Origin: an uncultured Methanosarcinaceae archaeon
GTDB lineage: Archaea; Halobacteriota; Methanosarcinia; Methanosarcinales; Methanosarcinaceae
Direction of reading: 5' to 3'
Assembly (NCBI GenBank): GCA_963721455.1
Contig: CAVRJG010000021.1
Span: 252-64,251, forward strand
Length of the DNA stretch: 64,000 bases
Shown: positions 1 through 64,000 of the stretch, one piece after another
How the letters are laid out: every line of letters begins with the position of its first letter
Numbering within the stretch: position 1 is the first letter of the stretch
Position numbers and translations under genes: made by a program
The notes under the pieces: generated by a model
Databases searched by the model: none
Seen by the model: the letters and a program-made list of their open reading frames with translations, nothing else
Told to the model about the DNA's origin: nothing

Positions 1-1100
1 CATCCTTGCATAATGTGTAAGATTTTGATTCAATCTATGCTTGATAGAGTTCGATCATCGCGAGCGATAGCTCGCAATGTTCGAGAAAATATAGTTTACA
101 TGTATTTAGCTGAAAACCTACAACCTGATTTTAGAACAATCAGTGATTTCAGAAAAGAGAATGAAAAATTGATTACTGCAATGTTCAAAAGCACAGTTAA
201 GGCAGCCAAAGATCTAGGAGTAATAGGTCTTGAACAATTAAGCATTGATGGATCCAAAGTAAAAGCCTCTGCGTCAAGAAAAAGTGCAGTTATGAAAAAT
301 GCCTTGGAAGTAATTGAAGAATATGTCAAGAATGAATTAAAAAAAGGTGTTGAAATAGACAAAGTTGAGGATGAGCATTTTGGAAAATGCCGTGGTTATG
401 ATCAGTTGAATGAAAGTGAAAAACATAAAGTAAAAGCGGTAGTCGTGAAGTACGTAAAGCAAGTCAATAAGGATGAATCTGGCGATAGAAAAGGGAATAT
501 TGAAAATACGATTAAGAAAGCGCTTAATGAATTTGAAAAAGACAGTATTGATAATGTGAGCTTGACTGATCAAGAATCTCGGTTTATGATTAACAAAAAA
601 GGAACGATTGAACTTGCATATAATACTCAAATAACGGTCGATCATAAACAAGGAATTATAGTTGCAAACGATGTATGTCAAGACAGAAACGACATGTATC
701 AATTGAAGCCTCAAATTGAAATGGTGGAAGAAAATTGTGGTTTATTAAAAGTAGGCACTAAACTATGTGCAGACACTGGATACTATAGCGGAAACAACAT
801 ACATTATTTGAATGATAAAAAATTGGATCCATATATTCCAGAGCAAGAAGTAACTAAAACAATAACAGAAAACGTAGAAGATGTTAGGTTCGATATTAGT
901 AATTTTGACTATAATGAAGAAATTGATGAATTTATTTGCCCTGAAAATCAAAGATTGAAGTTTTTGCGTGAAGGTTATGAGAAAGAAAGGATGAGAAAGT
1001 ACAGAATTTACAAGGGAACCGAATGTCAAAAATGTGAATTTACCAAAAATTGTACAAAAAGAAAGGATGGAATTAGACAGTTAAAAATAGCTGAATTTTC
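1..1100 (+). pseudogene. IS1182-family transposase, 5' part outside window, 3' end lost at IS66-like element
   Basis: SSRAIA...YMYLAE..QPDFRTISDFRK, IDGSKVKA, TDQESRFM, LAYNTQITVD, CADTGY, CPENQ..C..C motifs typical of IS1182 transposases; homology stops at 1100 where a TIR starts and does not resume after 2876. Confidence 0.85.
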
Positions 1101-2876
1101 GTATCCTCTTCAAATTGAGTGGAAAGCTTTCAATTTCAACTCAATGAGCTTTTTTCTCTAATGAGTTGAGCCAAAGATGGCATCTCAAATGTATTGCTCA
1201 CTCTATCACATATGTACTGATATGCACTTATACTCAGTTTCTTTGCAGTCTGAACAATCGTCATAAATGTGTCGTTTGCCTTTGTCCCTTCATCTGTTAT
1301 GGTTTGAAGGCTCACATCTCTTTTTCTAACCTTTGCTCTCGCCGCTAGTTCCGCTGCATTGTTATGCAGTGGAACTTCTGGTAAAACCAGTACTTTTAAC
1401 AGATGTCCCTTGTTCTCTTTCGTCTTACCTATTCTTTCATCCAACTGTTCATATCCTGTTATAGTCGAAAACAATTGATCAAACTTAATGGATAATTGCT
1501 CCGCTACCTCTGAATCTGGTTTTATTCTAAACTCACAAAGTTCCCCATAAAAGTCCCAGTACCTGTCCAGAAAAGCTTCCAGCTTTTCTTTAAAATAAGG
1601 TACTATTGGCCTCAATTTCTTGTAGTTTCTCCCATCATGAATCCAACAAAGAGCATGATGTGATGCAATCTGCTTGAATTGACGTGCATCATCACTCAGA
1701 AGTGTGGTAACCACAGGTATGTCTGTACTTTGATGATATGCCGCAATTGCACAGGCTTCAAGAACTTTCTTCTTAGTAGTTTTATACCCTTTGAGTGAGA
1801 AAACACAATCCAGTTTTCGACGCATTTCTTCATCACTGAATATTTTGTTTTTAAAAGAAGAGAGCTTTTCCATCCAGATTTGGGAAACATTAAACGTTTC
1901 CATCAGATCAAATGCTTCATCATTAAAGCAGTACGTTTTTTCTTTTCCACATAGAAGTATATCTAAAATGGTTTCCCTATTCTTATTGGGAACTGTAAAA
2001 TAAGCAGCATAATAAGGATTACAAAGAATTTGAGTATAGTGATTGACACCATTGACTCTTGCACCTGTATCATCAATCTGCTGATAAGGCGTAGCCTTAA
2101 GACCCTCAAGAAAAATCTCAGCTTTTTCCTGATGGAAGATATCAGTATCTTTTGTCAAAATTCGAGAAATAGTGGCTCTGGATATATGAACACCAATATT
2201 TTCCAGAAATTCATGTATTTTGGGCTCTGAAACATTAGCAACATGGTTAAGAGTGATTATAAGAGATTTGATTCCAGGGCCAAATTCACCTTTGATACCA
2301 TGTGGCAATTCTCCTGAATATGTTTTATGCTCAGAAGGAGAATAAAATATCTCTATCCTGTAGTTGGTGTTCACAGGCTTTATGGATATATCCTGAATTA
2401 TTACGTCCCTATAACCTTTAGGATACACATCACTGGGTAAAACGGATCTATCAACTTTACATGTTTCAGTTCGGTGAACCTCTATTTTATCAAGTTTTGA
2501 TTTAGATTCTGTGTCCTATGGAAGCCTTTGTTTTTGTCTCTCTTTTTCAGAAGAGATGTCTTCATTTTTTTTAGAGCCACGAATCTTAGGTTTGGTTTGT
2601 TCACCTTTGAGTAAGTTAATTTCGTCTCGAAGCTTTTGGTTCTCTGCTTTGAGGAATTCAATCTCTTCGTTCTGCTTTTCAATGATAGCAAACAAAATGC
2701 GAAAAGCTGTAGCATACCTTTTATCCTCAATTTCATCAGGATTGATATCCAAAGATGCCAGCAATTGTTTTAAAGCTTCGAGTTCCATCTTTTTACTCCA
2801 AAATATGATAAGGGTAAATGGAGCAACTATTATATTTTTCCTGTGATTGAAAACCCATCTAATTTGAAGAGGATAC
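1101..2876 (-). mobile_element. IS66-like insertion sequence (1776 bp) with terminal inverted repeats
   Basis: GTATCCTCTTCAAATT at 1101-1116 is the exact reverse complement of AATTTGAAGAGGATAC at 2861-2876; encloses a transposase ORF. Confidence 0.85.
1136..2788 (-). CDS. IS66-like DDE transposase, single frame with one in-frame TAG (2516-2518)
   Basis: N-terminal coiled coil (MELEALK...NQKLRDEINLLKGE), QQIDDTGARVNG, LLSDDA, HALCWIHDGRNYKKL, PLHNNAAE motifs; the two track ORFs are in the same frame, separated only by TAG. Confidence 0.8.
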
Positions 2877-3096
2877 AATTTGTCTGATAATTAGAATCTT
2901 AAACAAGTATCAGGACTTCTAGAGCGCCAAAATTTGAAGCCTGGCTGTACCTGAGTACGTATAAAGACATGATCTATATAGTACATAGTGAAAAGCTATA
3001 TATAGCTGGCAGGCAACTATAGTATGTCGAAGAGAACTCGGACAGAAAATAAAATAATAAAAAACTAAATACACGCTTTAAAAGAGGTGATAAAAA

Positions 3097-3309
3097 ATGG
3101 AACAACTCAGGAGTTTGATTATCGAAAACGTAGCAATGTTCAATGAAGCGTTCCCTAACAGATTCTGCCATAGCCCGGATGTCATTTTCGCAATCTCGCA
3201 CGACTATCAGTTCACTTACGGACAGATTGAAAACGAGATCGGGAAGATGGTTCATGAAGGAGTTCTTGATGCAGAACTTTCCGATTGGGATGGAATAAAG
3301 ATCTTATAA
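3097..3309 (+). CDS. small hypothetical protein (70 aa)
   Basis: Strong GAGGTGA RBS just before ATG; AT-rich TATA-like sequence upstream; plausible composition. Confidence 0.6.
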   Translation: MEQLRSLIIENVAMFNEAFPNRFCHSPDVIFAISHDYQFTYGQIENEIGKMVHEGVLDAELSDWDGIKIL

Positions 3310-3592
3310 GAATATTGCTGCTCAGCAAGAAGATAAAGGAAATAAATTGGAAATCACAAAACACTGCAAGACGACATAAAGAATTAAATTGATACATCAA
3401 AAATCAATTGAGAAATACTGGATTAGACTGAGTATTTAAGAATTTAACTGAATGTCCAGTCCTTTGATTAAGTATTCGGCCATGAGCCGAGTGTCCAAGC
3501 AGGATAAAGAGATATACAGCGAGAAATCCACCTAAAATTTCGCCAGTAGCTAACTTCTTTTTCCCCTTAAAATCTTTTAATCCTGAACAATT

Positions 3593-4290
3593 TCAAGAAG
3601 CGAGCATTTTGCATAGCTGCCCTTTTTCGGATAAATATCTTTTAGCATGTTCCACGAACAGGACATGGTACTCCTGATGCAGTTCCGAATCTTGAGAAAA
3701 ATATTCTTCAAAGAGCGCCTTGATATGGTCGTAATCTGCCTTGTCATCAGTAAGTTCCAAGTTTGTTAATATTCTTCTCATGGATGCATCGACTACAAAA
3801 AGGATGATTTTTTGGAGACGTACAGCATAATAGAATCTGCAGTCTCCGGGCCTACACCCTTTAAAGACAGAAGTTCTTTCCTCTCAGGCGTTCTGCCTTT
3901 GAGCTCCATAAACCAACTGGCAAGGTTTTTGAGGCGCATTGCTTTCTGGTTATAATAGTCCGCTGGCTTGATAGATTCTTTTAAAACCTCCGGGCAAAGG
4001 GAAATTACGGCTTCAGGGCAAAGGGCATTTAGCCGTTTAAGGTTGAGAAGAGCCTTTTCAACCTGCATCCAGCTTATTGTTCGGGTAAGCACGGTTCTAC
4101 TGATAACCTTAAAATGCTGATTTCTGACTTGAGAGTAGATATAGTCGGCAGGATGGTAGTATGTAGGACAGAATCCATTTCTGTAGAATCTGTTCCAGTA
4201 GTTCTGGGAGAAGCATGCGGCAGGATGGCAGTAAAAGCCAAGAAAGAACAAGCACAAGGTTCCTGGATGTTACCGACAAAGAAACTCTTT
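3593..4290 (-). pseudogene. endonuclease III-like HhH-GPD DNA glycosylase, frameshifted
   Basis: SWMQVEKALLNLK, IKPADYYNQKAMRLK, ELLSLKGVGPETADSIMLY (HhH-GPD), then shifts frame to VDA..RRI...YDHIKALFEE...HQEYHVLFVEHAK; additional shift upstream. Confidence 0.8.
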
Positions 4291-4458
4291 CAGAAACTCT
4301 TGAGGAAGTTATTGAATCCAGGAAAATAAAGGGTTGAAAGATGTTTTCCAATTTTTCCATAGCTGTGGTTGCGGGTCATCTGGCCAATTTGATGACACTG
4401 TGGAAGCTGTCATAGAAAATCAGGAATGATGCCAGGCAGATAGACACTGAACCTGGTG

Positions 4459-4941
4459 TCATTTCTCAAATGTCTGCAAGATCCAGTCTTTTATCTCATC
4501 TCTGACTCGCCGGAAGACTCTGAGCCGCTCTTCTTCCGATCCCACCGTCGCGGCAGGATCCTCAAAACTTTTGTGAATTACTTCTCTTGCTTTGGGAGAT
4601 TTGGTCGGGAGCTCCAGATTCGTGCTGCAGATAGGGCAGGCCACTTTAGCCCGATCGCAGACCGTGACCGCCAGGTCAAATATGGTACCCTGAAATTCTT
4701 GGGGAGTTTTGGAGCGCTGACTGGAGATATCGATGCCGATTTCCTTCATGACTATAACAGCGTGAGGATTAACAGTTGTGGCCTTAACGCCGGCGCTGTA
4801 AGCCTCGTATCGATCTCCATAAATAGCCCTTAAAAGACCTTCGGCCATTTGTGACCTAGCTGAGTTATGGGTACACAGAAAAAGAATTTTCTTCTTTTCC
4901 TGTGGTCTCGTATTTGTTACCATCTTATTATTATTGCGCAT
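4459..4941 (-). CDS. arsC: arsenate reductase / low-molecular-weight PTPase family
   Basis: ILFLCTHNSARSQMAEG P-loop (CX5R), AYSAG, VTVCD, FEDPA. Confidence 0.9.
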   Translation of the reverse strand: MRNNNKMVTNTRPQEKKKILFLCTHNSARSQMAEGLLRAIYGDRYEAYSAGVKATTVNPHAVIVMKEIGIDISSQRSKTPQEFQGTIFDLAVTVCDRAKVACPICSTNLELPTKSPKAREVIHKSFEDPAATVGSEEERLRVFRRVRDEIKDWILQTFEK

Positions 4942-5077
4942 GATGATAGATCAGAATTGTGATTGTTCCTGTATCCGGATTTCGGGAGGGTCGGGATGCC
5001 AGAAGATTTCGTTGGTTTTAGTTCTCATCTTTTAGCTGCATTCTGTGTCTCTTTTGCAATCGGTCCTAAATTACATA

Positions 5078-5845
5078 TTATATTATACTATCAACAACCC
5101 TCTCTTTTTCTCCTCTAGAGAAAACTCTGTAAACTTGCAGATGCCAGCGCTTGCAATCGGACTCTGGCGCATCAATCTCAATCAAGTTGTAACACTGAGA
5201 CATTTTTCCACGAACTTTGGAAGAACAGACAGTTCCCGCACTGATTACAAGCATATTGTTTAATCTCCAGACCCAGGGGATGTGCCAGTGCCCGCAGAGT
5301 ACAAGGTTCACACCTGAGCGGTCCAGGAGTTCCAGAACATCTCCCGCGTCTACAAGCACATTATTTCCTCTTCCAGTCCTGGGAATAGGAATAAGGTGGT
5401 GGTGCAGGGCAAAAACCTTGAAACTGCCTCCCGAGAAAGTACTCTCTATCCAGCCGTAATTCTCCCTTCCGATGTGCCCTTCATCAAGTTCCGGCTGGGA
5501 AGAATCAAGTCCTACCACAGTAACCTCGCCAAAGTGCCCAAAGGAAGATCTGGTCTTGAAAAGGTCCTCAAAAAAGAGGTAACCTGCGTTTCTGGAGTCA
5601 TGGTTTCCTGGAACTATTACCTTGTTTTTGCATTCGATCCTGTCGATGAAGTTTTTTGCTCCATCATACTCGGCTACAAGTCCGTTTTCCGTCAGGTCGC
5701 CGGTGATTATTACAATATCCGGAGAATTCTGGTTTATGTTTTCAAGCATCGAGTCTGCAATCTCAGGCATATAGTATGCCTCTGAGAAATGGATATCTGA
5801 AAGATGTATCATTCTTATAATATCTAATTCCTCTGTCCTGCTCAT
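5078..5845 (-). CDS. metallophosphoesterase (CpdA/Icc-like)
   Basis: HLSDIH, ITGDLT, VPGNHD, ALHHH, LCGHWH calcineurin-like motifs. Confidence 0.9.
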   Translation of the reverse strand: MSRTEELDIIRMIHLSDIHFSEAYYMPEIADSMLENINQNSPDIVIITGDLTENGLVAEYDGAKNFIDRIECKNKVIVPGNHDSRNAGYLFFEDLFKTRSSFGHFGEVTVVGLDSSQPELDEGHIGRENYGWIESTFSGGSFKVFALHHHLIPIPRTGRGNNVLVDAGDVLELLDRSGVNLVLCGHWHIPWVWRLNNMLVISAGTVCSSKVRGKMSQCYNLIEIDAPESDCKRWHLQVYRVFSRGEKERVVDSII

Positions 5846-6259
5846 TTACTATTCTGACTTTTCTCAGAATTCAGATTTGCCGAGCCCTATATATAGTTAT
5901 TCGATTTAGTCTATATGCATGCAATATAATAAATGATTAACAAATGATCTAAATTTTCTATATATTAATGGTTGCTTAAAACGAAAAACTCAAAAATCAG
6001 GTCGTGGGTGTGAGTTGTTGAAAACCATAATCGCTAGAAACTCTCCATATTTTTCTTCAAACACGGGGGACGTGCCCGTTTTTCAGAATTGATTAATGAC
6101 TCGTGTACACGACCTAATGCTGAAAATAATGTCAAATTTTACATTCCTGAAGATATTACAAATTTCCAGATAAATAACAAGTATATACAGGCAAGGGAGG
6201 CCTGTAATTCGTAACTTAGTTCCTTAAGTCTCATTCTGACAAAAAGGAGTAATGGGTCT

Positions 6260-7444
6260 ATGAAAAAGATTCGAATAGGAATGTTTTCCTGGGAAAGTTT
6301 GTATTCGATACGTATAGGAGGGATTTCTCCCCATATATCTGAACTCTCTGATGCTCTTGCGGCAGAGGGACACGAGGTTCACCTGTTTACACGAGACCGT
6401 GAAAATAAAGATGAGTTAATCAATTGGGTCCATTATCATAAGATTGCCTGTGATCAGAACGGGGGAATCGTAGAACAGATGAACCGGATGTGCGATGCTA
6501 TGTACTGCCGATTTCTGGATGTGAGAAAATGTGCAGGAGAATTTGATATTCTTCACGGGCATGACTGGCACCCTGTAAACGTTCTGTGCAGGATTAAAGC
6601 CCAGTTTGGACTGCCCTTTGTGTTGACCTTCCACAGTACGGAATGGGGACGTCACGGAAATCGTCACGGAGACTGGTGGGAAGCAAAGGAAATCTCACAC
6701 CGAGAGTGGCTAGGAGGATATGAGTCTTCGGCTGTTATCATGACCTCGGCAGTACTGAAGAAAGAAGTCAAGCATATCTACAAAATTCCCGATTACAAGT
6801 TATGGGAAATTCCTAACGGTATAAACGTGGGAAAAATAAAAAGACAGATCGACCCTGGAGATGTGAAAAAGCACTTTGGTATTCATCCACATCTTCCAGT
6901 GGTACTTTTCACGGGAAGAATGGAATATCAGAAAGGACCTGACCTGCTGGTTGAAGCTGCGGCAAAAGTCCTGAAAAAAAGAAATGCCCGGTTTGTATTT
7001 ATTGGAAAAGGAAAAATGCGTTCTCAGTGTGAATATCGGGCTCAAAAACTTGGCATTGGAAATTCCTGTAACTTCCTTGGGTATGCTCCGGATAATATTG
7101 TAATCGACTGGTTCAATGCCTGCGACCTTGTGTGCGTGCCAAGCAGGAACGAGCCTTTCGGAATTGTGGTGCTTGAAGCCTGGGATGCAAAAAAACCTGT
7201 AGTTGCAAGCGATGCAGTCGCCCTCGTGGAGAATTTCAGAACAGGGGTTATTGTTCATAGAGAACCTTCTTCTATTGCCTGGGGCCTCAATTACGTCCTT
7301 GAAGGGCTTGGCCACAACAGAATGGGGAAAAAAGGACACGATATTCTCAAAAAGAAGTATAACTGGAATACAATAGCTGAAAAAACCCTTGAAGTATATG
7401 AAAAAGTGATTGATAAAAATAAGGTCGTGGGAGTGAGTTCTTGA
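6260..7444 (+). CDS. GT4 (GT-B) glycosyltransferase
   Basis: GGISPH..ELSDALAAEGHEVH, HGHDWH, IPNGI, FTGRMEYQKGPDLL, PSRNEPFGIVVLEAW. Confidence 0.9.
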   Translation: MKKIRIGMFSWESLYSIRIGGISPHISELSDALAAEGHEVHLFTRDRENKDELINWVHYHKIACDQNGGIVEQMNRMCDAMYCRFLDVRKCAGEFDILHGHDWHPVNVLCRIKAQFGLPFVLTFHSTEWGRHGNRHGDWWEAKEISHREWLGGYESSAVIMTSAVLKKEVKHIYKIPDYKLWEIPNGINVGKIKRQIDPGDVKKHFGIHPHLPVVLFTGRMEYQKGPDLLVEAAAKVLKKRNARFVFIGKGKMRSQCEYRAQKLGIGNSCNFLGYAPDNIVIDWFNACDLVCVPSRNEPFGIVVLEAWDAKKPVVASDAVALVENFRTGVIVHREPSSIAWGLNYVLEGLGHNRMGKKGHDILKKKYNWNTIAEKTLEVYEKVIDKNKVVGVSS

Positions 7445-7495
7445 AAATGATAAGCCAGAGAATCTCTTTTCATTTTCCACAAATACGGAGGTATC

Positions 7496-7651
7496 AGGCT
7501 ATCTCAAAACTACATTTTATTCGACATTTAAGGTAATATATTCAATTTAAGATTAATTTGTACCTGAATTTTGGAATAATTTCGGTCTAATTTTAAAGTC
7601 AACAATGCCCGTTATCCAATTATAGAAATTGGTTGAGTTTTGAGACAGCCT
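7496..7651. mobile_element. MITE-like element (156 bp)
   Basis: AGGCTATCTCAAAACT (7496-7511) vs AGTTTTGAGACAGCCT (7636-7651): 15/16 inverted repeat around non-coding AT-rich core. Confidence 0.7.
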
Positions 7652-8281
7652 ATAAGAGACAAGCTAGAAAATCCCGCCTGATAAACTGTTACCCTGCATG
7701 CAGTTAATACCTGCAGGAAAACAGGACATGAGAGTCTCAGTTTTACGGTTTTTGGGTAAAACGGTCTCCAATAAAGGTTAGTACGGTTTACAGAAGAATA
7801 TTTGATATTGAATCGTCACACAGGATGAAGAATATAATTAAGCCAATGACCTCATCTAAAAATGATAATATCAGGTACTTTTAACGCTGACATCTTTCCT
7901 GTTTATTTTTAGCCAAGTACTGAGACTTCGATTTTTATCTATATAGTTAAGCCCAAAAATCCCATTAACAATGATTTATATAGTGGTACTAGTTAAAAAA
8001 CGAAGTATACACTGATATTTAGACATAATAAACTAAATACGAAAGATCTATATAATTTAAGCTTATCTCACTATATTAATGGAAGAATATGAGGCTTTTT
8101 ATTATTTTATAGGGGCGTCAAAATATAGCACTAATTCCGTTAGCATTTGGCAGCCCTCAATTAAAACCCAGAAAATAACAAAAGGTCTCAAAATTCTGTT
8201 CATTATAGATGCAATTGTTTGAAAGAAGATAAGCATTCTAAAAGTAATACTTAACTGCATACCGATTCGGAGAGTAGAAAA

Positions 8282-9067
8282 ATGGACAAAAAAACATTTG
8301 ACAAAATAAAAAAGACACTATGTATTTTCATGGTAATCTTTTTTGTAACTTCTGTGACAGCTGGAGCAGCAAGCGCAAGCAGCGGCGACTATGTAAAAGG
8401 CTACAAAGATGGCCATAAAGATGGACTTAAAAACGGCTACAAAGACGGCTATAAAGGCAACGACAAAAAAGACGATAAAGACAGCGATTCCGGCAACAAA
8501 CACTACAAAAAAGGCTACAAAGACGGATATAAAGACGGCTACGATAAAGGCTACGATATAGGCAAGAGCGACAAGAAATTCGATGACGATATGAAGAAAG
8601 CCGAAGACGATATGAAGAAAGCCGAAGACGATAAGAAAAAAGCCGAAGACGATAAGAAAAAAGCCGACGATGATCACAAGAAATTCGACGACGATCACAA
8701 AAAAGCCGACAGCGATAAAGAATCAGACAGTGACAAAAAAGCAGACAGTGAGGACAAACCCTCATTTGAACACCCCCAAGATAGCGACGACAAATCCGCA
8801 CCTGAACACCTCCAAGGTAACGACTACAAGCCCTCATTTGAACACTCTCAAGACAGCGACGACAAATCCGCACCTGAACACCTCCAAGGTAACGACTACA
8901 AGCCCTCATTTGAACACTCTCAAGACAGCGACGACAAATCCGCACCTGAACACCTTCAAAGTAACGACTACAAGCCCTCATTTGAACACTCTCAAGACAG
9001 CACCGACAAACCCTCATTTGAACACTACCAAAATAGCAACTACAACCCCAAAGGATATCACCACTGA
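8282..9067 (+). CDS. secreted low-complexity repeat protein (GYKDG, DDxKKA and 24-aa repeats)
   Basis: Signal peptide MDKKTFDKIKKTLCIFMVIFFVTSVTAGAASA; GGAGAG RBS; 72-bp tandem repeats encoding DYKPSFEHSQDSDDKSAPEHLQGN. Confidence 0.8.
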   Translation: MDKKTFDKIKKTLCIFMVIFFVTSVTAGAASASSGDYVKGYKDGHKDGLKNGYKDGYKGNDKKDDKDSDSGNKHYKKGYKDGYKDGYDKGYDIGKSDKKFDDDMKKAEDDMKKAEDDKKKAEDDKKKADDDHKKFDDDHKKADSDKESDSDKKADSEDKPSFEHPQDSDDKSAPEHLQGNDYKPSFEHSQDSDDKSAPEHLQGNDYKPSFEHSQDSDDKSAPEHLQSNDYKPSFEHSQDSTDKPSFEHYQNSNYNPKGYHH

Positions 9068-9112
9068 TACCCTTGTGGCTTTGTATTGAACATAAGTTGG
9101 GGAAGTAGACAA

Positions 9113-9211
9113 ATGGGAAAAACATTTGACAGAATAAAAAAGGCGCTTGCTGTTTTGCTGTTAAATGTAAAACCGGTGACGACTCATCTCCTGATAGGAC
9201 TCACGCACTAA
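9113..9211 (+). pseudogene. truncated paralog start of the secreted repeat-protein family
   Basis: MGKTFDRIKKALAVLL matches the upstream gene's N-terminus, same RBS context (GGAAGTAGA), then breaks off. Confidence 0.55.
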
Positions 9212-9391
9212 GGACAAAACAACGTACGAGTATATTCTTCAGAATATTATTGGATATTTGAAGGTTTAATGCTATCGGATTTACATAGTTGAGTTGAGAA
9301 ATCATAGCATTAAACCATAAACTCTTTAAAATACAGGTTTTAACCAACAACGTCTATTGTGCTTGATTTTGTACACAAAATGCGTATAGTC

Positions 9392-9564
9392 CTAGTACAT
9401 CGATTCCATACATCCTCAATAAACCACGGATAAACACAGATTAACACAGTTGGTTTCAATTCGTGTTTATCCGTTTCCGTCTATGGTTTTTTATGGGATA
9501 CTCATTTACCAGTGTTGATTTCAAAGTCTAGTTTTAGTTCCATAATTTGGAATCGATGCACTAG
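9392..9564. mobile_element. MITE-like element (173 bp) with internal REP-like hairpin
   Basis: CTAGTACATCGATTCCA (9392-9408) vs TGGAATCGATGCACTAG (9548-9564) 16/17 inverted; internal ACGGATAAACAC/GTGTTTATCCGT stem 9426-9474. Confidence 0.65.
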
Positions 9565-10003
9565 CTTGTATCATATGCATCCCTTGTCACACTATATGCA
9601 CACGTCGCATATAAAACTATATCTTATCAATGAGATTATGCCAACTGTAACATATTCCATGCAGTAAGTTGTTCCTTAATATCCCTTCGGATCCCCCGCG
9701 AAATAACATAGGCAACTTTTTAAGCTGTACTCAACCATTTTCACAAGCAATCTCATCGATTTAATTCCAAAATAATTACGTTTTGCATAGGTTATTTCGT
9801 AACGAGTCCTAAGATAACCCTCTAAATTGCAGTTCGCCTGTGATTTCCATTTTCTAGCTTCTTTCCCTGTCATTTGAGAGGATTTTCATGGGAAAAACAG
9901 TTGTATATTTCCTTATTTCCGACACTTGTTTTTCAGGAAAGCAGCTACTTTTGTTCCTCTTCACTCAACAAATATATATCACTGCTAAAAGTATCTTTTA
10001 CCC

Positions 10004-11338
10004 ATGACTCTTGAGCCCGTGCATATGCATAAGATCTCGGAGCTTGCAAAGAGGATTGACCGGTCATTTGAGCTTGAGGAGCCGAAGACGGCGGCGGATA
10101 TTTATTCGCTGCTTGAGGAGTTGAAGCTCGATGGGAAGGTCATCCTTAAGGCCATCGGCAGACTCTTCCGGGGGATTGTAAGGACTGAGCTTATGGCACA
10201 GGGCGAAGACCCGTATCCGGTAACTTATGCCTGTGACAGCGGGAGTACTAATCCCCTGACTTATGACAGCGGGCTTTTTGTGGACTTCTGCCACTGCGGG
10301 ATGGCTGCAACACCTACTAACCTCGATATCCACAGATGCAGGACAATAGTATGTGCTGCTTATTCTTCTTCCCAGAGGGTAGCTATGCAGGCTACATCAG
10401 GCTGGGAAACCTTCGATGAAGGGCTCGGAAGGGCAAAACTGGTTACAATTGCTCCTGACGAGCTGAAAAGAAAGGCTCCTGACATGGTGCACAGTTTTGC
10501 CATGTACCTGGCAGAATCCGAGCATATTCTTTTCATGAAAGACATGATGGAGCCGGAGAGCTTTTTCATAATGGACGGGCCGATTTACCCAAAACAGCTC
10601 ATGTACTGGATGGTGCTGGATGACGAGGACGTAAAAGTCCGGCAGAACAATGATGCCCGGAAAATCCTCCAGAATTACATCGATATCATGGACCATTTTC
10701 TGGAAAAGCGGACGCCTGTGATCGGGTTTGTAAAAAATCCTACTGACGTGCAGATTATGGACAGCGTCCGGAAGAAAAAGGAAGCCTTCGACCTGCCCTG
10801 GATGCTTGATTCCCAGTTTTTCCGGAATCTTCTCTCTCCCGAAAAAATTGATAGCATGTCCGGGCACGGTGGAAGTAATTCGAAAAATAACGGGAAGAAC
10901 GGCAAGAATACCGGTTCCGGGAATGCTTACATTACTTACACTAACTGGTTCTTGCAACCCAACAGGTTTTATGAGAGGCTGCTGAATGGGACTTCACCCC
11001 TCGCAGCCGCCGATATGCTCCAGCAGAAACTCAGGCACAGTTTTTCACCTGAGGATTATGCCCTTTGTTTTTTCATGCTTTATGTGCCCTCTAAGGATGT
11101 GGTCTTCAAGGTCGAAGCCCCTTACGGGCTTGTTAAGGATGATTTCCTCCGCATGCAAATTACCAAAAAAGTGCTCTTTGACCTTTCTCTGCATGGTTTT
11201 CCCCTTGCCCTCACAAAGGCAGACCATCTCGCAAAAATCAGAAAAGTAGAGAGGCAAGAGATCAATAAATTCTTTGAAAACATGAATCCCGATATCGCTT
11301 ATAATGACACTCGGTGGGGTAAGATCAATGAAATATGA
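10004..11338 (+). CDS. nurA: NurA-family 5'-3' nuclease
   Basis: YACDSGS, AESEH, IMDGPIYP, VIGFVKN acidic motifs; overlaps herA-like gene. Confidence 0.8.
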   Translation: MTLEPVHMHKISELAKRIDRSFELEEPKTAADIYSLLEELKLDGKVILKAIGRLFRGIVRTELMAQGEDPYPVTYACDSGSTNPLTYDSGLFVDFCHCGMAATPTNLDIHRCRTIVCAAYSSSQRVAMQATSGWETFDEGLGRAKLVTIAPDELKRKAPDMVHSFAMYLAESEHILFMKDMMEPESFFIMDGPIYPKQLMYWMVLDDEDVKVRQNNDARKILQNYIDIMDHFLEKRTPVIGFVKNPTDVQIMDSVRKKKEAFDLPWMLDSQFFRNLLSPEKIDSMSGHGGSNSKNNGKNGKNTGSGNAYITYTNWFLQPNRFYERLLNGTSPLAAADMLQQKLRHSFSPEDYALCFFMLYVPSKDVVFKVEAPYGLVKDDFLRMQITKKVLFDLSLHGFPLALTKADHLAKIRKVERQEINKFFENMNPDIAYNDTRWGKINEI

Positions 11339-13460
11339 AGATGCCGATATTCTGGCTTTTGTCTCCGACCGGCCTAAAAAGGATCTGGCTCCTCAAATGA
11401 ATTCAGGAGCAGAAGGAAATGCAGGCTTGAAAGATAGCCCTGAAGAAGGAAATCCTGAAAATAAGACGAGAGATAGCGCCGTGAATTCCCCTGAAGGTGC
11501 TCCTGATCTGGTTTCAATGCTCACACCTGACACACCTGAAAAATTGCAGGCCTCTTTACCCGAAGCTCTGAGGAAAGATTCTCCGGAAAACGTATCTGAA
11601 ATTATTTCAAAAACCGCATCAGACGCTCTTTCTGGCTCTTCGGAAGCCGTTTTCGAAACTGCGTCGCTGTCTTTTCCAGAAACCTCTCCTGAATCTCATG
11701 CTTTCAGGCATTCCGAAAAAGAAAGCCTTCCCTTCGAAGCCTTTGCCGGTTACGATGACGGCGTCTTGAAAGTTTCCTCATCTTCAGAAGCCTTCGGGAT
11801 TGTCACCGCAGGGATAGACCCTCTCGAAATCACCCCTTCAGGAGCAGTAATCACTGGCTATATCACATCTGCCAGGCGGAATGAGATCAGGCTCGGGACG
11901 TATGTTGTCGTACCCTATGAGAGTGGAGAAAAGCTCTTTGCCAGGGTAGGAAAACTCCAGTACAGGCAGGAGTTTGTGGTAGATGATGCAACTGAGATTC
12001 ATTCGAGGCGTATGCTCAGTGCCCGTGCAAGCCCTGTAAATGAAGAAGATTACAAGTTCCTTGCCTGCCTTGATCCGCTCTGCATCCTGTACCGGAAGAA
12101 CGAAGGCGCACTCACCCGGCGGATGGCAGACAGAATTCCCCGCCCTAACACTCCTATCCTGCCTGTCACTGACAGGCTTGAGGTCCAAACAGGGCTTAAT
12201 ATTCCTGAAGAGGGTATTTTTCTCGGGCACCTCAGTGTTGGGGGAGAACTTTTAAAAACCCATTCCGAGCCCGAAACGGTTGCATATTACCTCCGAAATG
12301 ACTATTCAATGGGTGATCCCCTTATTTTCAGGCACATGCTGATCTGCGGGAGCACAGGGACAGGAAAGACCTTCCTCTCAAAAAATATCCTCCGCCAGTT
12401 CATGGCAGAAAATAACAGGTACAGGCTGCGGAGTTCTCCTGATAAGGCCTGGAAAAATCCCTGCCTGGTGATTATGGACCCTCAGGATGAATATTCCCAG
12501 CTTTTTGAGGACAACGAGACCCTTAATGAGGACGATAAATTCGGGTTCGAATCCGAAAATGTGACTTACGGCCGGGTCCGGTCTACGAAAGCTTTTGTAG
12601 CAAAGGTCGGTGGGCAGAAATATCCGGGAGACAAATCAAGAGCCGAGCAGATCGAGTTTACTATTCCTTTTTCCCTTGTGGAGCATAACTCATGGCTTAT
12701 TGCAGCAGCCGGGATGTCCGAACTCCAGTACATAGGGCTTGAAGTGCTTCTTGGGGATTTCTTCAAGTCAAGCGTGCCCCATACATACCTGAATTTCCTT
12801 GACCATATTGAGAATGAAGGTACCCGTTCCTACTACGTTGACAGCGGGAAGCTGCATGAGTCCTCGTATGATGGGATTGCCAGGAGAGTAAAGAGCAAAT
12901 TCTTCTCGAAGGTCTTTGATCAGGATGCAACCTCAATTACCGATATTCTGGGCAGGATATTCAAGCCAGGGCAGATTTCGGTTTTTCCTACGGAATACAT
13001 AAGCGCTCCGAGAATCCGGGACCTTATAGTGCTTACAATCATGAGCCTGACCGTGGACAACAAGCTCAGCACATCGGGAGAGGATGCAATAAAGGAAACC
13101 CCAATCATTCTTGCGCTGGATGAAGCTCACCGCTACCTCTCGAGGGCAAGCGGGGAACATGCCCGCCTTATCATCTCCCGTTTTGCAGATGCAGCCCGCC
13201 AGGGCAGAAAAGAAGGGTTGGGGCTCTTTTTGATCACCCAGGATCCCCAGGATATAGATGACACTGTTTTCAAACAGATCAATACAAAACTGATCCTTAA
13301 CCTCAATAATGACGCAGCTATTACATCTCTAAAAGTTCCGAAAGAATATGAGCGGAGAATTCCCTATCTTAAGAAAGGACAAATGATAATTCATTCCCCG
13401 GATAACAGTGATATTGTAGAAATAGTCGGGCTTTCAAATTGTGTAGTCAGGCACCGTTGA
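11328..13460 (+). CDS. herA: HerA/FtsK-family ATPase (helicase) with low-complexity N-terminal extension
   Basis: HAS-barrel-like GTYVVV..LFARV; Walker A HMLICGSTGTGKT; MDPQDEY; LALDEAHRY; RQGRKEGLGLFLITQDPQDI. Confidence 0.85.
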   Translation: MKYEDADILAFVSDRPKKDLAPQMNSGAEGNAGLKDSPEEGNPENKTRDSAVNSPEGAPDLVSMLTPDTPEKLQASLPEALRKDSPENVSEIISKTASDALSGSSEAVFETASLSFPETSPESHAFRHSEKESLPFEAFAGYDDGVLKVSSSSEAFGIVTAGIDPLEITPSGAVITGYITSARRNEIRLGTYVVVPYESGEKLFARVGKLQYRQEFVVDDATEIHSRRMLSARASPVNEEDYKFLACLDPLCILYRKNEGALTRRMADRIPRPNTPILPVTDRLEVQTGLNIPEEGIFLGHLSVGGELLKTHSEPETVAYYLRNDYSMGDPLIFRHMLICGSTGTGKTFLSKNILRQFMAENNRYRLRSSPDKAWKNPCLVIMDPQDEYSQLFEDNETLNEDDKFGFESENVTYGRVRSTKAFVAKVGGQKYPGDKSRAEQIEFTIPFSLVEHNSWLIAAAGMSELQYIGLEVLLGDFFKSSVPHTYLNFLDHIENEGTRSYYVDSGKLHESSYDGIARRVKSKFFSKVFDQDATSITDILGRIFKPGQISVFPTEYISAPRIRDLIVLTIMSLTVDNKLSTSGEDAIKETPIILALDEAHRYLSRASGEHARLIISRFADAARQGRKEGLGLFLITQDPQDIDDTVFKQINTKLILNLNNDAAITSLKVPKEYERRIPYLKKGQMIIHSPDNSDIVEIVGLSNCVVRHR

Positions 13461-13775
13461 TCTCCTTCAGGCACGAAATTTAGACCTGTCTCCGAAGAAT
13501 CCGTTTGCCTGATGTATTTTTATAAATTTGTATTGTGATGGAATTGATAGCGGAAAAAATGTGAAAATCGAGAAAATCCAGTGCGGAAAATGAGGTTAAA
13601 TATCACCGGAATAAATCCCGGATGGTTTACGTTCCATCACCTGAAGGGAAATTACCTTTCATTCGTATTTGAATTCCAGGCAAGTTCCCCAGCAGCCGGG
13701 ATTCGAAAAAAAATTCTTATTTTTCTTCTATTTCTTCCGCTCCGGTATTTCTTTTTGTTTTTCAATTTAAGATGT

Positions 13776-15815
13776 TCATTTATTTTTCACTGTTATGTAT
13801 CCACACATAGTTTTAGTGTTACTGCCCTTAGCATTTTTTGCCGTCAGGGTAACAGTGTATTTTCCGGCTTTACCGTATGTGTGTGCAGGATTCTTCTGGG
13901 TTGAATATGTTTTATCTCCAAAACTCCATCTCCATGAAGTTGGGGAGCCTGTGCTTTTGTCAGTAAACTGAACCTTCAACGGCGCCTTTCCTGAAGTTCC
14001 GGATGCAGACAAAGCGGCAACAGGAGCTTTCAAAGCGGCTGCAATATTTATATAACTTGATTTTTTTACTGCATTACTTCCTGCTGAATTCTTTACTGTT
14101 AAAGTGACGGTATATTTTCCAGCTTTTGAATATTTATGCTTCGGATTTTTGGCTGTTGAATATGTCCCATCTCCGAAACTCCAGTTCCGTGCAGCAGGAA
14201 TCCCTGTGCTTTTGTCAGTAAAACCAACAACCAGGGGTACGTTTCCTGAAGTAACATTACTGCTGAAATTTGCAACGGGTTTTTGCGGAACTGCTTCAAC
14301 CTTTACATAACTGGACTTTGTTTTCGTACCTGTGCCAGCCAGATTGGTTGCTGTGAGTGTTACTGTATAATTTCCAGCTTTTGAATATTTATGCTTCGGA
14401 TTTTTGGCTGTTGAATATGTCCCATCTCCGAAACTCCAGTTCCGTGCAGCAGGAATCCCTGTGCTTTTGTCAGTAAAACCAACAACCAGGGGTACGTTTC
14501 CTGAGGTAATATTACTGCTGAAATTTGCAACGGGTTTTTGCGGAACTGCTTCAACCTTTATATAACTGGACTTTGTTTTCGTACCTGTGCCAGCCAGATT
14601 GGTTGCTGTGAGTGTTACTGTATAATTTCCAGCTTTTGAATATTTATGCTTCGGATTTTTGGCTGTTGAATATGTCCCATCTCCGAAACTCCAGTTCCGT
14701 GCAGCTGGAATCCCTGTGCTTTTGTCAGTAAAACTGACATTAAGGGGCGCCTTTCCTGAGGTTGGGGATGCAGAAAACTCCAAAACCGGTTTTTGAGGAG
14801 TTATATTAAGAGTGTAGATCCCATAGTTTTCCCCCCTATTAGAACGAAAAGCGATTTTTGTACCATCAGGGCTCCACACCGGACTCGAATCAGATGCCGG
14901 ATCTGTTGTTAATTGCAATTTGTTTTTCCCGTTTGCATCCATAACCCATATATCCTTATTTCCGGCTGTGTCAGACTCAAATACAATTTTGCTTCCATCA
15001 GGTGAGAAAACAGGAGAGAGGTAATTTGCCGCATCTGAGGTAAGCTGAGTTTTTCCGGTCCCATTGATATTTATAGTGTATATGCTCCAGTTTCCATTTT
15101 CCTGGGAATAATATACTATTTGCGAACCGTTTGGAGACCATGCCTGCGACTGCCAGGATTGAGTCTGATGAACTAAATTTCCCGGAGACAGTTCAGTACT
15201 ATTTTTTTGATCTAAATTTAGGACCCTGATGTAATACTCTTGATCAATATATGCTATCTTTGATGCATCAGGTGAGAAAGCAATACAGCCAATAATGCCT
15301 TTAGTACCAAATTCATGTTTATCGGACCCGTCTGGATCAATTACTCCATAATTAATCCCCATATCATCATAAACAGTAGCATAAGCTATTTTCGAGCCTG
15401 AAGGAAACCAGGTGCATGAGTACCGTATTTTCAATTCCGAATTCATTAATTGTGTTTTTCCCGACCCATTTGCATTCATTACCCATACTTCGCCAGAAGT
15501 TTCCATTTCAGGTCCACCGACAGTATATAAAATCTTACTTCCATCTGGGGACCATGAATAATCTACCGGCTCTGCCGGGGTCAACTTTGTTTCTCCTGTA
15601 CCATTTGAAAGTGCCTTATATAACCCCCCATCTCTTACGAAAAGGATTTCATTCCCGGCTGGAGACCAAACCGGGTTCGAATCGGACGTAACGTTAGATG
15701 TAATCTTTGTTAACGTGTCAACTTGCAGTGCACCAGCCACTGTTACATTCGATGCAATAACCACCAGGAAAGTAAAAAATATTGACAGGCAAATTGCTTT
15801 TGGATTCATTTTCAC
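13776..15815 (-). CDS. cell-surface protein: TolB-like (PD40) beta-propeller plus 4 PKD domains
   Basis: Signal peptide; repeated PVWSPDG/PVFSPDGSKI; four FTDKSTG..W.WSFGD...PKHKYSKAG.YTVTLT units. Confidence 0.9.
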   Translation of the reverse strand: MKMNPKAICLSIFFTFLVVIASNVTVAGALQVDTLTKITSNVTSDSNPVWSPAGNEILFVRDGGLYKALSNGTGETKLTPAEPVDYSWSPDGSKILYTVGGPEMETSGEVWVMNANGSGKTQLMNSELKIRYSCTWFPSGSKIAYATVYDDMGINYGVIDPDGSDKHEFGTKGIIGCIAFSPDASKIAYIDQEYYIRVLNLDQKNSTELSPGNLVHQTQSWQSQAWSPNGSQIVYYSQENGNWSIYTININGTGKTQLTSDAANYLSPVFSPDGSKIVFESDTAGNKDIWVMDANGKNKLQLTTDPASDSSPVWSPDGTKIAFRSNRGENYGIYTLNITPQKPVLEFSASPTSGKAPLNVSFTDKSTGIPAARNWSFGDGTYSTAKNPKHKYSKAGNYTVTLTATNLAGTGTKTKSSYIKVEAVPQKPVANFSSNITSGNVPLVVGFTDKSTGIPAARNWSFGDGTYSTAKNPKHKYSKAGNYTVTLTATNLAGTGTKTKSSYVKVEAVPQKPVANFSSNVTSGNVPLVVGFTDKSTGIPAARNWSFGDGTYSTAKNPKHKYSKAGKYTVTLTVKNSAGSNAVKKSSYINIAAALKAPVAALSASGTSGKAPLKVQFTDKSTGSPTSWRWSFGDKTYSTQKNPAHTYGKAGKYTVTLTAKNAKGSNTKTMCGYITVKNK
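14099..14760. repeat. near-identical 261-bp tandem repeats (PKD domains)
   Basis: Sequence at 14100-14360 recurs at 14361-14621 and partly 14622-14730 almost without change. Confidence 0.85.
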
Positions 15816-16519
15816 GATATTCCCTCACTCTCATCAAGTACAGGTATTCTTATTTTCATGAACTACCGGGTAGCCGGAGAATTTATCATGCCAGCGAAAA
15901 AATTGTCTCTATCCCTTTACTAAGATCCATGAAAATAATTTAACAGAACCTGCTGTTTTTCTAGATTATTTGTCAGGTTAAAACCCATTGAAGAGATTAG
16001 CTTTCATTTGCTTTCGGTTATACAAATTGCTAAAAATGTGCAATTTTTTATAGCACTTTGTGTAAACCAGAAGTTAGAAACGTGTATGTATTATCGTTTT
16101 GAGTAGTCGCTTCAGGCCAGATAAATTCTTTACCTGAATACAAATTAATGAGTTTTACCCCCGTTTCACTCTTTTTCAGCCTTCATAGAATGCTGTAAAA
16201 TGTAAAGCTTTAATTTACTTTATGTGTCAAAATGATATATAACTCTTACTAAATTTTATAATGGAGTGAATATGGCCCGGTTTTCTCATATTTTCTTTCA
16301 CATATGTCCTGAAGTGTAATTTTTTAATTATAAATCATGCTTCCCAAACTTGTGAAAAAAAGGTTGAGGGGGGTGATTATTAAAAAACAGCAGGTAAAAA
16401 AATAGCTCTTAAAGCTGACCAGATGAAGAAAACATATCCGTCTTGCCAGATTTAATCAATAACTCCCCCACTCCCCTTTAGCCAGGTCCTTTATTAATTT
16501 TTCAGTCTAATTTACTCGT

Positions 16520-17845
16520 TTATTTTTTAGAGACTGTGATATGTTCACGAATGGTTTTAGTGCTACTGCCTTTAGCATTCTTTACTGTTAAGCTGACAGT
16601 ATATTTTCCGGCTTTACTGTATGTGTGTGCAGGACTCTTTTGTGTTGAAGTTGTGCCGTCTCCAAAAGTCCATTTCCATGATGTGGGTACTCCAGTGCTT
16701 TTGTCAGTAAAACTGACTTTCAGCGGCTTATTTCCTGAAGTTGGGGATGTGGAGAAGGCCGCAACAGGTATTTTTTCGTTTTCTAGAGTAAGAGTGTATA
16801 TGCTATTGTTTCCCCCTCTATCAGACCAAAAAGCAATTTTTTTACCATCTGGACTCCACACCGGAAATGAATCAGATGCCGAATCTGATGTTACCTGCAC
16901 TTTGTTTTTTCCATCGGCATCCATAACCCATATATCTTCACTTCCGGTCTTATCCGATAAAAATACAATTTTACTCCCATCAGGTGAAAAAATAGGTGAA
17001 TCATCATTTGCCGAATCTGAGGTAAGCTGAGTTTTTCCGGTACCATCGGCTTTTACAGTATATATTTCTGATTTTCCATCTTCAGAATAGAATTCATCTC
17101 CAGCATAGTATACTATTTTTGAACCATCTGGAGACCAGATCTGTGACTGCCAGGATTGAGTTTGATGAACAATTAATCCGGGCCGAAATTTAGTCAAATC
17201 TTGACCTAACCTCCCGATGTCGATAGAATAGTCACTGGCAGCCGCTCCATGCGCACAAATTGCTATATTTGATGCATCAGGTGACAAGGCAATACCGCTA
17301 GCAATGCCCATGTAACCGAGTTCATGTTTATCGGATCCATCCGGATCAATTTCCCAATAAGGGCCCCCAATCTCTTCATAAATATCAGCGTAGAGTATTT
17401 TTGAACCTGTGGGAAACCATGTGTATATATAATAATATCTGTACCACACTGTATCGAGCAATTGGGTTTTTCCTGTCCCATCTGCATTCATTACCCATAA
17501 ATCACTCCGGGGCCCATCAATGCCATCATATCTGTTTTTAATGTATGAAATTTTGCTCCCATCAGGGGACCATGCATAACCGGATGTAAAATTACCTCCC
17601 TCTGCAGAGGTAAGCCTGGTTTCTCCTGAACCATCTGAAAATACTTTGTACAGCCCATCTCCCCTTGAGAAAAGAATTTCCTTCCCATCCGGAGACCAAA
17701 CCGGATTTGAATCGTGCGCAACATTGGATGCCACTTTTGTTAATTTCCCAGCTTCTAAGGCATCAGCTACTGCTACGTTTGATGCCACAACCACCATAAA
17801 AGTAAAAACGATTGATAGAAAAATTACTTTTGGATTGGTTTTCAC
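16520..17845 (-). CDS. paralogous TolB-like propeller plus single PKD surface protein
   Basis: Same N-terminus (GTG start after GGAGG), PD40 repeats, one PKD domain. Confidence 0.9.
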   Translation of the reverse strand: MKTNPKVIFLSIVFTFMVVVASNVAVADALEAGKLTKVASNVAHDSNPVWSPDGKEILFSRGDGLYKVFSDGSGETRLTSAEGGNFTSGYAWSPDGSKISYIKNRYDGIDGPRSDLWVMNADGTGKTQLLDTVWYRYYYIYTWFPTGSKILYADIYEEIGGPYWEIDPDGSDKHELGYMGIASGIALSPDASNIAICAHGAAASDYSIDIGRLGQDLTKFRPGLIVHQTQSWQSQIWSPDGSKIVYYAGDEFYSEDGKSEIYTVKADGTGKTQLTSDSANDDSPIFSPDGSKIVFLSDKTGSEDIWVMDADGKNKVQVTSDSASDSFPVWSPDGKKIAFWSDRGGNNSIYTLTLENEKIPVAAFSTSPTSGNKPLKVSFTDKSTGVPTSWKWTFGDGTTSTQKSPAHTYSKAGKYTVSLTVKNAKGSSTKTIREHITVSKK

Positions 17846-18658
17846 TAAATACCTCCATTTCAACAAATCCAGATATTCTTATTTTCATAAACCCCGGGAG
17901 GAGAATTTTGTCCTGCCAGCGAAAGATTATTTGCCTTTCCCTAACTCAAATTCATAAAAAATAACTAAGAGAACCTGCTGTTTTTCCAGATTATTTGCCA
18001 GGCTAAAAATTATGAAAGACATGAATTTTTATTTGTGTTAGGTTAAAATACACAATGCCAGGAATGTATTATTTTTTATAGCAATTTGTGTAAACCAAAA
18101 GTTAGAAACTTGTATGTAATGTTATTTTGAGTATTTATTTTGGGTAACTAAATTTTTCACCCGAATACAAATTAATGAATTTTATCCTCGTTTTGCCATT
18201 TTTTAGTGTTTATGTGATGTTGCAGGATATGGAACTTTAACTTATCTAATATGCTAAAAAGCATATAAATTTTCCTTAATTATATTAAAATTAGGCATAA
18301 TATGACTCAGTTCCACTTTCTTTTTTACATCTCTGGAGATATGTTATGATTATAATTCATACATTTCCGGTTAAGTGAGGAATCACGATAAACTCCACTA
18401 ATTCTTCAAAAAAGAAATTTACTGAAAATAAAATAAGGATGCCTCATTTTTTATTTGATAAATCTCACAGTCCATCGAACAATGAAGTAAAAAATGGGGA
18501 AAATAGATGAACCGGAAAGAGATTAAGAGATTCCAGGATTGAATAAAAACGAGATTGACCGGATAAGAGTAAAAAGAGGTAGAAGTTAAAAAGGATATAA
18601 CTAAAAAGAGATAAAAGCTAAAAAATGCATAATCTCGGACATAATAGTTCTGTAGAGA

Positions 18659-18710
18659 TAAACTATGAGGAAAAATAAACTATGAGGAAAAACAAACTAT
18701 GTGGAAAAAA
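18659..18710. repeat. three 17-bp tandem repeats (U-rich on minus strand) downstream of tRNA-Pro
   Basis: AAACTATGAGGAAAAAT x3 with small variation. Confidence 0.7.
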
Positions 18711-18718
18711 TACGTAGA

Positions 18719-18793
18719 TGGGATAGCGCGGATTTGAACCGCGGTCCAAGCGTCCCAAACGCTCGAGGATGGACCAAGCTACCCTACTATCCC
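18719..18793 (-). tRNA. tRNA-Pro (TGG)
   Basis: GGGATAG acceptor stem, anticodon arm GAGCG-TTTGGGA-CGCTT, T arm CGCGG-TTCAAAT-CCGCG; CCA not encoded; TATATAAA ~30 bp upstream. Confidence 0.97.
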
Positions 18794-18934
18794 AGGGGGT
18801 ACCTCCTCTCAAAGGATATTATCCTTTATATAGCTTTCGTTAGAACATGGGTCAGTTATTCTCTCTGCGAATCAAAATTTCTGTTTTTGCTCTGTTTTCC
18901 CGATTTCAGGTTTTTTTCCTGAGCTTATTTTCCT

Positions 18935-19486
18935 TCACTCCCAGCGCCGATAAATCTCGTTTTCTATCCCGAGCAGGTCAAGAGCTCTTCCCACCATGGT
19001 ATCTATCAGGTCTTCAAGGGTTTTAGGCCTCGAATAAAAACCAGGGCAGGCTGGAAGGATACTTGCCCCTGCTCTTTTAGCCCGAAGCATGTTTTCTATA
19101 TGTATCAGGTTAAGAGGAGTTTCCCGGGTCATTAAGATAAGTTTTCTCTCCTCTTTGAGGCAGACGTCTGCAGCCCTTGTAATGAGGGTATCGGATATCC
19201 CGTTTGCCACCGCCGCGAGAGTTTTCATGCTGCAGGGAGCGATAACCATTCCCGCTGTCCTGTAAGAGCCGCTGGATATTGGCGCTGAAAAGTCTTTCTG
19301 GGAATAACTCCAGGTTGCAAGTTTTTCCACTGCCTCCGGTGTATAATCAGTTTCGATTTCGATTATCTGCTTTGCAGCATCAGTCAAAATCAGATGGGTT
19401 TTAATCCCTTTTTCCGCCAGTACTTCAAGAAGGTGGATTCCGTACTGGACCCCTGAGGCTCCGCTGATCCCTACCGTTATTTCCAT
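18935..19486 (-). CDS. ubiX: flavin prenyltransferase UbiX
   Basis: VGISGASG, SGSYRTAGMVIAPCSMKTLAAVANG, RAADVCLKEERKLILMTRETP, PGFYSRP. Confidence 0.95.
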   Translation of the reverse strand: MEITVGISGASGVQYGIHLLEVLAEKGIKTHLILTDAAKQIIEIETDYTPEAVEKLATWSYSQKDFSAPISSGSYRTAGMVIAPCSMKTLAAVANGISDTLITRAADVCLKEERKLILMTRETPLNLIHIENMLRAKRAGASILPACPGFYSRPKTLEDLIDTMVGRALDLLGIENEIYRRWE

Positions 19487-19866
19487 TATTCATTTCTCCC
19501 TGCCAGTCGGTCTCTTTTTTCATAAAAGGCGATGAAGCTTTCTACCATTTCCCCTGCGGCTGAGACTATATCCCTTATCTCCTCAGGGCTGATATTATCC
19601 TGATGTATGCCGGCAACAAATACCGATGTCTTCCCCGTGGCCCTGCTTACCTGCCTTGCCCCATTCAGGGCGAGCTGTTCTTCCCGGTGTCCGGGCATTG
19701 TTATTACCGACGAGCTTGTTCTCTGGCTTTTCTCGTCAAAAAGCCCTATGGCGACAGCTCCCACATGTTCCCTTCCGCCTGTAAGGGTCAGCAGGTAGTC
19801 TTCTCCTATTTTCTTTGCCTCAAGTATTACTTCGGTTCTGCCGACTTTCCGTTTAATCTGAAACAA
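19486..19866 (-). CDS. LpdD-like (prenylated-flavin chaperone-type) small protein
   Basis: LTLTGGREHVGAVA, PGHREEQLA, VAGIHQDNISPEEI resemble the LpdD family from memory; abuts ubiX. Confidence 0.55.
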   Translation of the reverse strand: MFQIKRKVGRTEVILEAKKIGEDYLLTLTGGREHVGAVAIGLFDEKSQRTSSSVITMPGHREEQLALNGARQVSRATGKTSVFVAGIHQDNISPEEIRDIVSAAGEMVESFIAFYEKRDRLAGRNE

Positions 19867-19997
19867 AATTCTTACCTCAGCGCTTCAAGCTTTTCCAGAT
19901 TTTTACTTTAAGTCTTATTATGCCTTTTATAAGCCTTATTATGCTTTTTATATATCTGGTACCAGGCCTATTAAGTTCAGGCCCTTAAAACCTTAAA

Positions 19998-21233
19998 CTA
20001 TGAGCGAAAATCCCCTTTTTCCTTTCTATCTGAGAGATCACTCAGTTTAAACTGTTTTGTGGATTTTTTAACATCAAAATAATCTCTAGCAGCCTTTCCC
20101 ACGGCTTCGCAGTGTTCTCTCAGGCTGTATACCCCCATTCTCCAGTTATCCATATGGGCCTCCTGCAGGATGGATACGAAATGGGAAGCCTCGTTAAGAG
20201 GGATCATTTTGTGATCCGTCTTTATCATGGCCCGCATTTCTAACATTTCAGGTGTCTTTGGGATGTCCACAAGCACATACCGAGGATCAACCCCGGCGAG
20301 TTCTGCAATTTCTTTTTCTGCTCTCCGGATCCTGTCACGATGCCTGAGTACGGCTTTTCCGACATCTTCAAGTCCCACGTATAGTGCCCGCTTATACAGT
20401 TTACGGGCATCCAGCCGCCGCGAAAGTTCCTCTGCATATCCTGACCCGGTTGCGTTCCGCATTGCTGCCACAAGGTCTATGTCATCCATCTGTCTGAGCC
20501 TTAACGGGTCAAGCTCCTTGTTTTCGATCATGTATTCCACTGCTCTGGAACACATGGCTTCCGAGATCCTGGTTACATGATGATAATAGACGGATGTGTT
20601 CATCCAGAAGCGTGAGACCAGAAGGGATTCGGCAGCTTTTAACCCTCCATAGTCGACAACGAGCCGGTCTTCGTAAAAATTCATTTGATTTATCAGGCGG
20701 TTATAATCTACAACTCCAAAGGCAACCCCTGTGTAATGTGCGTCCCGGACAAGATAATCCATTCTGTCCACATCAATCTCGCTGCTAAGGATCTGCCCTA
20801 TAGAGGTTTCTCCTTTGATGTGTTTTGCAAGGTTTCCGGGGGAAATTCCATATTTGTTCAAGACTTCCCTTATTTCGCCTTTCCCCAGTATTTCCTTTAC
20901 ATCGTCATGCCTGCGCCTCGTGTACCTGTCAATTATATTCTCGGTAACATGGGAAAAAGGTCCGTGCCCCACGTCATGCAGAAGGGATGCGGCTCTTATC
21001 TCAGTTTTTTTGTCCCCTTCAATCGAGTCGAGATTCCGGGTTAGCATGGAGGTAAGGTGCATTGTTCCAAGGGAGTGTTCAAAGCGGGTGTGATTCGCTC
21101 CCGGGTAAACAAGGTTTGAAAAGCCAAGCTGTCTGACCCTTCTGAGGCGCTGCATCTGGGGAGTGGCAAGAAGTTCCTGAATCAAATCGTCCAGCTCGAT
21201 GTAACCGTGTACGGGGTCAAGGACAACTTTCAT
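19998..21233 (-). CDS. HD-domain phosphohydrolase (dNTP triphosphohydrolase-like)
   Basis: DPVHGYI, QRLRRVRQLG, HTRFEHSLG, LLHDVGHGPFSH, DVDRMDYLVRD. Confidence 0.92.
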   Translation of the reverse strand: MKVVLDPVHGYIELDDLIQELLATPQMQRLRRVRQLGFSNLVYPGANHTRFEHSLGTMHLTSMLTRNLDSIEGDKKTEIRAASLLHDVGHGPFSHVTENIIDRYTRRRHDDVKEILGKGEIREVLNKYGISPGNLAKHIKGETSIGQILSSEIDVDRMDYLVRDAHYTGVAFGVVDYNRLINQMNFYEDRLVVDYGGLKAAESLLVSRFWMNTSVYYHHVTRISEAMCSRAVEYMIENKELDPLRLRQMDDIDLVAAMRNATGSGYAEELSRRLDARKLYKRALYVGLEDVGKAVLRHRDRIRRAEKEIAELAGVDPRYVLVDIPKTPEMLEMRAMIKTDHKMIPLNEASHFVSILQEAHMDNWRMGVYSLREHCEAVGKAARDYFDVKKSTKQFKLSDLSDRKEKGDFRS

Positions 21234-21343
21234 TATTCTTTAGACAGATTTCATTATATATTGCTGTTACTATTACTCTGATACTGTGAATTTTGCAGGA
21301 AACCCGCTACCCGAAAGCTGGAAAAGGATCGGAAGGTATTATC

Positions 21344-22267
21344 ATGATTATATTTTCAGGCGGCACCGGAACTCCAAAGCTCCTTGACGGACTCAAGGAA
21401 ATCCTCCCGCCGGAGGAACTGACCGTTGTTGTAAATACTGCCGAAGACCTCTGGGTTTCGGGAAATCTGATTTGTCCCGATCTGGATACGGTGCTCTATC
21501 TGTTCTCAGACCAGATCGACAGGAAGAAATGGTGGGGAATACAAAACGACACCTTTCAGACTCATGAGCGCATGCAGGAACTGGGCTTCAGGGAAAGCAT
21601 GAAACTTGGGGACAGGGACAGGGCAACCCACATTATGCGCTCGAATCTAATCCGGAGTGGAGTATCCCTTACAGACGCGACTTTAAAACTTGCGTCCATT
21701 TTCGGTATTGGTGCAAAGATTTTGCCCATGTCTGATGATCCTGTCTCCACTTATATAGAAACTCCCGAAGAGGTCATGCATTTTCAGGACTTCTGGATCG
21801 GGAAACATGGAGAACCCGAAGTACTGGGAGTTGACCTAAGGGGAGTTTCCGAAACTTCAATTTCTCCAAAGGTACTCGAAGCCCTGGAAAATGACGACAA
21901 TGTCCTTATAGGGCCGAGTAATCCGATCACGAGTATAGGTCCTATTATTTCCTTGCCGGGCATGAAGAGCCTGCTGGGAAAGAAGAAGGTCGTGGCAGTC
22001 AGCCCAATCATTGGCAATGCTCCTATCAGCGGACCTGCCGGAAAGCTGATGCAGGCATGCGGGCTTGAGGTCTCTTCCATGGGAGTTGCGGAATATTATC
22101 AGGACTTTCTGGATGTTTTTGTTTTCGATGAAAGGGATCTGGCAGATGAATTCGCGTTTGAGAAGCTAGGATGCCGTGCCGCCCGTGTCGACACCCTCAT
22201 GACCTCAACTGAAAAAAGCAGGGAACTGGCAGAGTTCGTAACAGGGCTGTTTGATACTATTGTCTGA
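21344..22267 (+). CDS. cofD: 2-phospho-L-lactate transferase (F420 biosynthesis)
   Basis: FSGGTGTPKLL, VNTAED, PDLDTVLY, LGDRDRATH, HFQDFW, IGPSNPITSIGPI. Confidence 0.95.
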   Translation: MIIFSGGTGTPKLLDGLKEILPPEELTVVVNTAEDLWVSGNLICPDLDTVLYLFSDQIDRKKWWGIQNDTFQTHERMQELGFRESMKLGDRDRATHIMRSNLIRSGVSLTDATLKLASIFGIGAKILPMSDDPVSTYIETPEEVMHFQDFWIGKHGEPEVLGVDLRGVSETSISPKVLEALENDDNVLIGPSNPITSIGPIISLPGMKSLLGKKKVVAVSPIIGNAPISGPAGKLMQACGLEVSSMGVAEYYQDFLDVFVFDERDLADEFAFEKLGCRAARVDTLMTSTEKSRELAEFVTGLFDTIV

Positions 22268-22596
22268 TCTTCATTTCCATTTCACTTTTTTTGCCCGGAC
22301 TTTTTCGGATATTATCTGATTTTTAAAGAGTTTCCCGCCCTCAAACATCCTTTAATTTATTGATACTAAAATAATTATTTATTATACCCTTGCAAGGATA
22401 TGATGTATTTAAATACCAAAATTATATCAAGTACTTTGGTGTTTCCCTAAAGTTGATCTATCTTCTCTATGTAGTTCCTTCGTTTTTGCGTTTTTTGGCT
22501 CGCTGCCAGGAAGCGATTTGCTTGAAGCACGATAGGATAATATTATCTGGAATACTACTTACAGGAATATCGCAACAGCCAAAAAGAGTTAATACC

Positions 22597-23169
22597 ATGC
22601 TTGAAATGTTAAAAAGCTCTCTCATTAATTCTCCTGTGATCAAGCGAGGAGAATACAATTACTTTATCCATCCTATCTCTGATGGTGTACCATCCATAGA
22701 CCCCCATATGGTTGAAGAGATCGCCGAATATATTCTCCAGATTACTGATATTAAAAAAGTTGACACTATTCTCACGGTAGAGGCTATGGGTATTCCTGTA
22801 GCAAATGCTCTTTCCCTGAAAACAGGAATTCCATTGACTATTGTTCGGAAGCGCCCTTATTTCCTTGAAGGAGAAGTGGAACTTTCTCAGAGCACAGGGT
22901 ATTCTAAAGGTGTGCTCTACATAAATGGGCTCAAAAGAGGAGACAGAGTAATTATCGTGGATGATGTAATCAGTACTGGCGGAACGCTGCTCGCACTCGT
23001 AAAAGCGCTAAAAACTATGGGTGTGGAGGTTCTGGATGTAATTTCCGTTATCGGGCGTGGGTACGGCTATTTAAAATTAAAGGAACTCGGGGTTGAACCC
23101 AAAATTCTCGTTACAATTGATGTAAGCGAGAAAGGTGTGGAGATTAAGAATGTCTTTGGGGATCAGTGA
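22597..23169 (+). CDS. hpt: archaeal hypoxanthine/guanine phosphoribosyltransferase
   Basis: [34 protein letters not shown]-binding loop. Confidence 0.9.
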
Positions 23170-24157
23170 AGCGTTTGACTTAAGGCCTGACTATATTATC
23201 AGTGTGATAAGGAACCTGGGTGCAAAAACCGTAGGTTTCCAGTTCCCTGAAGGGCTCAAAAGGAAAGGTCCGAATCTCGCAAAAAAGGTTGAAGAAGCTA
23301 CCGGCGCTGAGGTTCTTATCTCCGGAGACCCCTGCTTTGGAGCATGTGACCTGGACAGGATCTTGCTGGAGCATGTGGACATTCTTTTCCATTTCGGGCA
23401 TGCAGAACTTGAGGACACGAAACTTTCAGAGAAAGTCTATTTCATAGAAACGCGCTCTTCAGTTGATGTCAGGCCTGTTGTTGAAAAAGCCGTGCCTGAA
23501 CTTAAAGGCCAGAGGATAGGGCTGATCACTACTGTTCAGCACGTCCACAAACTCCCTGATGCCTGCGATGTTCTCGAAACCGGTGGAAAGACCTGCGTGA
23601 TCGGGCGCGGGGATTCCAGGATCGCCTATCCCGGGCAGGTACTGGGCTGTAATTTTTCGGCAGCCAGGGACGAAGTCTGTGATGAATACCTGTATATAGG
23701 AAGCGGGGATTTCCATCCTTTAGGTGTGGCTCTTTCCACAAAAAAGCGTGTTCTTGCAGCCGACCCTTTTTCCGGGGAAGTCCGGGAGGTCGATCCTTCA
23801 AGAGTTCTTCGCCAGCGGAGTGCGGTAATTGCAAAGTCCCTGGATGCAAGGGTTTTCGGGATCATCGTCTCAAGCAAAAACGGGCAGGAAAGGATGGAAT
23901 TGGCTGCGTCTTTAAAAGAGCTTGCGAAGAAGCATGGAAAAGAGGCATATATGATCCTGATTGATCTTGTAACTCCTGACCAGCTGCTCCAGTTCAAGGC
24001 TGACGCTTTCGTAAATACTGCCTGCCCAAGGCTTGCCGTTGATGAGGTGGGGCGTTTTCCCTCCCCTATGCTTACGCCTCAGGAGTTTGAGATCGTACTT
24101 GGAGAAAGGGAATGGGAAAAGCTTGTGCTTGATGAAATTACCGAGGAACCGGTGTGA
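23150..24157 (+). CDS. dph2: diphthamide biosynthesis enzyme Dph2
   Basis: [35 protein letters not shown] (three Fe-S Cys). Confidence 0.93.
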
Positions 24158-24293
24158 TTTTTTACTTTCAGATTACATCAGTTAAAAAAAGTTAAAGGGT
24201 GTAATAGAAGAATCTGTGAAGGGCTTTTTACAGGAAATTTTAAAACATATATAAATTCTAAATACAAATAAATAGGGAACTAAAGTAGATGAA

Positions 24294-24887
24294 ATGAAAC
24301 AAAGAAAACTTGAGATGCTACTTGAAGAAGTGGAAGATTTTTCCGATCCTGAACTTGAGCTGGAGCAGTACCAGACTCCTCCTCCCCTGGCTGCGGAAAT
24401 CCTGCATTTTGCTTACATGCAAGGTGACCTTGATGATTCTGTCCAGGATCTGGGCTGTGGTACCGGAATCCTTGCAATCGGGGCAAAGCTTCTGGGAGCC
24501 AGAAAGGTTGTGGGGTATGATACGGATCCGAAAGCACTTGAAATTGCAAAAACAAATGCCAGAAAACTTGGAGTCGAAGTCGAGTTCGTATTCACGGATA
24601 TTGCCGACGTTACAGGGCATGTAAAAACCACGCTTATGAATCCTCCTTTCGGGGCAAGAGTGAAGGGCAGGGACAGGCCTTTTCTTTCGTCAGCATTAAG
24701 AACAAGTGAAGTGATATACTCAATTCACAACCGCGGAAGCCTTGCTTTTATCCAAAAGTTCATTAAGCCTGCGGTCATTACACATTCTTACGTTGCGAAA
24801 CTCCCTCTAAAACGAACCTTCGACTTTCATAAAAAAGAAAGAGAGGTTATTGAGGTAGAGATTTACAGACTTACAATCTCTAAATAA
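24294..24887 (+). CDS. METTL5-family SAM-dependent RNA methyltransferase
   Basis: [16 protein letters not shown] motif I, NPPFG motif IV. Confidence 0.9.
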
Positions 24888-25178
24888 ATTCCAAATTCAG
24901 TACCGTTTACGGCATCACTTTTTATAGTGCTATGTCTTCAGGGCTTTATTTCAAAAAGGCGAATAATAAACACATGCTTAAACAAGTATGCCTATGTATA
25001 TCCAACTGTACGGTGCGTCTATAGGGACAAATTTGGCAGATAATATGAACGTGATAATCTATTCCCCTCCTGAGGTTGATTATCTGTCGATTGGAAACTG
25101 CCAGCATTCTATAATATTTTGATAGTTACTGAGATTATGATTTATATTGATTACTAATGATAATTAGAATGAGGGATC

Positions 25179-26174
25179 ATGATTAGAATCCGAAAAAATA
25201 AAACTACGAGAAAGAAATTGACTGGTCCGAGCGAAGGAAAGCCACTTGCCGAAAAGGCGGCTCAAATCGCTTCAGAAAGCAGAGAGCAGTCAAGGGACCA
25301 GTTTAAAAGTCAGCCCAGGGATCAGTCCAGAGACCAGTTTAAAAGTCAGCCCAGGGATCAGTCCAGAGACCAGTTTAAAAGTCAGCCCAGGGAACAATCC
25401 AGGGAGCAGTTTAAAAGCCAGCCCAGGGAGCAACCCAGGGAGCAGCCCAGGGATCAGTTTAAAAGTCAGCCCAGGGACCAGTCGAAGGACCAGTTCAGGG
25501 GAGACCAGAGTAAAAAAAGAAGGTTCCCTTACCCAAAAAAAGCTCCACGGGAAAGAACGGATATGCCTGGCTCCAGGGTCCCCCGCGAAGTAGAAACACC
25601 GGAAGAAGATCTTGAAAAAGGAGGCTTTGTTCTCCCTGGAGAACTCGTTGGAACCACAGAGGAGTTCAAGCCGGGAGCAGGAACAGCCATGTCTGCCGGA
25701 GATATTTACTCTACAGCTACCGGGAACGTAATTATTGATAGGAAAACCAGAATAGTCTCGGTCAAGCCAAACACGCTCACTCCGAATATCCTTAAAATAG
25801 GAGATATCTTGTATGGCAAGATAACTGACGTGCGCGAATCCGGGGCAATGGTAGAAGTTGGAGGAATTGAAGGCAAAGAAGGCAGGGAAGTCGTCAATTC
25901 ACGGCTTGGGGATATCCATGTGTCAAATGTGAGGGACTCTTACGTTAAGAGACTTGCAGACGAGTTCAGGCCCTCTGATATAATCAGGGCCAGAGTCATC
26001 GACACTGAGAGAATCCGCCTGACAACAGCTGAGGAATCCCTCGGAGTTGTGAAAGCTTACTGCTCAAATTGCAGAGGGGAACTGGTGCTGGAAGGGAAAA
26101 AGCTTAAATGCCCGGCATGCAATATGACTGAAACCCGCAAGATCTCCACCGAGTACGGGAAAGGGATACAGTAA
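25179..26174 (+). CDS. csl4: exosome component Csl4 with long repetitive N-terminal extension
   Basis: VLPGELVG, S1 domain GDIHVSNV..YV....DEFRPSDIIRARV, LGVVKAYCSNC...CPAC..ETRKIS zinc ribbon; upstream of rpoL. Confidence 0.9.
   Translation: MIRIRKNKTTRKKLTGPSEGKPLAEKAAQIASESREQSRDQFKSQPRDQSRDQFKSQPRDQSRDQFKSQPREQSREQFKSQPREQPREQPRDQFKSQPRDQSKDQFRGDQSKKRRFPYPKKAPRERTDMPGSRVPREVETPEEDLEKGGFVLPGELVGTTEEFKPGAGTAMSAGDIYSTATGNVIIDRKTRIVSVKPNTLTPNILKIGDILYGKITDVRESGAMVEVGGIEGKEGREVVNSRLGDIHVSNVRDSYVKRLADEFRPSDIIRARVIDTERIRLTTAEESLGVVKAYCSNCRGELVLEGKKLKCPACNMTETRKISTEYGKGIQ
25286..25500 (+). repeat. 36-bp/12-bp tandem repeats encoding (DQSRDQFKSQPR)n
   Basis: CCAGTTTAAAAGTCAGCCCAGGGA units recur about 5 times. 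Confidence 0.85.
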
Positions 26175-26246
26175 ATTTCTTTCTCCCTATAGGTATGGGT
26201 TTCTGCACAATCGACTATATTACTCACCATTTACAGGTGATCACCA

Positions 26247-26525
26247 ATGGAACTGAACATTCTTTCTAAAACAGATAACGAGCTTGAAGTTGAGCTCAAA
26301 GGCGAGACACATACCCTTCTCAATATGCTTAAGGACCTCCTGATCAGAGACGAAAGGGTTGAGATTGCCTTTTATGATATGAAGCACGTGAGCATTAGTG
26401 ACCCGATCCTTTACATCAAAACCGATGGTACAAACCCTATTGAGGTCTTAAAGGACGCTGCTTCGATAATTATTGCTCAGTGTGACGAATTTACTGATGT
26501 ATTTAGCAAGGCAGTAAACGCCTGA
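26247..26525 (+). CDS. rpoL: DNA-directed RNA polymerase subunit L (Rpo11)
   Basis: GETHTLLNML...HVSISDPILYIKT; 92 aa; follows csl4. Confidence 0.93.
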   Translation: MELNILSKTDNELEVELKGETHTLLNMLKDLLIRDERVEIAFYDMKHVSISDPILYIKTDGTNPIEVLKDAASIIIAQCDEFTDVFSKAVNA

Positions 26526-26845
26526 AATTCCTTGAAATGACTGCATAACGTCTTCTTAAAGGCGTTCTGCTCTCTTTTCCGGCAATCCGGAACTTTTCCC
26601 AGTTGAGGGTTTCTGGTAGTTTTTCCAATGAGCTTTTGCTATCCTCGAATCTCGGGGATTTCTGGAATACTTTTTTATGAATTCTATGCGTATCCTGCGT
26701 AAATAAGGAATCTCAAATGCGGGAATCTGGCTAGAAGCATTAAACCGGGCAGGGTATGCCGGCTCTTGTCAGCCTGATGAACCCTAAACTAGCATTTGTA
26801 ACTTAATAATCATAAACTAAACCTACAGTTAACATCGAGGTATGA

Positions 26846-28012
<1,167 letters not shown>

Positions 28013-28169
28013 GTTCGTTTAAACCGGATCGTATTTGATGCTCAGGAGAATTACGGCCTCTAGTTCTGAATCTCTGGCATCTCTCATATTTTTTTGAAGC
28101 AGATAAATTCAGGAATTCCAGAGCAAAAAATGCATGTTTTCGGAATCTATCTGCTGAATCTATCTGCTT

Positions 28170-28505
28170 TTATTTTTTTAACTCAACGTTTTCCACGTAT
28201 CCTTCTCCTCTGGGAGTCAGGACATAATATGTAATCCCTTCGCTTTCCTCCTTTTCAATACAGAGGGTACTTTCTAGCATATTGAGGTTGTAACTTGCCT
28301 GGGAGTCCGTGAGCTTGAATTCGGCTTTTATCTCTTCCAGGGATTTTTTCTCTACCAGGGCTTTAAGGATGCTTCTCCGGACAGGGTTTTGCAGGGCATT
28401 AAGGCAAGACTTATGGTCTTCGGTCATGTCCTCTTTCATCCTGCCTTCCTTTTTCATCTTTGCAACCCATTCTTTTTTTCTTTTTGCGGCTTCCTCGGGG
28501 GTCAT
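28170..28505 (-). CDS. winged-helix (ArsR-like) protein
   Basis: ALQNPVRRSILKAL...YNLNMLE...YYVLTPRG. Confidence 0.75.
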   Translation of the reverse strand: MTPEEAAKRKKEWVAKMKKEGRMKEDMTEDHKSCLNALQNPVRRSILKALVEKKSLEEIKAEFKLTDSQASYNLNMLESTLCIEKEESEGITYYVLTPRGEGYVENVELKK

Positions 28506-28628
28506 GGCTGATCATTATTATATTGACATGAATGTCTAAATAAGTTTGTGAAAAGCGAGAATAGTGAGAACTGCAAAACAGCCCTTCCGGGCTCAGTATA
28601 TAAATAATCCCACTTCCAATATTTTGCC

Positions 28629-29180
28629 ATGAAACAGAACCCAGAGCTTGAATCCCTCGAACTGCTTGCAAAAATAATCCTCACTGCCGCGCGGACAGCC
28701 CCAAAAGGAAAAGGCATTGACGATATCATAACCTGCCTCCTTTCTCAGGAAGAAAAATCTGAGCTTGCCGATAATATGGAAAAGCTAAGCGAAATCAAAG
28801 GTATCAAATTCCTGTTTCGGGACGCCAAAAATGTCAGGGACGCCGATGCCATTGTCCTTATAGGGCTGAAGGCTTCCGGCGTGAGCAATCTGGACTGCGG
28901 AGCCTGCGGGTTTGGAACTTGCAAAGAAATGCTTGAACACGGAGAAGTGCAGAAAGAGTTTCTCGGCCCCCAGTGCATGATCAAGTACCTTGACCTCGGA
29001 ATTGCCGTGGGATCGGCAGCAGCAAAGGCAAAGGACCTCTGTATCGATAACCGTATCCTTTATTCTGCAGGGGCTGCAGCCTGTTACTTCAAAATGATAG
29101 AGGCAGACGTGGCAATGGGGCTTCCGCTGAGCGTTAAAGGAAAGAACCTGCTTTCGGCAGGTAACTTGTTTTTTTCGTAA
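28629..29180 (+). CDS. ferredoxin-like DUF2148-type protein
   Basis: AARTAPKGKG, LDCGACGFGTC, DLGIAVGSA, IDNRILYSAG. Confidence 0.75.
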   Translation: MKQNPELESLELLAKIILTAARTAPKGKGIDDIITCLLSQEEKSELADNMEKLSEIKGIKFLFRDAKNVRDADAIVLIGLKASGVSNLDCGACGFGTCKEMLEHGEVQKEFLGPQCMIKYLDLGIAVGSAAAKAKDLCIDNRILYSAGAAACYFKMIEADVAMGLPLSVKGKNLLSAGNLFFS

Positions 29181-29484
29181 CATTTTTACTGATAACGTTT
29201 TTGCTGGGAAACACATTATCCCTTATACAAAACATTATTGCAAAAATGGTTCATTGTTTATATATGTCGTGAGATTTTGGTTATATGTTAACCAGTTTCA
29301 AACACGTCACATATTTATATTATGTTTGAAAAACACTATCAGTAAAAATCCTCCTACTTTAATGTCGACCTGCCGAATATAGGAAAGAATATCTTTTTTG
29401 ACCGGGAATCCACAAGAAAAGTTCAGGAATAAAATCTATTTTTCTCTTTTTATACATAAATTCCGTATAAAGAAAAGGTTAATT

Positions 29485-29521
29485 CAGGCGCAGCAGTGAC
29501 ATTTTTTCTGCTGCTTACCTG
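29485..29521 (-). terminator. hairpin between convergent genes (lysA 3' end)
   Basis: GCAGCAG (29490-96)/CTGCTGC (29508-14) stem with flanking CAGG/CCTG. Confidence 0.45.
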
Positions 29522-29576
29522 TCTTTATTGAGATCCCTTTCTGAATGTTTTTCTTGTTTTCACTGGAGCATTTCTC

Positions 29577-30839
29577 TCACCTGAAGTTTTTCAGGGCTTC
29601 GAAGTCAAGAGTTGCAAAGTAATCCTCAATGGTTTCGGCTCTCCTTATCTGCACAACGCTTCCGTCCTTCCTGAGAAGAAGTTCGGCAGAACGGAGTTTT
29701 CCATTATAATTGAAACCCATTGCATGCCCGTGAGCTCCGGTGTCATGGATTGCAAGGATATCCCCTATTTCTATTTCAGGAAGGGGCCTGTCAATTGCGA
29801 ACTTATCGTTGTTTTCGCAAAGGGAGCCGGTTACGTCATAATTGCGGACAGGAGCTTCCTTTTCTTTTCCAAGCACGGTTATGTGGTGGTAGGCTCCGTA
29901 TACTCCGGGACGCATTAAGTTGGCCATACAGGAATCCATCCCCACATAGTCTTTGTAGGTATGTTTTAGGTGCCTTACCTGGGAAATAAGGTATCCATAG
30001 GGGCCTGTGATCACACGGCCGCATTCCAGGAAGACTTTGAGCGGATAAAGCCCGTTAGCTGTAATCGTGGCTTCGTAGGCTTCTCTGGCACCTTTTGCCA
30101 CGGCTTCGAAGGAGACAGGTTCCTGTTCGGGCCTGTAGGGGATTCCTATGCCTCCGCCGAGGTTCACAAATTCAAACCTTATATCCAGTTCTTTTGTGAT
30201 TTCAATTATTAGTTCGAAAAGGATTCTTGCGGTTTCCACAAAGTAATCAGGGTTCAATTCGTTCGAGGCAACCATTGTGTGCATTCCGAAACGCTTCACT
30301 CCCTTATCCCTCAGTATACGGTAGCCTTCAAAAAGCTGGTCTCTCGTAAAGCCGTACTTTGCCTCTTCCGGTTTTCCTATGATGGAATTTCCCCCTTTAA
30401 GGGGGCCCGGATTGTACCTGAAGCAAACAATTTCCGGAAGCCCTGCATATTTCTCAAGGTAGTCAATATGGCTTATGTCATCAAGGTTTATGTAAGCCCC
30501 AAGTTCCTTTGCCTTTATGAACTCGTCAGAGGGAGTATCATTTGAGCTGAACATAATGTCTTCACCAGTCATTCCCGCTTTTTCGGCAAGAATTAGTTCC
30601 GGCAGGGAACTGCAATCCGCACCGAAACCCTCGTCTTTGAGGATTTTGAGAATAAATGGGTTTGGAAGGGCTTTTACGGCAAAAAACTCTTTAAAACCGG
30701 GAACTTCCCTGAAAGCTGCTTTCATTCTCCGCGCATTTTCCAGAATGGCTTTTTCATCGTAAATGTGAAACGGGGTGGGGTACTTTTTCATTATTTCCAG
30801 AATATCTTCTTTGGTGAAGGGAAGGTCCTTTGAAAACAT
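29577..30839 (-). CDS. lysA: diaminopimelate decarboxylase
   Basis: FFAVKALPN PLP lysine, EAKYG, NLGGGIG, LECGRVI, GSLCENND, GAHGHAMGFNYNG. Confidence 0.95.
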   Translation of the reverse strand: MFSKDLPFTKEDILEIMKKYPTPFHIYDEKAILENARRMKAAFREVPGFKEFFAVKALPNPFILKILKDEGFGADCSSLPELILAEKAGMTGEDIMFSSNDTPSDEFIKAKELGAYINLDDISHIDYLEKYAGLPEIVCFRYNPGPLKGGNSIIGKPEEAKYGFTRDQLFEGYRILRDKGVKRFGMHTMVASNELNPDYFVETARILFELIIEITKELDIRFEFVNLGGGIGIPYRPEQEPVSFEAVAKGAREAYEATITANGLYPLKVFLECGRVITGPYGYLISQVRHLKHTYKDYVGMDSCMANLMRPGVYGAYHHITVLGKEKEAPVRNYDVTGSLCENNDKFAIDRPLPEIEIGDILAIHDTGAHGHAMGFNYNGKLRSAELLLRKDGSVVQIRRAETIEDYFATLDFEALKNFR

Positions 30840-31159
30840 ATTATTACCTTTTACCTGTTTTTTGTTTAATGGATTTTGTACTAATTTGAACTTTTACTCC
30901 TTTATTAGTTTTTCTCCCCGAATTGCGCCTCGGGATCACAGGAAATCGGAGATTTTCTGGGAGTTGCGATGTAATCGCAACAGTAACGGTCCTTCTCGCT
31001 TCGCTCGAGAGGACTAATTTATGGAAAAGTAAAATTACTTTTCAACTTGCTCAAGCGGACTAATTTCTGGGACAGAAATTTTCCGGTCTGCAGGTGTTTT
31101 CCATGGTTGAAGAGCTTGAAGTTAATATTATAAATTTTTACATTCGAAAGTGCAAATGG

Positions 31160-32914
31160 TCAGGGCATGAGTTTCTTGAAAAATTCTTTAAGCCTGGAGT
31201 ATGGATACGTGTTCACAACGTCTTCTTTTTCAAGCCAGCCCCTACGAGCCTGCCCGAGGCCGTACCGTATGGATGCAAGGTCGGAAATAGCATGGCTGTC
31301 CGTAGAGATACAGAACTTCAAGCCGAAATTCTTTGCTCGCAGGATAAGCTCGTCGTTAAGGTCAAGCCTCGACGGCTGGCTGTTGATTTCCATCACCTTT
31401 CCGTTTGCAGCCGCAGCTTCAAAGACCTTTTCAAAGTTGACGGCATAGGCTTCTCTTTTCCCAAGCAGCCTGCCTGATGGATGGGCGAGAATATCAAGAT
31501 ACCTGTTTTTCAGAGCGGAAACGATTCTTTTGGTCATCTTTTTTTCAGGAGCTGAAAAGCCTGAGTGCACAGCTCCTACCACAATATCGAGTTCTTTGAG
31601 GATTTCATCCGGATAGTCCAGGCTTCCATCTTTCAGGATCTCAACCTCAGAACCTTTGAGGATTTTTATCTTGAAGCGTTTTGAGAGTTTATCAATCTCA
31701 TCCCATTGGACCTTTAATCTTTCTATTTTCATGCCGCTGGCAATCCTCTGGGAACGGGAATGGTCGGTGACTGCGATATACTCATAACCAAGAGCTTCCG
31801 CTTCCCCTATCATGGTTTCAAGGCTTTCTTTTCCTTCGCTATAGTTTGTATGCATATGGAGATCTCCCCTGAGATCACCTGCCTCTATAAGTTCAGGAAG
31901 GGCATTTTTTGCGGCGGCTTTAATTTCTCCCCGGCTTTCCCTAAGTTCGGGTGGGATATAGACAAGGCCCAGTTTTTCATAAATTTCCTCTTCGCTTTTG
32001 CCTGCAATCTGTTTTTCTGACTCTTTTGAATACAGTCCATATTCGGAGAGCTTGTAACCCTTTTTGATTGCAATATTTCTAAGTTCTATATTATGCTCCT
32101 TTGAGCCCGTAAAATATTGAAGCGCTGCTCCGTAACTTTCAGGTGCGACTACCCTCAGGTCAATAGCTGTTCCTTCTCTCAGGATTATACTGCTTTTTGT
32201 GCTGCCTTTTAAGACGACCTGTTCGACGTCCGGAAGGGAGACAAAGGCATCCATTACCTTCAATGCCTCTTCTTTTTCTGCTTCGGCAAGGATATCAATA
32301 TCCCCGATTGTTTCCTTCAACCTGCGAAGCGAGCCTGTGTAGATTATCTTCGAGAGATCTACTTTACATGTAGCGCTCTTACACCCGGCTTTTAAGGCTG
32401 ATATGAGTTCGTCTGCAAGTGGAAGCGCCTTTCCGAGAGCTATCCGGGAATGGCTTTTTTCATACTGTTCAATTGCCCTTGCGAGGTTTTCTTCGCTTTT
32501 TTCTCCGAAGTCTTCCAGTTTCCTGAGTTTGTGTGCATTGATCGCGTTCTTGAGGTCTGAAATATTCATTATTCCAAGGGCATCGGCAAGTTTTTTCATT
32601 CTCTTCGCCCCAAGCCCTCTGATTTCCATCAGTTCCGCAGTGCCTGGAGGGGCTTTCCCTTTAAGCTTTTCAAACTTCTCCACCTTGCCTGTTTCCAGAT
32701 ATTCAGCAATGTGATCGGCAATGGATTCCCCGATACCCGGAATTTCGGTCAGCCCTTCTTTCCCTTTTCTCGCATAGATTTTTTCGATATCTTCCCCAAG
32801 ATTCTCTATCATCTGAGCTGCTTTCCGGTAAGCTCCTGGTTTCCACTCAACCTGCTGGTATTCAAGAATGTCAGCAGCTTCATAAAGTAACTTGGCAATC
32901 TCGCGATTTTTCAA
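31160..32914 (-). CDS. polX: DNA polymerase X with C-terminal PHP domain
   Basis: AYRKAA, GIGESIA, GSLRRLKETIGDIDIL, LQYFTGSKEHN, DLHMHT, TDHS, LAHP, TDSH. Confidence 0.93.
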   Translation of the reverse strand: MKNREIAKLLYEAADILEYQQVEWKPGAYRKAAQMIENLGEDIEKIYARKGKEGLTEIPGIGESIADHIAEYLETGKVEKFEKLKGKAPPGTAELMEIRGLGAKRMKKLADALGIMNISDLKNAINAHKLRKLEDFGEKSEENLARAIEQYEKSHSRIALGKALPLADELISALKAGCKSATCKVDLSKIIYTGSLRRLKETIGDIDILAEAEKEEALKVMDAFVSLPDVEQVVLKGSTKSSIILREGTAIDLRVVAPESYGAALQYFTGSKEHNIELRNIAIKKGYKLSEYGLYSKESEKQIAGKSEEEIYEKLGLVYIPPELRESRGEIKAAAKNALPELIEAGDLRGDLHMHTNYSEGKESLETMIGEAEALGYEYIAVTDHSRSQRIASGMKIERLKVQWDEIDKLSKRFKIKILKGSEVEILKDGSLDYPDEILKELDIVVGAVHSGFSAPEKKMTKRIVSALKNRYLDILAHPSGRLLGKREAYAVNFEKVFEAAAANGKVMEINSQPSRLDLNDELILRAKNFGLKFCISTDSHAISDLASIRYGLGQARRGWLEKEDVVNTYPYSRLKEFFKKLMP

Positions 32915-32997
32915 TGGCTTCCCCCTTCCCTTTTACTCTCTTTTTCTAATCTTTTTTCTCCCTTCTTCTTCCCACGTAAATCTTCAAATTCCTTCCT

Positions 32998-34740
32998 TCA
33001 AATTCCTTCCTTCAAATTCCTGATATCTTTAACTGTAGTAACGTCAGAGGGCCCTTTATCGTATCTTATGCGTAAAAAGCGGGGAAAGCGCAAAGCAAGC
33101 CCTTTCTCCCCTTCCCCCTCTCCGGCGGTATGCCCCGGGCTTTCTGTTATTTCCATGCCAAGAGCTTCAATAACCACAGTGGGCTCCACGAAAGTATCAG
33201 GGAGCATTCTACTTTTTATGAATACATCTTTTGGGGCGTCAGCTATGATATGCTCTGAAAGCAGGCTGTCGATCTCTTTTGCATCCGCGTCGGTGAAACC
33301 TGTCCCCACTTTTGTGAAGGTTTCAAAACGCTGTTTATCTTCGTTGAGGACTGCACAGAGGAGAGCCCCAAATGAGCCTTTCCTTTTTCCTCGCCCGTAA
33401 TATTTTCCTACAATTACAAGGTCAAAGGTCTCCCTCATTCCTTCTGCATATTCTTCTTTCCATTTGAGCCAGAACCAGCTCCTTTTCCCGGCTTCGTAAA
33501 CAGAATTGCTGCCCATAGCTTTAATTACGATTCCTTCAAGCTTCTTTTCCAGGGTTTCGTTAAAAAAGTCCTCAATTTCTTCCAGATTATCAGTAACAAT
33601 TCTTCTGGCCAGGCGAATAATCCCCGATTCCTTTACATGCTCTTCAAGGAGCGTTCTTCTTTTCGGGTAGGGCTCTTTCAGGAGGGATCTTCCTTCCAGG
33701 TACAGGACATCAAAGAAAAAGATAGCTACAGGGCATATTTCAGTATATTTTCCAACCTCATACTTCCTGCGCCTCTGCATAAGTTTCTGGAATGGATAAA
33801 ATTCTTCTGTGGAGTCATTTCCTTTCCTGTCTTCGATGTATGCGACAATTTCCCCGTCAAGCACTATTTTATCCGCAAGAACGCTTTTCCTGGCAGCTTC
33901 GACGAGATCGGGATACTGGGCAGTTATATTCTCAAGCCTTCGAGAGAAGGCTTTAATCTCATTCCCGTCTTTATGGATCTGCACCCTCTCTCCATCATAT
34001 TTTTCTTCGGCTGCTTTTTTTCCGGAAATCCTTTCTTCAAGCTCTTCGAAAGTTTCCACGCGCTGGGCAAGCATCGACCTGACAGGCCTGCCCAGTTTTA
34101 TGGAAAAATGCCCGGATGCCCCGGACCCGTATTCTGCAAGGGATTCTGCAAGCTCTCCAATGTCAGTGCAGACGCTGTAGCTCTCCTTGATTTTTCCGGT
34201 GTATTTTTTGTCCCCTGTAAAAGCAATAGAAAATGCTTCGAGCAAAAACTGGTCCCCGACTCCCAGCCTGAGCCTCCCGAGGACAATCCTGATTATATAT
34301 TTCCCTTCTTCAGGGCTGGCCCGTTGCAGGATGTCGGACAGGAGCCCGGTCTTTTCCTCCTGGCTTCCTTTTCCTGAGGCTTCTTTTATCTCTCTGAGCC
34401 TTCCGAAGACCTCTCCAATTGTCAGGGAATTCCGTTCTCTCTCGTTTAACTCAAATGCCACATCCCCAAGGTCCCCTGTCCTTGAATATCTTTGTTTAAC
34501 TTCCTTTTCGGAAACTCCGTATGCCCCTGCAATAGCTTTTAAAGCAAGCTTTTCCCCGATTCCAAGTGTCGTGTTCTCAAAGGCAGGCCCTATGCTCCCG
34601 AGAAAAAGATATGCACTGTCCTTTACTTCCTTTCCTTCCAGCTCCTAAAAAAAATTAGCTATTTTCCTGACTATCTCTTTATAAGATGTTATCTTTTCAA
34701 GTTCCTCAAAAAGTTCTGCAAGCTCCATGAACCGAGCCAT
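32998..34740 (-). CDS. lig: ATP-dependent DNA ligase, with in-frame TAG at codon 32 (34645-34647)
   Basis: EEKYDGERVQIHK (KxDG), LDGEIV, FFDVLY, EGIVIK, WLKWK, LRFPRF; the frame extends upstream of the track start to ATG 34740 through a single TAG with ligase-like YLFLG..LGI..A..GDLGDVA sequence. Confidence 0.88.
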
Positions 34741-34954
34741 TGCCCTCTCCCCGAAAAAACGCCTTGAAATTTTTCTTTACCTATTATTCCATCCCCAGGT
34801 CTTTATCGTTTTGCACCCTCAAATTTCAGAAATAGAATCTTTCCTCTTTCTCCCACTAAAACAGCTACCCTCGCCATCCTCCCCTCATTACCGAAACCTT
34901 TAATATCTAAAAGATGCATGAGAAGAATAACACAGCACTTCTTTATATCCGTAT

Positions 34955-35026
34955 GCGACTGTGGTTTAGTGGCTATGACCTGAGCTTCCCAAGCTTAGAA
35001 CCCGGGTTCGAATCCCGGCAGTCGCA
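34955..35026 (+). tRNA. tRNA-Gly (CCC)
   Basis: GCGACTG/CAGTCGC acceptor, TGAGC-TTCCCAA-GCTTA anticodon arm, CCGGG-TTCGAAT-CCCGG T arm; TTTATA box upstream. Confidence 0.97.
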
Positions 35027-35141
35027 TTGAAAACTCTTTTAGCTATTTTTAAAAATATCGCATATTTTGTCTTCGTTCTTGAAATTTAAAAAAGTATTTT
35101 TGCAGAAAACCTTCTGAAAATACTCTTTTCCAGCTAGACTT

Positions 35142-35203
35142 TCTACTGAGATATTTTCTACTGAGATATTTCTACTGAGATATTTTCTACTGAGATATTT
35201 CCT
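35142..35203. repeat. 15-bp tandem repeat x4
   Basis: CTACTGAGATATTTT repeated between tRNA-Gly and the thioesterase 3' end. Confidence 0.85.
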
Positions 35204-35210
35204 GCTGAAT

Positions 35211-35621
35211 TTAAATGCAGGAAAGATCATCAAGTGAAGTTTTTTTCCTGTAGCCCATTCCCTGAAATATTGCCACAAGTTCTCCTTTATCATCAGTTAT
35301 ATTTACCGTATATGTTGAAATTTTAGGGTTTATTGACGTTTCTTTCGCCTCGGCTGTGAGGGTCTTGCCTGTTGCGGCTTTTACGAAAGAGATATTTGCA
35401 TTGATAGCAACAGCAACAGTGCCGTACGCATTTGATGCTGCAGCAAAAGTAATATCTGCAAGGGTAAATAATGCGCCTCCCTGAACGGTCTTCAGGGCGT
35501 TAAGGTGTTTTTCTTGTATATTCATCGTGGCTTTTGCATATCCGGGAGAAACTTCAAGCAGTTCTATCCCTGAGTTTGCAGCGAAATTATCTTTCTTAAA
35601 AAACTCTTTAATATTTTCCAT
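35211..35621 (-). CDS. PaaI-family hotdog thioesterase
   Basis: HLNALKTVQGGALFTLADITFAAASN. Confidence 0.9.
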   Translation of the reverse strand: MENIKEFFKKDNFAANSGIELLEVSPGYAKATMNIQEKHLNALKTVQGGALFTLADITFAAASNAYGTVAVAINANISFVKAATGKTLTAEAKETSINPKISTYTVNITDDKGELVAIFQGMGYRKKTSLDDLSCI

Positions 35622-35849
35622 GTAATAACTCCGGTTATTGTCTTAAAGTCATGGTTCATTCACCACCTTTCTAATTAAAATTATGCATACTGAACTGCAT
35701 TGGGAGACGACCAGCTCCATTCTTTTTCCCCTCCCTGTATAAATTACCTCCAAAATTTTCCGTTTCAGGAATTTATATTCCTGCCAAGCCCCGGAGTTGA
35801 CCGTCCCAATCTTCTTGAGCACCAAAAACAATTCCTTCTTTGGAAGAAT

Positions 35850-36554
35850 ATGGTGGAAAAGGATGCAGTATTTTGGAAGGCGGTTGCCAGGAGGGCCGCA
35901 CAGGTTATAGGAGGCCTACTCTTGATTATGGCATTGTTCTTTCTTTCTGCCGGTAGGCTTGACTTGTCAAGGGCATGGATTTTCTTCGGCCTTTATTTCG
36001 TCTCTTTATTTTTCAATATGATTCTTTTTCTCAAGTTCAATCCGGAGGTTATCAGTTCCCGTAGTGAAATGATCCGAGGAGACATGAAGTGGTGGGATAG
36101 GCTTTTTGGGGTGTTCTACACCATGTTTCTTTTCATCATGTTTATTGTGTGCGGGCTCGATGTGGGAAGATTCCAGCTTTCAAGCCCCGGGATGGAGTTT
36201 TTGGCTGTTGGCCTGGTATTTTTCTTTGTGGGCTGGGTATTTGTAGCGTGGGCAATGGTCGAAAACAAGTTTTTTGAAACGACAGTCCGCGTCCAAAAGG
36301 AGAGGAATCACAGGGTTGTTTCCACAGGGCCTTATGCCATTGTCCGGCATCCGGGCTATACCGGCATGATTCTGTTTTACGGTTGCACTCCGTTCATCAT
36401 TGGCTCTCTTTACGGGCTGATCCCTGCACTGTTACTTGCTGTTGCTTTTGTTTTCCGCACATACTTTGAAGACAGGATGCTCTACGAGGAGCTTCCGGGA
36501 TATAAGGAATATACGAAGAAGGTAAAGTACCGGCTTGTGCCGTTTATTTGGTGA
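35850..36554 (+). CDS. isoprenylcysteine carboxyl methyltransferase (ICMT/PEMT) family membrane protein
   Basis: ENKFF, VVSTGPYAIVRHPGY, EDRML...Y..Y...V.YRLVPFIW. Confidence 0.88.
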   Translation: MVEKDAVFWKAVARRAAQVIGGLLLIMALFFLSAGRLDLSRAWIFFGLYFVSLFFNMILFLKFNPEVISSRSEMIRGDMKWWDRLFGVFYTMFLFIMFIVCGLDVGRFQLSSPGMEFLAVGLVFFFVGWVFVAWAMVENKFFETTVRVQKERNHRVVSTGPYAIVRHPGYTGMILFYGCTPFIIGSLYGLIPALLLAVAFVFRTYFEDRMLYEELPGYKEYTKKVKYRLVPFIW

Positions 36555-37018
36555 GGGCACGGTGAAGAAAAACAGCCTGCAGAAACGGAAGGAAAGCTTG
36601 CCTTCATTGAGAGGCAGGCAGTTATTGGCATTACATAATATATGGTATATATGGAGTCAGAAGGCTGCGGAATAAAGTAAGAGGAAGGTATTCTGTGGAT
36701 CTGGCTGAAGCTCTAATGCTTTCGTGTGGGATTGTTTGTTATCTGCATATAATCTGGCGCACAACCCTAAAAGAATCGAAATTCAGGTTATTTCCATACA
36801 ATATTCTTTAATGAGGCGTAACAGATCTGTAACAGATAATCACTTTCAAAATGTCTGCAAATTCTGAAAACCAGACTAACCCCTATAGTTAATAGAGATT
36901 AATTACTTATAAACGATCATCTATTAATTTAATTGATTTATATTAAATCATTTTTTATTTAATTGGGTACATTTATGCAGTTGGTCCAAATGGTCTAATT
37001 CGCATACGGGGGTAAAGA

Positions 37019-38359
37019 ATGAAAATGAAATTAATAGTTTATCTGCTAGCGTTATGCCTAACGTTGTCTGTTGCGTCTGTGCAAGCAAATACTGGCGAAG
37101 TTGAAATGGATAACATGACCGGAATGCATACTTCTGATTTTACCGGCGTGATGACATGTATGCCTGGAACCATGGACAACATGACAGGCGTGGACAATAT
37201 GACAGGCATGGACAACATGACTGGAATGTATATCTGTGATTTTTCCGGCGTAATGACATCTATGCCTAGAACCATGGACAACATGACAGACATGGATAAC
37301 ATGACAGACATGGACAATATGACCGGTATGGATAACATGACCGGAATGCGTACTTCTGATTTTTCCGGCGTGATGACATGTATGCCTAGAACCATGGATA
37401 ACATGACCGGTATGGATAACATGACCGGTATGGATAACATGACCGGAATGCATACTTGTGATTTTTCCGGCGTGATGACATCTATGCCTAGAACCATGGA
37501 CAACATGACAGACATGGACAACATGACAGGCATGGACAACATGACCGGTATGGATAACATGACCGGAATGCGTACTTCTGATTTTTCCGGCGTAATGACC
37601 TGTATGCCTAGAACCATGGACAACATGACAGACATGGACAACATGACCGGCACGGACAACATGACCGGAATGTATATCTGTGATTTTTCCGGCGTGATGA
37701 CATCTATGCCTAGAACCATGGACAACATGACAGGCATGGACAACATGACAGGCATGGACAACATGACCGGCACGGACAACATGACAGACATGGACAACAT
37801 GACAGACATGGACAACGTGACCGGAATGTATATCTGTGATTTTTCCGGTGTGATGACATTTATGCCTAGAGCCATGGACAACATGACAGGCATGGATAAC
37901 GTGACAGGCATGGACAACATGACTGGCATGGACAACATGACCGGAACGCGTACTTATGATTTTTCCGGCGTAATGACCTGTATGCCTAGAACCATGGACA
38001 ACATGACAGACATGGACAACATGACTGGCATGGATAATGTGACAGGCATGGATAACGTGACAGGCATGGATAACATGACCGGAAATGCAACCGGTGCAGG
38101 TGCGGACGGCAAGATTGTTGAAGTGTCAATCAAGGATTCTGCCTTTAATCCCAAATCAGTTACAGTATTAAAAGGTGATACTGTAAGATGGACGAACCTT
38201 GATTCAACTGCCCACACAATTACAGGTTCGACTTTCGATTCCGGCACACTTCAAGAAGGAGAATCATATGATTTCCCGTGTGCCGACGCAGGCACCTATG
38301 AGTATCATTGCTCGATTCACCCTTCCATGAAGGGGACTGTAATAGTTGAGGAGAAATAA
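37019..38359 (+). CDS. secreted Met-rich repeat protein with C-terminal cupredoxin (type-1 Cu) domain
   Basis: Signal peptide; (MDNMTG)n repeats; VRWTN.D..AHTIT...YEYHCSIHPSMKGTVIV. Confidence 0.88.
   Translation: MKMKLIVYLLALCLTLSVASVQANTGEVEMDNMTGMHTSDFTGVMTCMPGTMDNMTGVDNMTGMDNMTGMYICDFSGVMTSMPRTMDNMTDMDNMTDMDNMTGMDNMTGMRTSDFSGVMTCMPRTMDNMTGMDNMTGMDNMTGMHTCDFSGVMTSMPRTMDNMTDMDNMTGMDNMTGMDNMTGMRTSDFSGVMTCMPRTMDNMTDMDNMTGTDNMTGMYICDFSGVMTSMPRTMDNMTGMDNMTGMDNMTGTDNMTDMDNMTDMDNVTGMYICDFSGVMTFMPRAMDNMTGMDNVTGMDNMTGMDNMTGTRTYDFSGVMTCMPRTMDNMTDMDNMTGMDNVTGMDNVTGMDNMTGNATGAGADGKIVEVSIKDSAFNPKSVTVLKGDTVRWTNLDSTAHTITGSTFDSGTLQEGESYDFPCADAGTYEYHCSIHPSMKGTVIVEEK
37108..38082 (+). repeat. nested 18-bp repeats in higher-order units
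   Basis: ATGGACAACATGACAGGC-type 18-mers in runs of 3-6 separated by eight DFSGVMTxMPRT spacers. Confidence 0.9.
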
Positions 38360-38641
38360 AGGTTTAGTTGAGGAGAAGTAAAGGTTTGGTTTTAGAGTGG
38401 ACTGAATGAAGGAAATACCAGTCTGCTCAAAACTCTTTATTTATCTTTATTTTATAATTGAAGAGCTTTAAAACGATTATCCTTTTTTTGAGTTACTTTA
38501 TATGACATTTCTTACTGAAATAAATTTAACAAAGATATCTATAAATGCTCCGAAAATTAATAGCATTTATCCAATTTTTCTTTTAAAAGCAGGGCTGCAC
38601 TCACCTGGCAATCTCAATAAATTTCGGTGACAAGTAAACAA

Positions 38642-39403
38642 ATGGATAAAGAGCGATTAAATGAAGAAAGAATAGAGTTACTTTCCCAAATTAATGCTCT
38701 TTTTGATTTTCCTCTAATGCTCTTGTCGGTTGTATGGTTAATTCTAATTCTTGTCGATTTTGTCTACGGGCTTTCTCCATTTTTGCAAACATTAAATCTG
38801 GTTATCTGGGGTATATTTATAATTGATTTTTTTATCGAACTGGATATTTCCCCGAAAAAAAAGGATTACTTAAAGAAGAACTGGCTTGTAGCTCTTTCAC
38901 TGTTTTTGCCCGCATTGAGGATTTTAAGCTTATTTCGCGGATTCAGGATAGCCAGATTTGCTAATTTTGTCCGATCCCTTAATCTGGCCCGGATTCTCTC
39001 TTCTTTTAATAGAAGCTTAAGAACGGTCCGGCAGGTAATGAGGCAGCGAGGCTTGAAATATATCCTCCTTCTTACGACTTTGATAACTTTTCTTGGAGCA
39101 GCAGGCATGTACGATTTTGAGCGTTCAGGGCTTACTTCTTATTGGGACGCCCTCTGGTGGACAGCAATGATTATGACGACAATAGGAAGCGATTACTGGC
39201 CAAAAACTGCCGAAGGAAGGGTACTGGCTTTTCTTTTATCGGTTTATGCTTTTGCAATTTTCGGATACATTACCGCAGCCATTGCAAGTCTACTTGTCGG
39301 AAAAGATAAAGAGTCATCTTCAAAAGAGATTGCAGAGCTCCGCAGTGAAGTACAGCGCCTTTCCAGTGAAATTAACGAGGTTCCCAAAAGAGAAAAAAAG
39401 TAG
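38642..39403 (+). CDS. potassium channel / ion transporter
   Basis: S4-like LRILSLFRGFRIARF; pore YWDALWWTAMIMTTIGSDYWP; GYITA. Confidence 0.85.
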   Translation: MDKERLNEERIELLSQINALFDFPLMLLSVVWLILILVDFVYGLSPFLQTLNLVIWGIFIIDFFIELDISPKKKDYLKKNWLVALSLFLPALRILSLFRGFRIARFANFVRSLNLARILSSFNRSLRTVRQVMRQRGLKYILLLTTLITFLGAAGMYDFERSGLTSYWDALWWTAMIMTTIGSDYWPKTAEGRVLAFLLSVYAFAIFGYITAAIASLLVGKDKESSSKEIAELRSEVQRLSSEINEVPKREKK

Positions 39404-39451
39404 GTTTACTAAAGTTTTCGATAGTTTTTGCTGCCTGCCTGTTACCGGCTC

Positions 39452-39703
39452 TTAACTTCGTTCTGGAATTTTAAGCAGCCGGATTAAACCTGCAAAGGCT
39501 ACAAGTGCCCATGTTCCTTCCAGAATTACAAAGGGCGTATAATTAATCAGAACTGACGCATAGCATGAGAGCCCTGCTCCCACCACATTAAGGATTGTAT
39601 ACGTTTTCGTATCCGGCATCAGTATTTTGAAGAGATTGAGGAAAAAGGCAAGTAATAACAGGAGTACACCTGTTGAGCCCACTATTACCGAAAGTTCAAT
39701 CAT
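39452..39703 (-). CDS. small membrane protein (CBU_0592-like)
   Basis: Three hydrophobic segments, YTILNVVGA, FVILEGTW. Confidence 0.7.
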   Translation of the reverse strand: MIELSVIVGSTGVLLLLLAFFLNLFKILMPDTKTYTILNVVGAGLSCYASVLINYTPFVILEGTWALVAFAGLIRLLKIPERS

Positions 39704-39919
39704 ATACGGGCAATATAATTTTTATCTTTATATATATTTTCCTACTTTCGGTTCTGTAGAAATCCTCAGAATAAGGAATCTTCATTAATTTGAACTGAAT
39801 TATCGGATATATTTTTTCGTATTTATTTTCAGCCTCTTGCGTCTGATTTAGATAGGTTTTCTACAAAGCCCTACTTTCGTTCATTTAAATATGTGACTTC
39901 TGCCCTGAAATTAATTTTT

Positions 39920-40543
39920 TCAGCTCTTTTTTTGTTTTGGTGCCGATCTCTTATCTATAAATATAGCTATTACAGTGACCGCCATCGCAAGTGCAAGTAC
40001 TCTCATCATATTAAATCTGAAGTCAGTGCCAATCATGAGGGCATGTATTGAAACAAGTAAAAAGGCCAGGTAACTGAGGTAGTGAACTTTCCGCCAGTTC
40101 CTGTATTTTTTCCTGTATATCGCAATTCCGGCAGCCAGGAGGAACAGGTAAAAAGCCGGACGACCTGCCAGTGCGATGAAAATATTTGCCTGAGAAATTG
40201 GAGAAAAAATCTGGACGCCCCGTCCCTGTAAAACAAAAGTCAACGGGTGAATGAGAATAAACAGAATCCCGATTCTTGCCAGATTATGGTGAGCTTTCAT
40301 AAAAGGCAATCCTGATATTTTTTTAATTTTAACCATATACTCAGATGTGACTATTGCAAGAAAGAGCGTCAGGTAACCGAATGTCCCTGCAAATCTCCGG
40401 AGCATTTCAATAGGCTCCTCAGGAGTTTGCAGAATTATATATATCATAAACGCGATTATAAACAGAATTATGCCGTAAATTGAATAAAAAGGTTTATTCG
40501 AGACTCCTTTGCCTGGACTTTCTCCGCCTGATCTACGACCCAT
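39920..40543 (-). CDS. ferric reductase-like transmembrane domain protein
   Basis: HHNLA..ILIHP, WRKVHYLSY..SIHAL paired His in TM helices. Confidence 0.8.
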   Translation of the reverse strand: MGRRSGGESPGKGVSNKPFYSIYGIILFIIAFMIYIILQTPEEPIEMLRRFAGTFGYLTLFLAIVTSEYMVKIKKISGLPFMKAHHNLARIGILFILIHPLTFVLQGRGVQIFSPISQANIFIALAGRPAFYLFLLAAGIAIYRKKYRNWRKVHYLSYLAFLLVSIHALMIGTDFRFNMMRVLALAMAVTVIAIFIDKRSAPKQKKS

Positions 40544-41084
40544 ATCTTTTCCCGCCTCATCCCTATCCAGAATTCCCCCCCCGAAAGCAACTTTGCTACT
40601 CTTTTCTCACTAATAAATGCTACTACAGGCTTTTATTCTTAAAAAAGCAACCATAGCCCATTATCTTACTCTTATCTCTGGTAAGAGTGGCTTTTTTACT
40701 ATTTATTAGATTACTTTAATCGCATTAAAATTAATTCTTATTAATAAAATTGTCTTTCTCTCCTGTCTTCTCAGGCAAATACCCGAATGTACTTGCAGTT
40801 ATTCCAGAACTTAATATTCGTTTTTTGAATCTCGTCTCTGGAATTATAAGTCGAATTTCAGGCCATAGAGCAATCCTGAGGGCTCTTTAGATTAAGTCTT
40901 AAATGGGTTTTGGCATAAGTTTCTTATTAAAAAGTATTACTTTCATATGAAATAGTACGTATAATAATATTTATCTGAAATGCGTTTATATAATATATAT
41001 TATATAATATATTCTTTTCATTAACTATTGTTTCGTATTTATATTTCCATATCTATTATATTCTTCGAGTATAATCTTCTGTTG

Positions 41085-41280
41085 GTAAATACAATTTGTT
41101 GGTGCAACCTGAGATCATTTTCGTCGGAATATAATTTTTCAGCACGTAAATGGGGGTAAAATTTGCCAGTGATACATCTTCCGGAAATAATACGGATGAT
41201 TAACTGGTAAAATCATATTTTACGTGCTGTATCTGCCGATGGAAATAGTCGAAAAGCCAACATTCTTAAAATCGTATCAA
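41085..41280 (+). promoter_or_regulatory. structured 5' leader of peptide gene A
   Basis: Follows CCATATCTATTATA box; nested stems TGTTGG/CCAACA, ATTTTCGTCGG/CCGATGGAAAT, CAGCACGTAAA/TTTACGTGCTG, TTTGCCAGT/ACTGGTAAA. Confidence 0.6.
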
Positions 41281-41298
41281 ATCGAGGAGTGTATACAA

Positions 41299-41628
41299 AT
41301 GGGAATATTTAGAAAGACAATGAGCATTTTAGTAATGGTATGTTTCGTACTGTCACTGACAGCTGCGTCAGCAAGTGCATGGAATGGTGGCTGTGGGAAC
41401 GACTGTAACTGGGGCTGTGGGAACGACTGTAACTGGGGCTGTGGGAACAACTGTAACTGGGGCTGTGGGAACAACTGTAACTGGGGCTGTGGGAACGACT
41501 GTAATTGGGGCTGTGGGAACGACTGTAACTGGGGCTGTGGGAACGACTGTAACCGGGGCTGTGGGAACGGCTTTGGGTTCTTTGGGTTCAGCTTCTTTAA
41601 CTCTTTTGGGTTGGGCTGCTGTTGCTAA
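41299..41628 (+). CDS. secreted Cys-rich repeat peptide A, (GCGNDCNW)x7
   Basis: GAGGAG RBS; signal MGIFRKTMSILVMVCFVLSLTAASASA; 24-bp repeats; ends GCCC. Confidence 0.85.
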   Translation: MGIFRKTMSILVMVCFVLSLTAASASAWNGGCGNDCNWGCGNDCNWGCGNNCNWGCGNNCNWGCGNDCNWGCGNDCNWGCGNDCNRGCGNGFGFFGFSFFNSFGLGCCC

Positions 41629-41657
41629 CGACTAAACCAGTTTAAATATAACCGAAT

Positions 41658-41908
41658 GACGACCCGTTCGTACAGCCTTACATAGGATTGCAGGGGGAGT
41701 AAGCCCCTCAACCTCTCAAAATAAATATATTGAAAAATATTCAATAGGATTTACGCGCTTGAGGAGTGAAAAAAGCATGAGCACATCTGCGACAAATCTC
41801 ATGAATTATAAAAGTTTGAAGTCTCATGCGACTGGTTTTTTAGTTAAACTGCGTAAATCCTTTCCTTTTACTGGTCTGCAATCATCGAAGCGGGCTTACG
41901 AATGAGTC
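41658..41908 (+). other. long foldback 3' element after peptide gene A
   Basis: GACCCGTTCGTA/TACGAATGAGTC, GATTGCAG/CTGCAATC, AGGATTTACGC/GCGTAAATCCT nested stems. Confidence 0.6.
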
Positions 41909-41987
41909 TTATTTAATATTTTTTATAATTATGTAATCTGGAGAATAAAGCTCCATTTTCTATCTGCCTTTCTTATGCATCATATTT

Positions 41988-42989
41988 TTATATAGGAGAC
42001 TGATCCAGAAACTCGATTGCCTTGCTTATAAGGTATTCCCTGTGTGCGGATCTCTTTTCTCGCCAGGCGACTCTGAGCAAGCCGTAGCTCATATAAAGTG
42101 GAAGAACCCGCTTTATCCGGCGATATTCCTTTTCGTCTCTGCTGTAATTGTGGAGAAATCGCTTGATATGATAGAAGGAGGCATATGCCATACCTTTTCG
42201 TGCGAAATGATGGAATACTTCAGCGCACATTATCCCCAGGTCGTTCGCAGCATTCCCGTGCTCTGTGGAGAGCTCCAGGTCTATTGCATAGGTTTTGCCC
42301 CTGTAAAAGAGGTAATTTGCAGGAGTCGCATCACGGTGTATTGTACATCCCTGGTTTTCGTCCAGAAAGGGGCTTTTCTGCCATCCTTCAAGTTTTTGTT
42401 CATATATTTTTCTGGTCGAACTGCGGAGTGGCATATACTGCAGGTTACTGCGGATCTTTTCAAAATCCTTATCTTTATCGTAGTAGCTCTTTGTAGCCCG
42501 ATGAAGTTTGCTCAGCAGGCAGGCTATTGCTTCTAGCTTTTCATCCAGGTTCTTTTCGTTTTTCAGGTACCAGGAAAAAGGTTTTCCAGGGATGTATTCG
42601 GTCACAAGGACGCAGTTAAAATGGCTGCTCAGGTCAATAGGTTCAGGGACATGGATTATTTTTTCAAGCCTCTTTAATTTATAATATTCATTCAGCATGG
42701 CTTCTCTAGCATCGTACTTTTTTATTTTCCCTGTGGGTTGTGCTAAAAATTTCGCCATAACACTGAGCCCTTCTCCCTCAAACTCATATCTATATACTAT
42801 GTGGGATGCCGGTCTTACTCTGAATTCCCTGACACTGCAATTTTCGTTTTTTATCCTGCGCCCCAGAGCGTGGACTATCCAGTGTCTGAATGGATCTCCC
42901 GGCTTGAGTTTTCTAACATACTCCTGTGAAATACAGAACCCCCATTTATTCGAAATCGGAGATTGATATCTTTTCCCATCTAAGATCAA
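41988..42989 (-). CDS. APH / choline-kinase-like phosphotransferase (start uncertain)
   Basis: MAKF (VAIK-like), NEYYKL, VTEYIPG, HRDATPANY (HxDxxxxN), IDLE, DLG. Confidence 0.85.
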   Translation of the reverse strand: MILDGKRYQSPISNKWGFCISQEYVRKLKPGDPFRHWIVHALGRRIKNENCSVREFRVRPASHIVYRYEFEGEGLSVMAKFLAQPTGKIKKYDAREAMLNEYYKLKRLEKIIHVPEPIDLSSHFNCVLVTEYIPGKPFSWYLKNEKNLDEKLEAIACLLSKLHRATKSYYDKDKDFEKIRSNLQYMPLRSSTRKIYEQKLEGWQKSPFLDENQGCTIHRDATPANYLFYRGKTYAIDLELSTEHGNAANDLGIMCAEVFHHFARKGMAYASFYHIKRFLHNYSRDEKEYRRIKRVLPLYMSYGLLRVAWREKRSAHREYLISKAIEFLDQSPI

Positions 42990-43331
42990 GGTATTGGAAA
43001 CCCTTGACAGGCAGCGGAATATTCAATCTTCCTTTCCATACCAATCTGAGCGGCGGGATATAAAAGCACTGGATATTTCCTTAACTCTCTAAATTTATAG
43101 CAGTTATTTTTGAATTATATACAGGATCGCGTGACCATGAAAGTCTCAAAAAAGATGTGAGGAGAACTGAAAGCTAAGAATGGATCAGAGGCTTATCATT
43201 CATGCAAAAACCTCTGGGTAAGATAGAAAGTTAATATGGATTTATTATGGACAGGATTCGATGTCTTTTAGGTTTATCTTATGAAAACGGTTTTCAGGTT
43301 TACCCTAAAAGTTACCACAGTTATAATTAAT

Positions 43332-43505
43332 ATGGATAGTTGTTGCCCTGAATCGGGCAGTTCATTCGATAGTGAAATGGAATTTAAGAACGAGACAATT
43401 AACTGTTCATCCTACCAAAAAAAGCCGATTGGCACTGGTTTTTATGTGGTGGATTTTTTTGGAGCACACATTAAAGTGGGCCTTTTTTCTGGTGAAATTA
43501 ATTAA
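43332..43505 (+). CDS. putative 57-aa sORF (copy 1)
   Basis: MDSCCPESGSS...GAHIKVGLFSGEIN; open with the same start and stop in all three units. Confidence 0.35.
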   Translation: MDSCCPESGSSFDSEMEFKNETINCSSYQKKPIGTGFYVVDFFGAHIKVGLFSGEIN

Positions 43506-43721
43506 ATGAGTAAACATGGAAATGAATTCTAAGATGAAAACTTAAATTGCAATCTATATTAAATTAAAGAAAAGACTACACTTTTGATGAAGGCATGTTG
43601 TGATAAATACTACTTTGAGAAGACATCTCCAGAAACAGGGCTAGATAATGTCAATTTTTCTTTAATATTGGTTTCTGATTTTTATTTCTATCTATATTAT
43701 ATTATCTGGCGAATAATCACC

Positions 43722-43925
43722 TACTGATACGATTTGGGGGTCACTGTCATCGGCATATAAATCCTCAACACACAAAATGAGGATATGGGAGTAAGATTTT
43801 ACCAGTACTATGCTTTTCCAGGATAGATCTGGATGACTGATTGGTAAAATAAAATTAAAAATAAAATTATTCAGTAATTTGCCGATGAAAAATTGACTTA
43901 ATAATTAACCTTAGATTGTATCAGA
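43722..43925 (+). promoter_or_regulatory. structured 5' leader of peptide gene B
   Basis: CTGATACGATTTGGGG/CCTTAGATTGTATCAG, TCATCGGCA/TGCCGATGA, TTTTACCAGT/ATTGGTAAAA, TCCAG/CTGGA stems. Confidence 0.65.
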
Positions 43926-43980
43926 TGAATAAAAACTTAAATTGTATCATATTAAGCAAAAAAATCTGGAGTGTAGGTAT

Positions 43981-45005
43981 ATGGGGAAATTTGGAATAAA
44001 AAAGACACTGAGCATTTTCATGCTAGTGCTTTTCATAGCTTCGGTAACAGCCGCTTCAGTAAGCGCATGTAATTCCGCAGACTGCAAGCATAAAGAAGTC
44101 AAGAAAGAAGTCTGCAAGGGTGATGTCTGCAAGAATGTCAATAAGAATGTCAATGTCATACTAAACAGGGTCGTAGACAGAGACAAAGTCATTGACAGAG
44201 ATATAGACTTTGACAGAGACAGAGTCATGGACAAAGACAGAGTCATGGACAGAGTTGAGGACAGAGTTGAGGACAGAGACAAAGTCATGGACAGAGACAG
44301 AGTCATGGACAGAGACAGAGTCATGGACAGAGACAGAGTCATGGACAGAGACAGAGTCATGGACAGAGTTGAGGACAGAGTTGAGGACAGAGACAAAGTC
44401 ATGGACAGAGACAGAGTCATGGACAGAGACAGAGTCATGGACAGAGACAGAGTCATGGACAGAGACAGAGTCATGGACAGAGACAGAGTCATGGACAGAG
44501 ACAGAGTCATGGACAGAGACAAAGTCATGGACTGAGACAAAGTCATGGACAGAGACAGAGTCATGGACAGAGACAGAGTCATGGACAGAGACAGAGTCAT
44601 GGACAGAGACAGAGTCATGGACAGAGACAGAGTCATGGACAGAGACAAAGTCATGGACAGCAAAGTCATGACCTACTGTAAAGAAGTCAAGAATAAAGAA
44701 ATCTGCAAGGGTGATGTCTGCAAGAATGTTAATAAGAATGTCAATGTCATAATAAACAGGGTCGTAGACAGAGACAAAGTCATTGACAGAGATATAGACT
44801 TTGACAGAGACAAAGTCATGGACAAATACTGATACGATTTGGGGTTCACTGTCATCGGCATATAAATCCTCGAATGTCAATGTCTAGTAAACAAGGTCGC
44901 GACAGAGACAAAGTCATTGACAGAGACAGGTGCTTTGACAAGGAAAGAGTCAGATGTGACAAGAAATAAGTCAATTTCTCTGACAAGGACCGCGGCTACT
45001 GCTGA
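43981..45005 (+). pseudogene. secreted repeat peptide B, (MDRDRV)n expanded; in-frame TGA at 44533 and rearranged 3' end
   Basis: Signal MGKFGIKKTLSIFMLVLFIASVTAASVSA; AGA>TGA in one repeat; frame continues to 44832; degenerate third domain copy ends DKDRGYC* at 45005. Confidence 0.75.
44210..44660 (+). repeat. 18-bp tandem repeat array (>20 units)
   Basis: GACAGAGACAGAGTCATG units with occasional GACAGAGTTGAG inserts. Confidence 0.95.
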
Positions 45006-45076
45006 CCGAGATTTTGGCAAAGACTAAACTGGCCTGGCTATAAGCCCTGGTTATATAATAATACAAGACGTATGGT

Positions 45077-45204
45077 GACTCGTTCGTACAAGTCCTGCGT
45101 CAGATTACAGGAGCAGAAGACCCCGATCCATATAAAATCTAAAAATTGGGGTTCTTCCCTCCTGATATTGACCTGCAATCAACAAAGTGGGTCTACGAAT
45201 ATGT
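45077..45204 (+). other. conserved foldback 3' element after peptide gene B
   Basis: GTTCGTA/TACGAAT, CAGGAG/CTCCTG, AAGACCCCGAT/ATTGGGGTTCTT. Confidence 0.6.
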
Positions 45205-45481
45205 TTTATTTACTGTTTTTTATGTGATCTGGAGACTAAAATTTGAATATTTCTGAAGCTTTACAAATTTCTAACTTTTCGGTTATACTTTTATCTATGG
45301 AAAAATGATGAGGTTCTCATTGTTCATTTCCACTTTATCCACTGCAGTTTTTACATCCGGAATACCAGGAAATTTTTTACTTGATCCTGTACATTCGGTA
45401 TAATCTTATTATCCTTAATGTCTCCTAAGATTGGCTTTATTTTCTTCCGTCTTCTATCTGCCTTTCTTATGCATCATATTT

Positions 45482-45970
45482 TTATATAGGAAACTGATCC
45501 AGAAATTCGATTGCCTGGCTTATAAGGTATTTTCTGTGAGTGGATTTCTTTTCTCGCCAGGCGACTCTGAGCAAGCCGTAGCTCATATAAAGTGGAAGAA
45601 CCCGCTTTATCCGGCGATATTCCTTTTCGTCTCTGCTGTAATTGTGGAGAAATCGCTTGATATGGGGGAAGGAGGCATATGCCATACCTCTCGTGCGAAA
45701 TGATAGAATACTTCAGCGCACATGATCCCCAGGTCATTTGCAGCATTCCCGTGCTCTGTGAAGAGCTCCAGGTCTATTGCATAGGTTTTTGCCCCTGTAA
45801 AAGAGGTAATTTGCAGGAGTAGCATCACGGTGTAATATGCAGCCCTCATTTTCGTCCAGTCCAGTTCCTGAATGAATTCCCTTGTTTAATTTCTAATATG
45901 CTCCTTTGAGCACAGAACCCCATTTATACAAAATCGGAAATTGATATCCTTCCCATCTCGATTAAGATAT
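45482..45970 (-). pseudogene. internally deleted copy of the APH-like kinase
   Basis: Retains 5' segment and HRDATPANY-to-C-terminus; about 510 bp missing at the TCCAGTCCAG junction (45855-45864). Confidence 0.85.
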
Positions 45971-46217
45971 TGAAATCCTTGACAGTCAACGGAATACTCA
46001 ACCTTTCTTTTAATATTCAACCTCAGTGCAGGGGGATTTACAACTTCCAATAATGACCTGAAGCTTGATGCAAAAAGATACTTGTGAAATACAAAAGCCA
46101 AATAGTAAGGTAGAAAGCGGATCTAGATTTATAGAGGACAAGATTTAACGGTTTTTAGGTTTACCTTAAGGAAACGGTTTTAGGTTTACCTTAAAGGCCA
46201 TCAGATTCTTAATTAAT

Positions 46218-46391
46218 ATGGATAGTTATTGCCCTGAATCCGGCAGTTCATTCGATAGTGGAATGGAATTTAAGAACGAGCCAATTAACTGTTCAGCCTG
46301 CCAAAACAAGCCTATTGACACTGTTTTTTATATGATGGATTTGCTTGGAGCACACATTAAAGTGGGCCTTTTTCCTGGTGAAATTAATTAA
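46218..46391 (+). CDS. putative 57-aa sORF (copy 2)
   Basis: MDSYCPESGSSFDSGMEFKNEPINCSACQNKP...GEIN*. Confidence 0.35.
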   Translation: MDSYCPESGSSFDSGMEFKNEPINCSACQNKPIDTVFYMMDLLGAHIKVGLFPGEIN

Positions 46392-46607
46392 ATGAGTAAA
46401 CCTGAAAATGAATTCTAAGATGGAAACTTAAATTGCAATTGATATAACCTTAAAGAAAAGACAACACTTTTGATAGGGGCATGTTGTGATAAATACTACT
46501 TTGAGAAGACATCTACAGAAACAGGGCTAGATAATGTCAATTCTTCTTTAATATTGGTTTCTGATTTTTATTTCCATATATATTATATTCTCTGGATAAT
46601 AATTACC

Positions 46608-46808
46608 TACTGATACGATTTGGGGGTCTTTCATCGGCTTATAATTCCTCAGCACACAAAATGAGGATATGGGGGTAAAATTTTACCAGTACTATGCTTT
46701 TTCAGGATAGATCTGGATGACGTGTTGGTAAAATAAAATTAAAAATAAAATTATTCAGTTATTTGCCGATGAAAAATTGACTTAAAAATTAACCTTAGAT
46801 TGTATCAG
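46608..46808 (+). promoter_or_regulatory. structured 5' leader of peptide gene C
   Basis: Same stems as the leaders of B and D. Confidence 0.6.
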
Positions 46809-46864
46809 ATAAATAAAAACTTAAATTGTATCATATTAAGCAAAAAAATCTGGAGTGTAGGTAT

Positions 46865-47321
46865 ATGGGAAAATTTGGAATAAAAAAGACACTGAGCATT
46901 TTCATGCTAGTGCTTTTCATAGCTTCGGTAACAGCCGCTTCAGTAAGCGCATGTAATTCCGCAGACTGCAAGCATAAGGATAAGGTCTGCAAGGGTGGTG
47001 TCTGCAAGAATGTCAATAAGAATGTCAATGTCATAATAAACAGGGTCGTAGACAGAGATATAGACGTTGACAGAGATATAGACGTTGACAGAGATATAGA
47101 CGTTGGAAGAGCCAGAGTCATGGGCAGAGCCAGAGTCATGGACAGAGTTGATGGACAGATTTGACAGATTTGACGGATTCGACAGATTCGACAGATTTGA
47201 CAGATTCGACGGATGCGGTGACAGAGGCTGTGGCGGAGGCTGTGGCGGAGGCAGAATCGGTTTCGTTGGAAAGTTCTTTGGTTGTGTTGATGTAAACCGC
47301 GGCTGTGGCTTTGGCTGCTGA
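46865..47321 (+). pseudogene. secreted peptide C, frameshift before the Cys/Gly tail
   Basis: Signal identical to B; GAGTTGATGGAC (+1 relative to the GAGTCATGGAC repeat) stops the frame at 47164; tail DRFD...GCGGGCGGG...NRGCGFGC* in the other frame to 47321. Confidence 0.75.
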
Positions 47322-47387
47322 CCGATTTTGTTAAAGACTAAACTGGCCTGGCTATAAAGCCTGGCTATAAAATACAAGATATATGTT

Positions 47388-47514
47388 GACTCGTTCTCAC
47401 AGTCCTGCGTCAGATTACAGGAGCAGAAGACCCCGATCCACATAAAATCTAAAAATTGGGGTTCTTCCCTCCTGATATTGACCTGCAATCAACAAAGTGG
47501 GTCTACGAATATGT
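47388..47514 (+). other. conserved foldback 3' element after peptide gene C
   Basis: Nearly identical to 45077-45204. Confidence 0.6.
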
Positions 47515-47790
47515 TTTATTTACTGTTTTTTATGTGATCTGGAGACTAAAATTTGAATATTTCTGAAGCTTTACAAATTTCTAACTTTTCGGTTATACTT
47601 TTATCTATGGAAAAATGATGAGGTTCTCATTGTTCATTTCCACTTTATCCACTGCAGTTTTTACATCCGGAATACCAGGAAATTTTTTACTTGATCCTGT
47701 ACATTCGGTATAATCTTATTATCCTTAATGTCTCCTAAGATTGGCTTTATTTTCTTCCGTCTTTTATCTGCCTTTTTATGCATCATATTT

Positions 47791-48280
47791 TTATATGGGA
47801 GACTGATCCAGAAATTCGATTACCTGGCTTATAAGGTATTTTCTGTGAGTGGATTTCTTTTCTCGCCAGGCGACTCTGAGCAAGCCCTAGCTCATATAAA
47901 GTGGAAGAACCCGCTTTATCCGGCGATATTCCTTCTCGTCTCTGCTGTAGTTGCGGAGAAATCGCTTGATATGGGGGAAGGAGGCATATACCATACCTTT
48001 TCGTGCGAAATGATAGAATACTTCAGCGCACATTGATCCCCAGGTCATTTGCAGCATTCCCGTGCTCTGTGAAGAGCTCCAGGTCTATTGCATAGGTTTT
48101 TGCCCCTGTAAAAGAGGTAATTTGCAGGAGTAGCATCACGGTGTAATATGCAGCCCTCATTTTCGTCCAGTCCAGTTCCTGAATGAATTCCCTTGTTTAA
48201 TTTCTAATATGCTCCTTTGAGCACAGAACCCCATTTATACAAAATCGGAAATTGATATCCTTCCCATCTCGATTAAGATA
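47791..48280 (-). pseudogene. second internally deleted copy of the APH-like kinase
   Basis: Same deletion junction; lies about 2310 bp from copy 1. Confidence 0.85.
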
Positions 48281-48528
48281 TTGAAATCCTTGACAGTCAA
48301 CGGAATACTCAACCTTTCTTTTAATATTCAACCTCAGTGCAGGGGGATTTACAACTTCCAATAATGACCTGAAGCTTGATGCAAAAAGATACTTGTGAAA
48401 TACAAAAGCCAAATAGTAAGGTAGAAAGCGGATCTAGATTTATAGAGGACAAGATTTAACGGTTTTTAGGTTTACCTTAAGGAAACGGTTTTAGGTTTAC
48501 CTTAAAGGCCATCAGATTTTTAATTAAT

Positions 48529-48702
48529 ATGGATAGTTATTGCCCTGAATCCGGCAGTTCATTCGATAGTGGAATGGAATTTAAGAACGAGCCAATTAAC
48601 TGTTCAGCCTGCCAAAACAAGCCAATGGGCACTGTTTTTTATATGATGGATTTGCTTGGAGCACACATTAAAGTGGGCCTTTTTCCTGGTGAAATTAATT
48701 AA
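48529..48702 (+). CDS. putative 57-aa sORF (copy 3)
   Basis: Open, nearly identical to copy 2. Confidence 0.35.
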   Translation: MDSYCPESGSSFDSGMEFKNEPINCSACQNKPMGTVFYMMDLLGAHIKVGLFPGEIN

Positions 48703-48920
48703 ATGAGTAAACCTGAAAATGAATTCTAAGATGGAAACTTAAATTGCAATCGATGTGAACCTTAAAGAAAAGACAACACTTTTGATGAGGATGTGTTGTG
48801 ATAAATACTACTTTGAGAAGACATCTCCAGAAACAGGGCTAGATAATGTCAATTTTTCTTTAATATTGGTTTCTGATTTTTATTTCCATATATATTATAT
48901 TCTCTGGAGAATAATCAACT

Positions 48921-49122
48921 ACTGATACGATTTGGGGGTCACTTTCATCGGCTTATAATTCCTCAGCACACAAAATGAGGATATGGGAGTAAAATTTTAC
49001 CAGTACTATGCTTTTCCAGGATAGATCTGGATGACGTGTTGGTAAAATAAAATTAAAAATAAAATTATTCAGTAATTTGCCGATGAAAAATTGACTTAAT
49101 AATTAACCTTAGATTGTATCAG
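48921..49122 (+). promoter_or_regulatory. structured 5' leader of peptide gene D
   Basis: CTGATACGATTTGGGG/CCTTAGATTGTATCAG (16 bp, 4 G-U), TTTCATCGGC/GCCGATGAAA, CCTCA/TGAGG, TTTTACCAGTAC/GTGTTGGTAAAA, TCCAG/CTGGA; TATA-like CCATATATATTATA upstream. Confidence 0.65.
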
Positions 49123-49177
49123 ATGAATAAAAACTTAAATTGTATCATATTAAGCAAAAAATCTGGAGTGTAGGTAT

Positions 49178-49528
49178 ATGGGAAAATTTGGAATAAAAAA
49201 GACACTGAGCATTTTCATGCTAGTGCTTTTCATAGCTTCGGTAACAGCCGCTTCAGTAAGCGCATGTAATTCCGCAGACTGCAAGCATAAAGAAGTCAAG
49301 AATATAGAAGTCTGCAAGGGTGATGCCTGCAAGAATGTCAATAAGAATGTCAATATCATAATAAACAGGGTCGTAGACAGAGACAGAGTCGTTGAAAGAG
49401 ATACAGTCATTGAAAGAGACAGAGTCATTGACAGATTCGACGGATGTGGCGGCTTTGGAGGTTGTGGCGGCTTTGGCGGCGGTTGTGGCTTTGGCTGCTT
49501 TAACCGCGGATGCGGCTTTGGCTGCTGA
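49178..49528 (+). CDS. secreted Cys/Gly-rich peptide D (116 aa, intact)
   Basis: GGAG RBS; shared signal; CNSADC..VCKGDAC, NVNKNVN, DR repeats, GCGGFGG tail ending GCGFGC. Confidence 0.85.
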   Translation: MGKFGIKKTLSIFMLVLFIASVTAASVSACNSADCKHKEVKNIEVCKGDACKNVNKNVNIIINRVVDRDRVVERDTVIERDRVIDRFDGCGGFGGCGGFGGGCGFGCFNRGCGFGC

Positions 49529-49595
49529 CCGATTTTGTTAAAGACTAAACTGGCCTGGCTATAAGCCTGGCTAATTAATACGTAAAAACGATGAC

Positions 49596-49721
49596 GACTC
49601 GTTCTACAGTCCTGCGTCAGATTACAGGAGCGAAAGGCCCTAATCCAATAAAACCTAAATATTGGAGGGTCTTTCCTCCTGATACTGATCGGCAACCTCA
49701 AAATGGGTCGGTGAATGAGCC
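49596..49721 (+). other. foldback 3' element after peptide gene D (compensatory variant)
   Basis: CTCGTTC/GAATGAG, CAGGAG/CTCCTG, GAAAGGCCCT/AGGGTCTTTC, CCAATA/TATTGG. Confidence 0.6.
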
Positions 49722-49992
49722 TTATTTCACATTTTTGACGAGTATAAAATCCGTGGGTGGATTTTAAAAATTTCTAACAGTTCCTTCTTTTCTTTTCTGT
49801 TTCAGTCCATGAAACAATCATAAGGTCCACATTACTCTTTTCCATCCTGTACGCGGCGGTTGGCGTTACTTTTTGACCGAATTGGAATTATACAGAGGAA
49901 GCAATTTCTACAGAAATATTTACATACTGCCAAAGAACTAAATGTATCCAGTTACTTTTCCGGATGTCAAATACAATACTGGAGGAACCTGA

Positions 49993-50460
49993 TTGAACAA
50001 AAAAAGTTTGATGTATCCCGGTGCTCTTCTTTTCCTGTTTCTTATAGCATTTTTAATCTTCAAAGGGCAAAAAAAGGAGGCCCCTTCTGGATTTGTGAAT
50101 GTAAGTGTCGAAGAGGCCAGGGGAATGATTGAAAAAGCCGACGTATTCGTGCTTGATGTTCGCACGCCTGCTGAGTTTAACTCATCACATATCAAAGGGG
50201 CAAACCTGATCCCTGTAAGAAATGCCTCTGGATCAAATCTGAATCCGGACCTCCTGCTTGAGGCTCGCATAAATGAAGTCCCTAAAAATAAAAAAGTACT
50301 GGTTTACTGCAGAACAGGACGCCGAAGTGATGCAGCAAGCACGATCCTTGCAAATGCAGGATATTCTCAGGTATATAATATGGCAGGAGGTATCACTTCC
50401 TGGATAGATACAGGTTATCCGGTTGTAAGTTCACAGGATCAGGAGAACAAGAGCCCATAA
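49993..50460 (+). CDS. membrane-anchored rhodanese-like protein
   Basis: VLDVRTPAEFNSSHIKGA, VYCRTGRRS, NMAGGITSW; N-terminal TM. Confidence 0.9.
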   Translation: MNKKSLMYPGALLFLFLIAFLIFKGQKKEAPSGFVNVSVEEARGMIEKADVFVLDVRTPAEFNSSHIKGANLIPVRNASGSNLNPDLLLEARINEVPKNKKVLVYCRTGRRSDAASTILANAGYSQVYNMAGGITSWIDTGYPVVSSQDQENKSP

Positions 50461-50851
50461 CATTCAAGCCTGTGGCCGAGCCCCTCTAATCTCAAAGCAC
50501 AATTGGTCATTCTTCCTACCGAAAGATGCGAACAATATGAACGGCTTTTCCTTAATTAAATTTTATTTTTTAACAGTATTAGGGTATATATTACGGAATA
50601 TGATACACTTTCACAGTTCTGGCAGTCCTTTCGGACAACGCACTGAAAAGCCACAATTTTACTGGCGCAGCTCTGCTGTCTCAACTCAGGCGGGTTTCAT
50701 TTCTATTTGAAACCAGTTAAGTTGACTGCAATCATTTTTTTGAATTCCGGTGCAGTAGCCTCTGCAACTATTCTCTATTCGTCCTATAATTGAAAAGCCT
50801 TTTATGCTCTAAAGCCAAAATCTAAAATGGAATCCTATTTGGAGTACCAAC

Positions 50852-51238
50852 ATGGGGGATAATATGGAGAAAGGTAAAGGCACAACAGGTGAAGAAAACC
50901 GCTCAACAGCGACGGGCAGAGGTACAGACTTTAAAGTCCCTTATTCACGGGCAAACGTTAACAGGTGCAGATGCCCGCAGTGTCCGGTCCAGGCAGACAG
51001 TAAGTGTGCACAGGACAAAATTCAGAACTTAAAAACGGTAATGGAAAATGTTTCTGGAGAAGGAGTCCCGAATCCCGAGGACGTTCCGGGAGTCTATTGC
51101 TCAACAGGCAAAGCCACCTGCAAGGATCTTAACCCTGACAGATCATGCATTTGTAACACATGTGATGTCTGGAAAGAGTACGCTCTCGGAAAAGGAAAAC
51201 CAGTGATGTATTTCTGCAAGAACGGCAAGGCAGCCTGA
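50852..51238 (+). CDS. Cys-rich DUF2769-type protein
   Basis: CRCPQCPVQ...YCSTGK..C...CICNTC...YFC..G.A. Confidence 0.8.
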   Translation: MGDNMEKGKGTTGEENRSTATGRGTDFKVPYSRANVNRCRCPQCPVQADSKCAQDKIQNLKTVMENVSGEGVPNPEDVPGVYCSTGKATCKDLNPDRSCICNTCDVWKEYALGKGKPVMYFCKNGKAA

Positions 51239-51519
51239 TTTTTTTCAGGGTAGTAGTAGCTTTTTTATACCATACTATCATCTTTTTAGAAAATAGCTCA
51301 AAACTTCTCTAAAATTCTTTTTTTTCAATAAGATCCCTATTTAATACTTATTTTCTTACCTCAACCTTTACATTTTGACAGTTTACTCTAAGCGTATTTT
51401 AAATGATTTGATTTGACGGTTTATTTTTATGATTTATTTTAACGATCTGTTTGATAATTTATTTTGCCTGTTCTTTGAAATTCTAAGCCTCTTCTGATAG
51501 TTCCTGCTCTTGAATTCAG

Positions 51520-51895
51520 TCTTTACCCGCGATACGACTTTGAAGTTACAGTCGCAGGAGCATTCCTGACATTACCTGGCACAGGACTAAGAGCCTGGAG
51601 CATGTGGACACCGGGTAAATACTTCTCTGTCCATATCGAGATTAAAAATAACCATCAGCTAATTGAAAGCGGCTCCTATAAATTCACAAGGCACCCGGCT
51701 TATGCAGGAAACATATGGCAGGCTGTAGGTATTCCTCTCATCCTGAACGCTTACTTTTCCCTGGGTACATCGGCAGTGCTTATTTTCCTGTTTTTATACA
51801 GATTGATGTTCGAAGAAGAGATCCTTATCCGGAAAACCAAAGGTTATGGGGATTATGTAAAGAGGACAAAAAGGCTAATTCCTAAAGTATGGTAA
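51520..51895 (+). pseudogene. 5'-truncated ICMT-family methyltransferase
   Basis: HQLIESGSYKFTRHPAY, EEEIL..Y..Y..RTKRLIP; upstream frame closed by TGA, no N-terminal half. Confidence 0.65.
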
Positions 51896-52321
51896 GCGCA
51901 AAGTACGGTAAACCCGGATGCGGCGTAGAAACCGAAAAATGGTATTAGTTTGCATCACGGAGGGCAAAACCCTGAAAACCGTAAGTTCCTCCTGGCAATC
52001 CCTCTTGAATATTTTATCTCAATTCTACACCTTCTACATAATAAATTTATTTATCTTAAATTTTTCAGTCCTTATATTTAATAATTTATTTTATCCTCTT
52101 ATTTTCATTTAGCTCTAAGAACATTACTCAAATTTATAAACCTGGGATTTCTACCGAAAATTCTATATCTCTTAATAAATATTTATTGACATACAGTCAC
52201 TTAATAGGTTTGGAGCGGGTGAGTATAAGTGTTTACATATCATGCTCAGGTTTATCGTTACCTCTTTAAGATTTCAGGAAACCTAAAAATCTTTATTCTG
52301 ACTTCTGGAGGGGCGAAATAA

Positions 52322-54340
52322 ATGGTATCTTCTTTACTGGCAAACGTTGATGTAATTCTTGGCTTTGCCGTTTTAATTCTTACTATCTTCTACAGATTTG
52401 AAGTCCCTCCTGTACTGGGCTTTCTTGTAACCGGAATGTTGATCGGGCCATATGGGCTCGAGATTCTTAACGGAGGGCAGAATGTGGAACTGAATGCCGA
52501 GCTCGGTATAATCTTTCTGCTTTTTACGATAGGGGTTGACCTTTCCTTAAAAGAACTCTGGAAAATGAAAAAAGCCGTCATGCTGGGGGGAACTCTCCAA
52601 ATCCTCTTAACGACAGTGCTGGTTCTCATCGCATGCTCATTTCTAGGTTTCAGCTCCGCTACTTCTGCCTTTCTCGGTTTCTTGATTTCACTTAGCAGTA
52701 CTGCAATAGTACTCAAAGTCCTTCAGGAAAGAAACGAAGTCTATACCCCGCATGGGAAAACCTCGCTTGCAATTCTTATATTTCAGGACCTCGCTATCGT
52801 GCCTCTTATCCTGATCACCCCGCTGCTGGCCGGGAGTTCTGTGAATTTCGAAGGTTCTCTTTCAACCATTTTTCTCAAAGGCTCGCTGATTATTCTGGTT
52901 TTCATCCTGAGTGCCAAATTCCTGGTTCCCTGGATATTCTACCATGTGGGCAGGACAGGCAACAAAGAACTATTCCTTGTCAGCGTTGTTTTCATCTGCC
53001 TGTCTACCGCTCTCTTTACCTCGAGTATCGGGCTGTCTCTCGCCCTGGGCGCCTTTTTAGCCGGGATTGTCATATCAGGTTCCCAGTACAGCCAGCAGGC
53101 GATGGGCAATATAATACCTTTAAGAGACATGTTCATGAGTTTCTTTTTTGTGTCAATAGGCATGCTCCTGGACACCGGGTATTTACTTGATCATCTTCCT
53201 GTTCTGATTCTTGCATCAATTGCCCTCATTCTCGTAAAAGCGATAGCCGGGGTAGCTATAACCTTCGGTCTCGGGTATCCCCTCCGTACTGCTATACTAA
53301 CAGGGCTTGCACTTTCGCAGGTGGGGGAATTCTCTTTTGTGCTTTCCAGGCTAGGGGTGGAGTATTTAATCCTGACAGAGGAGACTTACCAGGCATTTCT
53401 TGCAGTCTCTATCATCACTATGGGAGTTACGCCCTTTTTGATTAACGCTTCCTACAAGCCTGCCGATTTCCTTGTTAAAAAGGTTTCAGGCACGGCTTAC
53501 GGCATGAAACTGGTACACGGCCTCTACTCGGAACCCATCGAAGAAGAGAAAGAAGCCGAGCCCGAGATAAAAGACCACCTTATCATCGCGGGGTTCGGTT
53601 TTTCCGGAAGGACAGTCTCGAAGGCTGCAAAAACCGCAGGCATCCCTTACATTATCGTAGACGTAAACCCTGAAACTGTTAAGCAGGAAAAAATGAAAGG
53701 GGAAAAAATACACTATGGAGATGCGACATTTGGGGCTGTACTGGAACATGCAGGCATCAAGAATGCAAGAGTTCTTATTATCGGGATCTCTGATGCTGCC
53801 GCCACAGGGAAAATAGTAGAGACTGCAAAGCAGGTGAATCCGAACATCTGCATCATCGCAAAGGTGCGGGATTTGCAGGAAATGAGACGCCTCAATGCCC
53901 TGGGTGCGGATGAAATTATCCCCGAAGAATACGAAACGTCAGTAGAAATCTTTGTCCGCTTGCTGGAAAAGTATCTGGTTCCGAGAGACGATATCGAAAA
54001 ACTGGTAAATGATGTGCGGGCTAATGGATACAAGATGCTGCGGAAATTGTCCGTTAATACAAGTATTGATAGCGGATTCAGCATAAAGGACGGGCTTCAG
54101 GGAGTCGATATCCAGGTCCTTAAAGTAGGAAGCGGCTCAAGTTTCGACGGAAAAACCCTTGCAGACCTGGATTTCAGGAAAAAGCACGGAGTGACAGTAC
54201 TTTCTATTCGGAGGGGCTCGGATATAGTCTACACTCCAGAAGGCACTTTCCTCCTTCAGGCAAAAGATGCCTGCATCCTCCTGGGAAAACCCGAAGACCT
54301 TTACGGTGTCAGAAGGTTCTTTGAAAGTGTCCACGGATAA
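52322..54340 (+). CDS. Kef-type K+/H+ antiporter (CPA2) with RCK-N and RCK-C domains
   Basis: AELGIIFLLFTIG, SLSSTAIVLK, ILIFQDLA, HLIIAGFG, HYGDAT, C-terminal VLSIRRG. Confidence 0.93.
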   Translation: MVSSLLANVDVILGFAVLILTIFYRFEVPPVLGFLVTGMLIGPYGLEILNGGQNVELNAELGIIFLLFTIGVDLSLKELWKMKKAVMLGGTLQILLTTVLVLIACSFLGFSSATSAFLGFLISLSSTAIVLKVLQERNEVYTPHGKTSLAILIFQDLAIVPLILITPLLAGSSVNFEGSLSTIFLKGSLIILVFILSAKFLVPWIFYHVGRTGNKELFLVSVVFICLSTALFTSSIGLSLALGAFLAGIVISGSQYSQQAMGNIIPLRDMFMSFFFVSIGMLLDTGYLLDHLPVLILASIALILVKAIAGVAITFGLGYPLRTAILTGLALSQVGEFSFVLSRLGVEYLILTEETYQAFLAVSIITMGVTPFLINASYKPADFLVKKVSGTAYGMKLVHGLYSEPIEEEKEAEPEIKDHLIIAGFGFSGRTVSKAAKTAGIPYIIVDVNPETVKQEKMKGEKIHYGDATFGAVLEHAGIKNARVLIIGISDAAATGKIVETAKQVNPNICIIAKVRDLQEMRRLNALGADEIIPEEYETSVEIFVRLLEKYLVPRDDIEKLVNDVRANGYKMLRKLSVNTSIDSGFSIKDGLQGVDIQVLKVGSGSSFDGKTLADLDFRKKHGVTVLSIRRGSDIVYTPEGTFLLQAKDACILLGKPEDLYGVRRFFESVHG

Positions 54341-54417
54341 ACGCCACTTCCCCTTAATTTTTTATTTATGCCTGTCTATGCAATACAAATATATCCCATC
54401 CATCCTGACTTTTTTCC

Positions 54418-55005
54418 ATGCGTCAGATTATTCTCGCGTCTGCATCCCCAAGGCGAAAAGAACTGCTTGAACAGTTGATAGGAAATAACTTCCTTGTCTA
54501 TGCCAGTTCCTACGGGGAGGCTCCTCATCCTGGCCTGAGCCCTGAAGAGCTTCTCATTAAGCATTCCGTTGAAAAAGCAAGGGATGTGGCTAAACATTTC
54601 GATTCAGGGCTTGTAATTTCTGCTGATACGTCTGTGCTTTTCAACGGAGAGCTTCTGGGAAAGCCGCACTCTCCCGAAAAGGCAGAAGAAATGCTGGAAA
54701 AGCTAAGCGGACAGAGATTCAGGGTTGTAACCGGGCTTACAGTTCTTGACCTTGACAGCGGGAAGGAAATCAGCGAACTGGAGTCCACTACTGTCTGGAT
54801 GGCTGAAATAAGCAAAGAACAGATTTCAGCTTATGTCAGGACAGGAGAGCCTCTTGATAAAGCAGGGGCTTTTGCTGCTCAGGGGAAAGGGGCAGTGCTT
54901 GTGGAAAGAATCGAGGGAGATTTCTTTAATGCTGTAGGCCTTCCTCTTTTCCGGCTGGGAAAGATACTGCAGAGAGTTGGAGTGTCTGTATTTGAGGAAG
55001 GTTAA
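54418..55005 (+). CDS. maf: Maf-family nucleotide pyrophosphatase
   Basis: [38 protein letters not shown]. Confidence 0.93.
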
Positions 55006-55255
55006 TCCTGAATTCTACTGATCTTTTAGTTTTTCCGGCCTGCTGATCTTTTAGTTTTTCCGGCCTGCTTGCCTTTTTACTAATTTCCTTTGCTTTCAAT
55101 TTGCTTCCGTATAAATATCTCCGGAGAGGCGGCGAAAGTAATAAAGAGTCTCTGACCAATTAGGTAACAATAAGCGAATTCAAGTGACTCTAAATGAATT
55201 GAGTTTCATTTTAGCAGGTATTTCAGGCATTTTAATGTCCAGAGGCGTTCCGGAG

Positions 55256-56677
55256 ATGCTCCAGGTTTACAATACTCTCACAAGAAAGAAAGAGGTTTTC
55301 AAATCCTTGAAGGAAGGCGAAGTCTCGATTTACGCCTGCGGGCCTACAGTCTACAATATGCCGCATATAGGTAATTATCGAACCTTCCTGATGACGGACA
55401 ATATTGTGAGAACCCTCGAATACCTGGGGTATAAAGTAAAGCTTGTAATGAATATTACTGACATAGATGACAAAACTATCAGGGATTCAAAAGCAGCCGG
55501 AATGTCTCTTAAGGATTTTACGGACAAATACACGGCAGAATTCTTAAAAGGCCTTGATATGCTGAATATAAAAAGAGCTTCAGCATACCCGAAGGCTACG
55601 GAAAATGTTGACGGCATGATCGAACTTGCGCAGAAGCTCATAGATAAGGGGCTGGCTTACGAAAAAGGGGGTTCGGTCTATTACAGGATTTCAGGGTTCC
55701 CGGACTACGGCAAGCTTTCAAAGATCGATTTTGACAACATTATAATTGGCGCATCGGTGGATGTGGACGAATATGATAAAGACAATCCCCGTGATTTCGC
55801 ACTTCTAAAAGCTTCAACCCCTGAGGAAATCAAAAGGGGAATTTTTTATGAAAGCCAGTGGGGAAAAATCCGTCCGGGCTGGCATATTGAGTGTTCGGTA
55901 ATGGCTATGAACAGCTTTGGGCCGACCCTGGACATTCATACAGGAGGCGTGGACCTTATCTTCCCTCACCATGAAAACGAAATAGCCCAGTCCGAAGGGG
56001 CAACCGGAAAACCCTTTGTATGTAATTGGGTTCATGGAGAACACCTGATAGTCGAAGGGGAGAAGATGAGCAAGTCCAAAGGAAACGTCTTCACGCTGCC
56101 CGAGATTGTCGGGAAGTACGGCGGGGAGGTTGTCCGCTTTATGTTTCTTTCAGTCCACTACCGGAAAAAGCTGGACTATTCCGATGCCTTTGCAGAAAAC
56201 GCAAAAAATAATTATCTGCGGTTTAAAGAGACTCTCGATAACCTTGAGTTTGCCCTGGAAAGCGCAGAAGATGCATCTTATTCCGAAGACGGTGAAGCCC
56301 TTAAAGCCCTTCCTGAACTTGAAACTCAGTTCAGGGGAGCTCTGGAGGACGATTTTAATACCCCTAAAGCCATAACGGTTTTCAGGGACCTTTCCCGCAC
56401 AGCCAACAGGTACCTTGAAAGCGGGAAAAATAGACCGGTTCTAGGAAAGCTCCATTCCCTTTACAGGCAGTTTTCGGATGTTCTGGGTCTCTTTGCAGAA
56501 ACCGGAGAAGAGAAACTCCCTGAAGAAGTAATGATATTTGTCGAAGAACGTGAAGCTGCCCGAAAAAAGAAAGAATGGGCAATTTCAGATGCTCTCAGGG
56601 AGAAAATAAAGTCGCTTGGTTATATCGTACAGGATACAAAAGAAGGACAGAATGTGAAAAAAATCGAGGGGAGTTAA
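55256..56677 (+). CDS. cysS: cysteinyl-tRNA synthetase
   Basis: [35 protein letters not shown]-like, [15 protein letters not shown]. Confidence 0.96.
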
Positions 56678-56774
56678 GAAGCGCGTTTCGTTGAAACAGG
56701 CATAGCGTATAAATCAGGAATCACAACTACCCATGAGTATCAGGTTTTTGTACTTATCTGACCCTATTTCCGGG

Positions 56775-57632
56775 TTAAAGTTTCAGATCCGGATTTTCTT
56801 CTTTTCTTGAGGTTTTCCCATAAGTTTCCTGCATTGGGGAATATTGAAGTGAAGAATATATTTCGTTCAAACCCTGCAGGATTTTAAATCCTTTTTCAGT
56901 AATCATATAGTCTCCTCTTTCGTGCTGCTGCAGGATCAGTCCGCTGTCCGTGAGTTTCTGGAGATGGAAAAGCAGGTTTCCCCCTCTGAGGCCTGTAAGT
57001 TCGGAAAAGCCCGAGAAACTTTTTGTTTCGAAGGCTACTGCTCTAAGAATTTCAAGACGCTGATTGTTTAAAATCGGCTCAAGGATCTCGCTCATAATCA
57101 CACCGGTTTTAAGGGCTGAAATATCGGATTTATGTTCCTGATTATCTGCGTAAATTCTCATAGAACGCATGAGGTTGACCTGTTTAATAAATAAGCTTGA
57201 AACTTCGGAAAAGCACTGCTCACATTTTCCGTAAGGCGCTTCGCATCTCAGTTCCTCCATCTTTTTCCTGTTGTTCGAAATTAGTGTCTCCTCTACTTTG
57301 CTTTGTTTTATAAGCCCTGCATTCTGCTGCAGGAGAGCTGTAAATCCAGAAATGCAATTTTTCTTTTCAGGACATTTTTTCACCATATTTCGTTCAAGTC
57401 CTGTCTCAATATCTCCGAAAAGGTGATTGAGTAGGACGTTTAAGTACTCCTGCCTTGAACTTTCAAGAGCAGCTTCGAAACGCAGTTTATTGGAGTATTC
57501 CATAACTTTTTTAATATCGATGTGCATTTCGGAAAGTTTTTCCCGGATAGCCTTTATTTCCGTCATCTCCTGAGCTTCAGACGTTCCAGAACTTTCAGGA
57601 GCATTTCCCTTTTCTTTGCTTACATCTTTCAT
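56775..57632 (-). CDS. winged-helix transcriptional regulator (Methanosarcina-type ArsR)
   Basis: C-terminal RLEIL...SFSGFSELTGLRGGNLLFHLQKL..GLI..YMIT.KG. Confidence 0.8.
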   Translation of the reverse strand: MKDVSKEKGNAPESSGTSEAQEMTEIKAIREKLSEMHIDIKKVMEYSNKLRFEAALESSRQEYLNVLLNHLFGDIETGLERNMVKKCPEKKNCISGFTALLQQNAGLIKQSKVEETLISNNRKKMEELRCEAPYGKCEQCFSEVSSLFIKQVNLMRSMRIYADNQEHKSDISALKTGVIMSEILEPILNNQRLEILRAVAFETKSFSGFSELTGLRGGNLLFHLQKLTDSGLILQQHERGDYMITEKGFKILQGLNEIYSSLQYSPMQETYGKTSRKEENPDLKL

Positions 57633-57819
57633 ACTTTCATATCTTCCGGCTTTATTTTTAAAGTTTCTGTCATAACTTTAAAGGTCATTCAGATGTATAT
57701 TTTTATAAAGACACTGCAATTCATTTAGTATATTTTTATGCCGATTAATTATAAATCAATGATTAATATATTAATAATGGGCTAGGGGCCCGGGATTAGA
57801 AAAGAAGAGGTGAAATGAT

Positions 57820-57942
57820 ATGGTAAAATGTGGAATTTGCGGAGGAGAAGCTCCCAAGCAGCCCGGCATTACCGAAGAGGGTAAATGCGACATTTGCGGG
57901 AAGAAGGTCACTCTCGCAGAAGAAAAGAAGCAGGAAAGATGA
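57820..57942 (+). CDS. 40-aa CxxC...CxxC zinc-finger microprotein (not in ORF track)
   Basis: GAGGTGA RBS; MVKCGICGGEAPKQPGITEEGKCDICGKKVTLAEEKKQER*. Confidence 0.75.
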   Translation: MVKCGICGGEAPKQPGITEEGKCDICGKKVTLAEEKKQER

Positions 57943-58187
57943 ATAAATAACTGAAATGTACCTTAATTAACTGGCACATCGCCTTGAAAAAGAACTTTAC
58001 AGCAATTCTTACCTTTGAAAAGGGGGGTGATGATTGCTTTTTCTTTTCAGGTTCTCTTTTCATAATATAAAGACCTTGTTTTTAAGCCACTCACATTTTT
58101 AAAAATCTTTATTTGATTTTTTATTTTAACTGTTTTCCTGCGCGGCTACAGAAGGAATAAATAAGTACCATCGGAGGCAAATTAACA

Positions 58188-59123
58188 ATGGTCGGTGGTA
58201 TGAAATCCAAACTTCTTGTCTTTCTACTGGTTCTTTCGCTTGTTGCAAACGCTTATTTTGTCTTGTTTGAAGAACAGCCTTCCTTTGAGGGAGGACAGGT
58301 CAAGGAAATGCAGGCCCGTATAAATATTCTTCAAACGGAAAACGAAAACCTTCAGGCGCAAATAAATCAGAATAATGAGTCGCTTAAGTCTTATGCTTCT
58401 CAGCTGGACTCTTATCGCCAAAAGGTCTTTGAACTTCAGAATAGCACTCAAATGTGTCCAGCGGGCGTGGAAGGGTTTGCTACCCTTCAGGGACCTGCAG
58501 TCTTCCAGACTGTCCAGACAGATCAGTCAGGCCCCTTCATCCGGCAATCAACTTCTAAAAAAGGCGCCCTGCTCAATATTTCGGTTGAGACCAGGCCAGG
58601 AAAAGGCCGAGTGCTCGTCCAGACAACGCCTCTGATGGGCGTGATCTTCCAGGATGCTGCAAACACCGCAGCTTTTGTGGCTGAAAACAAAACCGGGAAG
58701 CAACTGTCAAGCAGTGATATTATCTTCAGTATTACCGCCCCGTATCAAATCCCGGGGGTCGATGGTCCCAGTGCAGGGGCTCTCATGACCCTGCTTACAA
58801 TTTCTGCCATTGATAACAATACAGAATTGAATAACAGTATAACCCTTACAGGCACGATTGACAATGAAGGCAATATCGGCCCCGTAGGGGGAGTTTTCGA
58901 AAAAGCCAGAGCAGCAGAAGCCGGGGGCAAAACTCTCTTCCTTATCCCTGGGGAAAACCGCGAGCTTGTCACATACAGGTATGTAGATAGGAAGTTCGGC
59001 GGCTTTACTGTTACTGAAAGAGTGGCGGAAATAGTAGATGCTAAAGAGTATATCGAGAAAAATGTGGGAATCAAGATCGAATACGTGGATACAATTGAAG
59101 ACGTACTGAGGTATGAGAAGTAA
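58188..59123 (+). CDS. membrane-anchored S16 (Lon C-terminal-like) serine protease
   Basis: VDGPSAG catalytic Ser, ITLTGTI..GNIGPVGGVFEKARAA Lys; N-terminal TM and coiled coil. Confidence 0.88.
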   Translation: MVGGMKSKLLVFLLVLSLVANAYFVLFEEQPSFEGGQVKEMQARINILQTENENLQAQINQNNESLKSYASQLDSYRQKVFELQNSTQMCPAGVEGFATLQGPAVFQTVQTDQSGPFIRQSTSKKGALLNISVETRPGKGRVLVQTTPLMGVIFQDAANTAAFVAENKTGKQLSSSDIIFSITAPYQIPGVDGPSAGALMTLLTISAIDNNTELNNSITLTGTIDNEGNIGPVGGVFEKARAAEAGGKTLFLIPGENRELVTYRYVDRKFGGFTVTERVAEIVDAKEYIEKNVGIKIEYVDTIEDVLRYEK

Positions 59124-59239
59124 GATCGAGAAATCTGAATTTCGACTGAACGTATACTGCGATGCTAATAGTTTTTTCGGGGATCCTTTTTTCCCCGGAG
59201 CTGGCATTTTTTTGTACGGCTGCATGGAACTTTTGCAAA

Positions 59240-59525
59240 TCAGACCGGGAAATCTTCTATTTTCTCAAAAAAATGAATTTCAGGCTTACCGCAGACCCCT
59301 ACTTCTTGCATTCTCTTTTTCAGATCCTCGGATTCTACGAATTTGGTTCCTTTTTCTTTTGTATCCCATTCAAAAAGGATAAAGATGTCATTTGGGTTGT
59401 CCAGGCTGTGGAATAGCTGTCCGTCTTTGCAGCCGGCTTTCCCTCTCGTGGATCCGTGTTCATTAAAAAAGGTTTCCATCTGGAATAATCTTCGACTCGG
59501 TGCTTTATAGCGACATGTACTATAA
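59240..59525 (-). pseudogene. small cyclase/ABM-like protein, frameshifted
   Basis: HRVEDYSRWKP then FFNEHGSTR...DNPNDIFILFEWD in the adjacent frame; 6-T run where 7 would keep frame; apparent start codon reads ATA. Confidence 0.7.
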
Positions 59526-59800
59526 TTATACCCCCATTTTTTGATATAGGGGCTTTAAGAAGACCCTTCTGGCGTTTGAACCAATGAGAATGCCTGTCCC
59601 TATGAGCTTCTTTCCGCATGTCAGGATCAGGCAATGCCCTTCGAATATGTTGTTATGGATATTTGTCCTGCCGTGACAGTCCTTGAAGTAGCCAATTGCT
59701 TCACAGAATTTAAAATTTTTTGAATTGAGCAATTCTTTGTGATCTGGAGTTTTATTGCACAGGAATACCTGGGGCATTGAAGCTGCCCATAAGCTTTAAG
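59526..59800 (-). pseudogene. degenerate GNAT-like fragment
   Basis: LIGTGILIGSNARRVFLKPLYQ resembles a GNAT motif A segment; no intact N-terminus. Confidence 0.35.
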
Positions 59801-59951
59801 GCCAGCTATTTTCTACGATCTCCATTTTATATCACCGATTTTATTTATATTGCGTAAAGTATATCTCCGCAGGCGTTGAAGATTGAGACTATCTGATAGC
59901 TGCCTGCCTGGCGTGCATTTTTAAATCCTGAAAAACAACCCTTTGTCGATT

Positions 59952-60812
59952 ATGCTACCCGAAATCATACCTATTATTGAAGAGCCTGCTCTCATGGTGA
60001 CTAACACCGAAACTTCGCTGGTAGTTGCCGACATCCATCTCGGGATCGAGTGGGATCTGTACAGGAGCGGGATCAATTTGCCCAGCCAGATGAAAGAACG
60101 GCTGGACAGGATTCTGGGCTATATCCAGGCAAATTGTCCTGACAGGATAATACTTCTGGGGGATGTAAAGCATAATGTTCCTCAGGTTTCCTTGCAGGAG
60201 AAAGATGAAATTCCTCGTTTTCTTGAAACGCTTGCTGAATATGCACATGTGGATATTTTTCCGGGAAACCATGACGGAGGAATCGAGCTTCTTTTCAACA
60301 GGCAAAAGGACATCAGGGTTCACTCTGCACGCGGAGCGGTTCTTGATGGGGTAGGGTATTTCCACGGACATACCTGGCCTGCGCCTGAACTGCTGGCTGC
60401 ATCTCATATAGTCGTCGCCCATAACCATCCTGCTGTCCGTTTTACAGACGCCTTCGGCTATTCAATAGTTGAGCCTTCCTGGATCAGGACAAAGTTCAAT
60501 GCAGATATCCTGAAAGCTCGTTTCGGAAACCTTGATTTTGAAAACCCTGCACAGTGGGCTGATCCTGAAATCTTCGTTATGCCTGCTTTTAACGAGCTTT
60601 GTGGAGGCGTACCTTTCAACGAATCCACTCAGAAAGATCTCCTGGGCCCGACTTTTTCTTCAGGGGGGATTGAACTTGAGGATGCCGAGGTGTACCTGCT
60701 TGACGGGACGAGGCTCGGGCTGCTCAGGAATATACGGAAGCTGCAGCATACAAGGGCTAGAAACAGGACTGCAGGCAGGAGATATAAAAGCTCTGAAAGT
60801 TCCGGCGCATGA
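59952..60812 (+). CDS. metallophosphoesterase (archaeal MPP, Lhr-associated type)
   Basis: VADIHLG, LLGDVKH, FPGNHD, FHGH, AHNHP, MPAFN. Confidence 0.88.
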   Translation: MLPEIIPIIEEPALMVTNTETSLVVADIHLGIEWDLYRSGINLPSQMKERLDRILGYIQANCPDRIILLGDVKHNVPQVSLQEKDEIPRFLETLAEYAHVDIFPGNHDGGIELLFNRQKDIRVHSARGAVLDGVGYFHGHTWPAPELLAASHIVVAHNHPAVRFTDAFGYSIVEPSWIRTKFNADILKARFGNLDFENPAQWADPEIFVMPAFNELCGGVPFNESTQKDLLGPTFSSGGIELEDAEVYLLDGTRLGLLRNIRKLQHTRARNRTAGRRYKSSESSGA

Positions 60813-61044
60813 AGTCTTTTATATTTTGGTTCTTTTTCTCAATGTTTATATAAAATGCATGGTGTATGGAAAAAAATAAATGTCAGGAATCAGGCTTATA
60901 AACAGTCATCGTTCCTGATAATTCGGACCTTCAGCATTCAGCCGCCAGAGCAAGCATAGAATCCATAACTTTCAGGGAGATTCCCCTCTGTTGTGGGTGC
61001 CGGGGCTGATTTGTTGATTATTGATTTATTTATGGCTAATTTAT

Positions 61045-61128
61045 CGATTGATTACTGATTGATTACTGATTGATTGCCGATTGATTACTGATCGGTTACT
61101 GATTGATTACTGATTGATTTACTGATTA
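61045..61128. repeat. 11-bp tandem repeat upstream of lysS
   Basis: GATTGATTACT about 7 imperfect copies. Confidence 0.8.
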
Positions 61129-61166
61129 ATTTATTCGCATTCACCTGAAAAGGATGTACTGATTCG

Positions 61167-62747
61167 ATGAGCATGGAAATCAATAATACCGAAATGGCGG
61201 AAGAAATGTCGGAAGAACGGTCGGATAATTCTCCACTGTCTGACAATAATGTTACTCTGTCTGACAATAATAACTTCTCAGAAAACAGAGTTTTTGATGA
61301 CTCAAAAATTGCAAAATTAAACGGCATCCGAAGCCAGGGAATTAACCCATACCCCTATAAGTTCGAGAAGAATGGAGATATCCGTGATATACTGGAAAAA
61401 TTTGAAGATTTCGAGAAGAATGAGGGTTTAACTGTCCGAACCGCAGGAAGGCTTTACAATATCCGCAAGCATGGAAAAATGATATTTGCCGACCTCGGGG
61501 ACCAGGCAGGCAGGATTCAGTTCCTTTTAAGGAAAGGGAACCTTCCTGATGAGGACTTCGAAACTTTTAAAAACCTGGTTGATTCGGGAGATATCATAGG
61601 CATTCAGGGCGAGCTTTTCAGGACAAAAAGGGGTGAAAACTCTATCAGCGTGTCTGAGTTTTCCCTGCTCTCAAAATCCCTCTGCGCCCTTCCCGAAAAA
61701 TTCCACGGCTTAAAAGACATTGAAACCAGGTACAGGAAGAGATACCTTGACCTCATAGTCAATGCTGAAAAAAGGGATATTTTCGTCATGAGGAGCAAAC
61801 TCGTCTCAGAAATCAGGAGATTCCTTACTGAAAGGGAGTTTCTGGAGTTTGAAACTCCTGTGCTCCAGACCGTGTACGGAGGCGCAAATGCAAGGCCTTT
61901 CATGACTTTCCACAACTGCCTCGGGCAGAACCTCTTCCTGAGAATAGCCCCCGAACTCTACCTTAAAAGGCTTGTCGTTGGCGGGTATGAGAAGGTCTTT
62001 GAGATCGCCAAGAATTTCAGGAACGAAGACATCGACACGACCCATAACCCTGAGTTCACTATGATCGAGGTCTACGAGGCTTACAGGGACTACAATGACA
62101 TGATGGACTTAACCGAAGGCCTGATCTCGGAACTCGCGCTCAAGCTCACCGGCGGCTACGAAGTCAAAATAGGCGAAAACACGATTAACCTCCGTTCTCC
62201 CTGGAAGAGGATTTCTATGGAAGACGCCTTAAAAGAGTATGCCGGGCTTGATATCTTTGCCCACTCACTTGAAGAACTGAGGCAAATCGCAATCGAAAAC
62301 AGGATTGAGGATTACGAAAAGGCAAAGAGCTACGGAGAGTTCCTTGCCCTGCTCTTTGAGGGCCTGGTAGAAGACAAGCTGATAAATCCGACTTTCATAT
62401 ACGACTTCCCTGTGGAAAATTCCCCGCTTGCCAAGAACCACAGGTCAAAAGAAGGGTTTGTAGAGAGATTCGAACTCTTCCTTAACGGGTGGGAACTGGC
62501 AAACGGCTATTCAGAGTTAAATGATCCTCTTGAGCAGGAAAAGAGGTTCGAAGAACAGGATAAGAAAAGGAAGCTGGGAGACCTTGAAGCCCAGACAGTT
62601 GATTACGACTTCATAAACGCCCTCGGATACGGACTGCCCCCGACCGGTGGCATGGGGCTTGGAATCGACCGTCTTACCATGATCCTTGCGGGCCTGGAAT
62701 CCATCAAGGAAGTAATCCTCTTCCCGCAGATGAAAAGAGAGGATTGA
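61167..62747 (+). CDS. lysS: class II lysyl-tRNA synthetase
   Basis: OB fold, RYRKRYLDL, FETPVLQ, LRIAPELYLKRL, FRNE..D.THNPEF, GLPPTGGMGLGIDR. Confidence 0.97.
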   Translation: MSMEINNTEMAEEMSEERSDNSPLSDNNVTLSDNNNFSENRVFDDSKIAKLNGIRSQGINPYPYKFEKNGDIRDILEKFEDFEKNEGLTVRTAGRLYNIRKHGKMIFADLGDQAGRIQFLLRKGNLPDEDFETFKNLVDSGDIIGIQGELFRTKRGENSISVSEFSLLSKSLCALPEKFHGLKDIETRYRKRYLDLIVNAEKRDIFVMRSKLVSEIRRFLTEREFLEFETPVLQTVYGGANARPFMTFHNCLGQNLFLRIAPELYLKRLVVGGYEKVFEIAKNFRNEDIDTTHNPEFTMIEVYEAYRDYNDMMDLTEGLISELALKLTGGYEVKIGENTINLRSPWKRISMEDALKEYAGLDIFAHSLEELRQIAIENRIEDYEKAKSYGEFLALLFEGLVEDKLINPTFIYDFPVENSPLAKNHRSKEGFVERFELFLNGWELANGYSELNDPLEQEKRFEEQDKKRKLGDLEAQTVDYDFINALGYGLPPTGGMGLGIDRLTMILAGLESIKEVILFPQMKRED

Positions 62748-62782
62748 TTGAGATAAGGCTTAAGATTTCCCGCCAGACTGCC

Positions 62783-62820
62783 GGGTTTTACAGGGGGATT
62801 TGTTCCCCCTTTCTTTTTAT
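62783..62820 (+). terminator. hairpin plus T tract after lysS
   Basis: GGGGGA-TTTG-TTCCCCC followed by TTTCTTTTT. Confidence 0.55.
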
Positions 62821-62986
62821 GGCTCAACGCTGTGTTTCTATGATTTAATTTGATTTTTTATTCTTTACCTGCATCAATTATTTTTCCCTGTTTCTATCCC
62901 TTTGCCATGCTTGATACAAGCATTTATATTGATGCTCACTAACACAACAATTGAGTACATCTAACCAAAAACCGCTTACAGGAAAC

Positions 62987-64000
62987 ATGACCTTTCATAA
63001 CATCTTCAACTCTTTTCACCCGAAAATTCAGGATGCCCTTAAAACCCTTGGTTTTACAAAACCCACAGAACCTCAGGAAAGGGCATTTCCTCATATAATG
63101 GACGGAAAACACACCCTTTTAATAGCTCCTACAGGCTCCGGCAAGACCGAATCAGCCGTGCTGCCTGTTTTTAACAGTATCCTGAAAAAGAAACCCGAAG
63201 CCAGAAGGGGAATTTCCGCCCTTTATATAACTCCCCTGAGGGCACTTAACAGGGATATGCTTTCTCGCATTGAGATTTTGGGCAAGCTGCTCGACATCAA
63301 AGTCCAGGTCAGGCATGGGGATACCCCGCAAAGCGAAAGGCAGCGCCAATCCAGAAACCCTCCTGATGTCCTGATTACAACACCTGAGACCCTGCAGGCA
63401 ATGTTTACCGGTTCCCGCCTGCGGAAGAACCTTGAAACCGTAACCCATGTGGTTGTAGACGAAATTCACGAACTTGCCGGCTCAAAACGAGGAGCCCAGC
63501 TGGCTGTGGGGCTCGAGAGGCTTGTGGAAATTTCAGGGGAGTTTCAGAGAATCGGGCTTTCTGCAACAGTCGGGAACCCGTGGGAAATTGCAAAGTTTCT
63601 GGCTGGCACGGGAAGGGATTTTACTGTAATTGAAGTAGCCCTGCTGAAACTGCTTGAGTTCGATGTGGTCAACCCTGAAGCTTCCGGAGGGGGCGAGATA
63701 CGGGACAGAGAAATCCTGAAAATTGCAAACATTGTAGGCTGCGAGCCCGAATTTGCTTCTCACCTCCTCTGCATCAGGAAAATCGTTGAAGAGAGCCAGT
63801 CAACCCTTATTTTTGTAAATACGCGGCAGAGTGCAGAGGCTCTGGCTGCCGGTTTCCGTAAGCTTGGAGCATCCATAGGTGTGCACCACGGCTCTCTTTC
63901 TTTTGAAGCCCGTGTAGAAGCTGAGGAGGCATTCAAATCCGGAACTCTGAGAGGCCTTATCTGCACCTCGTCAATGGAGCTCGGGATCGATATCGGAAAT
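62987..64000 (+). CDS. Lhr-like DEAH-box helicase, runs off window (absent from track)
   Basis: [74 protein letters not shown]. Confidence 0.92.

Follow-up and report, generated by a model that had tools for sequence, protein, structure and literature searches.

The amber codon in the ligase gene

An in-frame amber codon close to the start of a DNA ligase gene raises the question of whether translation ends there or continues through the codon by insertion of pyrrolysine (Pyl). The gene lies in a window of 64,000 nucleotides, the whole stretch of DNA analysed here, from an uncultured Methanosarcinaceae archaeon. Its reading frame on the minus strand (32998..34740) runs from the ATG at 34740-34738 to a TGA at 33000-32998, comprising 580 codons plus the stop with no frameshift, and encodes a full-length ATP-dependent DNA ligase of the Lig1/archaeal replicative type. 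The sole in-frame stop inside it is the TAG at codon 32 (34645..34647, minus strand; hereafter TAG32, or UAG32 in the message), the proposed pyrrolysine codon, in which an eight-T run (34654-34647) ends and around which the peptide reads MARFMELAELFEELEKITSYKEIVRKIANFF-TAG-ELEGKEVKDSAYLFLG... Re-translation agrees on all these points with the first-pass annotation, which had described a single amber at codon 32 of an unshifted 580-codon frame starting at ATG 34740.

The encoded protein has the architecture of a DNA-binding N domain, an adenylation domain and an OB-fold C domain, with Pfam matches, all far above their cut-offs, to DNA_ligase_A_N (PF04675, residues 4-171), A_M (PF01068, 223-428) and A_C (PF04679, 453-562). 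Because the first of these spans residues 4-171, the N-domain match crosses TAG32 unbroken. Motif I (KxDGxR, containing the adenylated lysine) is present as EEKYDGER at residues 245-252, and K247, D249, G250 and R252 are invariant in the alignment (A1). The best solved homolog is the Sulfolobus solfataricus enzyme 2HIV (E 1.5e-121, residues 3-574 aligned). Homology to 2HIV/7RPO, together with the status of archaeal DNA ligase 1 as a core replication enzyme, present as one copy in most archaea (PMC3914693), suggests that the enzyme would seal nicks and join Okazaki fragments in a PCNA-dependent manner. A family X DNA polymerase with a PHP domain (PolX; 31160..32914, minus strand; Pfam HHH_8, HHH_5, DNA_pol_B_thumb and PHP) lies 83 nt downstream on the same strand, and the ligase-PolX order is kept at other loci, including those of M. 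barkeri MS and M. thermophila-type genomes.

Distribution of the amber codon and constraint on its flanks

Recurrence in orthologs, which the first-pass annotation had named as a check on the codon, is found. TAG32 is unchanged in the Logan contigs of X1-X4, four metagenome runs independent of one another, and in the first set of 24 Methanosarcina species genomes 14 have TAG at codon 32. It is also present in M. barkeri MS and 227 (CP009528.1, CP009530.1) and in M. thermophila-type genomes; Methanosarcina sp. MSH10X1 and M. spelaei MC-15 are further cultured strains among the carriers. TAG32 is shared by a 19-taxon clade, and its carriers (loci L001-L008, L010-L013, L015, L021 and L081-L092) represent at least 16 species-level Methanosarcina lineages besides the organism of the window, at least 17 in all; judged from this distribution, the codon is shared far beyond chance. 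In those relatives examined from the acetivorans/mazei side, position 32 is occupied by a sense codon.

Other in-frame TAGs occur in the ligase gene at codon 139 in M. barkeri MS/227 and at codon 6 at locus L008. Among 56 orthologs from outside Methanosarcina, mostly of Methanolobus and of metagenome-assembled genomes (MAGs) labelled Woesearchaeota or Micrarchaeota, there are no internal stops save a TAG at codon 2 in Methanohalophilus euhalobius, itself a decoder of pyrrolysine. The genuine terminator of the gene in the orthologs is always TGA or TAA.

Codons 1-31 (34648..34740, minus strand), corresponding to the first two helices of the DNA-binding domain, have a dN/dS of 0.10 and a dS of 0.83 among 15 TAG-bearing orthologs, and codons 33-93 have a dN/dS of 0.16 in the same set, with no indels in either segment. 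Both flanks of TAG32 are under purifying selection in one frame, and on this substitution pattern the codons upstream of TAG32 are evidently translated. A Shine-Dalgarno-like sequence, GGGGAGAGGG, stands directly upstream of ATG 34740 (34743..34752, minus strand), and the ATG itself, preceded at 6-10 nt by GGGGAG or GGAGAG, is kept in all 17 TAG-bearing orthologs examined.

Probable read-through as a tolerated recoding

In a set of 75 full-length homologs, position 32 has the 27th highest entropy of all 580 positions, and the residues found there include K, R, S, G, Q, E and V. Within the clade, TAG is replaced by S, Y, W, K, L or Q, and the sense codons found there (TCA, TCT, TAC, TAT, TGG, AAG, TTA and CAA) are all one step from TAG if synonymous drift is allowed. 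In basal relatives codon 32 is CAA (Gln) and in Methanolobus it is AAG (Lys), which makes plausible the suggestion of the first-pass annotation that the ancestral codon specified Lys or Gln.

An AF2 model, built from a 23-sequence alignment, has a poor overall pLDDT of 57.6, is usable only for residues 1-200, and served solely for assigning residues 6, 32 and 139 to secondary-structure elements. It predicts helices at residues 4-16 and 20-30 (pLDDT 82-89) and puts residue 32 in a loop, residues 31-36, within the confident part of the model. The segment VRKIANFF (residues 24-31) looks like a PIP box for PCNA binding, an idea set aside since F30 and F31, at positions that are hydrophobic in every homolog, lie at the end of a predicted core helix.

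The reading that we consider very likely is that UAG32 is decoded as pyrrolysine to give full-length ligase, and that the codon is an old tolerated recoding, possibly under weak selection. The first-pass annotation had proposed just such a tolerated amber, and its proposal gains support from the clade-wide TAG, selection on both flanks, the lack of a conserved restart (below), the hypervariable site and the near-TAG sense codons. Translation would start at ATG 34740, UAG32 would be decoded by Pyl-tRNA(CUA) in competition with release factor, and the product would be an enzyme of 580 residues whose Pyl sits in the loop joining helices 2 and 3 of the DNA-binding domain. We infer that read-through is only partial and that the Pyl32 side chain has no catalytic role. 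UAG also acts as a stop in M. acetivorans, and the yield of full-length ligase would be lower still in M. barkeri, with two UAGs in the gene. The amber probably has a single origin, in the ancestor of that branch of Methanosarcina to which M. barkeri, M. thermophila and M. spelaei belong, with a Gln codon (CAA/CAG) as its likely source, and it would have been kept since because position 32 tolerates almost any residue and because stopping so early wastes just a 31-residue peptide.

Is the codon under selection?

A stronger claim is that UAG32 has been selected, either as a valve making the output of a core ligase, and perhaps that of the co-directional PolX, depend on how much charged tRNA-Pyl is available, or because Pyl32 itself benefits the enzyme. 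The persistence of TAG32 in a clade whose synonymous sites are nearly saturated (dS 0.83) speaks for it, as does the response of pyl gene expression to demand in M. acetivorans (PMC12626013). Calibration on all fourfold sites predicts about 11 losses of TAG against the 2-3 observed (P 0.003-0.008), a test superseded by a weaker version with nucleotide-matched fourfold sites, in which 6.9 losses are expected and 2 observed (P about 0.03), a result that is a hint only. A rate of loss below that of freely evolving sites suggests that pure neutrality fits imperfectly, but the test is crude, being based on an NJ tree, Fitch counts and 19 taxa, and treats every replacement as neutral.

Moreover, TAG32 has been lost several times to the chemically unrelated S, Y, W, K and L, and thus neither Pyl nor the stop is indispensable. 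An RNA signal beside UAG32 is likewise absent: folding of 120 nt 3' of the codon in 17 orthologs gave z-scores of -1.0 to +1.5, the alifold consensus after the codon (-10.6 kcal/mol, covariation term -0.44, one compensatory pair) contains no PYLIS-like element, and an Rfam scan found no PYLIS match even at E<=10. We regard selection of the codon in either form as unlikely. The coupling of PolX-ligase repair to Pyl supply is speculation, and because the ligase is a Lig1-type core enzyme, any such coupling would touch replication as much as repair. Rather doubtful, too, is the broader proposition that in the barkeri-thermophila branch the sole Lig1-type ligase is complete only through UAG decoding, such that Pyl would be essential for replication on any substrate and the codon would have been selected as a link between Pyl-tRNA and ligase dosage.

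Termination and internal restart as a rival reading

Annotated genomes tell a different story, in which UAG32 terminates, the working ligase is a shorter, internally started protein, and codons 1-31 are a leftover or a separate micro-ORF. Public assemblies call codons 1-31 as a separate 31-aa ORF upstream, and truncated ligases are given by gene callers and in RefSeq/GenBank, with 549 aa for both M. thermophila and M. barkeri 3, 417, 431 or 434 aa for M. barkeri MS, and 524 aa for M. flavescens; UAG, moreover, keeps stop activity in M. acetivorans (PMC12626013). These annotated starts are, however, mutually inconsistent. In the window, the ORF-finder start of a 487-aa truncated call (32998..34461) is a GTG at codon 94 (34459..34461, minus strand) that is found in just 8 of 17 TAG-bearing orthologs and is probably not a real start. 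No in-frame start codon between codons 33 and 100 is conserved among the 17, and L005 and M. barkeri MS have no ATG, GTG or TTG in frame there at all. In M. barkeri MS the first start past the codon-139 TAG lies near codon 166, where initiation would cost most of the DNA-binding domain. Strong purifying selection on codons 1-31 and 33-93, both of which belong to the Pfam N domain matched from residue 4, also argues against this reading, which we hold to be highly improbable. Internal restart after TAG32 was rejected because no start codon there is conserved.

Which tRNA reads the codon?

Full-length translation from ATG 34740 requires that UAG32 be read, and we infer that the residue inserted is Pyl. 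A search of the window found no pyl genes and no tRNA-Pyl within its 64 kb, as the first-pass annotation had stated for the pyl genes. Runs X1-X4, which contain the organism of the window, also contain Methanosarcina pylT-pylS-pylBCD at similar depth (in X3, 5.9-7.7 for the pyl contigs and 6.27 for the ligase contig), a link that consists in the shared metagenome. In a crude set of 45 window ORFs the stops are TGA in 21, TAA in 20 and TAG in four; one of the four is the internal TAG of an IS66 transposase, and the other three have a TGA or TAA within 2-6 codons. TAG is avoided as an ordinary terminator in these ORFs. The wetland metatranscriptome X24 covers the ligase only at 33571-33879, and is thus uninformative on TAG32 and the 5' end.

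A standard tRNA that is near-cognate to UAG, one for Gln, Lys, Tyr or Trp, might read TAG32 in place of tRNA-Pyl. Near-cognate suppression of UAG occurs in many organisms, but such read-through normally amounts to a few percent at most. Among the orthologs fetched, in-frame ligase TAGs are confined to Pyl-decoding genera, and in M. acetivorans deletion of pylBCD left the UAG-containing RdmS visible only in truncated form (PMC12626013); reading by a near-cognate tRNA is, on this evidence, extremely improbable. Pyl decoding was discovered in M. barkeri itself (PMC2933860), and in Methanosarcina Thg1, reporters and RdmS are documented cases of context-independent insertion of Pyl at UAG (PMC2933860, PMC12626013), with UAG read as both stop and Pyl in M. 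acetivorans (PMC12626013).

There is next to no chance that the gene is a pseudogene or, as the first-pass annotation had offered as an alternative, that the TAG is a nonsense change or sequencing error beside the T run: the codon does sit at the end of an eight-T homopolymer, but four independent assemblies agree on it, a homopolymer indel would break a frame that is intact, complete genomes of cultured strains conserve it, dN/dS is low on either side, and the truly broken copy at locus L022, degraded or misassembled, differs in having a frameshift and TAA stops. Pseudogene status was rejected on the grounds that the TAG is the only interruption and constraint is retained.

Implications

The deposited ligases of M. 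barkeri, M. thermophila, M. flavescens, M. spelaei and many MAGs are N-terminally truncated, at inconsistent lengths of 417-549 aa, while the true product is probably about 580 residues long with Pyl at position 32; expressing or modelling the enzyme from the database entries would mean working with a damaged DNA-binding domain. Deletions of pyl genes are viable in M. acetivorans on methanol (PMC12626013), and the prediction is that M. barkeri would not survive them, or would be severely impaired, without prior recoding of its ligase TAGs. Most predicted Pyl proteins other than methyltransferases are singletons, whereas the ligase UAG is kept branch-wide in a core replication enzyme, and thus offers a clean test of how far UAG has become a sense codon. 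Sense codons that all lie one step from TAG also provide a simple signature of old recoded sites.

Comparison with known systems

Pyl in the methylamine methyltransferases MtmB, MtbB and MttB has a catalytic role and is strictly conserved, and a PYLIS structure is present in mtmB. The ligase resembles these genes in its in-frame UAG, in its proposed decoding by pylTSBCD and in the genus concerned, but differs in that its position is variable (S, Y, W, K, L or Q in relatives) and a PYLIS-like element is absent. With the archaeal replicative ligases of known structure, 2HIV/7RPO of S. solfataricus, 3RR5 of Thermococcus and 2CFM of P. furiosus, it has a three-domain layout in common and is alignable over residues 3-577; none of these solved enzymes has a recoded stop, and the Methanosarcina ligase is five residues shorter than the Thermococcus sequence at the SFFSQP segment.

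At the gene level, the ligase fits the operational definition of the Category 1 'internal TAG' genes of Pyl-decoding archaea, associated with the proposed Genetic Code 34, which asks for homology both before and after the TAG and for an extension exceeding 15 residues (bioRxiv 10.1101/2024.09.30.615893). Pyl in DNA polymerases and helicases is already reported there, as is the misannotation of such genes as fragments, and the main text does not name DNA ligase; nearly all of the new Pyl proteins it describes are singletons within one genome or genus, in contrast to the clade-wide UAG32. The sole ligase listed in the supplement of a 2013 Pyl prediction paper is succinyl-CoA ligase. The amber codon of Methanosarcina DNA ligase is unmentioned in the literature searched, and may appear in the supplementary tables of PMC12626013 or bioRxiv 2024.09.30.615893, which lay outside that search.

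Another parallel is the GAF-PAS sensor kinase RdmS, a non-methyltransferase gene whose UAG position is described in PMC12626013 and bioRxiv 10.1101/2024.09.30.615893 as maintained across Methanosarcinaceae species, and for which western blots in the same sources reveal both read-through and truncated forms. By analogy, the ligase is expected to behave likewise, yielding a read-through product plus a truncated form. RdmS, however, is non-essential, whereas the ligase is a core replication component (PMC3914693) with its UAG very near the N-terminus.

A further comparison is with Thg1, the tRNA-His guanylyltransferase of M. acetivorans and the classic case of Pyl gained by neutral drift (PMC2933860). 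Both are housekeeping enzymes unrelated to methylamine metabolism, both have an in-frame UAG at a non-conserved position for which orthologs use ordinary sense codons, and neither needs a PYLIS. Pyl has been seen physically in Thg1, whereas in the ligase it is predicted from comparison of genes. Thg1-type drift implies a non-conserved, replaceable position, which is what the ligase has, but also an amber of recent date that is confined to one lineage and lost as fast as neutral sites change, and here the ligase departs from it, with a TAG shared by a 19-taxon clade and two losses observed against 6.9 expected. The Thg1 amber belongs to one species only; that of the ligase extends through a whole genus branch, is carried by at least 17 species-level lineages, and has outlasted synonymous divergence that comes close to saturation.

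An amber codon within the ligase frame

The minus-strand frame of the ATP-dependent DNA ligase extends from ATG 34740 to TGA 33000-32998, 580 codons plus the stop, and its sole interruption, without frameshift, is an in-frame TAG at codon 32 (34647-34645, minus strand; hereafter TAG32, or UAG32 in the message), which forms the end of an 8-T run. When re-read on the minus strand, the frame was as the first-pass annotation had described it, with a single TAG in 580 codons and no frameshift. The Pfam N-domain match (residues 4-171) spans TAG32 and is followed by adenylation (223-428) and C (453-562) domains; a standard ORF finder recovers only a 487-aa ORF that starts at the GTG of codon 94. Divergent from the ligase, ~210 nt upstream of its start, lies a tRNA-Gly(CCC) gene (34954-35027, plus strand), which accounts for a jump in contig depth there in metagenome runs. 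A 446-aa cupredoxin-domain protein (37019-38359, plus strand) seemingly contains a tandem array of some three 74-residue repeats, visible as antisense-frame TAGs at 74-codon spacing.

Distribution and history of TAG32

Ligase DNA was fetched from one genome per species. Of the 24 Methanosarcina genomes so sampled, 14 carry TAG at codon 32, and in all 14 the gene has an ATG start, 31 open upstream codons and a conserved peptide. Among the carriers are the isolated strains Methanosarcina sp. MSH10X1 and M. spelaei MC-15, M. thermophila-type genomes, and the completely sequenced M. barkeri MS (CP009528.1) and 227 (CP009530.1). The two M. barkeri ligases possess a second in-frame TAG at codon 139, a Gln in most homologs (ILQRASP to IL*RASP), while one metagenome-assembled genome (locus L008) adds a TAG at codon 6 (positions 1896-1898), where relatives have Glu or Lys. 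A different pattern is found in the metagenome-assembled genome Methanosarcina sp. bog_70 (locus L022, ligase region 3001-4742), where the frame shifts at a G-run near codon 90 and is also broken by two TAA stops, as opposed to TAG alone; this copy is either a genuine pseudogene or badly assembled. Among 56 orthologs outside Methanosarcina no internal stop was found, bar one TAG at codon 2 of Methanohalophilus euhalobius WG-1MB, whose ligase opens ATG TAG (locus L031, positions 3001-3006) where that of its sister species M. profundi (locus L038) opens ATG GAG; this is either an independent amber codon or a shifted start. Methanohalophilus is another Pyl-decoding genus.

In trees, TAG32 lies at the base of a large clade. 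Outside it, codon 32 is CAA (Gln) in basal relatives, GAG, CGG, AGG or GTG on the acetivorans/mazei side, and AAG in Methanolobus; within it, the sense codons at the site (TCA, TCT, TAC, TAT, TGG, AAG, TTA or CAA) are each a single step from TAG once synonymous drift is allowed for, and they include W, Y and L, none of which ranks among the eight most common residues at the site in the family at large. This distribution fits a single ancient gain, probably by CAG to TAG, that would have been followed by occasional unconstrained losses. In an AlphaFold model, poor as a whole and reasonably confident for residues 1-50 (pLDDT 82-89), helices 20-30 and 37-46 are joined by a loop (31-36) that contains residue 32. 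By entropy among 75 full-length homologs the position comes 27th of 580, and the residues found there include K, R, S, G, Q, E and V.

Residues 24-31 (VRKIANFF, 34648-34671), just before TAG32, resemble a PCNA-binding PIP box that is missing its leading Gln. In Thermococcales ligases the SFFSQP segment is the motif that binds PCNA. At that segment the Methanosarcina enzyme is five residues shorter than the Thermococcus ligase (3RR5), with the gap after residue 104.

TAG32 also corrects a widespread annotation error, whereby ligases of several cultured species have been deposited shortened and at inconsistent lengths. A protein search showed that close relatives at 80-87% identity carry oddly short gene calls, some of 549 aa that start two codons past position 32 and others of 481-499 aa or 417 aa. 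By cluster look-up, the deposited lengths are 549 aa for M. thermophila, M. barkeri 3 and M. spelaei, 524 aa for M. flavescens, and 417, 431 or 434 aa for M. barkeri MS and 227; the 417-aa annotation in the type-strain genomes results from the second TAG at codon 139. Several public assemblies list the piece upstream of TAG32 as a separate 31-aa ORF.

Evidence for translation across TAG32

Both flanks of TAG32 are under purifying selection in one frame. In 15 TAG-bearing sequences (Nei-Gojobori), codons 1-31 have a dS of 0.83 and a dN of 0.086 (dN/dS 0.10), codons 33-93 have a dN/dS of 0.16, and the first 100 codons are free of indels. None of the 17 TAG-bearing orthologs examined has lost the ATG or the GGGGAG/GGAGAG motif that precedes it by 6-10 nt. 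Termination at UAG32 followed by restart would find a candidate start in some of these 17 orthologs, namely a TTG at codon 34 in six and a GTG at codon 94 in eight, but no in-frame ATG, GTG or TTG within codons 33-100 is conserved across them, and locus L005 and M. barkeri MS lack any there. In M. barkeri MS the first start to follow the second TAG lies near codon 166, so that an internally started product would lose most of the DNA-binding domain; restart is thus not a conserved solution. The alternative raised in the first-pass annotation, a sequencing error beside the T run, is refuted; independently assembled contigs from four public metagenome runs (freshwater, wetland) agree with the window at 34645-34647, which excludes an assembly error. 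Only read-through accounts for the selection seen on either flank, and the principal first-pass proposal, that UAG32 is read as pyrrolysine (Pyl) to give a full-length ligase, is supported.

No dedicated recoding signal was evident. The 120 nt 3' of TAG32 fold no better than shuffled sequence (z between -1.0 and +1.5 across 17 orthologs), their consensus structure is weak and shows next to no covariation, and an Rfam scan yielded no PYLIS match even at E<=10, in line with reports that Pyl insertion in Methanosarcina needs no PYLIS-like element (PMC12626013, PMC2933860).

Probable capacity of the host to decode pyrrolysine

Neither pyl genes nor tRNA-Pyl occur within the 64,000-nt window. An ORF at 61167-62747 (plus strand) has weak similarity to the PylS catalytic domain (33% over 101 residues, 61797-62066) and probably encodes a conventional class II aminoacyl-tRNA synthetase rather than being a pyl gene. 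The window nonetheless has the habits of a Pyl-decoding genome. TAG terminates only three of ~44 ORFs (3793-4257 and 19998-21233, minus strand; 38627-39403, plus strand), each with a TGA or TAA 2-6 codons on that resembles a back-up stop, of the sort that would serve a genome permitting UAG read-through. An IS66-family transposase (Pfam DDE_Tnp_IS66; 1136-2788, minus strand) is split by an in-frame TAG (2518-2516) into 120-aa and 430-aa ORF calls, and looks like the Pyl-containing IS66-type transposase previously noted in Methanosarcina (bioRxiv 10.1101/2024.09.30.615893).

All four metagenomes with this organism also contain Methanosarcina-type pylT-pylS-pylB-pylC-pylD. In one of them (run X3) the depth of the pyl contigs (5.9-7.7) is near that of the ligase contig (6.27), consistent with, though not proof of, a common organism. 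M. barkeri, in which Pyl decoding was discovered (PMC2933860), is among the relatives with an identical TAG32.

Proposed competition at UAG32 and its possible consequences

The best-supported reading is that, on messages translated from ATG 34740, release factor and Pyl-tRNA(CUA) would compete at UAG32, with read-through yielding the full 580-residue ligase, Pyl in a surface loop, and termination a harmless 31-residue peptide. Such dual reading of UAG has been shown for RdmS of M. acetivorans (PMC12626013); for the ligase, we infer both the residue inserted and the efficiency of read-through.

To gauge the retention of TAG32, fourfold-degenerate sites elsewhere in the ligase gene, traced on one shared tree, served as the yardstick; on the premise that position 32 is entirely free, this crude test expected ~11 losses versus 2-3 observed. 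A stricter version (T/A/G nucleotide-matched, G-to-A excluded) gave 6.9 expected versus 2 observed (P ~0.03). This leaves room for weak selection that may keep TAG32, perhaps by coupling ligase dosage to the supply of Pyl. The first-pass suggestion that PolX-ligase repair is tied to Pyl supply is unsupported speculation, although ligase and PolX do keep a conserved gene order. A sharp prediction is that the barkeri-thermophila branch should not tolerate the pyl deletions that M. acetivorans survives, unless its ligase TAGs have been recoded.

Comparison with known pyrrolysine proteins

Relevant supplementary tables aside, the searchable literature makes no mention of a ligase amber codon. One of the nearest precedents, Thg1 of M. 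acetivorans, contains a neutral Pyl in one species only, whereas UAG32 is clade-wide and old. The others are RdmS and a GAF/PAS protein, in both of which different species share the site of the UAG, and the "Category 1" internal-TAG genes of the proposed Genetic Code 34, a set reported to include DNA polymerases and helicases and to consist almost entirely of singletons (bioRxiv 10.1101/2024.09.30.615893). What sets the ligase apart is the age and clade-wide spread of its amber codon, the presence of two such codons in the M. barkeri type strain, and its place in the core replication machinery, for which most archaea have just one copy of the enzyme (PMC3914693).

Follow-up and report, generated by a model that had tools for sequence, protein, structure and literature searches.

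What purpose is served by a tandem array in which genes for small, repeat-rich peptides with signal peptides alternate with copies of a kinase gene? Such an array occupies part of the window, the whole 64,000-nucleotide stretch analyzed here from an uncultured Methanosarcinaceae archaeon. The first-pass annotation regarded it as an undescribed system of diversified secreted peptides functionally paired with the kinase, the peptides being either disulfide-crosslinked matrix or fibre subunits or RiPP-like precursors with a dedicated phosphotransferase. The explanation to which we give somewhat better than even odds is that the locus produces exported low-complexity peptides from self-contained cassettes, of which the B-type unit has been amplified, and that the kinase is a passenger.

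The Methanosarcina chromosome carries four peptide genes and three kinase-derived segments at the positions initially annotated, and the reading frames of A to D start exactly where proposed (Table 1). Only A and D are intact. The former consists of a 27-aa Sec signal peptide, WNGG(CGNDCNWG)x8 and the tail GFGFFGFSFFNSFGLGCCC, its core being a 24-nt in-frame tandem repeat of 7.5 copies. As annotated, the 29-aa signal peptide (MGKFGIKKTLSIFMLVLFIASVTAASVSA) is identical in B, C and D, and all three continue with the head CNSADC..C....CKNVNKNVNV, which in D is followed by (DRxxVx) repeats, (GCGGFG)n and the end GCGFGC. B is a recombination mosaic: it opens with the signal peptide, head and (MDRDRV)n (an 18-nt repeat, 27 copies), is interrupted by an in-frame TGA at 44533-44535 (AGA to TGA within the 18-nt repeat), and continues with a second partial head (44676-44829), a 43-nt fragment of its own 5' leader (44830-44872) and a third partial copy that terminates with DRGYC and a stop at 45005, in a different frame. 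In C, frame 1 encodes the signal peptide, head and (DRDIDV)3 and reaches a stop at 47164; a +1 frameshift near 47147 is needed to reach the DRFD repeats and Cys tail, the (DRF)n repeats, Gly/Cys tail and terminal GCGFGC being readable only in frame +1. Thus, the claim that all four peptides end in Cys stands as written for A and D, and B and C reach such an end only in another frame. All tandem repeats within the peptide ORFs have periods that are multiples of 3 and, in the signal peptide, synonymous and non-synonymous codon differences are equal in number (158 vs 149; 27 vs 27), which together indicate that the ORFs are coding. With 2 of the 4 copies broken here, the amplified copies may face weak selection.

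Table 1. Positions of the array features in the window
Feature	Coordinates	Strand	Basis
Conserved 5' leader of A	41100..41298	+	fold, alignment, RNA contig starts
Peptide gene A, intact, 109 aa	41299..41628	+	ORF and translation
3' UTR of A	41629..41927	+	element alignment, RNA contig ends
APH-fold kinase, intact, 333 aa	41988..42989	-	Pfam APH, AF2 model, Foldseek
Decayed ORF remnant in the ~1-kb 'intergenic' region	43241..43658	+	tblastn with read-through of the L003 copy
Promoter-like AT-rich box and 5' leader, B-type cassette unit 1	43675..43980	+	alignment A3, TRF, RNA contig starts
Peptide gene B, disrupted mosaic	43981..45005	+	ORF reading, tandem-repeat analysis
3' hairpin of unit 1, then T-runs	45060..45185	+	repeat comparison, alignment, sequence reading
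Kinase relic 2, residues about 201-333, frameshifted, without N-lobe	45464..45883	-	repeat comparison, ORFs
Further copies of the decayed ORF remnant	46128-46538 and 48439-48856		tblastn
5' leader of unit 2	46605..46864	+	alignment
Peptide gene C, frameshifted	46865..47321	+	ORF reading
3' hairpin of unit 2	47370..47495	+	repeat comparison, alignment
Kinase relic 3, residues about 201-333, in three frames	47773..48194	-	repeat comparison, ORFs
5' leader of unit 3	48918..49177	+	alignment
Peptide gene D, intact, 116 aa	49178..49528	+	ORF reading
3' hairpin of unit 3 (CAGGAGCGAAAGGCCCT ... AGGGTCTTTCCTCCTG), then oligo-T	49577..49740	+	fold, alignment, sequence reading

The repeat of units 2 and 3 at about 2310 bp was confirmed (spacing 2309-2312 nt, with several 300-nt stretches at 100% identity). 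The two units are 96-100% identical, a similarity far above chance; identity drops only in the peptide body, to 0-70%, and in the 3' hairpin, to 57%. Kinase copies do alternate with the peptide genes, but only one is intact, the other two being C-terminal, frameshifted relics. The ~1-kb region taken for intergenic is likewise present but holds a decayed ORF remnant: the L003 read-through used as tblastn query matches every copy, each split across frames. This remnant occurs in other genomes too, and a Pfam search with it returned zero matches. The array records a history of amplification. Its ancestral state was a pair of paralogs, one A-type and one B-type gene, belonging to a family restricted to Methanosarcina. 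The B-type cassette was then duplicated in tandem along with the adjoining kinase gene; the kinase 5' half was lost from one copy, and the shortened 2310-nt unit was duplicated again, very recently. Later recombination and point mutation ruined B and C, with A and D surviving intact.

Members of the peptide family were found in the window, at four isolate or MAG loci, on five metagenome contigs and in about 20 protein clusters. Searches of Pfam and NCBIfam with the peptides yielded no family matches, including metallothionein or other metal-binding families; the family is uncurated and restricted to Methanosarcina, and its description as undescribed is upheld. In its members, a Sec signal peptide precedes a core of in-frame tandem repeats, different in each lineage, which is followed by a conserved FDFxSFFG..FFG tail. 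The complete dissimilarity of bodies noted among the paralogues extends to species and even strains: the number of repeats varies by strain (KDKCDW x5 in L001 and x7 in L030), and within single metatranscriptomes one signal peptide precedes several different bodies. The mature peptides, about 55-95 aa in size, are composed of D (17%), G (14.5%), F (13%), C (13%), K (9%), N (7%) and W (6%), with aromatic residues amounting to 22%, and are predicted to be disordered (pLDDT below 50). Some B-type cores, e.g., (RFD)n and (MDRDRV)n, are free of Cys, making it less likely that metal binding is a role common to all members.

The 5' regions are better conserved than the coding bodies, and A- and B-type genes share the conserved promoter, the leader of ~200 nt and the 3' hairpin. 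The leader of A contains nested helices (TTTTCGTCGG/CCGATGGAAA, CAGCACGTAA/TTACGTGCTG and TTTGCCAGT/ACTGGTAAA) and the ribosome-binding site GGAGTGTA, and folds as a single sequence with z = -4.1. Conservation extends to leaders of both types (7 A-type, 6 B-type). For two helices, pairing is retained in 93% of cells, versus 28-56% after sliding the partners, and covariation is modest (2 double changes, a number equaled or exceeded in 12 of 500 shuffles). RNA contigs start within the leaders of A (41151-41194) and of unit 1 (43747-43778), the latter containing a 26-nt tandem duplication at 43910-43962 (TRF). At the other end, the 3' UTR of A carries an element (GACTAAAC..ATGACGACCCGTTCGTACAG..GCAGGGGGAGTAAGCCCCT) that is conserved in both gene types and from genome to genome, and closes with an oligo-T run (41919-41925) read straight from the sequence; RNA contigs extend to 41904-41918. 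The foldback 3' element described initially is evident in the unit 3 hairpin (MFE -66 kcal/mol, z = -5.5), and two compensatory pairs were found among 6 hairpin sequences.

The peptide genes are transcribed, and abundantly so, judging from assembled contigs of environmental relatives rather than reads of this strain. RNA contigs reach depths of 20-138 for A and 74-165 for D and, across the peptide genes, 13-290 (up to about 300), compared to 0 for the kinase and at most 3 for the flanking CysRS gene, although contig depth measures expression poorly. Words of the peptide genes, including D, are present in 20 metatranscriptome runs, which come from 12 or more studies, whereas kinase words occur in 3-4 runs. 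Owing to their unusual conservation, the leader and signal-peptide segments attract contigs of many strains. Long stabilizing 5' UTRs are a feature of genes for surface-layer and other envelope proteins, and the peptide genes resemble these genes in their very abundant mRNA, long structured 5' leader and strong 3' hairpin; by analogy, the UTRs of the peptide genes may have a stabilizing role. The products are, however, tiny and predicted to be disordered, unlike lattice-forming domains.

In their Gly/Cys/aromatic/charged composition, the peptides resemble low-complexity structural or matrix proteins, such as keratin-associated high-sulfur and high-Gly/Tyr proteins, plant glycine-rich cell-wall proteins and biomineralization matrix proteins, with which they also have in common repeats variable in number and sequence, high expression and a function that would tolerate turnover. 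They differ in being archaeal and very small and in carrying the aromatic-glycine tail, and their assembly is hypothetical. A matrix or fibre role, as first suggested, is possible, but disulfide cross-linking is doubtful in a strict anaerobe and unlikely at methanogenic redox potential, and disorder is predicted for the mature part.

The same composition fits a second explanation, which we consider unlikely: that the peptides act outside the cell like a metallothionein or metallophore, binding metal or metal sulfide, with the thiols, carboxylates and His of the repeats capturing or buffering Ni, Co, Fe, Zn or Cu in sulfidic sediment, and the tail being secondary. Extracellular thiols would stay reduced in a strict anaerobe, and the Cys and Asp residues of the mature peptides, the regular Cys spacing (C-x3-C, CxC and CC) and the His-containing repeats of relatives (e.g., CHKDKC and HNHHHDDDDC) would suit this role. 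A-type members, which are small and reach 22% Cys in A, resemble metallothioneins and phytochelatin-like thiol peptides in these respects. Genes near the locus encode a Met-rich cupredoxin protein, a ferric-reductase-like membrane protein, a membrane-anchored rhodanese and a Cys-rich DUF2769 protein; however, no RNA co-abundance of these neighbors with the peptide genes was seen, and in strain T3 part of this set is replaced. Furthermore, metallothioneins are cytosolic, whereas the peptides are predicted to be exported; the aromatic content is atypical, no metal-binding family was matched, a conserved binding geometry is lacking, and some members have Cys in the tail only, the Cys-free B-type cores adding to this.

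Considerably less probable is a role in competition or defense, similar to that of archaeocins or defensins, with diversifying selection acting on the Cys-rich mature region. In conotoxin and defensin-like families, the signal is conserved and the Cys-rich mature peptide is hypervariable while keeping a fixed disulfide scaffold, and the Methanosarcina genes share with them the near-invariant signal peptide and flanks, including the UTRs, next to wholly different mature regions in close strains, the tandem gene amplification, and products that are small, Cys-rich and predicted to be secreted. The variation is nevertheless of another kind, namely birth, expansion and loss of in-frame low-complexity repeats rather than point substitutions on a disulfide scaffold, in peptides that are predicted to be disordered, belong to a strict anaerobe and are in many cases strongly acidic (net charge down to -13). 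The surroundings of the peptide genes contain no genes for immunity, processing or export.

There is only a slight chance that the array is non-functional debris of a decaying orphan-ORF duplication, or an assembly artefact with collapsed or expanded repeats. The broken B and C, the two kinase relics and the near identity of units 2 and 3, which makes them hard to assemble, are what such an origin would leave, and none of the sequencing runs searched contains more than 28% of the sampled words. Against it stand the intact A and D, intact A- and B-type orthologs in several genomes, synonymous changes that preserve the signal peptide, abundant transcripts in many independent samples, and the left breakpoint of the relic kinase (42365), which recurs as a joint in contig X2, from an unrelated metagenome.

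The kinase itself lies convergent with A and divergent from B and is a single-domain cytoplasmic protein without a signal peptide. It passes the threshold of Pfam APH (PF01636; 32 bits against a cut-off of 23.2; E = 1.3e-7) and retains the catalytic motifs HRDATPAN and IDLE (HxDxxxxN and D-x-E). The AF2 model (pLDDT 89) predicts the small-molecule-kinase fold of the APH, choline kinase and MTR kinase-like group: the top 50 Foldseek matches comprise nothing but small-molecule kinases and unnamed putative APH-family entries, with PsiK, APH(2''), APH(3'), LicA and MtnK among the structural matches, albeit at TM-scores of only 0.46-0.62. The annotated pairing with the peptides does not extend far: a kinase or its remnant lies 0-5 kb from a family peptide gene at every examined locus of one shallow Methanosarcina clade (kinase identity at least 69%), but more distant homologs (38-53% identity) have no called peptide neighbor. 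APH-like kinases are often paired with a HAD phosphatase, and in 5 of 6 distant cases a HAD hydrolase gene immediately adjoins the homolog; in the sixth (P0015), it lies ~0.9 kb upstream, beside a second APH gene. The paralog in the window has lost this neighbor. In L002 and L017 the kinase is decayed and the adjacent peptide genes are intact. The decay beside intact peptides, the HAD contexts of distant relatives and the small-molecule fold make it most likely that the kinase is a bystander and not the peptides' modifying enzyme. Its persistent proximity to an A-type gene in every examined genome of the clade makes a functional link, e.g., via a small molecule, possible.

That the peptides are RiPP-like precursors or matrix subunits phosphorylated by a dedicated kinase, as in class III/IV lanthipeptide (LanKC/LanL) loci where a small peptide gene likewise adjoins a kinase-fold gene, is the least credible explanation: beyond the adjacency, it draws on weak sub-threshold NCBIfam matches of the kinase to LanKC/LanL kinase regions (14 bits, E about 0.01, against cut-offs of 575-650), and it is opposed by the Sec signal in place of a RiPP leader on peptides whose supposed enzyme has none, the lack of lyase or cyclase domains, mature peptides with 2.7% Ser, 0.5% Thr and 2.8% Tyr (some members without Ser or Thr), the retention of mere kinase relics in units 2 and 3, and zero kinase RNA depth in five metatranscriptomes holding peptide genes (4 of the 5 re-checked at 80% likeness), in places where peptide depth exceeds 100.

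The explanation that we favor, exported low-complexity peptides with the kinase as a passenger, can be formulated as follows. Each cassette is very strongly expressed and combines a conserved AT-rich promoter with a conserved, helix-forming 5' leader of ~200 nt, in which GGAG serves as the ribosome-binding site. The encoded peptide has a Sec signal (27-29 aa, cleavage site A-x-A), a repeat core rebuilt in each lineage through replication slippage and unequal recombination, and a conserved aromatic-glycine tail (FDFxSFFG..FFG) running to a final Cys or Trp; a conserved 3' hairpin with oligo-T completes the cassette. The cytoplasmic small-molecule kinase would merely be carried along. Following export and signal-peptide cleavage, disordered peptides would build up on or around the cell, where the conserved FF-rich tail may mediate self-association or anchoring, and the thiol-, carboxylate- and aromatic-rich repeats may provide a sequence-tolerant sticky or metal-binding surface. 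On the best reading of the sequences, Methanosarcina would export these peptides in abundance as components of its envelope or of a matrix, and they may bind metal there.

With a G+C content of about 41%, the window resembles Methanosarcina chromosome. Its ORFs, listed and translated, include four plus-strand genes for small proteins in the interval 41.0-49.8 kb, one of A-type (A) and three of B-type (B, C and D; see the table). All four genes named in the first-pass annotation are thus present, but only A and D are intact. Gene B, interrupted by a TGA, continues beyond it as a mosaic that carries a second partial head at 44676-44829, a 43-nt fragment of its own 5' leader at 44830-44872 and a third partial copy in another frame ending ...DRGYC-stop at 45005, whereas gene C is damaged by a frameshift.

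Features of the peptide locus and of the compared loci
Feature	Position	Strand	Remarks
ICMT/PEMT-like methyltransferase gene, upstream	35700-36554	+
Secreted cupredoxin-domain protein	37019-38359	+	446 aa
83-aa membrane ORF	39452-39703	-	flanks RNA-covered spacer
RNA-covered spacer	39716-39901
Ferric-reductase-like gene	39920-40543	-	flanks RNA-covered spacer
Peptide gene A	41299-41628	+	intact, 109 aa; signal peptide, WNGG(CGNDCNWG)x8, then GFGFFGFSFFNSFGLGCCC
APH-like kinase	41988-42989	-	intact, 333 aa, single domain
Decayed ORF 5' of B-type genes	43241-43658, 46128-46538, 48439-48856
Tandem duplication in B-type leader	43910-43962, 46794-46846, 49108-49160		26 nt, twice
Mirror ORFs	43947-44880, 46940-47488, 49150-49701	-	180-240 aa
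Peptide gene B	43981-	+	in-frame TGA at 44533, AGA to TGA within 18-nt repeat
Peptide gene C	46865-	+	(DRF)n repeats and GCGFGC end reached only via +1 frameshift near 47147
Peptide gene D	49178-49528	+	intact, 116 aa
DUF2769 gene	50852-51238	+
ICMT/PEMT-like methyltransferase gene, downstream	51602-51895	+	97-aa fragment
RNA-covered region	59038-59400
ICMT/PEMT-like genes elsewhere	L001 3500-4198; L002 15888-16400; L003 10826-11530
DUF2769 genes, L001	4456-4869; 5135-5512
Decayed ORF elsewhere	L001 8443-8819; L002 9335-9752; L003 5335-5752
APH-kinase/HAD-hydrolase pairs	L005 5001-6842; L006 2524-4115; L007 5001-6595; L008 4234-5948; L009 245-2064

Syntenic loci were compared from a Methanosarcinales MAG (L001), Methanosarcina sp. 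Z-7115 (L002), a MAG from ENA (L003), Methanosarcina sp. T3 (L004) and five metagenome contigs (L013, L017, L021, L027 and L030). Of 29 loci returned by a metagenome scan with the leader pattern, 5 were genuine; the others were unrelated, GC-rich contigs that matched by chance. In the ancestral arrangement, the genes encode, in order, a ferric-reductase-like membrane protein, the A-type peptide, the kinase, the B-type peptide, a membrane-anchored rhodanese and a DUF2769 protein. Every peptide begins with a Sec-type signal peptide of 27-29 residues ending in ..TAASASA (A-type) or ..TAASVSA (B-type), which in all members has the canonical Sec type I build: a basic n-region and a hydrophobic core, then A-S-A or V-S-A. 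The core that follows is unlike in each genome, for example KDKCDW, GCGYERNHC, DCDCDRDKC, GYGDNW, (RFD)n, (KFVEKE)n or CCDRDR, and even two strains of one organism, L001 and L030, differ by two KDKCDW repeats. The third part is a conserved tail, C-x-FDFxSFFG-x(2-4)-FFG, with Cys or Trp as last residue. Transcriptome data for strain T3 have been published, with a magnetite-induced cluster, T3_3948-3952; neither this cluster nor T3_2296-2299 is the T3 peptide, both being different genes (PMC12297640).

Peptide D used as a single-sequence query retrieved one relative only, because the signal peptide alone is alignable, and a family profile was therefore required. Among 5.8 billion proteins, the profile recovered about 20 clusters with the full architecture, together with at least 125 representative clusters (P0085-P0215) of 40-180 aa that share a Methanosarcina-type signal peptide (..IKKTLAILLAVFFVxSxTAASASA) and have varied bodies of low complexity with much Cys, His, Asp, Lys, Trp, Tyr and Gly. 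Small secreted proteins with this signal peptide are a much wider set than the FFG-tail family. The sole profile match bearing an NCBI name was marginal, a hypothetical protein of M. horonobensis. Pfam and NCBIfam hold no family for the peptides and our literature searches found no description of them, so that the earlier proposal of an undescribed, diversified peptide family is borne out.

Several features of the sequences indicate that the peptide ORFs are coding. The tandem repeats detected within them by TRF have periods of 24, 18, 36, 9, 27 and 12 nt, all multiples of three, and the frames remain open across wholly unlike repeat arrays in more than 20 alleles. Codon differences within the signal peptide are synonymous in 158 and non-synonymous in 149 cases for the A-type (27 and 27 for the B-type), and the ..SLTAASASA end is retained despite many silent changes. 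Each ATG is preceded at 5-8 nt by a GGAG ribosome-binding site. AlphaFold2 with the family alignment gave confidence only for the signal-peptide helix, with pLDDT below 50 for the mature part, and no fold for peptide A (pLDDT 49); the mature part is predicted to be disordered. Minus-strand ORFs (MTLSLS.., HDSVSV..) mirror the peptide repeats; they are low-complexity by-products of the repeats rather than genes and could mislead gene callers. In the T3 genome annotation, one such ORF is called instead of the peptide.

The 300 nt 5' of the genes show stronger conservation than the coding bodies, both between A- and B-type genes and from genome to genome. This region comprises an AT-rich promoter-like box and then a leader with nested complementary segments, TTTTCATCGG/CCGATGGAAA and TTTACCAGT/AyTGGTAAA, with an additional pair in the A-type only, CAGCACGTAA/TTACGTGCTG. 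The leader of A folds with z = -4.1 and a B-leader segment with z = -1.1, which is below significance. For two helices in 13 leaders, 93% of cells pair, as against 28-56% when the partners are slid, and double changes occur at two pairs, a value equalled or beaten in 12 of 500 shuffles. A leader structure is thus plausible, with modest support because the leader sequences are too alike. The 3' UTR is also common to both gene types; in B-type genes it folds into a long hairpin (z = -5.5; two compensatory pairs in six sequences), with oligo-T runs after it. Apart from one tRNA, nothing in the whole window matched Rfam 15 at gathering score, and permissive thresholds over 40900-44000 gave E-values of 4.5 or worse; a known riboswitch or leader family was accordingly rejected for both the 5' leader and the 3' element.

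Two further features precede the B-type genes. All three units of this genome, but none of L001-L003, have a tandem duplication of 26 nt (CTTAAATTGTATCAGATGAAGAAAAA twice) just 5' of the ribosome-binding site. The seemingly intergenic region contains a decayed ORF of about 140 aa (..FIMDRIQRLLGLPYENGFRFTLK..CPESGSSFDS..INCS..GAHIKVG..DKYYFEKTSPETGLDNV), split across frames in most copies examined; the copy in unit 2 aligns in one frame with a stop at 46389-46391. The idea that this ORF is a relic of a TnpB zinc ribbon and the leader an omega-RNA was dropped for want of a Pfam match.

At least 12 studies, with 20 metatranscriptome runs between them, contained words of peptide gene D; some of these runs comprise no more than 21-70 Mb. 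Words of the kinase gene occurred in 3-4 runs. When RNA contigs from five peptide-bearing metatranscriptome runs were compared with the locus, cover was limited to peptide genes with their UTRs, and depths there were 13-290. Contig depth gauges expression roughly, the contigs come from environmental relatives, and the leader and signal-peptide segments, being conserved, attract contigs of many strains. The contigs start at 41151-41194 for A and at 43747-43778 for the B-type genes, and end near 41904-41918, at the oligo-T 3' of A. Depth over the kinase was 0, and still 0 at 80% likeness in the four runs that were re-checked; in the same runs, 13.5 kb of flanking housekeeping genes reached about 3 at most (CysRS, run X13), plus one spot of 11. 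One RNA contig of 675 nt joins an A-type leader and signal peptide to 270 nt of unlike body and the conserved 3' UTR, and several unlike bodies occur behind one signal peptide within single samples.

RNA contigs also covered two other places in the window. The spacer between the ferric-reductase-like gene and the 83-aa membrane ORF had depths of 27-45 in run X13, and this RNA may be a UTR or a small RNA. The second place comprises the 3' end of the ORF at 58188-59123 and the next spacer (depth 7-31 in X13; also in X25), with a 101-nt replacement in one contig and no match in Rfam; it may be an unannotated RNA.

The array has three units, each a B-type cassette with a kinase or kinase relic. 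By direct-repeat analysis, leader and peptide-head segments of units 1 and 2 lie approximately 2884-2886 nt apart and the kinase-derived segments approximately 3494 nt. Between units 2 and 3, the spacing is 2309-2312 nt, with several 300-nt stretches 100% identical, in agreement with the period of about 2310 bp first reported. A three-way alignment puts the identity of units 2 and 3 at 96-100% for the spacer, the kinase relic, the decayed upstream ORF, the leader, the signal peptide and the head, but at 0-70% for the repeat body and 57% for the 3' hairpin. From these patterns we infer that the kinase and a B-type cassette would have been duplicated, that one copy would then have lost the 5' half of the kinase, and that the shortened 2310-nt unit would have been copied again, very recently, B and C being damaged thereafter by illegitimate recombination and point mutation. 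The left breakpoint of the relic (42365) also occurs in an unrelated freshwater metagenome, where one contig has it as a joint. Searches of sequencing runs found none of this strain (the best contained 28% of sampled words), and the array is therefore known from the assembly.

The first-pass annotation had paired the peptides with alternating kinase copies. One kinase gene is intact and two further kinase-derived segments do lie in the array; these, however, are frameshifted relics covering residues ~201-333. The intact protein scores 32 bits with Pfam APH (PF01636; cut-off 23.2, E = 1.3e-7) and contains HRDATPAN and IDLE, the H-x-D-x4-N loop and metal-binding Asp, with H218, D220, N225 and D237 invariant in 26 homologues. 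Its AlphaFold2 model has a pLDDT of 89. The named kinases among the top 50 Foldseek matches in the PDB were PsiK, APH(2''), APH(3'), 25-hydroxysteroid kinase, choline kinase LicA, macrolide phosphotransferase, MTR kinase and ethanolamine kinase, with no protein kinases among the 50, and amicoumacin kinase was the best profile match to PDB sequences. Pfam score, catalytic motifs and modelled fold all identify it as an APH-fold small-molecule kinase.

Relatives at 69-88% identity occur in Methanosarcina genomes and MAGs, and adjacency to a peptide is confined to this shallow clade (at least 69% identity). More distant homologues (38-53% identity) were examined from M. siciliae, Methanohalophilus, Methanoculleus and other Methanosarcinaceae: none of the six looked at has a called peptide neighbour, and in five of them a HAD-family hydrolase directly adjoins the kinase, while in the sixth (P0015) it lies ~0.9 kb upstream, beside a second APH gene. 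This conserved APH-kinase/HAD-hydrolase pair is an uncharacterised small-molecule kinase/phosphatase module. Within the syntenic loci, the kinase is in fragments in L002 and has an internal deletion in L017, with the adjoining peptides intact in both, and inserted genes part it from the A-type gene in T3 and L013, T3 at least having no B-type gene. It also lacks a signal peptide. The HAD context, the shallow clade, the decay beside intact peptides and the missing signal together argue that kinase and peptide genes are adjacent through inherited synteny and that the amplification probably carried the kinase as a passenger; the expectation of consistent linkage in other genomes, and with it the peptide-kinase system, is not supported. 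Kinase and peptides could conceivably still be connected indirectly, via a small molecule.

Known peptide classes fit no better. A kinase-dependent RiPP (class III/IV lanthipeptide) leader was rejected given the Sec signal in all members, and a LanKC/LanL-type kinase given the single domain and NCBIfam LanL/LanKC scores of 14 bits against cut-offs of 650/575. A scan of 19 ORFs around the locus (28.6-56.7 kb of the window) turned up no lyase, cyclase or radical SAM gene. Over 22 mature peptides, the composition is 17% D, 14.5% G, 13% F, 13% C, 9% K, 7% N, 6% W and 6% R, with 2.7% Ser, 0.5% Thr and 2.8% Tyr, and several members lack Ser and Thr, which rules out a lanthipeptide-type Ser/Thr-rich core. 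The Cys content might recall metallothioneins, Cys-rich, aromatic-poor and cytosolic, but F+W+Y amount to ~22% and all members have signal peptides; A, B and D have no match to a metallothionein model in Pfam, nor A and D to a metal-binding model in NCBIfam. Peptide A scored 15.2 bits against a cut-off of 50 for the Cys-Xaa-Xaa-Xaa radical-SAM target (TIGR04117). The tails, as read from the sequences, end in Cys or Trp without a basic cluster, and most have Asp inside the aromatic stretch; archaeosortase substrates (PGF-CTERM and relatives) were rejected on these grounds. A lipobox lipoprotein was rejected because position +1 is Gly, Ala or Trp in most orthologues; Cys follows the cleavage motif in B, C and D of the window (VSA|C) and in a few relatives (SASA|C). 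The family behaves like conserved-signal/hypervariable-mature gene superfamilies and like low-complexity matrix proteins: its architecture, shared-UTR cassette and host are new, yet it is no new kind of system.

The secreted 446-aa protein encoded near the locus has about 30 Met-rich DNMTG(M) repeats, each with an N-x-T sequon, interspersed with C/S-DFSGVMT-C/S-MP units, and a C-terminal cupredoxin domain (Pfam Cupredoxin_1, 5e-11); L001, L017 and L030 also have it next to the peptide locus, and it could be an envelope protein that binds copper and is heavily glycosylated. Another conserved gene, downstream of the rhodanese gene, encodes a Cys-rich DUF2769 protein (CRCPQCPVQADSKC...); L001 has two copies of it. 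In several genomes, genes for ICMT/PEMT-like membrane methyltransferases flank the peptide locus at a distance of 5-8 kb on either side; as the peptides have Cys-rich C termini (GCCC, GFGC, CCIF), modification of the C-terminal Cys is conceivable.

What is conserved in the family is the signal peptide, the FF-rich tail and the UTRs, and the core is wholly replaceable provided that charged, Cys, aromatic and Gly residues stay frequent in it. Diphenylalanine motifs are known to act as cores of self-assembly. This pattern of conservation, the abundant transcripts and the predicted disorder fit best with an abundant exported material, in which the tail would serve self-association or anchoring and the repeats would form a sticky or binding surface. 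Binding of metals or metal sulfides by the Cys-, His- and Asp-rich members is a reasonable proposal for a reduced habitat, but fits the Cys-free B-type cores poorly. A role in competition is possible, although no supporting genes accompany the peptides. Beyond the exported-material reading, we give little credence to a fuller scenario, in which the peptides would be an unrecognised, extremely abundant and hypervariable exported class, rich in thiol, aromatic and acidic residues, that coats cell or matrix and mediates metal or mineral contact (metal-sulfide acquisition, redox buffering or electron exchange), with the structured 5' leader as a new cis-regulatory RNA.

Recognition of the kinase as a probable passenger averts the false annotation of a new RiPP class. 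The cassette, with fixed promoter, leader, signal peptide and 3' hairpin around a free core, is a natural example of low-complexity protein evolution and could double as an expression and secretion module in methanogen genetics. Methanosarcina ranks among the major producers of methane in sediments, soils and digesters, and an uncurated family of exported hypervariable peptides may supply some of its most abundant environmental transcripts. If so, much of Methanosarcina surface and extracellular biology, including aggregation, metal acquisition in sulfidic habitats, mineral contact and interactions with neighbours, would be unaccounted for.

What the first reader, a model, noticed from the sequence alone, without database searches (positions are those of the whole stretch)
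43722..43925. Covarying ~200-nt structured 5' leader on all four peptide genes (candidate new cis-regulatory RNA)
Seen in sequence: about 25 nt after a TATA-like box each gene has nested stems. In D these are CTGATACGATTTGGGG/CCTTAGATTGTATCAG (16 bp; all 4 non-WC positions are G-U), TTTCATCGGC/GCCGATGAAA, TTTTACCAGTAC/GTGTTGGTAAAA and TCCAG/CTGGA. The divergent A leader (41085-41280) keeps the same architecture with different sequence: TGTTGG/CCAACA, ATTTTCGTCGG/CCGATGGAAAT, TTTGCCAGT/ACTGGTAAA, TCCG/CGGA, plus an extra CAGCACGTAAA/TTTACGTGCTG. Copies also sit at 46608-46808 and 48921-49122. Inference: G-U tolerance and compensation imply selection on RNA structure. In B, C and D the outer stem closes about 45 nt before the RBS; in A it closes almost at the RBS. 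This suggests a riboswitch-like, protein-binding or stabilising leader.
Basis: partly seen in the sequence, partly recalled or inferred. Interest (0 to 1): 0.75.

Follow-up and report, generated by a model that had tools for sequence, protein, structure and literature searches.

The report
Structured leader of Methanosarcina peptide genes
Four tandem genes for small secreted repeat peptides in a Methanosarcina genome each carry a roughly 200-260-base upstream stretch that folds into a long, conserved RNA hairpin; this is a previously uncatalogued but fairly ordinary kind of structured mRNA leader, and its function is untested.

Summary
The stems are real and lie at the stated coordinates. Two arms quoted for copy D actually come from copies B and C. 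All four leaders fold far better than shuffled sequence on the sense strand (z about -5.5 to -6) and much less so on the antisense strand (z about -2.4 to -3).

B, C and D are recent tandem duplicates, so the window alone gives almost no covariation. I recovered 16 more leaders from 9 other Methanosarcina genomes and MAGs. With these, 7 of 64 pairs (D-type) and 13 of 65 pairs (A-type) show compensatory changes, above shuffle and slide controls. Wobble-type states outnumber A·C states 38:10.

There is no Rfam match. Metatranscriptome contigs run from inside the leader into the coding sequence. None covers the first 20-45 nt, which hold the 5' arm of the outer stem, whereas DNA contigs run straight through. 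The transcription start and the outer stem as RNA therefore remain unproven.

Best reading: a lineage-restricted, rod-like 5' UTR acting on mRNA stability, processing or translation, paired with a structured 3' region. It is probably not a riboswitch. It is a new family of a known kind, of moderate interest.

The parts
41054..41062 (+). TATTATATT TATA-like box of gene A. The same box lies at 43695-43703 (D), 46581-46589 (C) and 48893-48901 (B). It predicts a TSS about 41082-41085, 43720-43724 and 48920-48924.
   Evidence: The box is invariant in all subtypes from other genomes. The TSS is inferred from archaeal TATA-to-start spacing and was not measured.
41070..41076 (+). Second A/T-rich box TATAATC (AATAATC at 48910-48916 in B). 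It could drive a start near 41100 / 48939, downstream of the 5' arm of the outer stem.
   Evidence: Sequence. The furthest-upstream RNA contig ends, 41103/41104 and 48942, lie 27-31 nt after it. The box is weaker (GTTAAT) in A' leaders.
41080..41298 (+). Leader A. Helices: UUGGUA 41083-41088 / UAUCAA 41274-41279; UGUUGGU 41097-41103 / GCCAACA 41256-41262; AUUUUCGUCGG 41117-41127 / CCGAUGGAAAU 41236-41246; CAGCACGUAAA 41140-41150 / UUUACGUGCUG 41219-41229; UUUGCCAGU 41162-41170 / ACUGGUAAA 41203-41211; UCCG 41180-41183 / CGGA 41193-41196. SD GAGGAG at 41284-41289, ATG at 41299.
43722..43980 (+). Leader D. Helices: H1 43724-43739 / 43909-43924 (16 bp, 4 G-U); GUCA 43740-43743 / UGAC 43894-43897; H2 UCAUCGGC 43747-43754 / GCCGAUGA 43881-43888; side hairpin AUCCUCA 43761-43767 / UGAGGAU 43778-43784; H3 43796-43806 / 43840-43850; H4 UCCAGG 43817-43822 / UCUGGA 43828-43833. 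Second AUUGUAUCA copy at 43941-43949, GGAG at 43968-43971, ATG at 43981.
46608..46864 (+). Leader C, same architecture as D (93% identical).
48920..49177 (+). Leader B, same architecture as D (96% identical). RNA contigs start at 48942, 48963/48968 and 48976 and continue into the CDS.
41299..41628 (+). Peptide gene A: signal peptide followed by GCGN[DN]CNW repeats. The sister genes are D 43981- (broken), C 46865-47164 and B 49178-49528. No family match.
49529..49700 (+). Conserved structured 3' region after each peptide gene (also 41629-41790, 45018-45200, 47322-47505). It contains a long GC-rich hairpin, CAGGAGC...GCUCCUG-like, and is transcribed.
   Evidence: 4 compensatory pairs of 32; RNA contigs reach about 49686.
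44827..44871 (+). 45-nt copy of the first 45 nt of the leader (= 43722-43766, 1 mismatch), embedded in the coding repeats of broken gene D.

Best explanation
Each peptide gene is transcribed with a long 5' untranslated leader: about 220 nt in the A type and about 260 nt in the B, C and D copies. The leader folds into one long imperfect hairpin. Its core is two sequence-conserved helices, UUUCAUCGG/CCGAUGAAA and UUUACCAGU/AUUGGUAAA, capped by a small apical stem. An outer helix starts at or within a few bases of the predicted first transcribed base, and its 3' arm (AUUGUAUCA) lies 5-45 nt before the ribosome-binding site.

I propose that the leader acts in cis on the fate of the mRNA. A fully paired 5' end and an internal hairpin would protect a very abundant message from 5'-end-dependent decay. 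Cutting in the A/U-rich internal loop would give the shorter 5' ends seen in RNA. The outer helix would set how exposed the ribosome-binding region is.

Shown: the fold, its conservation and sense-strand bias, moderate covariation, and co-transcription of the distal two thirds or more with the coding sequence. Inferred: the transcription start, RNA processing, and any effect on stability or translation.
For: Fold statistics. z is -5.95 and -5.56 on the sense strand against -2.97 and -2.37 on the antisense strand. The same holds in leaders only about 64-65% identical: L008 z = -5.08 sense against -1.98 antisense, and L009 z = -4.48. The sense strand is the more stable in 14 of 15 leaders.

Family. 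I found 20 leaders in 10 genomes or MAGs, in subtypes A, A', D and G, always upstream of signal-peptide repeat genes.

Covariation.
- D-type, CM alignment of 10 sequences: 92.4% of cells paired; 7 of 64 pairs changed on both sides (shuffle mean 2.7, 1 of 500 reach it; slid controls 0-3).
- A-type, 9 sequences: 94.3% paired; 13 of 65 pairs (shuffle mean 4.8, 0 of 500; slid controls 1-4).
- Examples: top pair of the outer stem GC -> GU -> AU; side hairpin AU -> GC at two pairs.

Strand-specific wobble.
- G-U states against A·C states are 38:10 in the predicted helices.
- They are 17:3 in mismatches of Watson-Crick-only folds.
- Base composition predicts parity.

Transcription. RNA contigs from at least 9 metatranscriptomes are colinear from leader to CDS at depths up to several hundred. 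None lies upstream of the predicted start. DNA contigs cross the promoter and the leader.

Constraint. At larger distances the leader is more conserved than 4-fold sites of the neighbouring kinase gene: 0.77-0.85 against 0.64 for L003, and 0.64 against 0.50-0.54 for L008 and L009.

Context. A structured, covarying 3' region follows the same genes.

Precedent. In the related Methanolobus psychrophilus, long 5' UTRs are cut at A/U-rich single-stranded sites, which stabilises mRNAs and activates translation. M. mazei UTRs average 150-200 nt (PMC5499594).
Against: No RNA contig covers the 5' arm of the outer stem. The furthest ends are 48942 (B) and 41103/41104 (A).

A search for RNA runs holding 48906-48972 found none, but it was weak, with only 3 sampled words.

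Against close relatives the leader is no more conserved than synonymous sites: 0.78-0.85 against 0.80-0.84.

With plain MAFFT alignments the double-change count is not above the shuffles: 3 of 51 pairs, with 282 of 500 shuffles reaching it. The stronger counts come from alignments fitted to the structure.

About as many substitutions break pairs as keep them in the D-type (per-pair tables).

Contig ends are poor proxies for RNA ends. No function was tested.
Confidence: 0.55

Rival explanations
1. Only the inner part is RNA structure. Transcription would start about 20 nt further downstream (near 41100 / 48939), driven by the second A/T-rich box. The 5' arm of the outer stem would then be promoter-proximal DNA. 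The repeated motif TTGRTAYAATT (5', up to 4 tandem copies) and its inverse AATTGTATCA (3', 1-2 copies) would be binding sites for a DNA-binding regulator, or leftovers of an inverted duplication.
For: The three furthest-upstream RNA contig ends (41103 and 41104 in two unrelated runs, 48942 in a third) fall at homologous positions, just after the outer 5' arm and 27-31 nt after TATAATC/AATAATC.

The 5' motif is tandemly repeated 4 times with a 13-nt period directly after the TATA box in A' leaders.

ATTGTATCA occurs twice in direct orientation in B, C and D, and nowhere else in the window. It is also kept in the otherwise rearranged G-type leader.
Against: All 4 non-Watson-Crick positions of the 16-bp outer stem are G-U on the sense strand.

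Changes between genomes in this stem are mostly wobble-compatible and include GC -> GU -> AU. The G-type keeps 14 bp with 5 compatible changes (read).

The first box, TATTATATT, is invariant in every subtype, while the second is degenerate in A'.

The outer helix begins within 0-3 nt of the start predicted from the first box in A, A', D and G.
Confidence: 0.2
2. A riboswitch-like or protein- or sRNA-responsive switch. Alternative pairing between the repeated 5' UUGGUAYAAUU units, the 3' AAUUGUAUCA units and the ribosome-binding region would turn translation or processing on and off in response to a signal.
For: There are several copies of mutually complementary motifs, which offers alternative registers.

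In A-type leaders an extra 5' segment (CUCCU) can pair with the Shine-Dalgarno AGGAG. In D-type leaders CCUAC can pair with GUAGG next to it.

A purine-rich junction, AUGGGRGUAA, is conserved and unpaired.
Against: The anti-SD segments lie at or just upstream of the predicted start, so they may not be in the RNA.

There is no multi-helix junction or conserved pocket. Side elements differ between subtypes: CAGCACGUAAA helix in A, CCUCA hairpin in D, neither in A'.

The conserved junction is altered in A'. There is no Rfam aptamer hit even at E<=10. The downstream genes give no hint of a ligand.
Confidence: 0.12
3. No selected function. The hairpin would be a by-product of an old inverted duplication or a MITE-like insertion, carried along by repeated tandem duplication and recombination of these fast-evolving loci.
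For: The loci are recombination-prone: there are tandem units, a mosaic gene D with a leader fragment inside it, and a composite G-type leader.

Against close relatives the leader diverges about as fast as synonymous sites.

Many pair-breaking substitutions are tolerated.
Against: The stable fold is retained at about 35% divergence, with z about -5 on the sense strand only.

Compensatory changes exceed the controls, and there is a sense-strand wobble bias.

The element is found only as a leader of this gene family, at a fixed distance from the TATA box and the SD. It has no dispersed copies and no target-site duplications.
Confidence: 0.1

Closest known systems
Processed long 5' UTRs of Methanosarcinales mRNAs (Methanolobus psychrophilus rpsO, rps17e, cpn60; Qi et al. 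2017, PMC5499594)
   Same: - Same order of archaea.
- Leaders of 100-200+ nt with predicted stem-loops.
- In that work, processing occurs at A/U-rich single-stranded sites and yields more abundant, more stable and better translated isoforms.
- Here, several RNA contig ends fall in or next to the A/U-rich internal loop UAUAAU: 41126/41131 and 48963-48968.
   Different: - There is no sequence relationship, and the genes are different (orphan secreted peptides rather than ribosomal or chaperone genes).
- Processing here is only inferred from assembled contig ends. No 5'-P mapping exists.
- The present leader is a single long rod with an outer helix spanning about 200 nt.
5' stabiliser stem-loops of abundant envelope or secreted-protein mRNAs (E. 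coli ompA leader; Lactobacillus slpA S-layer 5' UTR). Recalled from my own knowledge, not checked here.
   Same: - A long leader on a highly expressed exported-protein gene.
- A helix that starts at the very 5' end.
- The proposed role is protection against 5'-end-dependent decay.
   Different: - Those are bacterial, much shorter elements, and their function has been shown experimentally.
- Here the organism is an archaeon (candidate nucleases are RNase J or aCPSF-type), and neither the 5' end nor the half-life has been measured.
Riboswitches and other Rfam cis-regulatory leaders
   Same: Position (5' UTR), conserved fold, and possible occlusion of the ribosome-binding region.
   Different: - No match to any of the 4227 Rfam 15 models, at gathering score or at E<=10.
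- Rod-like shape.
- No conserved junction pocket.
- Modules are swapped between subtypes.
MITE-like elements or long inverted repeats
   Same: About 200 nt, A/T-rich, with 16-nt terminal inverted repeats.
   Different: - The mismatches are all G-T on one strand.
- The element has a fixed position relative to the TATA box and the SD.
- It is found only with this gene family and has no dispersed copies in 64 kb or in the fetched loci.

Membership tests
Any Rfam 15 family | Covariance-model score at or above the family's gathering threshold | tested here: not met
   the only hit in the window is a tRNA at 34955. One search (E<=10 over 40900-44100) returned only chance-level hits of 10-20 bits against thresholds of 40-96.
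Conserved structured cis-acting 5' leader (generic class) | Lies between the promoter and the start codon and is transcribed together with the gene | tested here: met
   RNA contigs are colinear from 48942 / 41103 into the CDS in several metatranscriptomes. The first 20-45 nt are not covered.
Conserved structured cis-acting 5' leader (generic class) | Fold more stable than chance, and specific to the transcribed strand | tested here: met
   z is -4.5 to -6 on the sense strand against -2 to -3 on the antisense strand.
Conserved structured cis-acting 5' leader (generic class) | Base pairs maintained by compensatory substitutions across homologues | tested here: inconclusive
   7 of 64 and 13 of 65 pairs are compensatory, above shuffles and slid controls, on CM-fitted alignments. 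The count is not above shuffles on a MAFFT alignment. R-scape was not available.
Conserved structured cis-acting 5' leader (generic class) | Effect on expression of the downstream gene | not testable with these tools
   Needs reporter fusions or half-life measurements.
Metabolite riboswitch | Conserved multi-helix junction or pocket with invariant unpaired nucleotides, plus an expression platform | tested here: not met
   The shape is a rod-like hairpin. Side helices differ between the A, A', D and G subtypes, and the AUGGGRGUAA junction is not kept in A'.
Processed 5' UTR (Methanolobus type, PMC5499594) | 5'-monophosphate ends at defined A/U-rich single-stranded sites, with the processed isoform more abundant | tested here: inconclusive
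   Contig ends cluster at 41126/41131, 41151/41153, 48963/48968 and 48976, with much higher depth downstream. The phosphorylation state of the ends is unknown, and assembled contigs are imprecise.
MITE / transposon remnant | Dispersed copies with target-site duplications, independent of gene context | tested here: not met
   All copies are leaders of the same gene family. The pattern, HMM and CM searches found none elsewhere.
Bulge-helix-bulge splice or processing motif; K-turn (L7Ae site) | Two 3-nt bulges on opposite strands around a 4-bp helix; or tandem sheared G·A pairs next to a 3-nt bulge | tested here: not met
   By inspection of the folds. GUCA/UGAC is flanked by a 3x5 internal loop and an 11-nt bulge on one strand. 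No GA/GA arrangement lies beside H4.

The most novel reading that the evidence does not exclude
The leader is a genuine regulatory switch. The repeated 5' units (UUGGUAYAAUU, 1-4 copies) and 3' units (AAUUGUAUCA, 1-2 copies) would pair in alternative registers, under control of a protein, a small RNA or a cleavage event. That choice would decide whether the ribosome-binding region of a whole family of secreted repeat peptides is exposed. If so, it would be one of very few archaeal cis-regulatory RNA families. A further speculative extra: the 45-nt leader fragment inside gene D, whose edges match the predicted start and an RNA 5' boundary, could record an RNA-derived insertion.
Probability: 0.12. 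Interest if true: 0.75.

Novelty: new member of a known kind. Interest (0 to 1): 0.45.

Why it matters
Few conserved cis-acting RNA structures are known in archaea, and none is catalogued for this element.

If the fold controls stability, processing or translation, it would give three things:
- a compact, testable example of post-transcriptional control in Methanosarcina, which is genetically tractable;
- a possible expression or stability module for methanogen engineering;
- a handle on an abundant but entirely uncharacterised family of secreted, hypervariable repeat peptides that are strongly expressed in sediment and bioreactor metatranscriptomes.

If it proves inert, it still documents how tandem duplication spreads a promoter-leader cassette.

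Tried and rejected
- **Internal promoter at the conserved UAUAAU box** (41128-41135, 48952-48959). RNA contigs start only 4-9 nt after it in B, and other contigs span it. The box is absent in A' leaders. Rejected as the main promoter.
- **Upstream ORF starting at AUGGGRGUA** (41150, 43785). The frame and the stop are not conserved (1-nt indel in L001, 4 codons in L008, no AUG in L009), read. Rejected.
- **K-turn or box C/D-like GGAUGA...CUGA, and a BHB motif.** The geometry does not fit.
- **Rfam** at gathering score and at E<=10: nothing.
- **Metagenome pattern scan.** The only hit was a chance match in a bacterial gene, L004.
- **Peptide homologue search.** One hit only. Pfam and NCBIfam gave no family.
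- **Loci around more distant kinase homologues** (M. siciliae C2J L010, L011, L012, L007). No leader.
- **MAFFT alignment of all subtypes.** It misaligned the outer stem and the L013/L015 3' arms, so I used CM alignments, which are biased towards the structure.
- **My first dinucleotide-shuffle script** timed out.
- **Promoter-box search elsewhere in the window.** It gave only unrelated A/T-rich sites.

Full report
**What is in the window**

Between 41.0 and 49.7 kb there are four genes on the + strand for small proteins. Each has a signal peptide followed by short tandem repeats and a Cys/Gly-rich tail. They are A (ATG 41299), D (43981), C (46865) and B (49178).

B, C and D sit in tandem duplicated units of about 2.3-2.9 kb. 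Each unit also carries a small ORF and decaying copies of an APH/RIO-like kinase gene. The intact kinase gene is at 41988-42989 on the minus strand.

The peptides match no Pfam or NCBIfam family. A protein search found only one relative.

**Checking the observation**

Two arms attributed to D (TTTCATCGGC and GTGTTGGTAAAA) occur only in B and C. D has CTGTCATCGGC and CTGATTGGTAAAA instead.

The 16-bp outer stem of D (43724-43739 with 43909-43924) has exactly four non-Watson-Crick positions, and all are G-U.

| Leader | Sense MFE (kcal/mol) | Sense z | Antisense MFE | Antisense z |
|---|---|---|---|---|
| D | -60.0 | -5.95 | -44.2 | -2.97 |
| A | -57.4 | -5.56 | -42.1 | -2.37 |

No shuffle out of 200 folded as well as either sense strand. 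The fold is therefore real, well beyond chance, and biased to the strand of the genes.

What the window cannot show is covariation. B, C and D are 93-96% identical. Between A and D the common helices are mostly conserved sequence.

**Relatives elsewhere**

- A pattern built from blocks shared by A and D hit three other Methanosarcinaceae genomes. In metagenome contigs it hit only a chance bacterial match.
- Walking out from homologues of the neighbouring kinase gene and from one peptide homologue gave more syntenic loci.
- BLAST, HMM and CM searches then yielded 20 leaders in 10 genomes or MAGs.

| Subtype | Leaders found |
|---|---|
| A-type | 7 |
| A'-type | 2, about 64-65% identical to A (L008, and L009 = Methanosarcina sp. 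T3) |
| D-type | 10, one of them truncated |
| G-type | 1, composite (L008 gene 2) |

All precede signal-peptide repeat genes whose repeats are very different from each other. The M. siciliae C2J locus and three more distant loci have no leader, so the family is confined to a sub-clade of Methanosarcina. Rfam has nothing like it.

**Is the structure selected?**

1. *The stable, sense-biased fold persists at high divergence.* L008 gives -69.1 kcal/mol, z -5.08 on the sense strand, against -40.1 and z -1.98 on the antisense strand. L009 gives z -4.48. The sense strand is the more stable in 14 of 15 leaders.

2. *Covariation.*
   - On a CM alignment of 10 D-type leaders, 92.4% of cells pair. Seven of 64 pairs change on both sides (shuffle mean 2.7, 1 of 500 shuffles reach it; slid controls 0-3).
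   - On 9 A/A' leaders, 94.3% of cells pair. Thirteen of 65 pairs change on both sides (shuffle mean 4.8, 0 of 500; slid controls 1-4).
   - Clear cases are the top pair of the outer stem (GC, GU, AU) and two pairs of the small side hairpin (AU to GC).
   - The G-type keeps a 14-bp outer stem with five compatible changes. It replaces CAUCGGC/GCCGAUG by CAUAUGCAC/GUGCAUAUG.

3. *Wobble bias.* G-U states outnumber A·C states 38:10 in the helices. They do so 17:3 in symmetric mismatches of folds computed without G-U. Base composition predicts parity.

*Cautions.*
- The CM alignments are fitted to the structure.
- With a plain MAFFT alignment, double changes are not above shuffles.
- Pair-breaking substitutions are about as frequent as pair-keeping ones in the D-type.
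- Against the closest genomes the leader is no more conserved than 4-fold sites of the kinase gene (0.78-0.85 against 0.80-0.84). It is more conserved only at larger distances (0.77-0.85 against 0.64, and 0.64 against 0.50-0.54).

I read this as moderate, not decisive, support for selection on an RNA fold.

**Is it RNA, and where does the RNA begin?**

No pure-culture RNA run holds the locus, but many metatranscriptomes do. Their assembled contigs run without a break from inside the leader into the coding sequence, at depths of tens to hundreds.

| Type | Upstream contig ends | Runs |
|---|---|---|
| B-type | 48942 | X32, depth 70 |
| B-type | 48963 / 48968 | X2 |
| B-type | 48976 | X5, X14 |
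| A-type | 41103 / 41104 | X35 and X25 (unrelated runs) |
| A-type | 41126 / 41131 | X26 |
| A-type | 41151 / 41153 | X2, X28, X35 |

Nothing lies further upstream. DNA metagenome contigs, in contrast, pass straight through the promoter and the leader.

The leader is therefore transcribed with the gene, and no RNA comes from upstream of the predicted promoter. The first 20-45 nt, which hold the 5' arm of the outer stem, are not seen in RNA.

Two readings fit.
- **(a)** Transcription starts about 20 nt after the invariant TATTATATT box, at the first base of the outer stem. The shorter ends are then processing products or reverse-transcription stops. Several of them lie just 3' of a 5' arm, or in the A/U-rich loop UAUAAU. 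This would resemble the A/U-rich 5' UTR processing described in Methanolobus psychrophilus (PMC5499594).
- **(b)** Transcription starts near 41100 / 48939 from a second, weaker A/T-rich box. The outer 5' arm is then DNA only.

I favour (a), for three reasons. The outer stem shows sense-strand wobble and compatible evolution. The first box is the invariant one. The helix starts at the predicted +1 in all four subtypes. Only TSS mapping can settle the question.

**Mechanism**

The shape is a rod: two conserved core helices, an apical stem, and an outer closing helix. The side elements differ between subtypes:
- a CAGCACGUAAA helix in A;
- a CCUCA hairpin in D;
- neither in A';
- an added second AUUGUAUCA spacer only in the window and L003 lineage.

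That shape, the very high RNA abundance, and a conserved, covarying hairpin region after the stop codon all point the same way. A leader that governs mRNA stability, processing or ribosome access fits better than a metabolite aptamer.

Segments able to pair with the Shine-Dalgarno region exist. They lie at or just before the predicted start, so I do not rely on them.

**Verdict**

The element is a new, lineage-restricted family of a known kind (a structured 5' leader). Its exact 5' end is unproven and its function is unknown.

Noticed in passing
window 43981-45030, especially 44533-44535 and 44827-44871: Gene D is a broken mosaic. It has an in-frame TGA, a second partial copy of its N-terminal coding block (44679-44827 resembles 44088-44236), and a 45-nt copy of the leader's first 45 nt spliced between coding repeats. 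The left edge of the insert equals the predicted transcription start. The right edge (…AAATCCTC) equals the place where B-type RNA contigs begin.
   Followed up: partly
window 48976 (runs X5, X14): In two bioreactor metatranscriptomes a contig joins a coding repeat (GACAGATTT)x3 directly to TGAGG at 48976, the 3' arm of the small side hairpin. This is either another genomic rearrangement at the same hairpin or an RNA or assembly chimera.
   Followed up: no
window 41629-41790, 45018-45200, 47322-47505, 49529-49712: A conserved region follows each peptide gene. It contains a long GC-rich hairpin with compensatory changes (4 of 32 pairs) and is transcribed to about 49686. It may be a 3' UTR stabiliser or terminator structure paired with the 5' leader.
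   Followed up: partly
window 43281-43505, 46218-46391, 48529-48702: A small ORF of 57-74 aa (MDSYCPESGSSF…CSACQNKP…GAHIKVGLFPGEIN) is conserved just upstream of each D-type promoter. It is also called as a gene in L005 and L006. It has Cys pairs and no family hit, so it could be a real small protein.
   Followed up: no
window 45474-45850 and 47790-48160 (minus strand): Decaying copies of the APH/RIO-like kinase gene lie inside the duplicated units. The intact copy (41988-42989, minus strand) has weak similarity to the kinase domains of class III/IV lanthionine synthetases, which hints that the neighbouring peptides might be modified.
   Followed up: no
L008 15900-15965 and L009 13050-13115 (minus strand): A' leaders carry four tandem copies of a 13-nt unit, TTGTTGGTAYAAT, immediately after the TATA box. 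Each copy is complementary, with G-U pairs, to the single AAAATTGTATCAA before the ribosome-binding site.
   Followed up: partly
L008 13739-14125 (minus strand): A third-type ('G') leader sits in front of a Gly/Tyr/His-rich peptide gene. It has the same outer stem and a covarying H2, and it also contains a remnant of an A'-type leader with its central hairpin deleted. This suggests modular evolution by recombination.
   Followed up: partly
run X6 on window 48956 -> 49164; run X9 loose ends at 48916 / 48928: Environmental DNA contigs share the promoter region and then diverge into other leader variants, or skip 207 nt of the leader. More paralogous subtypes therefore exist in nature.
   Followed up: no
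window 41380-41570, 44165-44660, 47040-47230: The coding repeats are hypervariable between paralogues and species (24-nt GCGNDCNW units in A, 18-nt DRDRVM units in D, DRFD units in C), while the signal peptide and the leader are conserved.
   Followed up: no
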